Source: an uncultured Halobacteriales archaeon (lineage in GTDB: Archaea; Halobacteriota; Halobacteria; Halobacteriales; SW-7-71-33). Taken from it: a stretch of DNA of 33,752 bases. A program made the translations under genes and the position numbers. Location of the stretch: assembly GCA_964593395.1 (NCBI GenBank), contig CAZQHW010000005.1, positions 1 through 33,752 of the forward strand, written 5' to 3'. Shown here piece by piece: positions 1 through 33,752 of this stretch (positions are counted from its first letter, which is position 1; the number at the start of each line of letters is the position of its first letter). The notes under the pieces are model-generated. The model worked only from the letters and a program-made list of their open reading frames with translations. It did no database searches and was not told where the DNA came from.

Positions 1-112
1 CCGGTTCTTTGCGGGCGACGCTGGAACTGGGACCGCGAGCGGCGAACACTGTTTTCGAGACTCGAGGAGCGAGTTCCCGGTCGGCAGTAGTCGAGTGGTC
101 CGTGTCGTCCGG

Positions 113-793
113 TCAGGGGCCGCTCACGTCCCCACGAGCGATCAGCAGCGTGGGGACGACGAGCACGACGACCAGGGCGACGGTGCCGCCGAGGAGAGCG
201 GCGCGCGTGGTCCCAGGCGAACGCTCGGCCAGCGGGACGAACACTCGGAGGTCGACACCGACGACGACCAGGGCACCCACCAGGTCGAAGACGAGGTCCA
301 GGGCGGTGTCACGGCGACCGTAGTACACCAGCACCGGGTCGACGTCGAGGCGGTCGCCGACCTCGCGGGCCACGAGTTCGACGAGTTCCCAGGCGACGCC
401 GACCACCATCGTGCCCGCGACAGCGACCGTAGCGACCGCCACCGACCGAGGGACGACGCCGGGGTCCGGCAGCACGGCGACCAGGCCGGCGTAGACGAGT
501 GCCGCGACGAGAGCCGCGGAAACCCCGTGAGTGAGGTGATCCCACCACCACGTCGACTCGTACGAGCCAAGCATCCCGACGGAGTGTAACACCCCCGCGG
601 TCGCGAGCCAGACCGCCAGTACGGAACCGAGCGGCCAGTCAGCGACGACCGACAGTCCGACCGGGACCGCGGCCAGCAGCGCGGCCCCGATCGTGTTGAC
701 CGCCGCGGCCACATCGCCGCGGTACACGGCGACGCCAGCGAACGCCAGGAGGATCGCTTGAAGCCCGACCGCGACCGTCGTGAGCCCGGTCAT
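113..793 (-). CDS. hypothetical multi-pass integral membrane protein
   Basis: 226-aa ORF with ATG at 791-793. Ala/Val/Leu/Gly-rich with about six hydrophobic segments (e.g. TTVAVGLQAILLAFAGVAVY, GVSAALVAALVYAGLVAVL). Contains a WWWDHLTHG motif. No family recognised. Confidence 0.55.
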   Translation of the reverse strand: MTGLTTVAVGLQAILLAFAGVAVYRGDVAAAVNTIGAALLAAVPVGLSVVADWPLGSVLAVWLATAGVLHSVGMLGSYESTWWWDHLTHGVSAALVAALVYAGLVAVLPDPGVVPRSVAVATVAVAGTMVVGVAWELVELVAREVGDRLDVDPVLVYYGRRDTALDLVFDLVGALVVVGVDLRVFVPLAERSPGTTRAALLGGTVALVVVLVVPTLLIARGDVSGP

Positions 794-847
794 CGGTCAC
801 GTCGTGGGGCACCAGTCGTCGCTGGCTCTCCCCGCGAGCGCCTGGTG

Positions 848-1501
848 TCACCGGTCACGGCTGCGTGACGCCGAGTGTCGTCTCGCACCCCGTCGGTACC
901 GCGCCGGTACCCGGCTCAACACGCTCCGCGGGAGCAACGACCCGAACACCGCGACAAAGAGGGTGGCGAGGGTTGGCAGGAGTCGCCGGACGGCGGTGTA
1001 GACCGTCGCCACGACGAGACTCAGGACGACGACCCACGCGAGCGGGCCGTCGAGTGACAGCAACAACGGCACGGCAAGCGCCACCGACAACACGAGGTCG
1101 CCGGGCGACCCGTCGTACCCGACCCAGCGCCGGGGTGCGATCCACCGCTCGTTGTGGTGGTCGTACACCGCGCGGTCGGAGGTGGCCTCCCAGGGGCGCA
1201 ACTCCAGGCCGCCCCCGAACGCGTCGCTGACGCTGTGGAGGGCGGCGCCCGCCAGGAGAACGGCCACGAACATCGTCGGTCCGGCCGGCACCAGCGTCGC
1301 CAGCAGACCCGCCGGGACCGCGAGCGCAGCGTAGTAGACGGGGTAGTGCAGCGTCCGCCGGTGGCCGACGTACATGTCGAGGTCCGGCAACACACCCCCG
1401 ACCAACCCAGCGACGACGGCGACGGCACCGACCCCGGGCGTGACCAGCGCCACTACCAGCCCCAACAGCATTCCAGCGAGGGCGTGGGTGGGCAGCATCA
1501 T
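848..1501 (-). CDS. membrane-bound metal-dependent hydrolase-like protein (DUF457/YdjM-like)
   Basis: Start placed at ATGATG (1496-1501), giving MMLPTHALAGMLLG.... The longer ORF back to 1657 adds an Arg/Pro-rich, non-halophile-like extension. Hydrophobic helices plus LPDLD...GHRRTLH and HSVSD motifs are typical of DUF457-type membrane hydrolases. Confidence 0.55.
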   Translation of the reverse strand: MMLPTHALAGMLLGLVVALVTPGVGAVAVVAGLVGGVLPDLDMYVGHRRTLHYPVYYAALAVPAGLLATLVPAGPTMFVAVLLAGAALHSVSDAFGGGLELRPWEATSDRAVYDHHNERWIAPRRWVGYDGSPGDLVLSVALAVPLLLSLDGPLAWVVVLSLVVATVYTAVRRLLPTLATLFVAVFGSLLPRSVLSRVPARYRRGARRHSASRSRDR

Positions 1502-1643
1502 TGTGTCCTTTTCCAGGGGACGTGACTGAATGAGTGTGTCGGTCGAGCGTGACCGTCGGAGACCCGCACCGGCGCCGGTACGGCGCCACGGGCCGGGTCC
1601 CGGATGGAGTACGCACTTGTGAGTGGCCAACGAGAGAGGCGCC

Positions 1644-1919
1644 ATGGCTGATGACACCGTCCGGGTCTGGCTGGTCGAGCGGACCTACTCCGACGACGAG
1701 CAGAACATGATCATCCTCACCTACGCGACGCCGGACGGTGAGCGATACTTCCGGAAGGAACGAGCGCTCACCTCCTTTACCGACACCCGGGACACGACAG
1801 CCGCAGTGGACGTGGCGCCGAAGAACCTCGGGGCGGTGGGTGACCCGGACCGGCGCCAGCGCTACGCTGCCGAGGCCGAACGGGTGCGCGAGGCCCACGA
1901 CCCGGCGGACGTGATCTGA
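1644..1919 (+). CDS. small acidic hypothetical protein
   Basis: 91-aa ORF (MADDTVRVWLVERTYSDDEQNMIILTYATPDGERYFRKE...). ATG at 1644 preferred over the in-frame GTG at 1623. Acidic, halophile-type composition. Divergent from 848..1501. Confidence 0.5.
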   Translation: MADDTVRVWLVERTYSDDEQNMIILTYATPDGERYFRKERALTSFTDTRDTTAAVDVAPKNLGAVGDPDRRQRYAAEAERVREAHDPADVI

Positions 1920-2159
1920 CCACGACGCCGTCGTGTCACGGTTTCTGAAGGTATTACCGTCCTACTGGCCTCTACGCGGTGTATAACTACCACTAACCGG
2001 GCAAAGAGAACAGATACCGCTCCGAGGGCAGATCTGCCCGCCGGGGTGGCTCCTGCTTCAGACACCATGGGACGCGACCCCAGTCGACGTCCCCCCTTTC
2101 CGACCCCCGACTTGAACCATCGCCACGTTGAGCGCCGAGTGTAGTCGATCCGCTGTCGC

Positions 2160-2732
2160 TCAGGTCGGGCGTGGCGACTCGTCCAGCCACGGCACGCTCG
2201 CTTCACCGGCGAGGGTGAGCGCCAGGGAGACGCTGAACACGACCGACCCGACGAGCCACAGCAGTCCGACGGTCACACCGAGCGCGACGCTGAAGGTGAG
2301 TGCGTAGACGAACACACACAGCGCCGCCGGTACGAACACCGTCTGCAACGACCACAGCAGAGCCGCCGAGGAGACGAGTCCCACCCTGGCAAGCGAGGTC
2401 GTCTCGGTCTGGTTCTCGGTCGCCCCGTCTCCCGTCGACGCCTCGTCCTGACCGGAGTCCTGGCCCGCGAGCGCGGCCCACACCGTCCCCGTGGCGTCGT
2501 CGCCGACGAGCTGGTCGAGGTCACCCGTGCCAGACGCCAGTCGCTCCAGGTCGCGGTCGTACGCCCGCTCGTCGTACGAGGGGTCGTCGTCGAGATACCG
2601 CTCCCGCGCCTCCTCCAGACTGTCGGCAGTCGGGTGCGTGGACGCGTCGCTCCCGGTCGCGGTCACGGTGGTCTCGACCACCGAGTCGTCCTCCTCCACG
2701 GTCGTCTCGCTAGCTGTGCCGTCCTCGTCCAT
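2160..2732 (-). CDS. hypothetical membrane protein with acidic N-terminal domain
   Basis: 190 aa from the ATG at 2730-2732 (MDEDGTASETT...). The N-terminal ~120 aa are very acidic. The C-terminal part has 2-3 hydrophobic helices (VGLVSSAALLWSLQTVFVPAALCVFVYALTFSVALGVTVGLLWLVGSVVFSVSLALTLAG). Confidence 0.5.
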   Translation of the reverse strand: MDEDGTASETTVEEDDSVVETTVTATGSDASTHPTADSLEEARERYLDDDPSYDERAYDRDLERLASGTGDLDQLVGDDATGTVWAALAGQDSGQDEASTGDGATENQTETTSLARVGLVSSAALLWSLQTVFVPAALCVFVYALTFSVALGVTVGLLWLVGSVVFSVSLALTLAGEASVPWLDESPRPT

Positions 2733-2953
2733 GCCCCGACCGAACGCCTCGGGCGGATTAACGGTGTCGGCTGTGAGAGTGCGTACACACCGACGGTCGG
2801 GGAGGTGTCGGACGCCCAGGACACGGTCGTCTGCTCGGACTACCCCTGGCGACAGCACGAACGTACTCTGCAGGGTCCAGGCCGGGAGACCACAGTGCAG
2901 TGCCGGACGACTCCGCCCGTTCGCGTGCTCCTCGTCGTGACGTCCCGGTCGCT

Positions 2954-3466
2954 CTACGGTGGCAGTAGCACGCCGTCGATGACGTGGATGATCCCGTTCG
3001 AGGCCGGGATATTCGTCTGGACGATTTCGGCCTGGTCGCCGTTCAGGGTCGTGCCGTCCACGTCGATGAGGGCACCGTTCAGCGTGTCGACCGGCGCCGG
3101 GTTGACGATCGACGCCGCGGGGCGACGGCCAGGAGTGACGTGGTAGGTGAGTATCTCGACGAGGGAGGCGCCGACCACGGCCTCGAAGTCGACCGTACCG
3201 ACGTTGTCGGCCGTGACACCGAGTGCGCCGAAGGCTGCGTCGGTCGGAGCGAACACGGTAAGCTGACGATTCCCGCTGAGTGTCTCGACGAGACCGGCTT
3301 CTTGAACCGCCGCCACCAGTACGTCGAAACCATCGGCTTTTGTGGCGACGTCGACGATAGTATCGCCCTCGCTCGGGGGATTCGCCGCCGCCGTCGTCGC
3401 GCCGCCGACCAGCGCCATACTTCCAGTCGCGATACCGCTCAGCACCGCTCGTCTATCGAAAGGCAT
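2954..3466 (-). CDS. secreted fasciclin (FAS1) domain protein
   Basis: 170 aa from the ATG at 3464-3466. Twin-arginine-type signal (MPFDRRAVLSGIATGSMALVGGATTAAA). FAS1 hallmark motifs TVFAPTDAAF and HVIDGVLLP. Confidence 0.85.
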   Translation of the reverse strand: MPFDRRAVLSGIATGSMALVGGATTAAANPPSEGDTIVDVATKADGFDVLVAAVQEAGLVETLSGNRQLTVFAPTDAAFGALGVTADNVGTVDFEAVVGASLVEILTYHVTPGRRPAASIVNPAPVDTLNGALIDVDGTTLNGDQAEIVQTNIPASNGIIHVIDGVLLPP

Positions 3467-3474
3467 GCGAACGG

Positions 3475-3545
3475 TAATTACAGGTAAATCGACAAAAATC
3501 TTCACTTAATTTTATATTTTCGAACAACATTTTCAGTTTCAATTG
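3475..3545 (-). promoter_or_regulatory. strongly AT-rich promoter region upstream of the fasciclin gene
   Basis: About 70 bp of AT-rich sequence (ggtaattacaggtaaatcgacaaaaatcttcacttaattttatattttcgaacaacattttcagtttcaatt) in an otherwise high-GC window. It begins 9 bp upstream of the ATG at 3466. A TATA-like TTTATATT lies at 3511-3518. Confidence 0.4.
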
Positions 3546-3621
3546 GGGCCGTGACGACGGACGAAAGTCTGGGGAGTGGTCACGGGGCAGGAGGGAGCGG
3601 GCGGTGTGGAGGCCGAGTCGG

Positions 3622-3756
3622 TCAGACGACCAGTGTCAGCGCGAACGGGGTGAGCAGTACCAGCAACCAGAGAATGGCCATCGCTGCGACGACGATGGGC
3701 CAAGTGTTGTCTTTGCGGAGCACTCGCTCTGGGTCGTCTGGGTCTGGCGTGTTCAT
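3622..3756 (-). CDS. putative small single-pass membrane protein
   Basis: 44 aa from the ATG at 3754-3756 (MNTPDPDDPERVLRKDNTWPIVVAAMAILWLLVLLTPFALTLVV). Acidic N-terminus followed by one clear TM helix. The longer ORF version back to 3897 is Arg-rich and unlikely. Confidence 0.35.
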   Translation of the reverse strand: MNTPDPDDPERVLRKDNTWPIVVAAMAILWLLVLLTPFALTLVV

Positions 3757-3955
3757 CGTGTCACCTCGGCCATCGTGTCCACGTGTGTGTACGATACTGC
3801 GGCGTGGAGTGGGGAGTGTCTTTCGGTGAGATCGAGATCTGATAGGTCGCCCTCGCGACACTCCGCGCTGGTGGATCGGCCCCGGTAGTTCTGTCATCTG
3901 ACGACACGATTAGAGCCGGGATATCACCGACGCCGGTGTCCGGCGTCGGGGGGGC

Positions 3956-4738
3956 TCAGTCCTCGAGGCGGTCGACCCACTCGCTCGTCGCCCGCTGGAC
4001 GGCACCGGTCGTACTGCCGACGTGGAGCATCTGGTAGCCGCTCGCGGCCTTTTTCCGGACCGCCTCTTCGGTGACCGCGAGTCCGCCGAGGGGCACCCCC
4101 GCCTCGACGGCCGCCGAGCGCACTCGTTCGACTGCCTCCTGGACCTCGGGATGGTCGACAGCGCCCGGGTGACCGAGCGAGACGGAGAGGTCGTACGGGC
4201 CGACGAACACGAAGCCGAGTTCGGGGACGCTCAGGATGTCCTCGATCGACTCGACGGAGTCTGCCGTCTCGATCGTCACGCCCAACAGCGTCTCGCGGTC
4301 CTCGACGGCGGGATAACTCTCGACGGCACCCCAGCGACTCGCCCGCGGCGCCGCGAGGCCACGGTCACCCGGGTCGCCGTCGTACTCGAATCGGGTCGAG
4401 CGGGCCGCCGCCCGCACCGGTTCCGGGCCGTCCACCCGCGGGAGAAAGACGGTGCGTGCGCCGAGGTCGAGCGTCTTCCTGACGAGCGCCGGGTCGGTAC
4501 CCGGAATCCGGACCACCGGCTCCACGTCGGTCCGTTCGGCGGCCCGCAGGAGGTCGGCGAGGCGGTCGCCGTCAAGGGGGCTCGGTCCGCCGTGTTCGAG
4601 GTCGAACCAGACGAAGTCCAGTTCGCCGTCGCCGTACACCTCCACGAGCGTCGGGTCGCAGGCGTCGTCAAGCACGCCAAGCGCCACGTCGTCGTCCTCG
4701 AACGTTCGCCTGAGGTCGTTCGTCGGCCGTGAGACCAT
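3956..4738 (-). CDS. HpcH/HpaI family aldolase (2-keto-3-deoxy-acid aldolase-like)
   Basis: 260-aa ORF with the family-typical layout: FVWFDLEHG near the N-terminus, VRIP, LDLGA, ETA..VE.IEDI and GPYDLS motifs. Confidence 0.8.
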   Translation of the reverse strand: MVSRPTNDLRRTFEDDDVALGVLDDACDPTLVEVYGDGELDFVWFDLEHGGPSPLDGDRLADLLRAAERTDVEPVVRIPGTDPALVRKTLDLGARTVFLPRVDGPEPVRAAARSTRFEYDGDPGDRGLAAPRASRWGAVESYPAVEDRETLLGVTIETADSVESIEDILSVPELGFVFVGPYDLSVSLGHPGAVDHPEVQEAVERVRSAAVEAGVPLGGLAVTEEAVRKKAASGYQMLHVGSTTGAVQRATSEWVDRLED

Positions 4739-4878
4739 GTGCGACCTGAACCACGGGGCGACAAACCCGCGTCGACTCGGTCGTGTCCGGGGCCGGCGGT
4801 CGGGCGACGCCCGGTCCGGGGTGGCGGTGTGGAGGGCGGCACCGACGGTCCAGGCCGGTGGTCGCCGGGCACTGGGGG

Positions 4879-5406
4879 TCAGGTGTCTCGGAGGGCCCGG
4901 GCGTACACGTCCGTGTCATAGCTTACCCCGCCAGTCTCGAAGGTCCCCTCGTCGACCCGCTCGAAGCCCCGGGACTCGTAGAACCGCTTGCCTCGCTCGT
5001 TGACCGTGAGGACGGCGAGTCGAAGCCCGGAGCGGTCAGGCGGCAGTCGCTCGATCACCGCCCGCAGGAGGCGGGTCCCGACGCCCTCGCCCCACGAGTC
5101 GGGGTGGACGTACAGCGACTTGAGGTAAGCCTCGCCCTCGGGGACGTGGTCTGGACGGTCGTCGCCGTGCAGACACTGGACGAACCCGACGAGCGCACCC
5201 TCGCGTTCGGCGACGAGGTAGACGACTCCGTCCGCAGTTGCGACACTCTCGAGACGGTCGGCGAGCGTATCGACCCGTGACGGGTCGTTGACCACCTCCA
5301 GAAACGTCTGATCGTCGAGAACGTCCTCGTAGGCGGCCCGACACGAGGCCACGGACACCCGGTGGATCGCCGCCGCGTCCGCCGGTGCCGCCGACCGGAC
5401 CTGCAT
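4879..5406 (-). CDS. GNAT family N-acetyltransferase
   Basis: 175 aa from the ATG at 5404-5406 (MQVRSAAPADAAAIHRV...). Acetyl-CoA-binding region VHPDSWGEGVGTRLL and C-terminal RFYESRGFERV. The upstream ORF extension is Arg-rich and was rejected. Confidence 0.85.
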   Translation of the reverse strand: MQVRSAAPADAAAIHRVSVASCRAAYEDVLDDQTFLEVVNDPSRVDTLADRLESVATADGVVYLVAEREGALVGFVQCLHGDDRPDHVPEGEAYLKSLYVHPDSWGEGVGTRLLRAVIERLPPDRSGLRLAVLTVNERGKRFYESRGFERVDEGTFETGGVSYDTDVYARALRDT

Positions 5407-5483
5407 GGTGTCGTGTTTCCGGGCGCGGGACAAAAGCGCTGGCCGACGCGAGCGGTCCGTGACGCCCGGAGAGAACAGGGGTC

Positions 5484-6782
5484 TCAGTCGTCGGCCCGGG
5501 TCGGACTGCCGACGGTCGTGGTGGCGCGGTCGCCGTACAGCGTGCGGACGACGAGTAACCCGACGACCGCCAGCGCGGCGGCACACAGCAGGTACTCGAC
5601 GCGAAAGCCGACGGCGGCGACCAGCGGCAGCGCCACCAGCGGGCCAAGCGTCGACCCGAGGTCGCCGAAGGTGTTGTACACGCCGCCGAGTTTGCCCACG
5701 TCGTCGTCGGGGCTGATGTCCCCGAGGTACGCCAGGAGTGGGGGGTTCGACCCACCGACGCCGACGCCGATCAGGGCGACGGCGAAAAGCGTCGCCACCA
5801 GAACGGGCACGAACGCCAACACGACGAACCCACTCGCCAGGAGCCCCAGCGCGGGCAAGGTGAGCGCGGCCCGGTTTGAGAGCCGGTCGGAGTAACGTCC
5901 CACGGCGACGGTCGTCACGCTCGAGGCGACGACGCTGACCGCCATCACGACGCCACTGACGCCGGTCGCCGACAGCACGCCCACCCGGATGTCGTTCGCG
6001 TCGGCGTAGAGAACGACCGTCGACAGCAACACGCCGGCAAACAGAAACCGCACGGTGAAGTTGACGGCGCCGACGGCGAACACGCGGGCGTCCGACCGGA
6101 CCATCCGGGGTAACTCCCGCAGCGAACTCGTCGTCTCCACGTCGGTTCGCACGTCCGGAAGCAGGAGCGCGGCGACGACGGCGGCGAACAGCCCCGCGAC
6201 CCCGGCGACGACGAACGCCGCCTCGTAACTGAGGGCGTCACTCACCAGTCCGCCGACGACAAGCCCCGCGGGGAAGCCGAGTGACTGCCCGCCGCGCATG
6301 TAGCCGATCCACTTTCCGCGGTTCTCGGCGGTGGTGACGTGGGTTATCGTGGAGAAGGCGCCGACGAAGACGAAAGCGGTGCCGATTCCCCAGGCGACCC
6401 GCGCCACGAGAAAGACCGTCGCGGCACCGACCGGCACCGGCACCAAGTCGGGACGGAGCCCGAGCACGTAACAGAAGGGCACCAGCCCCGACAGCAGGAA
6501 GCCGGCGATCATCGGCCGCCGGGTGCCCACCGTGTCGAGCACCTGGCCCGCGGGCGTGTTCATCAGCACCCGGGTGAAGCGGTTGACCGAGAGGATCACC
6601 CCGACGACGAACGGGGAGACGCCGATGACCGGTCCCAGCGCAGGCAGCGTCGGGAACGCCACGCCGCCGCCCATCCCGGTGAAGAACACGCCGGCGACGA
6701 GACTACCCACGACGTAGCGAACCGACGGGTCGTCGCCGCCGAACGCACGGCTGGTCTCCTGCTCGGCACCCTGTGACGACAC
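5484..6782 (-). CDS. MFS transporter
   Basis: 432-aa ORF with a GTG start at 6780-6782. About 12 hydrophobic helices in two halves. MFS motif-A-like loops (LDTVGTRRPMIAG and VGRYSDRLSNR). Confidence 0.85.
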   Translation of the reverse strand: MSSQGAEQETSRAFGGDDPSVRYVVGSLVAGVFFTGMGGGVAFPTLPALGPVIGVSPFVVGVILSVNRFTRVLMNTPAGQVLDTVGTRRPMIAGFLLSGLVPFCYVLGLRPDLVPVPVGAATVFLVARVAWGIGTAFVFVGAFSTITHVTTAENRGKWIGYMRGGQSLGFPAGLVVGGLVSDALSYEAAFVVAGVAGLFAAVVAALLLPDVRTDVETTSSLRELPRMVRSDARVFAVGAVNFTVRFLFAGVLLSTVVLYADANDIRVGVLSATGVSGVVMAVSVVASSVTTVAVGRYSDRLSNRAALTLPALGLLASGFVVLAFVPVLVATLFAVALIGVGVGGSNPPLLAYLGDISPDDDVGKLGGVYNTFGDLGSTLGPLVALPLVAAVGFRVEYLLCAAALAVVGLLVVRTLYGDRATTTVGSPTRADD

Positions 6783-7076
6783 GCTCGTTCGTTGTAGCCG
6801 CTTGGCCCGTATCCGTTCTTCGGGGTGCTACGCTCGTGCCTCCAGACGCAGGTTCTCGTCGTCGACCTGCGCCTGCACGGCGTCGAGCGACCGGCCTCGG
6901 GGTCGAAGGAGAGCCGGACCAGCGAGGCTATCGGGGTGATAGCGTCGCCACAGGCGGCACCCGACGGGTCGCCGTACCGTGTCGACCGGTCTCGTGAAGA
7001 CGATTTCAGTAACGCGTTCTACAGAAATGTTCTTCAGATTACACTTATGGGGGAGTGGCCCGTACGATCAGTTGCG

Positions 7077-7361
7077 ATGTACGACAACACTCAACCGGTG
7101 ACTCAGCACAGAGCCGACGACTACTCACCCCAGCAGACCGCGGCCGGCGCCGTCTTGGCGACCGCCGTCCCCCCTGCCGTCGTCGCGGCGATGGCGGCGC
7201 CCGTCGTGGCCGCCGTCGTCGTGGCGGCAGTCGTCGTCGTGGCCGCCGCCGCGACGGTCGCTCGCCGGAGCCGTGCGAACGCCCCCGACGAGACCGACCC
7301 GCCGGCCTCGCAGCGCCGGCAGACGACGACCCACGACCACGGTGCGCCCGCCGACGACTGA
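7077..7361 (+). CDS. possible small single-pass membrane protein
   Basis: 94 aa from the ATG at 7077 (MYDNTQPVTQHRADDY...), with an Ala/Val-rich hydrophobic core and a polar C-terminus. Low-complexity GC-rich DNA, so coding status is uncertain. Confidence 0.3.
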   Translation: MYDNTQPVTQHRADDYSPQQTAAGAVLATAVPPAVVAAMAAPVVAAVVVAAVVVVAAAATVARRSRANAPDETDPPASQRRQTTTHDHGAPADD

Positions 7362-7493
7362 TCGGCCCGGGGCACCCGAAGAGGGCAGTCGAGAACGGCG
7401 AGATGACCCACCGCCGGGCCCACCTCGGCCCGAACGGGGTCTCTTCTCACCCCTGCAGTGTGGCGAGTCCTGTGAGAGCGCGGTCGCCGCGTC

Positions 7494-7748
7494 TCATCGG
7501 TCGCCTCGCGAGCGCACGAAGAGGGACACAGGCGAGGTCACCAGGTGAGACCCCGGCGTGAACACCGCGAGGAGGATGTAGCCGATCACGAGACTGACCG
7601 CACGACGGTCGAGTCCGGTCCGTCGTTGCCACGCTTCGGCGTCGAACCCACGCGCCCGCCAGAGGTAGACAACGAAGTGCTCGAAAGCCAGGCAGTGGGG
7701 TCGCCAGCACCCTCCTCTCGTCCATCGCGGGGTCTCATCCCGATACAC
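7494..7748 (-). CDS. possible small hypothetical protein
   Basis: 84-aa ORF. By my hand count the third codon position is G or C in about three quarters of codons. One hydrophobic segment (AVSLVIGYILLAVF). No recognisable family. Confidence 0.25.
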   Translation of the reverse strand: MYRDETPRWTRGGCWRPHCLAFEHFVVYLWRARGFDAEAWQRRTGLDRRAVSLVIGYILLAVFTPGSHLVTSPVSLFVRSRGDR

Positions 7749-7845
7749 GTCTGTCGTCCGTCACGTCACGCCGGTCCGAACGCCCGGATAGTACGTGACG
7801 CTGAACGGGGCAGTCCGGTTGGAGAGGTGGCCGGGGGCCGACCGT

Positions 7846-8724
7846 TCAGCGCTCCCCGAACAGTTCCCGCTTGTCCCGGCCGGTGTTCCAGGAGGCGAGC
7901 CACTCCCGGACTGGAAGCCGGCGGGAGGGGTCCTCCTCCAGGTAGCCCGGCGTCTGGAAGTAGTTGGTGATGGTGACGAGGACGACCCCGCCCAGCGTGT
8001 TGCCGACGAGCACCGGGAGGACGAACCCGCCCATACCGGCGGCGAGCGTCGTCTCGCCGATGAACACGAGGTACATCACCTCGGTGCTGGAGACGACGAC
8101 GTGGTACAGGTTGCCCAGCGGGATCGCGAGAAAGGCCATGTAGATGAGCGCGAACCGGGCGACCGAGGAGCGTACGCTGAAGTCGAGCCAGACGACGCCG
8201 GCGACGATGAAGCCGGCGAACGCCCCCTTGAACAGCAGCGGGATCGCGTCCGTCTCCAGGCCCGTCGAGGCGATCGAGATCGCCGCCGTCTGTTCGGCGC
8301 CGGAGAACACGCCACCGAAGGCAAGCGCCGCCGCTCCGCCCGCCGCCCCGACCAAGTTACCGGCGAGGATCAACAGCCACATCGCCAACAGCGCCGGCAC
8401 GCTGGCCATGCGCTCGATTATCAGTGCCACCGGCGGCACCGTGTTCTCCGTGTACAGCTGGTAGTTGCCCATGATGATGTAGACGAACCCCATCGGGTAG
8501 AGGATCGCACTCAGAACGGGCGTCTTGTCGGTCGCCGACGACACCGTCACGTACAGCAACACCGTGATCGTGATCGCGAACCCGGCCGCCAGCGCGCTGA
8601 AGAACAACTCCCGAGGGCTCCGTGATATCTCCTCGTCGGCGTCGACGATGATCCGCTCGAAAATCTGCTCCGCAGTCAACCTGTCCCGCAACTGCTTGTA
8701 GTCTCCGTCGCCCTCAGTCTCCAT
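7846..8724 (-). CDS. formate/nitrite transporter (FNT) family channel protein
   Basis: 292-aa ORF with six hydrophobic helices. FNT-like motifs: LAGNLVGA, a conserved His in GNLYHVVVSSTEVMY, and C-terminal LVGNTLGGVVLV. Confidence 0.75.
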   Translation of the reverse strand: METEGDGDYKQLRDRLTAEQIFERIIVDADEEISRSPRELFFSALAAGFAITITVLLYVTVSSATDKTPVLSAILYPMGFVYIIMGNYQLYTENTVPPVALIIERMASVPALLAMWLLILAGNLVGAAGGAAALAFGGVFSGAEQTAAISIASTGLETDAIPLLFKGAFAGFIVAGVVWLDFSVRSSVARFALIYMAFLAIPLGNLYHVVVSSTEVMYLVFIGETTLAAGMGGFVLPVLVGNTLGGVVLVTITNYFQTPGYLEEDPSRRLPVREWLASWNTGRDKRELFGER

Positions 8725-8931
8725 ATCAGGCGCAGTCGGTGCGGTCCAATCAACCCTTCGCCCCCGGCGACCGGCGCGGGTGCCGACTCGTCAGAGAGCG
8801 ACGGACCCGCCGTTAGGGGAGGTTACTCCAGTTGCCCTCGCTGTCGCGTGCGGGTCGTCTCTCGTGGACTTCCGCGACCGGGACGGCAGACCGGGGCGAA
8901 CAGTGAAGTGGTCGCTCCATTGTTTTCAGAC

Positions 8932-11094
8932 GTGGAGAGGGACACACAGAACGACGACGGACGGGGACGGGGGGTCACGCGCCGGGCGGCGTTGCGGGCG
9001 CTCGCCGGCTCTGCCTGCCTCGGAGCCGGGATCGCCGGCGGGGCGGGCTCCGCGGCGGCGGACTCCCGAACTGGGGCCGCGGCACAGGCCAGTCTCAGGC
9101 GGACCGCGGCGGTCGTCGCCGGTGACGGTGACCCCGGCGACGGGTTCGGCTACGAGACGGCCGTCGGCGAGGGCGGGGACACGCTCGCGTTCAGCGCGGT
9201 GGCCGACGACGGGCCGAACGGTCCGCAGTCTGGGGCGGTGTACGTCTTCAGACGCCCGGACGCCGTCGCGCTCGACGGGACGGACGACCTCCTCGGCGAC
9301 GTCACCCTCGACAGGAGCGTCGACCCCCGGGAGGTGGACCTGGTGTACCGGGGACAGTTGGTGGTCCTGGACGGGCTCACCAACGGGGAGATAGTCACGG
9401 TCAGGGACGCCGACTCTGGACTGGCGCTCACGGAGCGAACCGTCTCCGGAACGACCGCACAGATCGACACGAGTGCATCGGTGTTCGAGCAGTTCGTCGG
9501 CCGGTCGTTCGAACTCGAGAGTCCGAGTATCGGGACAGTCCCGTTCACCTTCGTCGCACAGGACTACGAGGTCGACACCGACCGCGTCACCGTCGACAAC
9601 GGCGGCGCGGGGGCGACCGCCGAGGTGACCGTGGAGTCGGTGAACCGAGGGGGCCACACCCACGTCGTCTCCTCGCCGGACCTGACCGGCCCCGAGTTGG
9701 CGGCTCTCGTCCGGCCGACGGAGTACTTCGACGCGGCGCTCCGGGACGCCGACGGGGACGGCGACGAGGAACTGGTGCTCGCGGGCGGGTCCGTTCAGGA
9801 CGTGTTCGAGGTCGACGCGACGGGGCTGTCGCCTGGGGAGTACACCCTCGAGTTCGGCGTGTTCGACGCGGTCGCCAGTGACGAGGTCACCGTCGAGGTG
9901 GTGGGCACCGGTCCGTACGTCCAGGAGACGAGGGTGGTCGCCGACGACGGGACGGGAAACGACTTCTTCGGCGACCGCGTCGCGCTGTCGGACGACGGCA
10001 CCACCCTGGTGGTCGGGGCGAGGGCACACGGTGCGGACGGGGAAAGCAGCGGCGCGGCGTACGTGTTCGACCGGGACGGCCGGGCGTGGGACCAGACGGA
10101 CAAACTAACCGCCGCCGACGCGTCGGGCGGGGCGTTGCTCGGGAGCGGGGTAGCGGTGGCCGACGACGGTTCGACCGCGCTGGTCGGCGCCCCCGGCGCG
10201 ACTGACGCGGACGGCACCACCTCGGGGGCGGTCTACGCCTTCGAGCGTCGCGGTGCACTGTGGACCCAGACGGCGACGGTCACCTCGGCGGACGGTGACG
10301 GTGGGGACGGACTCGGGACGGCGGTGGCGCTGTCGGCGGACGCGACGGTCGCCGTCGTCGGGGCCAGCACCGACGACCCCAACGGCGAGAACAGCGGGTC
10401 GGCGTACGTGTTCGAGCGCGACGAGGAGGGGTGGACACAGGCCACGAGACTCACGCCTGTCGGCGGCGACGCGCAGGACTTCTTCGGCGACGCGGTCGCG
10501 CTGTCGGCCGACGGGTCGACCGCGCTGGTCGGGGCCCTGGACTTCGAGGACAGCGGGACGGCGTACGTTTACGGCCGCGACGGCGGCGAGTGGTCGTTCG
10601 AGGCCACGCTTCTCGGGTCGGGCGAGGGCGGGGGCGGTACCCCCGGCGACTTCGGCCGGTCGGTGGCGCTGACGGCCGACGGGGCGACCGCGCTGATCGG
10701 TGCCCCCGGCGACGGCGACGGGGCGACCGGCGCCGCCGTCCGCTTCGAGCGCGAGGGTAGCGGCTGGCGGCGCACGGCGAGGGTCGCCCCCGAGGACGGA
10801 GAGGGAGCCTTCGGTCGCGGAGTCGCGCTCGGCAGGGCGGGACGCGTTGGCGTCGTCGGTGACAACTCGGCCGACAACCCCAACGGTGTGGACGCCGGGA
10901 CAGGGTACGTCTACGAGGCGGTCGAGAGTCTCTCGGACCGCTTCGACGACGGGAACGACGAGGTCGACGCCCGGGAGGTGCTCGGGATGATCGACGCCTA
11001 CAACGCCGGCGAGGACGCCGTCGGCGCCCAGGACGTTCTGACGGCCATCGAGGCGTACAACGACGACGCCGGGTGGGACACCGTCGACGGCTGA
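8932..11094 (+). CDS. secreted seven-bladed beta-propeller (FG-GAP/integrin-alpha-like repeat) protein with C-terminal dockerin-like tandem motif
   Basis: Tat-type signal (GVTRRAALRALAGSACLGAGIAGGAGSAAA). Seven repeats of the form [F/L]G..VALS.DG.T.LVGA...G.AYVFER.G..W, ending AVYVFRR, AAYVFDR, AVYAFER, SAYVFER, TAYVYGR, AAVRFER and TGYVYEA. The start is uncertain: GTG 8932, TTG 8920 or GTG 8848. Confidence 0.8.
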   Translation: MERDTQNDDGRGRGVTRRAALRALAGSACLGAGIAGGAGSAAADSRTGAAAQASLRRTAAVVAGDGDPGDGFGYETAVGEGGDTLAFSAVADDGPNGPQSGAVYVFRRPDAVALDGTDDLLGDVTLDRSVDPREVDLVYRGQLVVLDGLTNGEIVTVRDADSGLALTERTVSGTTAQIDTSASVFEQFVGRSFELESPSIGTVPFTFVAQDYEVDTDRVTVDNGGAGATAEVTVESVNRGGHTHVVSSPDLTGPELAALVRPTEYFDAALRDADGDGDEELVLAGGSVQDVFEVDATGLSPGEYTLEFGVFDAVASDEVTVEVVGTGPYVQETRVVADDGTGNDFFGDRVALSDDGTTLVVGARAHGADGESSGAAYVFDRDGRAWDQTDKLTAADASGGALLGSGVAVADDGSTALVGAPGATDADGTTSGAVYAFERRGALWTQTATVTSADGDGGDGLGTAVALSADATVAVVGASTDDPNGENSGSAYVFERDEEGWTQATRLTPVGGDAQDFFGDAVALSADGSTALVGALDFEDSGTAYVYGRDGGEWSFEATLLGSGEGGGGTPGDFGRSVALTADGATALIGAPGDGDGATGAAVRFEREGSGWRRTARVAPEDGEGAFGRGVALGRAGRVGVVGDNSADNPNGVDAGTGYVYEAVESLSDRFDDGNDEVDAREVLGMIDAYNAGEDAVGAQDVLTAIEAYNDDAGWDTVDG

Positions 11095-11168
11095 CCCGTG
11101 CGTGTTCGCTCGGTTACAGAAGGTGGGTTCGCCAAACGGTCATAACGGGGGCGCTCACAGTGTGGTGT

Positions 11169-13013
11169 ATGCCCGAGTATCCACTAGAAGACCTGGCGAG
11201 TCTCCCGTCGTTCTACCACCCGGCGGCGTCGCCCGATGGCGACACTGTCGCGGTGTACTACGACGGGAGCGGTCGCAACGAACTGTACCTGCTCGACCCG
11301 GAGACGGGCGCGAAGACCCAGGTGAGCGACGGCAACGTCCCGCGAGACGCGAAGTACCCGTTCCGGTGGGCACCGTCCGGCGACGAACTGTACTTCCATC
11401 AAGACGACGACGGCGACGAGCAAAACGACATCCTGGTCATCGACCGCGAGACCGGCGCCGTCGAGACCCTGGTCGACAACGACAGTCAGTGCACGATCAC
11501 CGACGTCGACGACGACCGGGTGCTGTACGCGAGCGACGTCGGCGAGCAGATGAACCTCTACGACCACGACCGCACGACGGGCGAGACCGTCCAGCGCACG
11601 CGGTACCGTCAGCCGGTGTGGGGCGGGCTGTACGGCCCCGACCGGGAGCGACTGGCGTACGTGACGAACGAGAGCGAGAACCTCGACAACCGGGACGTGT
11701 ACGTCGCTCCCCTGTCCGACGACGGGACGGTGGACGACGAGGCGCGTACCCTCGACATCGGCGACCACGGCGCCGAGGCCGGTGTCACGGACTGGCACCC
11801 CGACGGCGACCGCCTGCTGGTGTCGGACAACTCCGCCGACAAGCCCCGCTGTGGCGTGTACGACCTCGCGACCGACGAGGTGGAGTGGTACACCGCCCCC
11901 GAACACGTCGAGTCACCGACCGCCTTTCTCGCCGACGGCAGCGGCTTTCTCGCGACTCGCCGGCGGGAGTGTGCCGTCGTCCCGGTCGTGTACGACCTCG
12001 ACTCGGGCGAGGCACACGAACTGGACCTGCCCGAGGGCGTCGCCTCGTTCCCGGGCTACGGCGACGCCGCCCTGCTGTCGGACTCTGAGGTGTTGCTCAC
12101 CCAGGAGACGCCCACCCAGCGGTCGGCGCTTCTGACCCACGACCTCGACTCGGGCGAGAGCCGCACCCTGCTCGAACCGGAGTACGGCGACCTGGACCCC
12201 GACGGCTTCGTCGACTGCGAGTACCACACCTTCGAGTCACACGACGGCACCGAGATCGAGGCGCTGCTGTACGACTCCGGCGAGCGGCCGTCGCCGGCGG
12301 TGGTGAAGGTTCACGGCGGCCCGCCCGCACAGGACGTCCAGCGGTTCGACCGTCAGACGCAGTTTCTCGCCACCCGTGGGTACAGCGTCCTGCAGGTGAA
12401 CTACCGTGGCTCCACCGGCCGCGGCCGGGAGTTCAAGAACGCCATCAACGGTGACTGGGGCGGCGCCGAACAGGGCGACGTCGCCGAGGGCACCCGGTGG
12501 CTCGCCGAGCGGGACTGGATCGACGAGGACCGGGTCGCCGTCGTCGGCGGCTCCTACGGTGGCTACTCGACGTACTGCCAGATGGTCCAGTACCCGGACC
12601 TGTACGCCGCCGGCGTCGGCGTCGTCGGCATCACCGACCTCAAGACGCTGTACGAGGAGTCGATGCCACACTTCAAGACCACGCTGGAGCGGTACCTCGG
12701 CTCGCCCGAGGAGAACCCCGACCTCTACCGGGAGCGCTCTCCAATCGAGCACGTGGACAACCTCGCCGCGCCGCTGTCGATCGTCCACGGCGTCAACGAC
12801 CCGCGCTGTCCGATCAGTCAGGCGCGACTGTTCCGTGACGCCTTGGAGGAGGCGGGCTACGAGGCGGGCGAGAACGGCGATTACGAGTACAACGAACTCA
12901 GCGAGGAGGGCCACGGCTCCTCCGACATTGGCCAGCGGATCCGCTCGTACCGCATTCTCGCGGACTTTCTCGAGCGTCGCGTGCCGGTTCGGACCGCCGA
13001 GGCGGCCGACTAG
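11169..13013 (+). CDS. S9 family serine peptidase (prolyl oligopeptidase / acylaminoacyl-peptidase-like)
   Basis: 614 aa from the ATG at 11169 (MPEYPLEDLASLPSFYHP...). N-terminal propeller-like half. C-terminal alpha/beta hydrolase with nucleophile elbow GGSYGGY, Asp in HGVNDPRCP and His in EEGHGS. Confidence 0.9.
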   Translation: MPEYPLEDLASLPSFYHPAASPDGDTVAVYYDGSGRNELYLLDPETGAKTQVSDGNVPRDAKYPFRWAPSGDELYFHQDDDGDEQNDILVIDRETGAVETLVDNDSQCTITDVDDDRVLYASDVGEQMNLYDHDRTTGETVQRTRYRQPVWGGLYGPDRERLAYVTNESENLDNRDVYVAPLSDDGTVDDEARTLDIGDHGAEAGVTDWHPDGDRLLVSDNSADKPRCGVYDLATDEVEWYTAPEHVESPTAFLADGSGFLATRRRECAVVPVVYDLDSGEAHELDLPEGVASFPGYGDAALLSDSEVLLTQETPTQRSALLTHDLDSGESRTLLEPEYGDLDPDGFVDCEYHTFESHDGTEIEALLYDSGERPSPAVVKVHGGPPAQDVQRFDRQTQFLATRGYSVLQVNYRGSTGRGREFKNAINGDWGGAEQGDVAEGTRWLAERDWIDEDRVAVVGGSYGGYSTYCQMVQYPDLYAAGVGVVGITDLKTLYEESMPHFKTTLERYLGSPEENPDLYRERSPIEHVDNLAAPLSIVHGVNDPRCPISQARLFRDALEEAGYEAGENGDYEYNELSEEGHGSSDIGQRIRSYRILADFLERRVPVRTAEAAD

Positions 13014-13052
13014 CGCGGCCACGAGACCCGCTCGGACCGACAACCGTGCCGG

Positions 13053-13658
13053 CTACCACTGCTCGCCGATCCTGCCGTCGTCGTCGGCACTCCCGAGGTT
13101 CCTGGTGATCGTCTCCAGGATCAGTTCGGTCTCCCGTGGCGAGAGGTCGGCGGTCACGTCGCCGACCTCGGCACCGGTCTCGGCGAGGTCATTCGCGAGG
13201 GCCTCGAACGCCTCGCGGTCGAGGTCGTCGGGGTCTTTCTCGCCCTCCAGGGCCGCCTGCGTCACCGTCTTGGCGACGTACTCGCGGGTCCGGTCGTCGA
13301 CGGCCCCGAGTACGAGCAGTCGCTCGACGAACCGCCGCAACCCGTGCTTGCCGACGGGCTTGTTGACGTAGTCGTCGAAGCCCATCTCGATGACGTCCCA
13401 GTCCGGGGTGACCGCCGTGAGCATCCCGACGGGTTGGTCGAACCCGCGGTCGCGGATCTCCGCAAGAACCTCTGCCCCGGAGAGACCGGGCATCTTGCGG
13501 TCGAGCAACACGCAGTCGACGGTGTCGTCAACGATCTCGAGCGCCTCGTCCCCGGAGTACGCCGTCACCGTCTCGTACCCCTCGCCGAGTGCCGTCGCGT
13601 ACAGCTCCGCGAGACCCTCCTCGTCCTCGACGATGAGGACGCGGGCGTCGTCGGTCAC
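13053..13658 (-). CDS. response regulator with receiver domain and C-terminal HalX domain
   Basis: 201 aa from the GTG at 13656-13658 (VTDDARVLIVEDEE...). Receiver residues: EDEE acidic pocket, phospho-acceptor Asp in VLLDRKMPG, MLTA and YVNKP. The acidic helical C-terminal half is typical of haloarchaeal HalX regulators. The start overlaps the upstream stop as GTGA. Confidence 0.85.
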   Translation of the reverse strand: MTDDARVLIVEDEEGLAELYATALGEGYETVTAYSGDEALEIVDDTVDCVLLDRKMPGLSGAEVLAEIRDRGFDQPVGMLTAVTPDWDVIEMGFDDYVNKPVGKHGLRRFVERLLVLGAVDDRTREYVAKTVTQAALEGEKDPDDLDREAFEALANDLAETGAEVGDVTADLSPRETELILETITRNLGSADDDGRIGEQW

Positions 13659-14101
13659 GACTGGGCACCTCCCTGGTCGTCGGGGGTCCACTCCCCACGG
13701 CGGTCCTCCGCGTCGAGCACCTCCGAGGTGATGTTCGAGACGTTGCCCAGGATGTCGTCCTTCGTGAGGACGCCGACCACCTCCATCCCGTCGACGACGG
13801 GCAGGCACTCGATGTCGGCCTGTTGGATCTTCCCGACCGAGAGCAACACGGTCGCGCTCGGGCCGATGCGTGCCTCGAGACCGTGACCGAACCCCGAGAC
13901 AGGGATCTCGCTCAACGGGTCGTCGGTCTTGTAGCTCGCTATCAGAACCTTTCGCCGGGTGATCACCGCGGCCGGGTCGCCGTCGTCCGTGGCGACGACG
14001 TGGCCGACGCCGTTTTGCAGCATCCGCTCGACGACGGCGTCGAGCGCCGCGGACCGGGCGACCGTTTCAAAGTCACGTGTCATGATACGTTTGACGAGCA
14101 T
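13655..14101 (-). CDS. CBS domain pair protein
   Basis: 148-aa ORF (MLVKRIMTRDFETV...GVGHVVATDD...; ...ECLPVVDGMEVVGVLTKDDIL). Two CBS motifs followed by an acidic tail. Confidence 0.85.
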   Translation of the reverse strand: MLVKRIMTRDFETVARSAALDAVVERMLQNGVGHVVATDDGDPAAVITRRKVLIASYKTDDPLSEIPVSGFGHGLEARIGPSATVLLSVGKIQQADIECLPVVDGMEVVGVLTKDDILGNVSNITSEVLDAEDRRGEWTPDDQGGAQS

Positions 14102-14103
14102 TG

Positions 14104-16944
14104 TCAGGGTGCGGCGAGGGGGCGGGCCGCCGGCAGGACCAACTGGACGACGGTCCCACGGGGGTCGTTGTCCGCAAACGAGAGACTGCCGCCGGACACC
14201 GACAGCACCCAGTTGACGAACCAGAGGCCGAACCCGCTCAGGTGTTTGAGTTGCTCCTCGCTGTCGGTGTCGAGCACCGCCACCTCCGACTCCGGGATGC
14301 CCGGCCCGTTGTCGGCGACCGAGAGAACGACCTCGTCGGTGCCGGGGCGGTGCTCGACGCTCACCGCGACCCGGGGCTGGTCGGTGTCGTTGTGCTGGAC
14401 GGCGTTCTGGAGTACGTTCCGGATCGCCCGGCCGACGAGGTCGGTCGTCACGACCGGGGCACGGTCGGGCAGGTCCGTCGACACCGTCACCTCCGGGTGT
14501 TCGGTTTGCAGCGTGGCGACGTGTTCGCGGACCCGCCCGACGATGTCGACCGTCTCCGTGCTGGTCTCCGCGCGCTCGAACAGCGTTCGGGACTGCTCGA
14601 CCTGCTCGGTCAGCGACAGCGTCTCCTCGACGGTGCGCTGGATCGCGTCCAGGTGCTCCGACAGCGCCTGGCCGTCGGCCTCGTCGGCCATCTGCGTGGC
14701 GAGCAACACCTCGTTGAGGTTGTTGCGGAGGTCGTGTCGGAGCACGCGCTGTAACACCGACCGGTGTTGGTCCCGACGCACCCGCTCGGTGATGTCGGCG
14801 CTTATCACCACGAGGCGGTCGATCTCGCCGTCGCGGTACACCGGCGTCACCGACCGGTCGACGGTGTACTGACCGCCGCTCTGGTGGTAGTTCACCGCCT
14901 CCTCGCTCACCGACTCGCCGGTGCGTGCGCTCTCGCGGAGCGCCGCCGGGACCGCACCGGTCTCGCTGCCGTCTAACAGCGCCGGCGTCGCCCCGACCGC
15001 CTCCGAGGCGTCGTACCCCGTCTGCTGGACGAACGCCTGGTTGACGTACTCGATCGTGCCGTCGGTGTCGGTCCAGTACATCGCGTAACCGGCCTGTTCG
15101 ACCGCCCGCCGGAAAGTGCGCAGTTCGCGCTCACGGGCCTTTCGCTCGGAGACGTCGCGCCCGACGCCGACGAGACCGGCGAACCCACCGTCGGCGTCGT
15201 GCAGGCGGGTGGTCCGGAACTCGTGGGAGACCCGCTCGCCGTCGGCGTCCACCAGGTCGGCCTCGACCGTCGTCGACCCATTCGTCACGGTGCGCTCGAC
15301 AGTGTCCGCGATCCGGTCGCGGTGCTCGGTGGCGAACAGGTCCTGGGGATCGACCCCCGCGATCGCTTCGTCGTCACGGCCGGTCGTCTCGGGGAGACGG
15401 TCGTTCCACCGCTCGAGGGTGCCGTCGGGACCGATGTGGTAGAAGATGTCCTGCAGACTGTCGAGCGCCTGGTCGATAAACGCCCGTTCCTGGCGCAGTT
15501 CCTCGCGACGGCGCTCGCGCTCGGTGATGTCGACGTAGGCGTGGACACTGCCCGGCGCGTCGCGGGTCGGGCCGTCGCCGTCGTCGATCGCGGCGGCGGC
15601 GACGATAAACGACCGCTCGGTGCCGTCGGCCCGCGTCCGCGTCACCTCTTTTTCGACGCGACCCTCGGTCCGGAGGCGGTCGTGCAGTGCCCGGGCGTCG
15701 GCGCGCTCCTCCTCGGGGACGATGCGCTCGGTCAGTGACTCGCCGGCGACGGCGTCCTCGGCGTACCCGAACGTCTCCTCGAAGGCGGCGTTCGTCGTGA
15801 CGACGGTCGGGCCGTCGTCGTCGTGTCTGACCTGGACGACTGGGTGGGGCACTGCGTCGAACGTCGCGCCGATGCGGTTGCGCTCGCGCTCCAGGCGGGT
15901 CTCGCGGCGCTCGCGCTCGGTGACGTCCTCGACGGTGATCAGCCGCCCCGCGACGACGCCGTAGCTGCGTCGCAGGGGCGACACCGCCACGTCGTAGTGG
16001 CGTGTTCGCGTGCCGTCTTCGTGTTCGAGTTCGAGGTGTCTCACTCCTTCCTCGACGACGGCAGCAACCCCGGGAAAGGCCGTCCCGAGAGCACACCCGA
16101 CGGGGGAGTCGTCAGGGTCATCCGCGCCGTCGGTGGTGTCGGCGAGCGCCCTCGCCGCGGGGTTGCAGTCGACGACGCGGTCGGTCTCGTCGAGGACGAT
16201 CACCCCCGTCGACAGTTCGTCGAACACCTGGTTGCGGGCCATCTCGCGGGCGAGTGGCATCGCCTGGAGCAACTGGTCGCGGAACACGCCGCCGATGAGA
16301 ACGGCGCCGCTGACGGTGAAGGCGGCGGGTGTCAGGTCGAGTGCGCCGGTGGCCCCGGTGAGGTAGAGACTGTTCGCGAACAGCGGTGCCGCGGCGGCGG
16401 CGGCCATCGCCGTCGCCTGCCCACGGTAGACGTTCTCCGAGAGCGTGACCATCTCGAGGACGATCACCGCGCTGGCACCGATCAGGACGTAGGTGTACCC
16501 AGCGTGGAGGTACCACAGCGGCCCGCGTGCGGCCTGGAGGTCCGACAACCCGCCGGCGTCCACCGCAGACCAGACGATCCCGTGGTACTCGTTCGTCGCG
16601 ACGGCCAGCGCCGTCACCAGGGGAACGACCAACAGAGCGCCGAGTTCGCGGGCGGTCGGCGTGCGGAACCGCCCGGTGTACTGGACGGCGTACACGCACC
16701 ACGCGACTGCGGCGGCGCCACCCGCGAGAACGGCGAGGGCGATCGCCACCCGCCTGACGGCCGGATCGGTCGTGCCGGCCGCGAAGAGCCGGGCCGCCGC
16801 CCAGGCCGCCGTCGCCACGACCAGCGCAAGCAGCGGGCGCGTTCCCGTGTACTCCCGGTACTGCCAGGCGACGACCGCGAGGACACAGGAGACGGTCGCC
16901 GCGGCGAGCATCGGCAACAGGTGCACCGACGGACGGAGTATCAT
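14104..16944 (-). CDS. sensor histidine kinase (N-terminal 7TM domain, multiple PAS domains, HisKA + HATPase_c)
   Basis: 946-aa ORF. Seven N-terminal hydrophobic helices of the haloarchaeal HisKA_7TM type. About four PAS-like modules. H-box LRHDLRNNLN, N-box LQNAVQHN, G1 DNGPGIP, G2 GFGLWFV. Confidence 0.9.
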   Translation of the reverse strand: MILRPSVHLLPMLAAATVSCVLAVVAWQYREYTGTRPLLALVVATAAWAAARLFAAGTTDPAVRRVAIALAVLAGGAAAVAWCVYAVQYTGRFRTPTARELGALLVVPLVTALAVATNEYHGIVWSAVDAGGLSDLQAARGPLWYLHAGYTYVLIGASAVIVLEMVTLSENVYRGQATAMAAAAAAPLFANSLYLTGATGALDLTPAAFTVSGAVLIGGVFRDQLLQAMPLAREMARNQVFDELSTGVIVLDETDRVVDCNPAARALADTTDGADDPDDSPVGCALGTAFPGVAAVVEEGVRHLELEHEDGTRTRHYDVAVSPLRRSYGVVAGRLITVEDVTERERRETRLERERNRIGATFDAVPHPVVQVRHDDDGPTVVTTNAAFEETFGYAEDAVAGESLTERIVPEEERADARALHDRLRTEGRVEKEVTRTRADGTERSFIVAAAAIDDGDGPTRDAPGSVHAYVDITERERRREELRQERAFIDQALDSLQDIFYHIGPDGTLERWNDRLPETTGRDDEAIAGVDPQDLFATEHRDRIADTVERTVTNGSTTVEADLVDADGERVSHEFRTTRLHDADGGFAGLVGVGRDVSERKARERELRTFRRAVEQAGYAMYWTDTDGTIEYVNQAFVQQTGYDASEAVGATPALLDGSETGAVPAALRESARTGESVSEEAVNYHQSGGQYTVDRSVTPVYRDGEIDRLVVISADITERVRRDQHRSVLQRVLRHDLRNNLNEVLLATQMADEADGQALSEHLDAIQRTVEETLSLTEQVEQSRTLFERAETSTETVDIVGRVREHVATLQTEHPEVTVSTDLPDRAPVVTTDLVGRAIRNVLQNAVQHNDTDQPRVAVSVEHRPGTDEVVLSVADNGPGIPESEVAVLDTDSEEQLKHLSGFGLWFVNWVLSVSGGSLSFADNDPRGTVVQLVLPAARPLAAP

Positions 16945-17006
16945 TTCGTTCCTCCAGTTCGACTCCTCAGTTTCGGCCCCACCACGGTTAGGTCTGTGCC
17001 AGGGGT

Positions 17007-17018
17007 ATCAGATCTGAT
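17007..17018. promoter_or_regulatory. 12-bp perfect palindrome ATCAGATCTGAT in the divergent kinase/ATPase intergenic region
   Basis: Read directly from the sequence. It sits 63 bp upstream of the kinase ATG (16944, minus strand) and 104 bp upstream of the ATPase ATG (17122, plus strand). An operator function is inferred only. Confidence 0.3.
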
Positions 17019-17121
17019 TGTGCCCGTATTAACAACTCATCCGAGATAATTGCCAATCAGAGCCAAAACCACCCGCACCAGTAGCACCGGAGTTAATAAC
17101 ACCGGGCGCAGAGTGGGGGTA

Positions 17122-19572
17122 ATGACTGCGTCGGAGGGCGACGGCGGCGACGGCGCCGGTCGGGCCGAGGCGTCGGCCAGTGGCCCGGGGGAGCCAGGCG
17201 AGGTGCGGCTCTCGGTGCCGGACATGGACTGTCCCTCGTGTGCCGACAAGGTCGAGGGGAGCGTTCGCCGACTCGACGGGATCGAGCGCGTCGACCCCCA
17301 GGCGGCGACCGGGCGGCTCACCGTGCAGTACGACGCCACCCGGACGGACGCCGCGGCGGTCAGGGAGCGTGTCGAGCGGGCCGGCTACGACGTCGAGGGC
17401 GACACGGGCGAAACCGACGCCAACGGGGTGTGGACCGGCCCCCGTGCGCTCCGGACTTGGGCCGGCGCCCTCGCGGTGGTCGTGGGCCTCGCCCTGGAGT
17501 TCCCGCTGTCGGGGGCGAACGCCGAGGTGGCGTCGGTGCTCGGACGGGAGTTGCTCGTCGCGGACGTCCTGTTTCTGGCGGCGACGGCGGTCGCCGGCGA
17601 GGTGATCCTCCGCAACGGCTACCGGTCGCTGTTGACGCGTAACCTCGACATCGACCTGTTGATGTCGGTCGCCGTTCTCGGCGCCGTGACCGCCTCGCTC
17701 GGGTTCGGGGCGTCGCTGTACTTCGAGGCGGCGACGCTCGCCGTACTGTTTTCCGTTGCCGAGTTGCTGGAGGAGTACTCGATCGACCGGGCGCGGCAGT
17801 CGCTGCGGGAGTTGATGGAACTGTCGCCGGACGAGGCGACCGTGCTGCGCGACGGCGAGGAGGAGACGGTGCCGGTCGACGACCTCGCGGTGGGCGAGGT
17901 GGTCGTCGTCCGCCCGGGCGAGCAGGTGCCCGCCGACGGGGTCGTCGTCGAGGGCGAGAGCGCCGTCGACCAGGCGCCGGTCACCGGTGAGTCCGTCCCC
18001 GTCGACAAGCGGGCGGGCGACGAGGTGTTCGCGGGCACGATGAACGAGACGGGCTACCTGGAGGTGGAGGTGACCGCCGAACCCGGGTCGGACACGCTCT
18101 CGCGGATCGTCGCCCTCGTCGAGGACGCCCAGGCCAACCGTACCGAGCGCGAGCAGTTCGTCGAGCGGTTCGCGAGTTACTACACGCCCGTGGTCGTGGG
18201 GCTGGCCGTGCTCACGGCAGTCGGGCCGCCACTGCTGATCGACGGGACCGCGACGGTCGGCGCGGCAGGCTACGTCTACACCTTCGTCGGCGCCTGGGAG
18301 ACGTGGTTCGTCCGCGGACTCACGCTCGTTGTTCTGGCGTGTCCCTGTGCCTTTGTCATCTCGACGCCCGTCTCCGTGGTCTCCGGGGTGACCAGCGCGG
18401 CGAAACACGGCGTCCTGATAAAGGGCGGTAACCACCTGGAGGCGACCGGGTCGGTCGGCGCCGTCGCGCTGGACAAGACCGGTACGACAACGACCGGCGA
18501 CCTGCGGGTGACGGACGTGGTGCCGCTGGGTGGCAACGACGAGGAAAGCGTGTTGCGGTGTGCTCGTGGACTGGAGTCGCGCTCGGAGCACCCGATCGGC
18601 GAGGCGATCGTCGACCACGCCGAGGACCGCTCGGTGAGCGAGCGCGAGGTCGACGACTTCGAGAGTCTCACCGGTCGTGGAGTGGAGGCCGAACTCGACG
18701 GCACACGGCACTACGCGGGCGTCCCTGGCCTGTTCGAGGAGTTGGGCTTCGACCTCTCGCACGTCCACGCCACGACCGACGGGGGCGTCGTCACCCGGAC
18801 CGCCCGGGACATCTGTGAGCGCAACAACTGCCTCGATTTGCTGTCGGACACCGTCCCGAGACTTCAGGGAGAGGGCAAGACGGTCGTTCTCGTCGGCACC
18901 GAGGCGGAGATCGAGGGCGTGATCGCCGTCGCCGACGAGGTGCGGCCGGAGGCGAAGCGGGCGGTCGAGCGCCTGCACGAACTGGGCGTCGACAACGTGG
19001 CGATGCTCACCGGCGACACCGAGCGCACCGCTCGCGCGGTCGCGAGCGAGGTGGGCGTCGACGAGGTGCGGGCCGAACTCATGCCCGAGGAGAAGGTCGA
19101 GGCGGTGCGCGAACTGGACGAGTCCTACGACGGCGTGGCGATGGTCGGTGACGGGGTGAACGACGCGCCCGCCCTGGCGACCGCCACGGTGGGCGTGGCG
19201 ATGGGCGCCGCCGGCACCGACACCGCCATCGAGACCGCCGACGTCGCCCTGCTGTCGGACGACCTCTCGCGGCTCCCGTACCTGTACGACCTCGCCGCCC
19301 GCGCCGACGGGGTGATCCGCCAGAACGTCTGGGCGAGTCTCGGGGCGAAGGCCGCCCTCGCTGCCGGCGTGCCCTTCGGTCTCGTCCCGATCTGGCTCGC
19401 GGTGCTCGCGGGCGACGCCGGCATGACCGTCGGCGTCACTGGCAACGCGATGCGACTGTCACGGGTCAGTCCCGAGGAGTCACACGGCGTGGACACGGAG
19501 CACGACCACGATCACGACCATCCTCACGACCACGACGCCGCCGACACCCCAGAAGTGGCCGCGGACGACTGA
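17122..19572 (+). CDS. heavy-metal-translocating P1B-type ATPase, Zn/Cd/(Pb)-type
   Basis: 816 aa from the ATG at 17122. N-terminal HMA domain with CxxC (DMDCPSCADKV). Motifs TGESVPV, CPC in a TM helix (LACPCAFVISTP), DKTGT, MLTGD and GDGVNDAPAL. A DAG motif in the last TM region and absence of the Cu-type MxxSS motif argue for the Zn/Cd class. The C-terminus is His/Asp-rich. Confidence 0.93.
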   Translation: MTASEGDGGDGAGRAEASASGPGEPGEVRLSVPDMDCPSCADKVEGSVRRLDGIERVDPQAATGRLTVQYDATRTDAAAVRERVERAGYDVEGDTGETDANGVWTGPRALRTWAGALAVVVGLALEFPLSGANAEVASVLGRELLVADVLFLAATAVAGEVILRNGYRSLLTRNLDIDLLMSVAVLGAVTASLGFGASLYFEAATLAVLFSVAELLEEYSIDRARQSLRELMELSPDEATVLRDGEEETVPVDDLAVGEVVVVRPGEQVPADGVVVEGESAVDQAPVTGESVPVDKRAGDEVFAGTMNETGYLEVEVTAEPGSDTLSRIVALVEDAQANRTEREQFVERFASYYTPVVVGLAVLTAVGPPLLIDGTATVGAAGYVYTFVGAWETWFVRGLTLVVLACPCAFVISTPVSVVSGVTSAAKHGVLIKGGNHLEATGSVGAVALDKTGTTTTGDLRVTDVVPLGGNDEESVLRCARGLESRSEHPIGEAIVDHAEDRSVSEREVDDFESLTGRGVEAELDGTRHYAGVPGLFEELGFDLSHVHATTDGGVVTRTARDICERNNCLDLLSDTVPRLQGEGKTVVLVGTEAEIEGVIAVADEVRPEAKRAVERLHELGVDNVAMLTGDTERTARAVASEVGVDEVRAELMPEEKVEAVRELDESYDGVAMVGDGVNDAPALATATVGVAMGAAGTDTAIETADVALLSDDLSRLPYLYDLAARADGVIRQNVWASLGAKAALAAGVPFGLVPIWLAVLAGDAGMTVGVTGNAMRLSRVSPEESHGVDTEHDHDHDHPHDHDAADTPEVAADD

Positions 19573-19591
19573 CCCTGGCCCCGTTCGTCGT

Positions 19592-20056
19592 TCACGGATC
19601 GACGTGCTCACGCAGCAGCGCCGCCCGCCGATCACGGCCGAGACGCTCGTATGCCGCTGCCTCGTACGCGAGCGACAGCACCGGCACCCGCCGGTCGTCG
19701 AGGGTGACGTACTCGCGGTGTGCCTGCAGGTCCGTCGGCGGCTCCCACTCGTCCCCTGGGTCGCGCTTCTGCAGGCCACCCATCACCTCTACTCTGAGGT
19801 CCTCGACCGAGAGCACGCCGAGATGCGAGCGGATCCCGTCGTGGGTGGAGCGGGTCACCGGTTCCACGACGCAGTCGTCGAACTGCTCCTCGACCCGGTA
19901 GGCGCCGTGGGCACTCGTCTGGACGTCAACGTCACGGGGGTCGACGGGCACCCCCTGCAGGGCGAAACTGGTGCTGCCGGTGAGTGCCCACGTCACCCCG
20001 TCGAGGTCGTCCACGAGGCGGCGGACGACCGAGGCGTGTGTCTCCGGGAGAGACAT
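19592..20056 (-). CDS. nucleotidyltransferase-fold (pol-beta superfamily) protein
   Basis: 154 aa from the ATG at 20054-20056 (MSLPETHASVVRRLVDDL...). GS...DxD signature (TGSTSFALQGVPVDPRDVDVQT). The rest of the 562-aa ORF 19592..21280 is an out-of-frame overlap with the tail-fibre-like gene and was discarded. Confidence 0.6.
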   Translation of the reverse strand: MSLPETHASVVRRLVDDLDGVTWALTGSTSFALQGVPVDPRDVDVQTSAHGAYRVEEQFDDCVVEPVTRSTHDGIRSHLGVLSVEDLRVEVMGGLQKRDPGDEWEPPTDLQAHREYVTLDDRRVPVLSLAYEAAAYERLGRDRRAALLREHVDP

Positions 20057-20150
20057 CAGTCCCACGTTCGTCTGGCACGGACAAGTGCGTTTTCGAGGGA
20101 CCGACCGCCAGGAGCTGGAGCCGTTAGCCTGGGATGTTCGAGACGGCTGG

Positions 20151-22133
20151 TTACTCCCCGTCGGGACCGGGACCAGTGTCGTCCAAGCCCAAGTGGTGCT
20201 CGACGGCCGCCAGTCGGTCGCGCAGCGCCTCGTTCTCCGCCTCGAGGTCGTCGATGCGCTTGGCCTGTTCGTCGATGCGCTGGTCCCTTTGTTCGAGTTG
20301 CTCGCGAGCGTCGTCCAGTTCCCCGGAGAGGCCCTGGATGGCGGCCAGCGCGACGCCGTCGGCGTCGACGTTGGCGATGTGGTCGTCGCGGGGCCCAAGC
20401 TCGAAGGCGTCGAAGAAGTCCTCGGCCATCGGCCCCATGTGGGTGACGCCGTCCTCGGTGTCGTACTCCCAGGTGCTGACGTCCAAGTCCCGCACCCGGT
20501 CGAGCACCGCCGGCGGGTCCACCGGGTCGACGTTCGACTTCGCGGTTCGGGAACTGAGTTGGCTCCAGGTGCCGCTGCCGGCGGCGAGTTGCACGCCGCT
20601 GTTGAACCCGCTGTCGCTCCAGAGGGTGACGCCGCCGTCGGCCTGGAACACGACCTCGTTCGCGGTGGTCGACTCGACGGAGGTCGAGGAACTGTCCCCC
20701 CAAACGAACGCGCCCTGGGCCCGTGCCTTTGCCTGGCGCCCGGCGGCCAGAGAGTTGTCGGCGGCGGCCTCGTTGCCAGCGCCGCCGGGGACGGTCGCGT
20801 TGACCCCCGACGCCACGTTGATCGAGCCACCGGCGACCGTGGCGCCGCCGCCGCTGGCCTCGTTTCCGATGCCGCCAGCCACGCTCGCGGAACTGCCCGC
20901 CGCGGTGTTGTTCGTGCCCCCGCCGACGGTCGCGTACCGTGCGGTGTCGGTGCCGAAGTCGTCGGAGCCGGCGACGTTCTCAGCGCCACCCCCGACAGTC
21001 CCGTAGGCGTCGTGGACGACGTTGCTCGTCGCGGTATCGTCGGGGTCGGACGGGCCACCGCCGCCGATGGTCCCGTACGGGGCCTCGACGAAGTTCGCCC
21101 ACCCACCGGCGATGGTCCCGTACTGACCCTGAACAGCGTTAGTCGACCCGCCAGCGACCGTCGAGTAGTCCTCCTCGGCGAAGTTACCGGTCTGACCGCC
21201 CACGCCACCCCCGCCACCGACGGTCGCGCCGATTGACATTGCAGTGTTGTTCGCGCCGCCAGCGACGGTGGCGTAGTCACCGTCGACGGTGTTGTTCTCG
21301 CCGCCGGCGATCGTCCCCTCCTCGGCGGTGGCGGTGTTGTCGACGCCGCCGCCGATCACACTCGCTCGACCGTCGGCTGCGTTCTTGCTACCGCCACCGA
21401 CCACACCGAGTTGGCCAGCAACCGCGTTTCCGCCGCCACCGGCGATCGTGCCGCCCTGGCCGCTGACACTGTTACCCTGGCCCCCGCCGACCGCCCCGTT
21501 CTGGGCATCGACTGCGTTCGTCGCGCCGCCGCCGATCGTCCCGAACGTCGACCGCACGACGTTCGACTCACCGCCAGCGATCGCCGCAGCGAACGCGTCC
21601 GCGTCGTTTGTGGTGCCACCACCGACCGTCGCGTACTGTCCGTTTCCCTGGTTTCTTTCGCCACCGCTGACGGTCGCACCACCGGCCGCGACGGTGTTCG
21701 AGTTCCCACCGCCGATAGTCGCCTCGTCCCCGTCACCCTCGGTCGTGTTGCCGTAGCCGCCGCCGATCACCGAGTAGTCGCCGCGAGTCGTGTGCTGTTC
21801 GCCGCCGCCGACCACCGCGCCGGTGACCGGTCCGTTTGCCGTGTTCGTCGGCGCGCCAAACAGCACCGTGACCGGCGAGACCCCGGCCGTTGCGCTCGCA
21901 CGGGCGAGTGCGAACGTCTCTTGCCACTCGGTGCCGTCTCCAATTGAGACGACACCGGTGTCGGTGGCGAGAAACTTCGCGCCCTGTGTCGGTTCGTAGT
22001 TTGACCGTGCACTCGCCGCGTCACGAATCTCGATGTCCGTGTCGTACTGCCGGAAGTTCTCGTTCAGCGGGACGTGCCAGTCCTGTGCGCCCTCGTCGGG
22101 AACGTTGTATGAGTGGTTGGGTGTCTCGGGCAT
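20151..22133 (-). CDS. virus tail-fibre-like protein: receptor-binding-type N-terminal domain, Gly-rich beta-helical repeats, C-terminal S74-type intramolecular chaperone domain and coiled coil
   Basis: 660-aa ORF. The N-terminus has WHVPLNENFRQYDTDIE and GAKFLATDTGVVSIGDGTEW motifs. About 22 repeats such as YATVGGGTTNDADA and YSTVAGGSTNAVQG. The C-terminus SSRTAKSNVDPVD...VSTWEYD...HMGPMAEDF...GVALAAIQGL fits the S74 chaperone-of-endosialidase pattern and is followed by heptad-like EQLEQRDQRIDEQAKRIDDLEAENEALRDRL. Confidence 0.8.
   Translation of the reverse strand: MPETPNHSYNVPDEGAQDWHVPLNENFRQYDTDIEIRDAASARSNYEPTQGAKFLATDTGVVSIGDGTEWQETFALARASATAGVSPVTVLFGAPTNTANGPVTGAVVGGGEQHTTRGDYSVIGGGYGNTTEGDGDEATIGGGNSNTVAAGGATVSGGERNQGNGQYATVGGGTTNDADAFAAAIAGGESNVVRSTFGTIGGGATNAVDAQNGAVGGGQGNSVSGQGGTIAGGGGNAVAGQLGVVGGGSKNAADGRASVIGGGVDNTATAEEGTIAGGENNTVDGDYATVAGGANNTAMSIGATVGGGGGVGGQTGNFAEEDYSTVAGGSTNAVQGQYGTIAGGWANFVEAPYGTIGGGGPSDPDDTATSNVVHDAYGTVGGGAENVAGSDDFGTDTARYATVGGGTNNTAAGSSASVAGGIGNEASGGGATVAGGSINVASGVNATVPGGAGNEAAADNSLAAGRQAKARAQGAFVWGDSSSTSVESTTANEVVFQADGGVTLWSDSGFNSGVQLAAGSGTWSQLSSRTAKSNVDPVDPPAVLDRVRDLDVSTWEYDTEDGVTHMGPMAEDFFDAFELGPRDDHIANVDADGVALAAIQGLSGELDDAREQLEQRDQRIDEQAKRIDDLEAENEALRDRLAAVEHHLGLDDTGPGPDGE
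20694..21821 (-). repeat. intragenic array of about 22 degenerate 14-16-residue Gly-rich coding repeats (x-[AST]-[VI]-[GA]-G-G-x-x-N-x-[AV]-x-x)
   Basis: GG(G) cores recur at residues 109, 124, 141, 157, 171, 187, 201, 216, 232, 246, 261, 277, 292, 306, 328, 343, 357, 381, 404, 420, 435 and 450 of the 660-aa protein. The pattern resembles YadA-head/Hep_Hag-type beta-roll repeats. Confidence 0.75.
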
Positions 22134-22146
22134 TGTTCTCGGGTGG

Positions 22147-22563
22147 CTACGGGCTGACCCCGCCGTAGCCGTGCTCGCCGTATGTCTGGTCGCCGTAGTC
22201 GTCTTCCGAGGACTGCGTCTGTGTGGTCGTCTGGGTCTGTGTGCCCGTCTGGGTCTGCGTTCGGGTCGACGTGGCCCCGGTGGTCGTCGGGGTGGCGGTG
22301 TCCGTGTCAGTCGTTGTGTCCGTCATCCGGGTGGCAGTACCGGTGACGGCGGACGTGGTGGCCACCGTCGTCCCCGTGCCACTGTCGGTGTCGGTGTCGC
22401 CCGTCGTCGGGGTGCCGCCGTACCCGAAGGTGGTCTCGGTCTGCTCGTCCTCGTTGTCGGTCCCGATCGCGCCACAGCCGGCCAGCGAGGCACCGACCGC
22501 CGTAGCCGTGATCGTCCGCAACAGGTCACGTCGCCGGGGCAGGTCGGTATCGGTCACCCGCAC
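22147..22563 (-). CDS. Thr-rich Tat-signal lipoprotein
   Basis: 138-aa ORF with a GTG start. Twin-arginine motif PRRRDLL followed by lipobox LAGC (Cys30). 44 of 138 residues are Thr, including TQTQTGTQTQTTTQTQ. Acidic/aromatic C-terminal tail DDYGDQTYGEHGYGG. The stop lies 13 bp upstream of the tail-fibre-like start. Confidence 0.65.
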   Translation of the reverse strand: MRVTDTDLPRRRDLLRTITATAVGASLAGCGAIGTDNEDEQTETTFGYGGTPTTGDTDTDSGTGTTVATTSAVTGTATRMTDTTTDTDTATPTTTGATSTRTQTQTGTQTQTTTQTQSSEDDYGDQTYGEHGYGGVSP

Positions 22564-22799
22564 CGCGCCTCGGTCCGTGGCACCTCGTCCGGACGCGGTC
22601 CCATCGCCGTCCCGGGGCCATGCCGTTCGCTCGTTTGCATGAGTTACGACTGTTCAGGCGCCCATCGTATCACACTTTTGACCAGAACCTGACATTATTC
22701 GGGGCGACTGACGGGTCGGGAGCGGAGGAGGCGACGGCGTCCACCGGTGTCGGCGCTGGAGGGGACCACCACGGGCGGTCGACTCTCAGGGGGGCAAGG

Positions 22800-23435
22800 T
22801 TACTCCTCGGCGGGGGGGAGTGCCCGCAGTTCGGCGGGAGAGACGCCGAGAAGCGCGAACAGTCGGTCACGGAACGCCTCGCCGTCGAGACCGTACTCGT
22901 CGGCGACCCGGCGACAGGCCGCCGGCGTCGCACCCGTGTCGGCAAGCGCCCGGAGCGCGAGCGCCGGCACGGAGACCGCCGACGCCTCCCAGGCGGGCGG
23001 GACGTCGACCGCACCGGTCGCCATCGCGGAGAGTTCCTCCTCGCCGGCGAGTGCGAGCGGGTCGACGGAGTCGGGCAGGAGAGCACTCGGCGTGAGCTCG
23101 TCCTCGCGGTAGGTGTCGAGCGGGACGTCGGGGTCCTTGACCACAACGGCGTACGCCGGGGTCTCGGGGGACGCCTCGACGGGCCCGAGCGGGTCGTCGG
23201 CGTCGCGGTCCGTCTCGAGGGCGGCGACGACCACGCCGACGCCCTCGCGTGCGTTCACCGCGTCGCCGACGCGGACCTCGCCGGTCCCGGGAGCGTCGGG
23301 GTCGCCGTAGTTCGCCCCCCGCCGCACGGCCTCGGCCTCGGCCCTGAGTTCGGGAGCGATGTCCTCCATCGCCGCGTGGTACTCCTCCTCGGAGACGTCG
23401 AACTCGTAGTCGTTCGGCGGCTCTGGTCCTGGCAC
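22800..23435 (-). CDS. acidic hypothetical protein (possible small beta-barrel domain plus helical C-terminal domain)
   Basis: 211-aa ORF with a GTG start 6 nt after the upstream stop. The central segment VRVGDAVNAREGVGVVVAA...VEASPETPAYAVVVKD weakly resembles DUF2945/Hva1-TUDOR-type barrels. No catalytic motif seen. Confidence 0.55.
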   Translation of the reverse strand: MPGPEPPNDYEFDVSEEEYHAAMEDIAPELRAEAEAVRRGANYGDPDAPGTGEVRVGDAVNAREGVGVVVAALETDRDADDPLGPVEASPETPAYAVVVKDPDVPLDTYREDELTPSALLPDSVDPLALAGEEELSAMATGAVDVPPAWEASAVSVPALALRALADTGATPAACRRVADEYGLDGEAFRDRLFALLGVSPAELRALPPAEE

Positions 23436-23441
23436 ACCTGA

Positions 23442-24362
23442 TCAAGGGACCTCCGGTCCATTGAAACTGTCGTACAACTGGTCGAGGTAGTTCCCGTACG
23501 ACTGTCCGTCGAGTCGTCCGGCGAACGTCTCGGCGACCAGTTCTTTTGGACTCGTCGTGGCGTAGTGGCTGACCTCTTGCAGCGCCGCCCGTCCCTGTTG
23601 TGTGGAGAGAGACTGCCCGCTGAGGGTGCCGTACTCGTCCGGGTCGGCGGCGAAGTGGTGTGCGTGGCCGGCCTCGTGGTGGACGACACCCTCGACTGTG
23701 CCGTCGGCCAACTGGTTCGCCACCGGGTGCTGGTTGACACCCCCGTCGACGACGTCCGGGTTGAGGTACAGTTCCCGGTCCGGAGCGTGGTAGTAGCCCA
23801 CTCTCGAGGACGACGGGTCCCGGTCGGTCGTCGTGACACGGTCGATCGCGAGGGCGTCGTCGAGTCGCTCGTGGTCGACGCCGACCAGAGCGTCGGCGAC
23901 ACGCTCCTGTGTGGCCTCGCTCAGTCCGTCGAGGTCGGCGTCCACGGCGCCGAACTCCTCGACTAAACGTCGCTCGGCCTCGGTCGCGTCGTCCGTCGCG
24001 GTCGGCCCGGCCAGACGCTCGCGCAGAGCCTTCTCGGATATCGGGTAGCGTGTGTCGTCCGGGGCACTGTACCAGTAGAAATCGTCGCCGCCGTCGTCGG
24101 GGGTCTCCTCGACCTCGACCTCGGTGTCGCCGACGGTCGTCGTCTCGCCGGCGTCGGGGAGGTCGACGTCGTCCGGTGACGGACGAGGGGCACCCGTGTC
24201 GGCGTCAGGGGCGTCCCCGGCGTCGGCCCCGTCGTCACCGTCGATGGCCGCGGCGGTCGCCAGGCCGCCGGTTGCGCCCGGCAACTGCCGTGCGCGGGCG
24301 TCGTTGCCGGCCTCGACCGCCGGACTCCACGTCGACTCGTCGCCGTTGGATCCCCCACCCAC
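23442..24362 (-). CDS. HExxH zinc-metallopeptidase-like protein (gluzincin; ATLF/M34-like or ImmA/IrrE-like topology) with acidic disordered N-terminus
   Basis: 306-aa ORF with a GTG start and no internal Met. C-terminal domain: ...RELYLNPDVV...GVVHHEAGHAHHF...(about 30 aa)...SHYATTSPKELVAETFAGRL. This is an HExxH followed by an ExxAExFA-like third-ligand motif, as in anthrax lethal factor and Zmp1-type enzymes. Confidence 0.6.
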   Translation of the reverse strand: MGGGSNGDESTWSPAVEAGNDARARQLPGATGGLATAAAIDGDDGADAGDAPDADTGAPRPSPDDVDLPDAGETTTVGDTEVEVEETPDDGGDDFYWYSAPDDTRYPISEKALRERLAGPTATDDATEAERRLVEEFGAVDADLDGLSEATQERVADALVGVDHERLDDALAIDRVTTTDRDPSSSRVGYYHAPDRELYLNPDVVDGGVNQHPVANQLADGTVEGVVHHEAGHAHHFAADPDEYGTLSGQSLSTQQGRAALQEVSHYATTSPKELVAETFAGRLDGQSYGNYLDQLYDSFNGPEVP

Positions 24363-24705
24363 ACGTCCTCTGTTTCCGTGTGACCGTCGTCGCGAAATAA
24401 CTGTTTGGTACGGACGGAACGCGCCGACGACTCGTCTGGTCTGGTCGGCCCGCTGGTGGGGCCCGTCGGGCGACCCCCCCGGTGCGCCACGCCCCCCACG
24501 ACGACCGGTCGTCGCCCACCCGCTCAGTCGGCAGGGTCCCGTGACCGCGGGATGCCACGGCCACCGTCACGAGGGCGAGTCCGACTGCCACGGAAACGAA
24601 AGTCGGGAGGGCCGACAGAGAGCGTGTGTCAGCGCCTGCGACTGCAGTCTCACTTGCAGAAACAGGACGGCCCGTATTACTTGGGTGAGCCGCCAGACGG
24701 TACCC

Positions 24706-27243
24706 ATGAGCGATGGACGGATCGCGGCGGCGGTCGACCGAACGATGACCACCGTCACGACCTACAACAGGGCGGTGATACTGGTGATGCTGGTCGCGAC
24801 CGCGCTGGTCGTGCCGGGCGTGCTCCAGCTGGAGATGGAGGGCAACAACGGCCTCGACGTCGAGGAGCAGACCACGGTCGCGGAGAAAGCCGACTACATC
24901 CAGGAGAACTACGGCGAAGACAACGAGAACGAACCGACGACGGCCACACGAAGCGTGTACGTCCGGGCCGACAACGCCCTCTCCCAGACGGTCATGCTGG
25001 ACGCCTTGCGCTACCAGCGAGACGTGATAGGGGCTTCGGCGGTGAGCGACCGCCTGGCCGAGAACGGGATCACCGGCCCACCGACCCTCGTCGCGACGGA
25101 GTTGGCTGACACAGAGAACCCCACCATCGAGGAGCAGATAGCCGCCCTGGAGTCGGCGAGCGAGACCGAGTTCCAGGCGGCGCTCCAGGCGGCGTTCGCA
25201 CAGGACCGGGAGGCGCTGCAGTTCCTTCCGCGGTCGTTCTCGCCGGAGACCGGCACCGCCGAGTCGTTCCGGATGTCGTTCGAGTTCACCGTCGACCAGA
25301 ACGCCGACGCAAACGACCTTGCCGGGCCGTCCGTGCCGACCGCCGTCACCGAGACGCTGTACGGCGCCACGCAGGACCGCTCTACCGACGCCGTGGAGTA
25401 CTTCACCATCGGTGATGCGGCACGGGAGTCCTGGACACAGCAGCGACAGAGTGACCTGATCGAACTGATCGTGGTGCCGGCGCTCGTTCTGATCCTGGCG
25501 GTGCTTGCGTTCACCTACCGTGACATCGTCGACGTGGTGGTCGGGTTCGTCGGCGTCCTGCTGTCGGTGTTGTGGATGTTCGGCGTGCTCGGCTGGCTGG
25601 GCGTGCCGGCGGGCCTGGCGGTCGTTATCGGACCGGTGCTCGTTATCGCGCTGTCGATCGACTTCGGGTTGCACGTGTTCATGCGCTACCGCGAGGAGCG
25701 CGGTCCCGAGGAAGCGATCCAGCCGGCGATGGACCGGGCGACTTCGAGCGTGGTCGTCGCCTTCCTGCTCGTGACCGTGACCGCGGCGATCGGCTTCCTG
25801 TCGAACCTGATCAGTCCGGTGGCCATCGTTCGCGACCTCGGGATCGCCATCACCCTCGGGGTGCTCTCGTCGTTTCTCATCTTCGTGACACTGGTGCCGG
25901 CGCTGAAAGTCAGCATCGACGGCCTGCTCGAACGGTTCGGGCTCGACCGCCGGAAGACGGCCCTGGGGAAGGGTCGCTTCCTGCGACCGGTGCTCACCGT
26001 CGGCGTCCGGCTTGCCCGCCGGGCGGCACCCGTCGTGGTCGTCGTCGCACTGGTCGGGGGACTGGCCGGCGGCGTGGCCGTCACCCAGGTCGACCAACAG
26101 GGTGTCCAGACCGACTTCGAGGTCGCCGAGTGGAAGACCGAACTGCCCGGACCGCTGGCCTGGGAGTCCGCCGACCTGCCCTTCCAGACAAACCTCGAGT
26201 ACGTTCAAACCGAGTTCCAGCGCAGCGGCGGCGGCAGCCTCACCCAGATGCTGATCGAGGGCGACCCGACGGCACCGGAGACCCTGGAGCGGGTGTCGGT
26301 CGGGACCGACGCCGCCGCAGACACCGACGTGGCGTTCGAACAGGGCGGCCAGGTGCGTGTCATCTCACCGCTGTCGACGATGCAGCAGGTGGCCCAGCGC
26401 GACGAGCAGTTCGCCAGCGTGTTCGCCGAGGCCGACACCGACGGCGACGGTGTCCCCGACCGGAACGTCGCGGCGGTGTACGACGCCCTGTTCGAGGCCG
26501 CGCCCGACGACGCGAGTCGGGTGATAGAGCGCACCGACGGCGAGTACCGCTCGCTGCGGGTGCTGGTGCCGGTCCAGTCCGACGCCGACAGGGGCGACCG
26601 CGGCGACGCCATGCGGGCCGTCGCCGACGAGATGGAAACCGACGGCGTGACCGTGACCGCGGTCGGGTCGGCGACTCTGACGAACGCCGAGTTGGGCGTC
26701 CTCGCAGACGGTATCCTCCGGACGCTGGTGCTCGCGCTGGCGGTGATCGGGGCCTTGCTGACCGCGGTGTACCGCCTGGAGTACGGTAGCGCCACGCTCG
26801 GCGTGGTGACCGTCGTGCCCGTCGCGCTGACCGTCGGGCTGGTGTTCGGCAGCATGTTCGTGTTCGGCGTGCCACTGACGTTCGTCACCGCCCTGCTTTT
26901 GAGCATCGCCGTCGGACTGGGCGTCGACTACAGCATCCACGTCTCCGACCGCTACGCACAGGAGATCGCCGACGGCGTCGACTCGCTCACCGCACTAGAG
27001 ACTGCAGCCACCGGCACCGGCGGCGCCCTGCTCGGCAGTATGCTCACCTCGGGGATCGCCTTCGCGACCATGCTGTTGCACCCCAGCCCGCAACTGCGCT
27101 CGTTTGGCGCACTCGTGGTGTTCGCCCTGTCGCTGGCGTTCCTGCTCAGCGTCGTGGTCCTGCCGAGTATGCTGCACCTGTGGAACAGCCGTGTGCGGTC
27201 GACGCCGGCGCCGGAGGGCCCTGCCGTCGCGAGCGACGACTGA
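24706..27243 (+). CDS. RND superfamily exporter (MMPL/SSD-type, 2 x 6 TM)
   Basis: 845 aa from the ATG at 24706 (MSDGRIAAAVDRTMTT...). Two homologous halves, each with 1 TM, a large soluble loop and a 5-TM bundle (e.g. LSVLWMFGVLGWLGVPAGLAVVIGPVLVIALSIDFGLHVFMRYREE, and LLSIAVGLGVDYSIHVSDRY in the second half). Confidence 0.9.
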   Translation: MSDGRIAAAVDRTMTTVTTYNRAVILVMLVATALVVPGVLQLEMEGNNGLDVEEQTTVAEKADYIQENYGEDNENEPTTATRSVYVRADNALSQTVMLDALRYQRDVIGASAVSDRLAENGITGPPTLVATELADTENPTIEEQIAALESASETEFQAALQAAFAQDREALQFLPRSFSPETGTAESFRMSFEFTVDQNADANDLAGPSVPTAVTETLYGATQDRSTDAVEYFTIGDAARESWTQQRQSDLIELIVVPALVLILAVLAFTYRDIVDVVVGFVGVLLSVLWMFGVLGWLGVPAGLAVVIGPVLVIALSIDFGLHVFMRYREERGPEEAIQPAMDRATSSVVVAFLLVTVTAAIGFLSNLISPVAIVRDLGIAITLGVLSSFLIFVTLVPALKVSIDGLLERFGLDRRKTALGKGRFLRPVLTVGVRLARRAAPVVVVVALVGGLAGGVAVTQVDQQGVQTDFEVAEWKTELPGPLAWESADLPFQTNLEYVQTEFQRSGGGSLTQMLIEGDPTAPETLERVSVGTDAAADTDVAFEQGGQVRVISPLSTMQQVAQRDEQFASVFAEADTDGDGVPDRNVAAVYDALFEAAPDDASRVIERTDGEYRSLRVLVPVQSDADRGDRGDAMRAVADEMETDGVTVTAVGSATLTNAELGVLADGILRTLVLALAVIGALLTAVYRLEYGSATLGVVTVVPVALTVGLVFGSMFVFGVPLTFVTALLLSIAVGLGVDYSIHVSDRYAQEIADGVDSLTALETAATGTGGALLGSMLTSGIAFATMLLHPSPQLRSFGALVVFALSLAFLLSVVVLPSMLHLWNSRVRSTPAPEGPAVASDD

Positions 27244-27266
27244 GCACGCGCCTGGTCGCCGACCGG

Positions 27267-27536
27267 TCAGCCACTCCCGAGGACGCCGACGGCGAACGAG
27301 AGAACCAGGACACCCGTTACGACCGCTGTGCCCAGATACGTGACCCCCGTCCCCAGCAGCGCGAGACTGGTGCCCGGAACGCCCGTGTCGAACACCCTGT
27401 CCGCCACCAGTTCCCCCGCCGAGTCGGACTGGCCGACGACGGCAGCCGCGAACAAGAGGTACAGTCCGTCCAGGGGGCCGACGACCCACACCACGTCGTC
27501 GGGGTCGAGTGCGGCGTGGAACTCGCGGAGAAACAC
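27267..27536 (-). CDS. possible small membrane protein
   Basis: 89-aa ORF with a GTG start (VFLREFHAALDPDDVVWVVGPLDGLYLLFAAAVVG...GTAVVTGVLVLSFAVGVLGSG), with two hydrophobic segments. The upstream frame is interrupted by an in-frame TAA (see findings). Confidence 0.35.
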   Translation of the reverse strand: MFLREFHAALDPDDVVWVVGPLDGLYLLFAAAVVGQSDSAGELVADRVFDTGVPGTSLALLGTGVTYLGTAVVTGVLVLSFAVGVLGSG

Positions 27537-27679
27537 CTCCTCCGTGTCGAACTGGTCGAGGTCGCGGGGTTACCGGCCCAGTCGGGCGCCCACGGTCGTC
27601 AGCGTGCCGTCGAACCCCGCGGCGACCAACTGGTTTCGAGTCCGGCGCCGGGTCGATAGAACGGTGGCGGCGACCGTGC

Positions 27680-29923
27680 TCAGGCGAGCAGGTCCGGGTC
27701 GAAGTGGCGCATCCGGCCGGTGTCCTCGAGGTAGGCGGCGAGGTCGTCGTACAGGTCGGTGACGTCCTCGTGGTCGGGGTCGGTGCGGAGGGTGGACCAG
27801 TCGCCGACCAGAACGCAACAGCGCTGGGCGCGGGTCATCGCGACGTTCAGCCGCCGGGGGCCGTCCGCCGGACGCCCCAGAAAGCCGATCCTCCCGTCGT
27901 CGTTGCTGCGAACGAACGAGATGACGACGACGGGCCGCTCACTGCCCTGGAAGGCGTCGACGGTGTCGACCGTGGCCTCGCCGGCGTCGGCCACGCGGTC
28001 GGTGAGGTGGGCCTCGATCGCGTCGACCTGGGCGGCGTAGGGCGTGATGACGCCCACGTCGCCGGGGTCGACGCCGTCGTCACGCAGACGGTCGACGAGG
28101 TGGGCCACGAGTCTGGCCTCCTCGGGGTTGGCGTAGGAGGTGCCCTCGCGGCGCTGGGTGCCGCCGATGTCGTAGCCGACGACCGGTTCGCGGTCGGGCA
28201 GCGGGTCGACGTCGAGGCCGGTTCGCAGCGACCGCCCGTAGAACTCGCGGTTGGGGAAGTACGCGATGTCGCGGTGCATCCGGTACTGGGTGCGCAACTG
28301 CAGGCCGACGTTCTCGAACACGCCGCCGTCGGTGTACACGTGCTCGAACAGCGAGAGGCCAACGGCGGTGTCCGGCGGCGTCTCGGTGCGACTAAACGGC
28401 GGCAACTGGCGGTGGTCACCGGCGAGCACCACCGTGTCCGCGCTGGCCATCGGGATCATCGAGGTAACGGTCGTCGTCTGGGTCGCCTCGTCGATGATCG
28501 CGAGGTCGAACTGCCGGTCGATCGCGGCGGCGCTGCCGTTGGTGGCGGCGACCACGGCGGCGTCGCCCGGGGCTGTCCCGTACCACTTCTGCACGCGGTC
28601 GCTGTTCGAGCGACGAACGTTCCGGCGGTCGATCGTCAGTTCGCCGCTGCCGTGCTGGCCGTGGGCGTGCAGCGACCCCGGGTCTGGATCGCCGGGAGTG
28701 CTCTCGCCCACGAGGAGGTTGTCGACGGCCTGGTTCGAGTCCGCACACACGAGCACCCGCTCGCCGGCGTCGACCGCCCGGCGGACCACCTCGACGAGCG
28801 TGCGGGTCTTGCCGGTCCCCGGCGGGCCGTGGACGCAGAACAGGTCGTCCGCGAGCAGGGCGTACTTCACGGCCGCCCGCTGCTCTTGATTCAGCGCGTC
28901 GTCTTTCGGGGTGCTGTCGGCGGCCCGTGGTCGGGTGAACGTGAGCGGTCGCTGTCCGGTGAGCACCTCCCTGAACGTGCGGTCCCGGCGGACGTCCTCG
29001 ATCGCCTGCGCCCGGCGGTCGAACGGGAGCGGGTTCAGCAGTTTCACCAGGCCGTAGCCCGCACGGTCCTCACGAAGGAACCGGCGCGTGGCGGCCACGC
29101 CCTCCACGTCGAGGTCCAGGGCGACGGACACGCGGCTGGTCGCCGTCTCGTCGACGGTACCGACCGCGGGGAGCCCGTCGGGACTGTGCTCATCGCTCGG
29201 CGGCACCACGAGCACGGGGTCACCCGGGTAGACTCCGAAGGCGTCGGAGACGAAGTGGTGTCGCTTGCGTGCGACACGTCTGCTCACGTCCAGGCGGTCG
29301 AACTCGATCCCGAAGGTGACCGTCGTCGTCCCTGGGTCGAACCCCTGGCTCCGCAACGCAGGCAGGGCGTCGTCACCGTTCTCGTACAGCGTCATGGGGT
29401 CGGCGTCCGCGACCGTCTCACGCCGCCGTTCGATGGCCGCAGTCCGCTCGCCCTCGAGGTAGCCGCGCACGTCGTCGAAAAAGGAGTCGGGGTCGACGCT
29501 CTCCCGAGGGGGCTCGCGGTCGTCGAACGGCGCCTGGTAGTAGTCCGGCTGGGGGTCGGGCACGTAGTCGGGGTGCCAGAATCGCAGGCGACGCGCAAGC
29601 GGCGTCTCGGCGAACTCCTCGACGGAAAGAAAGTCCCGGTCGTCGCCGTCGGCGTGGATCACGATCTTCCCGTGGACGTCGTGGTCGGTGTAGGCGACGT
29701 ACTCGCCGGTCAGGGCGGCGCTGTCGGGGGCGTGCAGCGGGAGACAGGTCCAGTCCGGGCGGTCCGGCGGCGCGAGCGCGTCGTAGTGTCGGGCAAAGCG
29801 GTACACCGTCGCGAGCGAGAAGTCGACAGGCTGGTCACGCTCTACAGCCGCGGCGGACGGGTCGCACAGCGTCGCAGTCGTGCGGTCGAACGCCCGAATG
29901 GCGCTCTCGAGGACCAGCGTCAT
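27680..29923 (-). CDS. superfamily 1B DNA/RNA helicase, Upf1/Dna2/Nam7-like
   Basis: 747-aa ORF. Motif I VHGPPGTGKT, Ia VLVCADSNQAVDNLL, II LAIIDEATQ, III VLAGDHRQLPP, V VDAFQGSERPVVVISFVRSN, VI RRLNVAMTRAQ. An N-terminal region of about 360 aa precedes the ATPase core. Confidence 0.9.
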   Translation of the reverse strand: MTLVLESAIRAFDRTTATLCDPSAAAVERDQPVDFSLATVYRFARHYDALAPPDRPDWTCLPLHAPDSAALTGEYVAYTDHDVHGKIVIHADGDDRDFLSVEEFAETPLARRLRFWHPDYVPDPQPDYYQAPFDDREPPRESVDPDSFFDDVRGYLEGERTAAIERRRETVADADPMTLYENGDDALPALRSQGFDPGTTTVTFGIEFDRLDVSRRVARKRHHFVSDAFGVYPGDPVLVVPPSDEHSPDGLPAVGTVDETATSRVSVALDLDVEGVAATRRFLREDRAGYGLVKLLNPLPFDRRAQAIEDVRRDRTFREVLTGQRPLTFTRPRAADSTPKDDALNQEQRAAVKYALLADDLFCVHGPPGTGKTRTLVEVVRRAVDAGERVLVCADSNQAVDNLLVGESTPGDPDPGSLHAHGQHGSGELTIDRRNVRRSNSDRVQKWYGTAPGDAAVVAATNGSAAAIDRQFDLAIIDEATQTTTVTSMIPMASADTVVLAGDHRQLPPFSRTETPPDTAVGLSLFEHVYTDGGVFENVGLQLRTQYRMHRDIAYFPNREFYGRSLRTGLDVDPLPDREPVVGYDIGGTQRREGTSYANPEEARLVAHLVDRLRDDGVDPGDVGVITPYAAQVDAIEAHLTDRVADAGEATVDTVDAFQGSERPVVVISFVRSNDDGRIGFLGRPADGPRRLNVAMTRAQRCCVLVGDWSTLRTDPDHEDVTDLYDDLAAYLEDTGRMRHFDPDLLA

Positions 29924-29941
29924 TCGCCTTCGCTCTACTCG

Positions 29942-29975
29942 GCCGCCGGCATATACCTTCGTGTCGGCCGGCGGC
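29942..29975. promoter_or_regulatory. 9-bp inverted repeat (GCCGCCGGC / GCCGGCGGC) bracketing a TATA-like ATATAC upstream of the helicase gene
   Basis: Arms at 29942-29950 and 29967-29975 with a 16-nt spacer atataccttcgtgtcg. The repeat lies 19-52 bp upstream of the helicase ATG (29923, minus strand). Function is inferred. Confidence 0.3.
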
Positions 29976-30087
29976 GACCGTCAGACCAGTCGGTCACCCG
30001 TCCGTACCGTTCATCAAGCGAAGTGCGGTTTATGCCACGGTGTGCAGGTGAACCGTTCGTCCCTGTCCGGGCGGCCGGGAGTTCGGG

Positions 30088-30300
30088 TCAGCCGTCGGTG
30101 ACCTCCTCGGGAGCGGCGGCGGCGATCCAGGCCTCCGGGTTGCCGGGGTCGCTGGCGACGATGAACTCGACACCGTCGGCGGTCGCGACCTCCCACGCGA
30201 GGTCCGCTCCCGGACGGGCCGGAACCGACGGCGGGTCCATCCAGCCAAGCGCCTGCAGTTCCGTGCGATCGACCGGTTCGACGTCGAGACGGTCGCTCAT
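30088..30300 (-). CDS. small acidic hypothetical protein
   Basis: 70 aa from the ATG at 30298-30300 (MSDRLDVEPVDRTELQALGWMDPPSV...GVEFIVASDPGNPEAWIAAAAPEEVTDG). Halophile-type acidic composition. No family assigned. Confidence 0.5.
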   Translation of the reverse strand: MSDRLDVEPVDRTELQALGWMDPPSVPARPGADLAWEVATADGVEFIVASDPGNPEAWIAAAAPEEVTDG

Positions 30301-30593
30301 ACGATCGAGCACCCGACCCGGACGTATCAACGTCCACGCCGCGTCTCCGAGCGCGAGAGTCGTTCACTCTGTCGTCGACGGGATCGCTCTCCGTGAGACA
30401 CCGAGACACCATTTAGATACCTCGGCGCACCACCGTCTGTCGTCCGGGGCTTACCCGACGGCCCCGGACTTCCCGACTGCCCTCCTCTGACTCGCCGCTG
30501 CTGTGGGGGGGCCGACGGGGCGGCCCGACAGGAAGCCGGGCCACAAACCGTCGTGACCCCCGGTTTCACGAGCCATTTCCGCGAATCCCGGCG

Positions 30594-30905
30594 CTGTACC
30601 GCGATACTACCGGCTACACCGTACGACGATCACGTCCAACTACGTCATCCGAGTGTACTCTCTACCGATAGTGTTCACCTGTACCATCCAACTATACCGT
30701 CTGAATGTACCGGTCACCTACATCATATAGCTACAATAGCTCGCTGCACCAGACAGGTCACTCGGACAGCACAGCGAGACCGTACAGCCGCATCCCATGA
30801 CTGTACGCTCTCGTTATACTGTGTAGCTACAAAACATAAGCGAGCCACGAGATATAGCTATACTGTATAGGTGTACCGTTTAGCTATACTTCTCAGATAT
30901 AGCGT
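30594..30905. repeat. lower-GC array of short repeated motifs (TAGCTA-core and TGTACC) upstream of the ParA-like gene; candidate centromere/operator
   Basis: Exact copies read from the sequence:
- TAGCTACAA at 30728 and 30824
- TAGCTATACT at 30855 and 30881
- ATATAGCTA at 30725 and 30852
- GATATAGC at 30851 and 30896
- TATACTGT(G/A)TAG at 30815 and 30859
- TGTACC at 30595, 30680, 30706 and 30872. Confidence 0.55.
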
Positions 30906-30918
30906 CTGACTTAGGTTT

Positions 30919-31800
30919 ATGGTCGAGGGTGAGAGAGGATGGCCCATGCTGACCTACGCACCAGTCTCGGAGGCGGGCGGCGTGGGCAAGACCACCACGG
31001 CGGCGACGCTGGCCGTGAGTCACGCCCGGGCGGGCCAGAACGTCCTCGCCATCGACATGGACACCCAAAACGGCAGCCTGACGTATCTCTTCGGTCCGGA
31101 CTACGACCGCGGCGACCCGGACACTGACAACCTGGTGCGGCATCTTGTCGGGCGGCCCAACGGCGACTTCGACGACCTCACTCACGAGGTCGAGGCCGGC
31201 GTCGACCTGATCCCGTCGCACAACATGCTCGAGGACCTCCACGAGTTCCTGCTCAACGAGAAGGAACAGGCAGAGCGCTTTGGCGACTCATACAGCATGT
31301 ACCGTCAGCTCCACCGCGTCCTCCGGGAGAACGACGTTCGTGACTCGTACGACGTGGTGATAGTGGACACGGCGGGCAAAGCCGGACCGATCCTCTACAA
31401 CGCCCTCGTGGCCGTTCGAAACGTCGTCATCCCGTTCGAGGCGACCGCAAAGGGCCAGGAGTCGATCGAGGGCCTGGACGACCTCGTCGACGGCCTGGAG
31501 AAAAACGTTGACGTCGATGTCGGCGTTTTGTCGGTGGTCCCGATCGGGTACAAGGACACCCGCGACCAGCGCGCCGTCCTGGAGAATCTCCGTGACGGGG
31601 GGTTCCCCGTGCCGGTCGTCGTCGGGGAACGCTCCTCGCTGTTCGAGGGGTGCTGGAAACAGCAATGTAGCCCATACCGCTATATCGATCAGCACCGGAG
31701 TCGCGAGCGCGACTACGAACTCGAGACCCTGGAGCAGTTCGACGAACTGGCCCGCCACCTGGAGCGCGACGCCGGGCTCCTCAAGGAGGTGACCGCCTGA
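30919..31800 (+). CDS. ParA/MinD-family P-loop ATPase (partition-type) with atypical Walker A
   Basis: 293-aa ORF (alternative ATG at 30946). Walker A reads SEAGGVGKTT where canonical ParA/Soj reads KGGVGKTT. A-prime VLAIDMDTQNGSLTY. Walker B YDVVIVDTAG. Confidence 0.85.
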   Translation: MVEGERGWPMLTYAPVSEAGGVGKTTTAATLAVSHARAGQNVLAIDMDTQNGSLTYLFGPDYDRGDPDTDNLVRHLVGRPNGDFDDLTHEVEAGVDLIPSHNMLEDLHEFLLNEKEQAERFGDSYSMYRQLHRVLRENDVRDSYDVVIVDTAGKAGPILYNALVAVRNVVIPFEATAKGQESIEGLDDLVDGLEKNVDVDVGVLSVVPIGYKDTRDQRAVLENLRDGGFPVPVVVGERSSLFEGCWKQQCSPYRYIDQHRSRERDYELETLEQFDELARHLERDAGLLKEVTA

Positions 31801-32213
31801 TGGGGCTGAAAAGCGGCTCCCGCGACGCCGGTCTGGACGAGGAGGAGGCCGACGAGACCGACACGCCGGCTCCCGAGGAGACTGTCAAGGAGCCGGAGAA
31901 CGACGACGTTGAGGTGTCGGATGGGACCGGCGACCCGCCGGGCGCCAGCGTGGGAACCGACGACCGCCCGTCGATGGAGTCGATCCCCTACAAGCTCCGC
32001 CGGAGCAAGGTGAACGAGGGCCGCGAGCAGGTGCCCTTCTTTCTGCGGGACGAGGTGATGGACGGCGAGGCAGACCTGCAGGACAGCCTGGAGGCGATGC
32101 TGGACGAGCAGGTGTACAAGTCCGACTACCGAGAGGCGGCGATGATAGTCGCCCAGCGCGAGCCCCAACTCGTGGCTGAGGTGTTACGAGAGTGGGGCTA
32201 CGACCTGGACTGA
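31800..32213 (+). CDS. acidic ParA-associated protein, possible ribbon-helix-helix centromere-binding adaptor
   Basis: 137-aa ORF whose ATG overlaps the ParA stop (TGATG). The N-terminal ~60 aa are acidic and look disordered. A basic patch YKLRRSK follows, then a strand-helix-helix-like pattern (QVPFFLRDEV / ADLQDSLEAML / YREAAMIVAQREPQLVAEVLREWG). Confidence 0.6.
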   Translation: MGLKSGSRDAGLDEEEADETDTPAPEETVKEPENDDVEVSDGTGDPPGASVGTDDRPSMESIPYKLRRSKVNEGREQVPFFLRDEVMDGEADLQDSLEAMLDEQVYKSDYREAAMIVAQREPQLVAEVLREWGYDLD

Positions 32214-32286
32214 CCACGCCGGCGGGCTGTGAACCTCCGCTTCACCGGCTGAGCGTGAGTACGGACACCGCAAAGAACTACCACAC

Positions 32287-32793
32287 TCAGGGAGCGATAG
32301 ACCCACCACAGCCGCCGGCACCGTGGTGCGACCCCGTGTTTGTGTCGTCACTCGACACCGTCTCTTTGTCGTCCGGCATCTGTCGCGGGGGGACTCTCCC
32401 TGTCTCGGGGTTGTCGACGCTCTGGTAACTGCCCTGGTAAACGACCTCAGAGTCGTCCACAGTGTCGGTCGAGGAGTCGGCAGGACCGACACCGAGTGCG
32501 TGGGTCACGCCGCCGACGAGCAACAGTCCGGCAACGAAGACGGTCGCTCCTCGGAGCGGGTTCCCGAGGAAACTCGTGCCCGCACCGTACAGCGAGACGG
32601 TTGCAGCGGCCCCGAACACGGCCGTCGAGACGGCCTGTCCGCTCGAGAGCGCGACGACTGACTGTCCGAGCGCCGCTACTCCGGCGACCACGCCGACGAG
32701 TCCGACGAGATTCGCCGGTCGGACCGCCTCGCGTGCCAGAATGGCGGCGACGCTTCCAGCGTTGCGCCTGAGCCGACGCAAGAGTCGTGCCAT
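32287..32793 (-). CDS. hypothetical membrane protein
   Basis: 168 aa from the ATG at 32791-32793 (MARLLRRLRRNAGS...). Three or four Gly/Ala/Val-rich hydrophobic segments, then a polar, acidic C-terminal tail. Confidence 0.5.
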   Translation of the reverse strand: MARLLRRLRRNAGSVAAILAREAVRPANLVGLVGVVAGVAALGQSVVALSSGQAVSTAVFGAAATVSLYGAGTSFLGNPLRGATVFVAGLLLVGGVTHALGVGPADSSTDTVDDSEVVYQGSYQSVDNPETGRVPPRQMPDDKETVSSDDTNTGSHHGAGGCGGSIAP

Positions 32794-32923
32794 GTTGTGT
32801 GTCACTGTGACGCACCGACACACATAGTTCCTGTGTCGCGTCTCGTCGGGGACGCACGAGCGTCACCGGTACGGAGTCGCCGACGACCGACGCGGGTTTC
32901 CCACCGCAGCGGTCAACTGTGGT

Positions 32924-33634
32924 ATGACCGAGCAGGGAGTCGACCTCCACGAGTCGCTCGACGGGCAGGTGGCGCTCGTGACGGGCGCGACACGAGGCAT
33001 CGGCGAACGGATCGCCACCGACCTCGACGAGATGGGGGCGACGGTGTACGCCGGCGCCCGCGACACCGACGACGTGACCGCCGAGACCCAGCGGGCCGTC
33101 CGCTTGGACGTCACCGAGGACGACCAGGTCGCACGGGCGGCCGACCGGATCCGCGAGGAGGCCGGCGGACTGGACGTGCTCGTGAACAACGCGGGAATCT
33201 TCCCCGAGACGGGGCCGCTGCACGAGGCGTCCACCCGGGACCTCGACCGCACGCTCGACGTCAACCTCCGCGGGCCGACGGTCGTCACAAAGCACTGTCT
33301 GCCGCTCATGCTCGACCGGACGGGGCCACGCGTGGTGACGCTGTCCTCGGACCTGGGACGGTTCACCGGCGGCGAGATGGGCAGTTCGTACCCACCCTAC
33401 CGCCTCTCGAAGGTCGGCGTCGCGGGACTGACCGCTTACTTGCACGCGGAGTACGCCGACCGGGGACTGCTCGCGAACGCCGTCGTGCCGGGGTGGGTCC
33501 GGACCGACATGGGCGGGCCACAGGCGCCACGGGACCTCGCCGAGGGCGCTGACACTCCAGTGTGGCTGTCACGGTTCTCGCCCGGCAGTCCCGCTGGTCG
33601 ACTGTGGAAGGACCGCGCGGCCGTGGAGTGGTGA
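32924..33634 (+). CDS. SDR family oxidoreductase (short-chain dehydrogenase/reductase)
   Basis: 236-aa ORF. Cofactor motif VTGATRGIGERIA (TGxxxGxG), NNAG, and catalytic YxxxK (YRLSK) preceded by a Ser. Confidence 0.9.
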   Translation: MTEQGVDLHESLDGQVALVTGATRGIGERIATDLDEMGATVYAGARDTDDVTAETQRAVRLDVTEDDQVARAADRIREEAGGLDVLVNNAGIFPETGPLHEASTRDLDRTLDVNLRGPTVVTKHCLPLMLDRTGPRVVTLSSDLGRFTGGEMGSSYPPYRLSKVGVAGLTAYLHAEYADRGLLANAVVPGWVRTDMGGPQAPRDLAEGADTPVWLSRFSPGSPAGRLWKDRAAVEW

Positions 33635-33700
33635 CCGGACGAGTCACAGCGGGTGCGACGGGGGCCGCGTCTTTAGGTCGTGGCGGGGCAACGAGAGCGT

Positions 33701-33752
33701 ATGGCTGCTATCGAGACGGTGGGACTCCGAAAGGAGTTCGGTGACGTGGTGG
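33701..33752 (+). CDS. 5-prime fragment of a probable ABC transporter ATP-binding protein (truncated by the window end)
   Basis: The ATG at 33701 opens MAAIETVGLRKEFGDVV. This is the stereotyped N-terminus of ABC ATPase subunits (..I...L.K.FG...). Only 17 codons are visible. Confidence 0.4.
   Translation, partial: MAAIETVGLRKEFGDVV

Follow-up and report, generated by a model that had tools for sequence, protein, structure and literature searches.

Described fibre systems and a haloarchaeal fibre gene

Phage fibres such as the K1F endosialidase, T5 pb1, and the GA-1 neck appendage have an N-terminal attachment module, a trimeric fibre logic, and a C-terminal Peptidase_S74 domain, in which a Ser and a Lys lie five residues apart and helices follow. 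The same i, i+5 spacing of the Ser/Lys dyad is known from endoNF and MYRF, and the MYRF transcription factor represents a eukaryotic exaptation, that is, a cellular reuse of the phage S74 trimerise-and-cleave module. Export of a folded protein on the signal of another is known from the Tat "hitchhiker" complexes, e.g. E. coli HybO-HybC and DmsA-DmsB, which are redox enzymes that contain cofactors, as are the known examples in general. In contractile tails and extracellular contractile injection systems (eCIS), a gene following Baseplate_J precedes a fibre gene with a short N-terminal anchor, and eBAP domains have been described at these joints (PMC12923769). A survey of the literature on S74 in archaea, on haloarchaeal tail-fibre-domain proteins, and on haloarchaeal Tat hitchhiking returned no description of the system reported below.

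The fibre gene (20151..22133, minus strand) lies in a 33.7-kb stretch of haloarchaeal DNA, which is called the window in this study. It has an ATG start codon, its ORF is intact, and its GC3 value (0.84) is comparable to those of the adjoining genes. The 660-residue product has no signal peptide, as the initial annotation had claimed. No start codon lies between the in-frame upstream stop codon and the ATG, which rules out a concealed N-terminal extension or signal peptide. Directly upstream lies a gene for a lipoprotein, which was mentioned only in passing in that annotation; the two genes are called the cassette here.

The fibre shares its C-terminal Peptidase_S74 domain, its N-terminal attachment module, and its trimeric logic with the S74 phage fibres. 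Unlike them, it has no virion genes nearby, a UspA1/YadA-type beta-roll shaft, and a Tat lipoprotein partner rather than a baseplate protein. With the trimeric autotransporter adhesins (YadA, UspA1, and BoaA) it shares the sequence and the fold of the head repeats, and an adhesive role is likely. In contrast to these adhesins, it lacks a signal peptide and a C-terminal membrane anchor or translocator (no anchor family was found with Pfam), its archaeal host has no outer membrane, and it would depend on S74, not on an anchor, for trimer folding. The bacterial "tail fiber domain-containing proteins" of Chloroflexota, Planctomycetota, and other phyla, which are likewise chromosomal and non-viral, are closest over the repeats and the S74 domain (36-45% identity). 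However, these bacterial homologues have their own Sec signals and an FTYQGRL-type N-region, while the haloarchaeal fibre begins with a phage N-domain, is signal-less, and is accompanied by an exported partner encoded by its own gene.

It was established that virion genes are absent from the window, in agreement with the initial annotation: neither a virion gene nor an integrase was found among the plausible ORFs by Pfam or PHROGs scans, and a tRNA search found no tRNA. A PHROGs search with the fibre gave coiled-coil matches only. Five S74-type loci, namely the window and four homologous loci, are free of baseplate, sheath, tube, and capsid genes within 10 kb. Thus, the fibre does not qualify as a virion tail fibre belonging to a tail or baseplate module. 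As the window covers only 33.7 kb, the genome may still encode a tail-like particle elsewhere. Two unannotated genes (22800-23435 and 23442-24362) are located directly upstream of the cassette. They were rejected as cassette members because no other locus has a homologue of either. A small ORF 18 kb off the cassette matches a phage protein family.

The initial annotation had left it undecided whether the gene is a domesticated fibre or the last remnant of a decayed provirus. I found more than 4200 homologues of the fibre (best E = 1e-215), which excludes a chance ORF. The closest ones (71-76% identity) are likewise intact and retain the partner gene. Close homologues reside in cellular contexts without virion genes and with a like upstream lipoprotein, which favours domestication. 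A functionless proviral remnant would agree with the viral origin of the modules, with the two unannotated genes at 22800-24362, and with the phage-family match in the small ORF, but this reading is largely refuted and can hardly be maintained. The gene is demonstrably intact, its catalytic dyad is present, its codon usage is host-like, no decay is seen in this copy, its closest homologues are intact next to their partner genes, the window has no integrase, tRNA, or virion gene, and the cassette is kept over many genera in varied cellular contexts.

Three modules of the fibre

The fibre is composed of three modules, which are an N-domain, about 22 repeats, and a Peptidase_S74 chaperone with a coiled coil. 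This domain composition, proposed in the initial annotation, is demonstrated by profile, sequence, and fold evidence, and every motif that had been quoted for the protein was located at its given position.

The Peptidase_S74 chaperone core corresponds to residues 527-590 (20364..20555, minus strand), and residues 527-660 correspond to 20154-20555, as had been annotated. Pfam Peptidase_S74 (PF13884) matches residues 527-577 above the gathering cutoff (E = 7.9e-8; 32.9 bits against a cutoff of 22), and most of the homologues carry a precomputed PF13884 match. Ser527 is kept in 116 of 119 aligned homologues and Lys532 in all 119. Thus, the S74 assignment was borne out. The MyRF ICA domain (7dc3) is among the fold matches of the fibre with a probability of 0.91, although MYRF differs from the fibre in host domain, architecture, and function. 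It is predicted that Ser527 is the nucleophile, that Lys532 is the base, and that the chain is cut between Leu526 and Ser527; autocleavage itself is inferred. The predicted released chaperone fragment includes a C-terminal coiled coil (residues 591-647; 20193..20363, minus strand), which is a single long helix in the structure model. Pfam coiled-coil families (e.g. DUF7310) match the C-terminus only below threshold, and a comparison of the C-terminal 160 residues with PDB sequences gave nothing but coiled-coil noise.

The middle part is a shaft of Gly-rich repeats of about 15 residues (residues ~103-461; 20751..21827, minus strand). I counted 19 strict repeats and about 22-23 in total, with a period of mostly 15, which agrees with the annotated number of about 22 YadA-head-like repeats. 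For the repeats, a match to the UspA1 head (3pr7) was obtained with an E value of 1.4e-21, and a Foldseek search with the fibre model found the UspA1 and BoaA heads, supporting a beta-roll of the UspA1/YadA-head type. The Pfam YadA_head and Hep_Hag models gave no match at E <= 1. Between the shaft and the predicted cleavage site lies a conserved segment (residues 462-526; 20556..20750, minus strand; FVWGDSS...GGV...GSGTWSQL), in which G465, W478, D480, and W523 are invariant or near-invariant columns. With pLDDT values of 85-98, it is the best-modelled part of the fibre.

The N-domain (residues 1-75; 21909..22133, minus strand) is a phage-fibre-type attachment and trimerisation module and the proposed docking domain, judging from conservation, an AF2 model (pLDDT 78), and fold matches. 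Its consensus is TPNH.YN.P..G..DWH.PLNENF..D.D.E.RD...GAKF.ATDTG....GDG..W. The domain is kept in 76 haloarchaeal loci, and 30 of the top 120 fibre matches have it and lack a signal. The whole N-domain family comprises 1054 clusters at 50% identity, and in the cluster representatives the domain is nearly always at the extreme N-terminus. The only internal case (P0220), considered as a fusion protein of the partner and the N-domain, turned out to be a degenerate duplication.

The initial annotation had likened the N-terminal region to Mtd_N/HylP-N fibre heads, and this holds only in part. Mtd_N (PF18454) matches the window fibre below the cutoff (E = 0.18; 12.2 bits against 26.3) and is also sub-threshold in seven of eight close relatives, but it is significant (E <= 1e-3) in 11 of 121 family representatives, with a best value of 3.7e-7. 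The top PDB fold matches are HylP1, GVE2 ORF18, and Mtd, all of them weak (E >= 0.34), and tail fibres make up almost the whole of the top 50 in BFVD, where the best E value is 1.7e-3 and the matches are individually weak. A search of PDB sequences with the N-domain profile found nothing significant. Since the fold matches are individually weak, the claim is only partly supported for the window protein itself. Across the family, the N-domain occurs in fusions with PL14, beta-helix, S74, BclA_C/C1q, GH28/43, and further modules, which are of kinds typical of phage receptor-binding proteins and depolymerases.

Relatives of the N-domain were also found beside baseplate genes in viral contigs, indicating that the module is viral in origin. 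In one viral contig (L008), the gene order is a gp25-like gene, Baseplate_J, an ORF ending with STYGYSEFGYNENGYGGVW, and a fibre starting with NWHIPLNENF; in another (L087), Baseplate_J is followed by a fibre with the full N-domain. The ORF at the adaptor position of L008 has no Pfam match to Tail_P2_I. A tblastn search of 50,697 phage genomes with the fibre found no match, and low-complexity masking may be part of the cause.

A lipoprotein with an invariant tail precedes the fibre

The partner gene (22147..22563, minus strand) encodes a protein of 138 residues, whose sequence was read as a twin-arginine signal, a lipobox, an FGYGGT motif, a Thr-rich linker, and a C-terminal YG tail. Its N-terminus, PRRRDLLRTITATAVGASLAGC, contains the twin-arginine motif PRRRDLL, a hydrophobic region, and the lipobox LAGC. 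Thus, the annotation of the upstream neighbour as an exported lipoprotein agrees with the pattern PRRRDLL...SLAGC, although export is inferred from this reading. The tail, DDYGDQTYGEHGYGGVSP (22150..22203, minus strand), has three aromatic-Gly units with a period of 5 and is, from a comparison of tails, the proposed docking peptide. The spacer of 13 nucleotides (22134..22146, minus strand) from the partner stop codon to the fibre ATG is operon-like. Pfam and PHROGs scans assigned no family to the partner, and its homologues bear only the name "hypothetical".

Is this gene a conserved partner of the fibre? A like-built lipoprotein gene is present upstream of the homologous fibres in the four loci L001, L002, L003 (twice), and L004. 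My survey covered 1.35 Mb of haloarchaeal loci, from which six-frame translation yielded 11,874 ORFs. Of the 40 ORFs with a Thr/Pro linker and a YG tail, 39 directly precede a co-oriented N-domain gene, at a distance ranging from an overlap of a few bases to about 120 nucleotides. The pattern [YF]G-x3-YG-x3-YGG is invariant in all 37 distinct tails. A twin-arginine signal is present in nearly all the YG-tail partners, and a lipobox in most of them; some carry LamG, CBM6/35, or PPC domains, while the N-domain genes following them are signal-less. A search seeded with the partner recovered a like arrangement in Haloarchaeobius. These results establish the conserved pairing, and the lipoprotein is a conserved partner of the fibre, not a chance neighbour. 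Fusion of the two products by read-through or frameshifting was rejected: the measured spacers (0-27 nucleotides, plus two overlaps of one nucleotide) are spread over all three reading frames, so the products are separate.

The pairing is not universal. Of the 96 N-domain genes, no more than 39 are directly preceded by a YG-tail gene; the other 57, among them the S74-type members L025 and L082, are not. At four loci, a protein with a Phage_T4_gp19 tail-tube domain and no signal takes the place of the YG-tail partner, an arrangement that does not fit surface display. These four loci were considered as contractile-system or provirus clusters, and this was rejected because they are small cassettes in cellular surroundings.

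The order of adaptor and fibre genes in the cassette is shared with the baseplate-fibre joints of contractile tails and eCIS, as is a conserved N-terminal anchor on variable distal modules including S74. In contrast, the "adaptor" of the cassette is an exported lipoprotein, and identity of the N-domain with any eBAP class is not claimed. It was assessed whether the gene encodes a spare receptor-binding fibre for a virus, a tailocin, or a contractile injection particle encoded elsewhere, with the cassettes as a source of alternative fibres and the upstream protein as an adaptor or assembly factor. The N-domain beside Baseplate_J in viral contigs, the receptor-binding and depolymerase modules of the family, and the gp19-type protein paired with the fibre in four loci would fit this reading, as would the eCIS fibres with conserved short N-terminal baseplate anchors, some of which have S74 (PMC12923769). 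Nevertheless, it is rather unlikely. The twin-arginine signal and the lipobox place the YG-tail partners on the cell envelope, not in a particle assembled in the cytoplasm; moreover, none of the five S74-type loci has a baseplate, sheath, tube, or capsid gene within 10 kb, and the tblastn search of phage genomes was empty.

Adjacency of the two genes can also reflect a functional link without binding, as there are no interaction data. The genes may be merely co-regulated, and the fibre may exit by lysis, in vesicles, or through an unknown exporter, or may stay inside the cell. Docking and co-export have no experimental support, and neither the 57 N-domain genes without an adjacent YG-tail gene nor the signal-less gp19-type partners speak for a joint. 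However, I consider that non-binding products are a doubtful explanation for 39 of 40 YG-tail genes preceding an N-domain gene. The tail is invariant while the bodies on both sides are variable, which is the pattern expected of an interface, and the gene order equals the viral order of adaptor and then fibre.

Proposed surface display and its meaning

The reading preferred here, to which I give a probability of about 0.5, is that a virus-derived trimeric fibre has been domesticated for the haloarchaeal cell surface, where it would be docked on the lipoprotein tail after co-export by Tat and serve as an adhesin. Gene 1 of the cassette would supply a Tat-exported lipoprotein with a Thr/Pro-rich stalk ending in the invariant three-unit YG tail, and gene 2 the signal-less fibre beginning with the 75-residue phage-fibre attachment domain. 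The fibre may trimerise in the cytoplasm with the aid of its C-terminal S74 chaperone, which would then excise itself between Leu526 and Ser527; both events are inferred from the known behaviour of the family and the conserved Ser/Lys dyad. The N-domain trimer would next bind the YG tail through a joint inherited from the baseplate-fibre connection of a virus. The basis for inferring this docking is the near-obligate gene pairing together with the viral contigs. The viral evidence for the tail is one clear contig, L008, where the aromatic-Gly spacing is 5 and 7 versus 5 and 5 in the cassette tails; a scan of viral contigs for YG tails gave 78 pattern matches, but the query was too short for any of them to be confirmed.

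In the third and weakest step, the folded complex might cross the membrane on the twin-arginine signal of the lipoprotein. As in the Tat hitchhikers, a signal-less folded subunit is encoded beside a twin-arginine partner, but only the adjacency is observed for the cassette, and co-export of the fibre is a hypothesis. I know of no precedent for the hitchhiking export of an elongated trimer of ~150 kDa. Three acidic homologues encoded by high-GC genes bear a twin-arginine signal of their own, so that Tat is plausible as an export route for fibres of this kind. Finally, the lipid anchor and the stalk would display the fibre with its UspA1/YadA-type shaft as an adhesin, a role inferred from the repeat type.

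Could the displayed proteins act against viruses instead? The fibre or the YG tail might mask receptors or capture parts of incoming viruses that use the same baseplate-fibre joint, which is apparently shared with haloarchaeal viral contigs. The cassettes are variable, are often present in several copies per genome, and occupy different positions in related genomes, and such behaviour is typical of genes in virus-host conflict. An antiviral device is nonetheless quite improbable. The N-domain of a viral fibre is occupied in the assembled virion, leaving a displayed tail without an obvious target; linkage to a known defence gene is absent, and the polysaccharide lyases and carbohydrate-binding modules of the family would remain unexplained.

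Surface display of a domesticated fibre may be one instance of a general haloarchaeal plug-and-socket arrangement made from a viral baseplate-fibre joint, although this extension is tentative and has less than an even chance of being correct. Three-unit YG tails on Tat lipoproteins, either bare or with lectin or carbohydrate-binding domains, would capture N-domain trimers folded in the cytoplasm, and the complexes would be exported by Tat and displayed as a large, fast-changing surface repertoire of receptor-binding modules of the phage type. The cargo would include adhesive fibres, polysaccharide lyases, beta-helix enzymes, and C1q-like heads.

Even without the mechanism, two unannotated families, the N-domain and the YG-tail lipoprotein, are defined here, for which databases say "hypothetical" or have no model. 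If docking and export are true, the fibre would be the first fibre-type cargo of Tat hitchhiking, and the short invariant tail and the small N-domain would serve directly as a salt-tolerant tag pair for the display of trimeric proteins on haloarchaeal cells. It would also mean that whole receptor-binding modules, attachment joint included, have passed from viruses into cells, giving archaea a new way of building the cell surface.

A fibre gene in a cellular neighbourhood

The window is haloarchaeal DNA of about 69% GC. The fibre ORF (20151-22133, minus strand) has an ATG start and codes for 660 residues, and its third-position GC (0.84) equals that of the surrounding genes. Since the ATG is the first start codon past the upstream in-frame stop, there is no N-terminal extension able to hide a signal peptide. 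The initial annotation had assigned the C-terminus to the S74-type chaperones. Pfam agrees, placing Peptidase_S74 at residues 527-577 (E = 7.9e-8; 32.9 bits against a gathering cutoff of 22), on the same nucleotide span as first proposed. In an alignment of the fibre with 118 homologues, Ser527 is kept in 116 of the 119 sequences and Lys532 in all 119; I take them to be the Ser-Lys dyad with the i, i+5 spacing of the endosialidase and MYRF domains. The roughly 22 Gly-rich middle repeats noted initially were recovered as 19 strict ones and about 22-23 in total, mostly 15 residues long; their match to the UspA1 head (PDB 3pr7) has E = 1.4e-21. A full-length AlphaFold model (mean pLDDT 67; residues 400-520 very good) has as its best PDB matches the UspA1 head, the BoaA head, and the MyRF ICA domain.

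When every plausible ORF of the window was scanned with Pfam or PHROGs, no capsid, portal, terminase, tube, sheath, baseplate, or integrase gene was found, which bears out the earlier claim that no virion genes surround the fibre. The window also yielded no tRNA. The scans gave cellular genes, encoding transporters, kinases, a P-type ATPase, an MMPL protein, an SF1 helicase, ParA, and similar proteins. The observation of a stand-alone fibre-like protein is confirmed.

Several other features of the neighbourhood were recorded. A 98-aa ORF (1623-1919, plus strand), 18 kb from the fibre and overlapping the end of ORF 848-1657 (minus strand), matches the phage family phrog_34098 (function unknown) at E = 2.3e-38 and has no Pfam family. 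Two closely spaced minus-strand genes (22800-23435 and 23442-24362) separate the MMPL gene from the cassette, by which I mean the fibre gene with the lipoprotein gene upstream of it. Their products (211 and 306 aa) have no Pfam family and no homologue in any other locus; the 306-aa product has an HEAGH motif and only a weak PHROG match. The closest relative, locus L001 (6960-17766), has helicase, MMPL, nucleotidyltransferase, and P-type ATPase genes in common with window positions 19592-29923. Its cassette lies on the opposite side of the MMPL gene, and its fibre has 531 residues, the ~130 extra residues of the window fibre being repeats. In both loci an SF1 helicase, a ParA-like ATPase, and a small adjacent gene lie near the cassette (window 27680-32213; L001 4711-9200), and these regions may be an island or a plasmid-derived stretch. 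The GC content drops to 0.62-0.66 at 30-33 kb of the window.

Pairing of a lipoprotein gene with genes for the fibre N-terminal domain

The partner gene (22147-22563, minus strand) lies 13 nt upstream of the fibre gene. Its 138-aa product has, in this order, a twin-arginine motif and lipobox (PRRRDLLRTITATAVGASLAGC), an FGYGGT motif, a Thr-rich linker, and the end DDYGDQTYGEHGYGGVSP. A partner-type gene lies just upstream of the fibre in all four homologous S74 loci fetched (a 76%-identical MAG protein, Haloglomus salinum, Halobacteriales archaeon Cl-PHB, and a metagenome contig), and no virion genes were found within 10 kb in any of them. The Cl-PHB locus has a second pair of the same kind. 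In 1.35 Mb of haloarchaeal loci (11,874 six-frame ORFs), 40 ORFs have a Thr/Pro-rich linker and a C-terminal tail of aromatic-Gly units (YG tail), and in 39 of the 40 cases the next gene is a same-strand gene for a protein with the N-domain, which corresponds to fibre residues 1-75. The distance ranges from a few-base overlap up to ~120 nt (0-27 nt where the spacer was measured). Since the spacers fall in all three frames, partner and fibre are two separate polypeptides. The YG tail reads [YF]G-x3-YG-x3-YGG plus 0-5 residues in 37 of 37 distinct sequences. Visual inspection gives an RR signal in nearly all partners and a lipobox in most, and the body between signal and linker is absent or consists of Laminin_G_3, CBM6/CBM35, or PPC. 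All matches of a partner-side search are named hypothetical proteins; in two Haloarchaeobius genomes that it found, an N-domain gene lies 4-6 nt downstream of the partner. One could regard the fibre as the remnant of a decayed provirus, but this is very improbable: the ORF is intact, the catalytic residues are conserved, the codon usage is host-like, and the cassette is conserved across genera.

Seen from the N-domain side, a YG-tail partner lies directly upstream of only 39 of 96 genes, and some of the partnerless ones are second genes of a cassette (L003, L013). It remains possible, if unlikely, that the genes are linked while their products do not interact, or that the fibre is exported in another way. 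As an exception, four haloarchaeal loci have, upstream of an N-domain-S74 fibre, a gene with a Phage_T4_gp19 tail-tube domain (E = 1e-18 to 1e-30) at its end: L034 2652-3137, L040 9457-9978, L062 8166-9998, and L073 6469-8022. The domain is fused to CARDB repeats in two of the four. These upstream proteins lack a signal peptide, and no further tail genes were found nearby. I consider it doubtful that the window fibre is a spare for a particle encoded elsewhere. In ten Haloarcula loci (L023, L026, L027, L033, L035, L036, L042, L045, L049, L054), an N-domain gene without its own partner follows a GT4-type glycosyltransferase gene and converges on an opposite-strand second cassette, in which a ~730-aa YG-tail lipoprotein with CBM-like repeats is followed by another N-domain gene.

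The N-domain family and its viral counterparts

Residues 1-75 of the fibre match no Pfam, NCBIfam, or PHROG family. With a profile built from close relatives, the N-domain was found in 76 loci of haloarchaeal genomes of many genera and, in a library of 1.84 billion proteins, in 1054 cluster representatives at 50% identity (649 at E ≤ 1e-10). It nearly always starts at residue 1, and the proteins that have it are 83-824 aa long. Many members stand alone at ~97 aa (up to 104 aa among P0121-P0181; L064, L069, L071), with PS.GD.WIDTS as a frequent C-terminal ending. Haloferax elongans and Haloferax larsenii have such a short protein encoded after a PPC-domain YG-tail lipoprotein. The Mtd_N/HylP-N type of head suggested initially is unproven from the window sequence alone (Pfam Mtd_N, E = 0.18, sub-threshold) but plausible, given the Mtd_N matches of other members (best 3.7e-7; E ≤ 1e-3 in 11 of 121) and the fold matches. 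An AlphaFold model of residues 1-100 (pLDDT 78) shows a helix and then a small sheet. Its best PDB matches are HylP1 (a streptococcal phage hyaluronidase fibre), Geobacillus virus E2 ORF18, and Mtd, all at E ≥ 0.34; among predicted viral structures (best E = 1.7e-3), the top 50 are nearly all tail fibres, minor tail, Mtd_N, or collagen-like phage proteins.

Only about 12 of the 76 genomic N-domain genes carry repeats and S74. Over 121 family representatives, the C-terminal part matches polysaccharide lyase 14 in 12, a right-handed beta-helix in 9, S74 in 4, pectate-lyase-like in 3, and BclA_C in 3, with PKD, YadA_head, GH28, GH43, Peptidase_G2, and C1q in single members. Phage receptor-binding proteins and depolymerases have this same repertoire.

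In the 52.6-kb viral contig L087, a Baseplate_J gene is directly followed by that of a 383-aa protein with a full N-domain. Viral contig L092 encodes a 139-aa N-domain protein, and the tail-collar fibres of viral contigs L007 and L009 are 44-47% identical to the window fibre over their first 32 residues. Phage contig L008 has the order spike-like gene, gp25-like sheath initiator, Baseplate_J, a 248-aa ORF ending STYGYSEFGYNENGYGGVW, and a fibre gene starting ...NWHIPLNENFEKID. This YG-tail ORF occupies the adaptor position, and Pfam gives no Tail_P2_I call for it. In a catalogue of eCIS fibres, the fibre genes lie downstream of Baseplate_J/Tail_P2_I genes in ~90% of loci, and the very diverse fibres, some with S74, are anchored by short N-terminal domains (PMC12923769). 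In L087, a 190-aa ORF (7657-8229) two genes after the fibre has a YG-rich start (MSHVGYGRGGYGSGTYGDGGY), at the N-terminus rather than the C-terminus, and in L007 and L009 the ORF two genes before the fibres ends GYGRTLFGIGGYG. These cases suggest, without proving it, that in virions such fibres grip YG-rich peptides. That the cassette is an antiviral surface device is rather improbable.

NCBI already names chromosomal S74 "tail fiber domain-containing proteins" in haloarchaea and bacteria, so annotation already recognises the protein class, and MYRF is a known case of S74 being reused in cells. In the literature and family libraries searched, neither the N-domain family, nor the YG-tail lipoprotein family, nor their near-obligate gene pairing, nor the link to a viral baseplate-fibre joint was found described.

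Possible export and surface role

Bacterial homologues that share the repeats and S74 start with ordinary Sec signal peptides; in the haloarchaeal homologues (30 of the 120 top matches), which lack a signal, the N-domain comes first. Repeats and S74 are also present in three acidic homologues of about 905-922 aa (P0015, P0018, P0048; L093, L094), probably haloarchaeal and on contigs of 63-68% GC, which have their own twin-arginine signal instead of the N-domain. Tat is thus a credible route for such fibres. Haloarchaea secrete mainly by this pathway, and it can also transport subunits without a signal when these are bound to a partner that has one (HybOC, DmsAB). A pathway moving folded proteins suits a fibre that matures only after trimerisation and self-cleavage. 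In the literature searched, no description of signal-less haloarchaeal fibres carried by Tat with a partner was found.

Beyond the observed domains, gene pairing, and cellular context, I infer a domesticated virus fibre. Its folding and self-cleavage would take place in the cytoplasm, its N-domain would attach to the YG tail of the lipoprotein, and the complex may then be carried out by Tat. I put the probability of the whole chain, including the equally inferred adhesion, at about 0.5. The lipid anchor and Thr-rich stalk would hold the fibre on the cell surface, where its UspA1/YadA-like shaft may serve as an adhesin.
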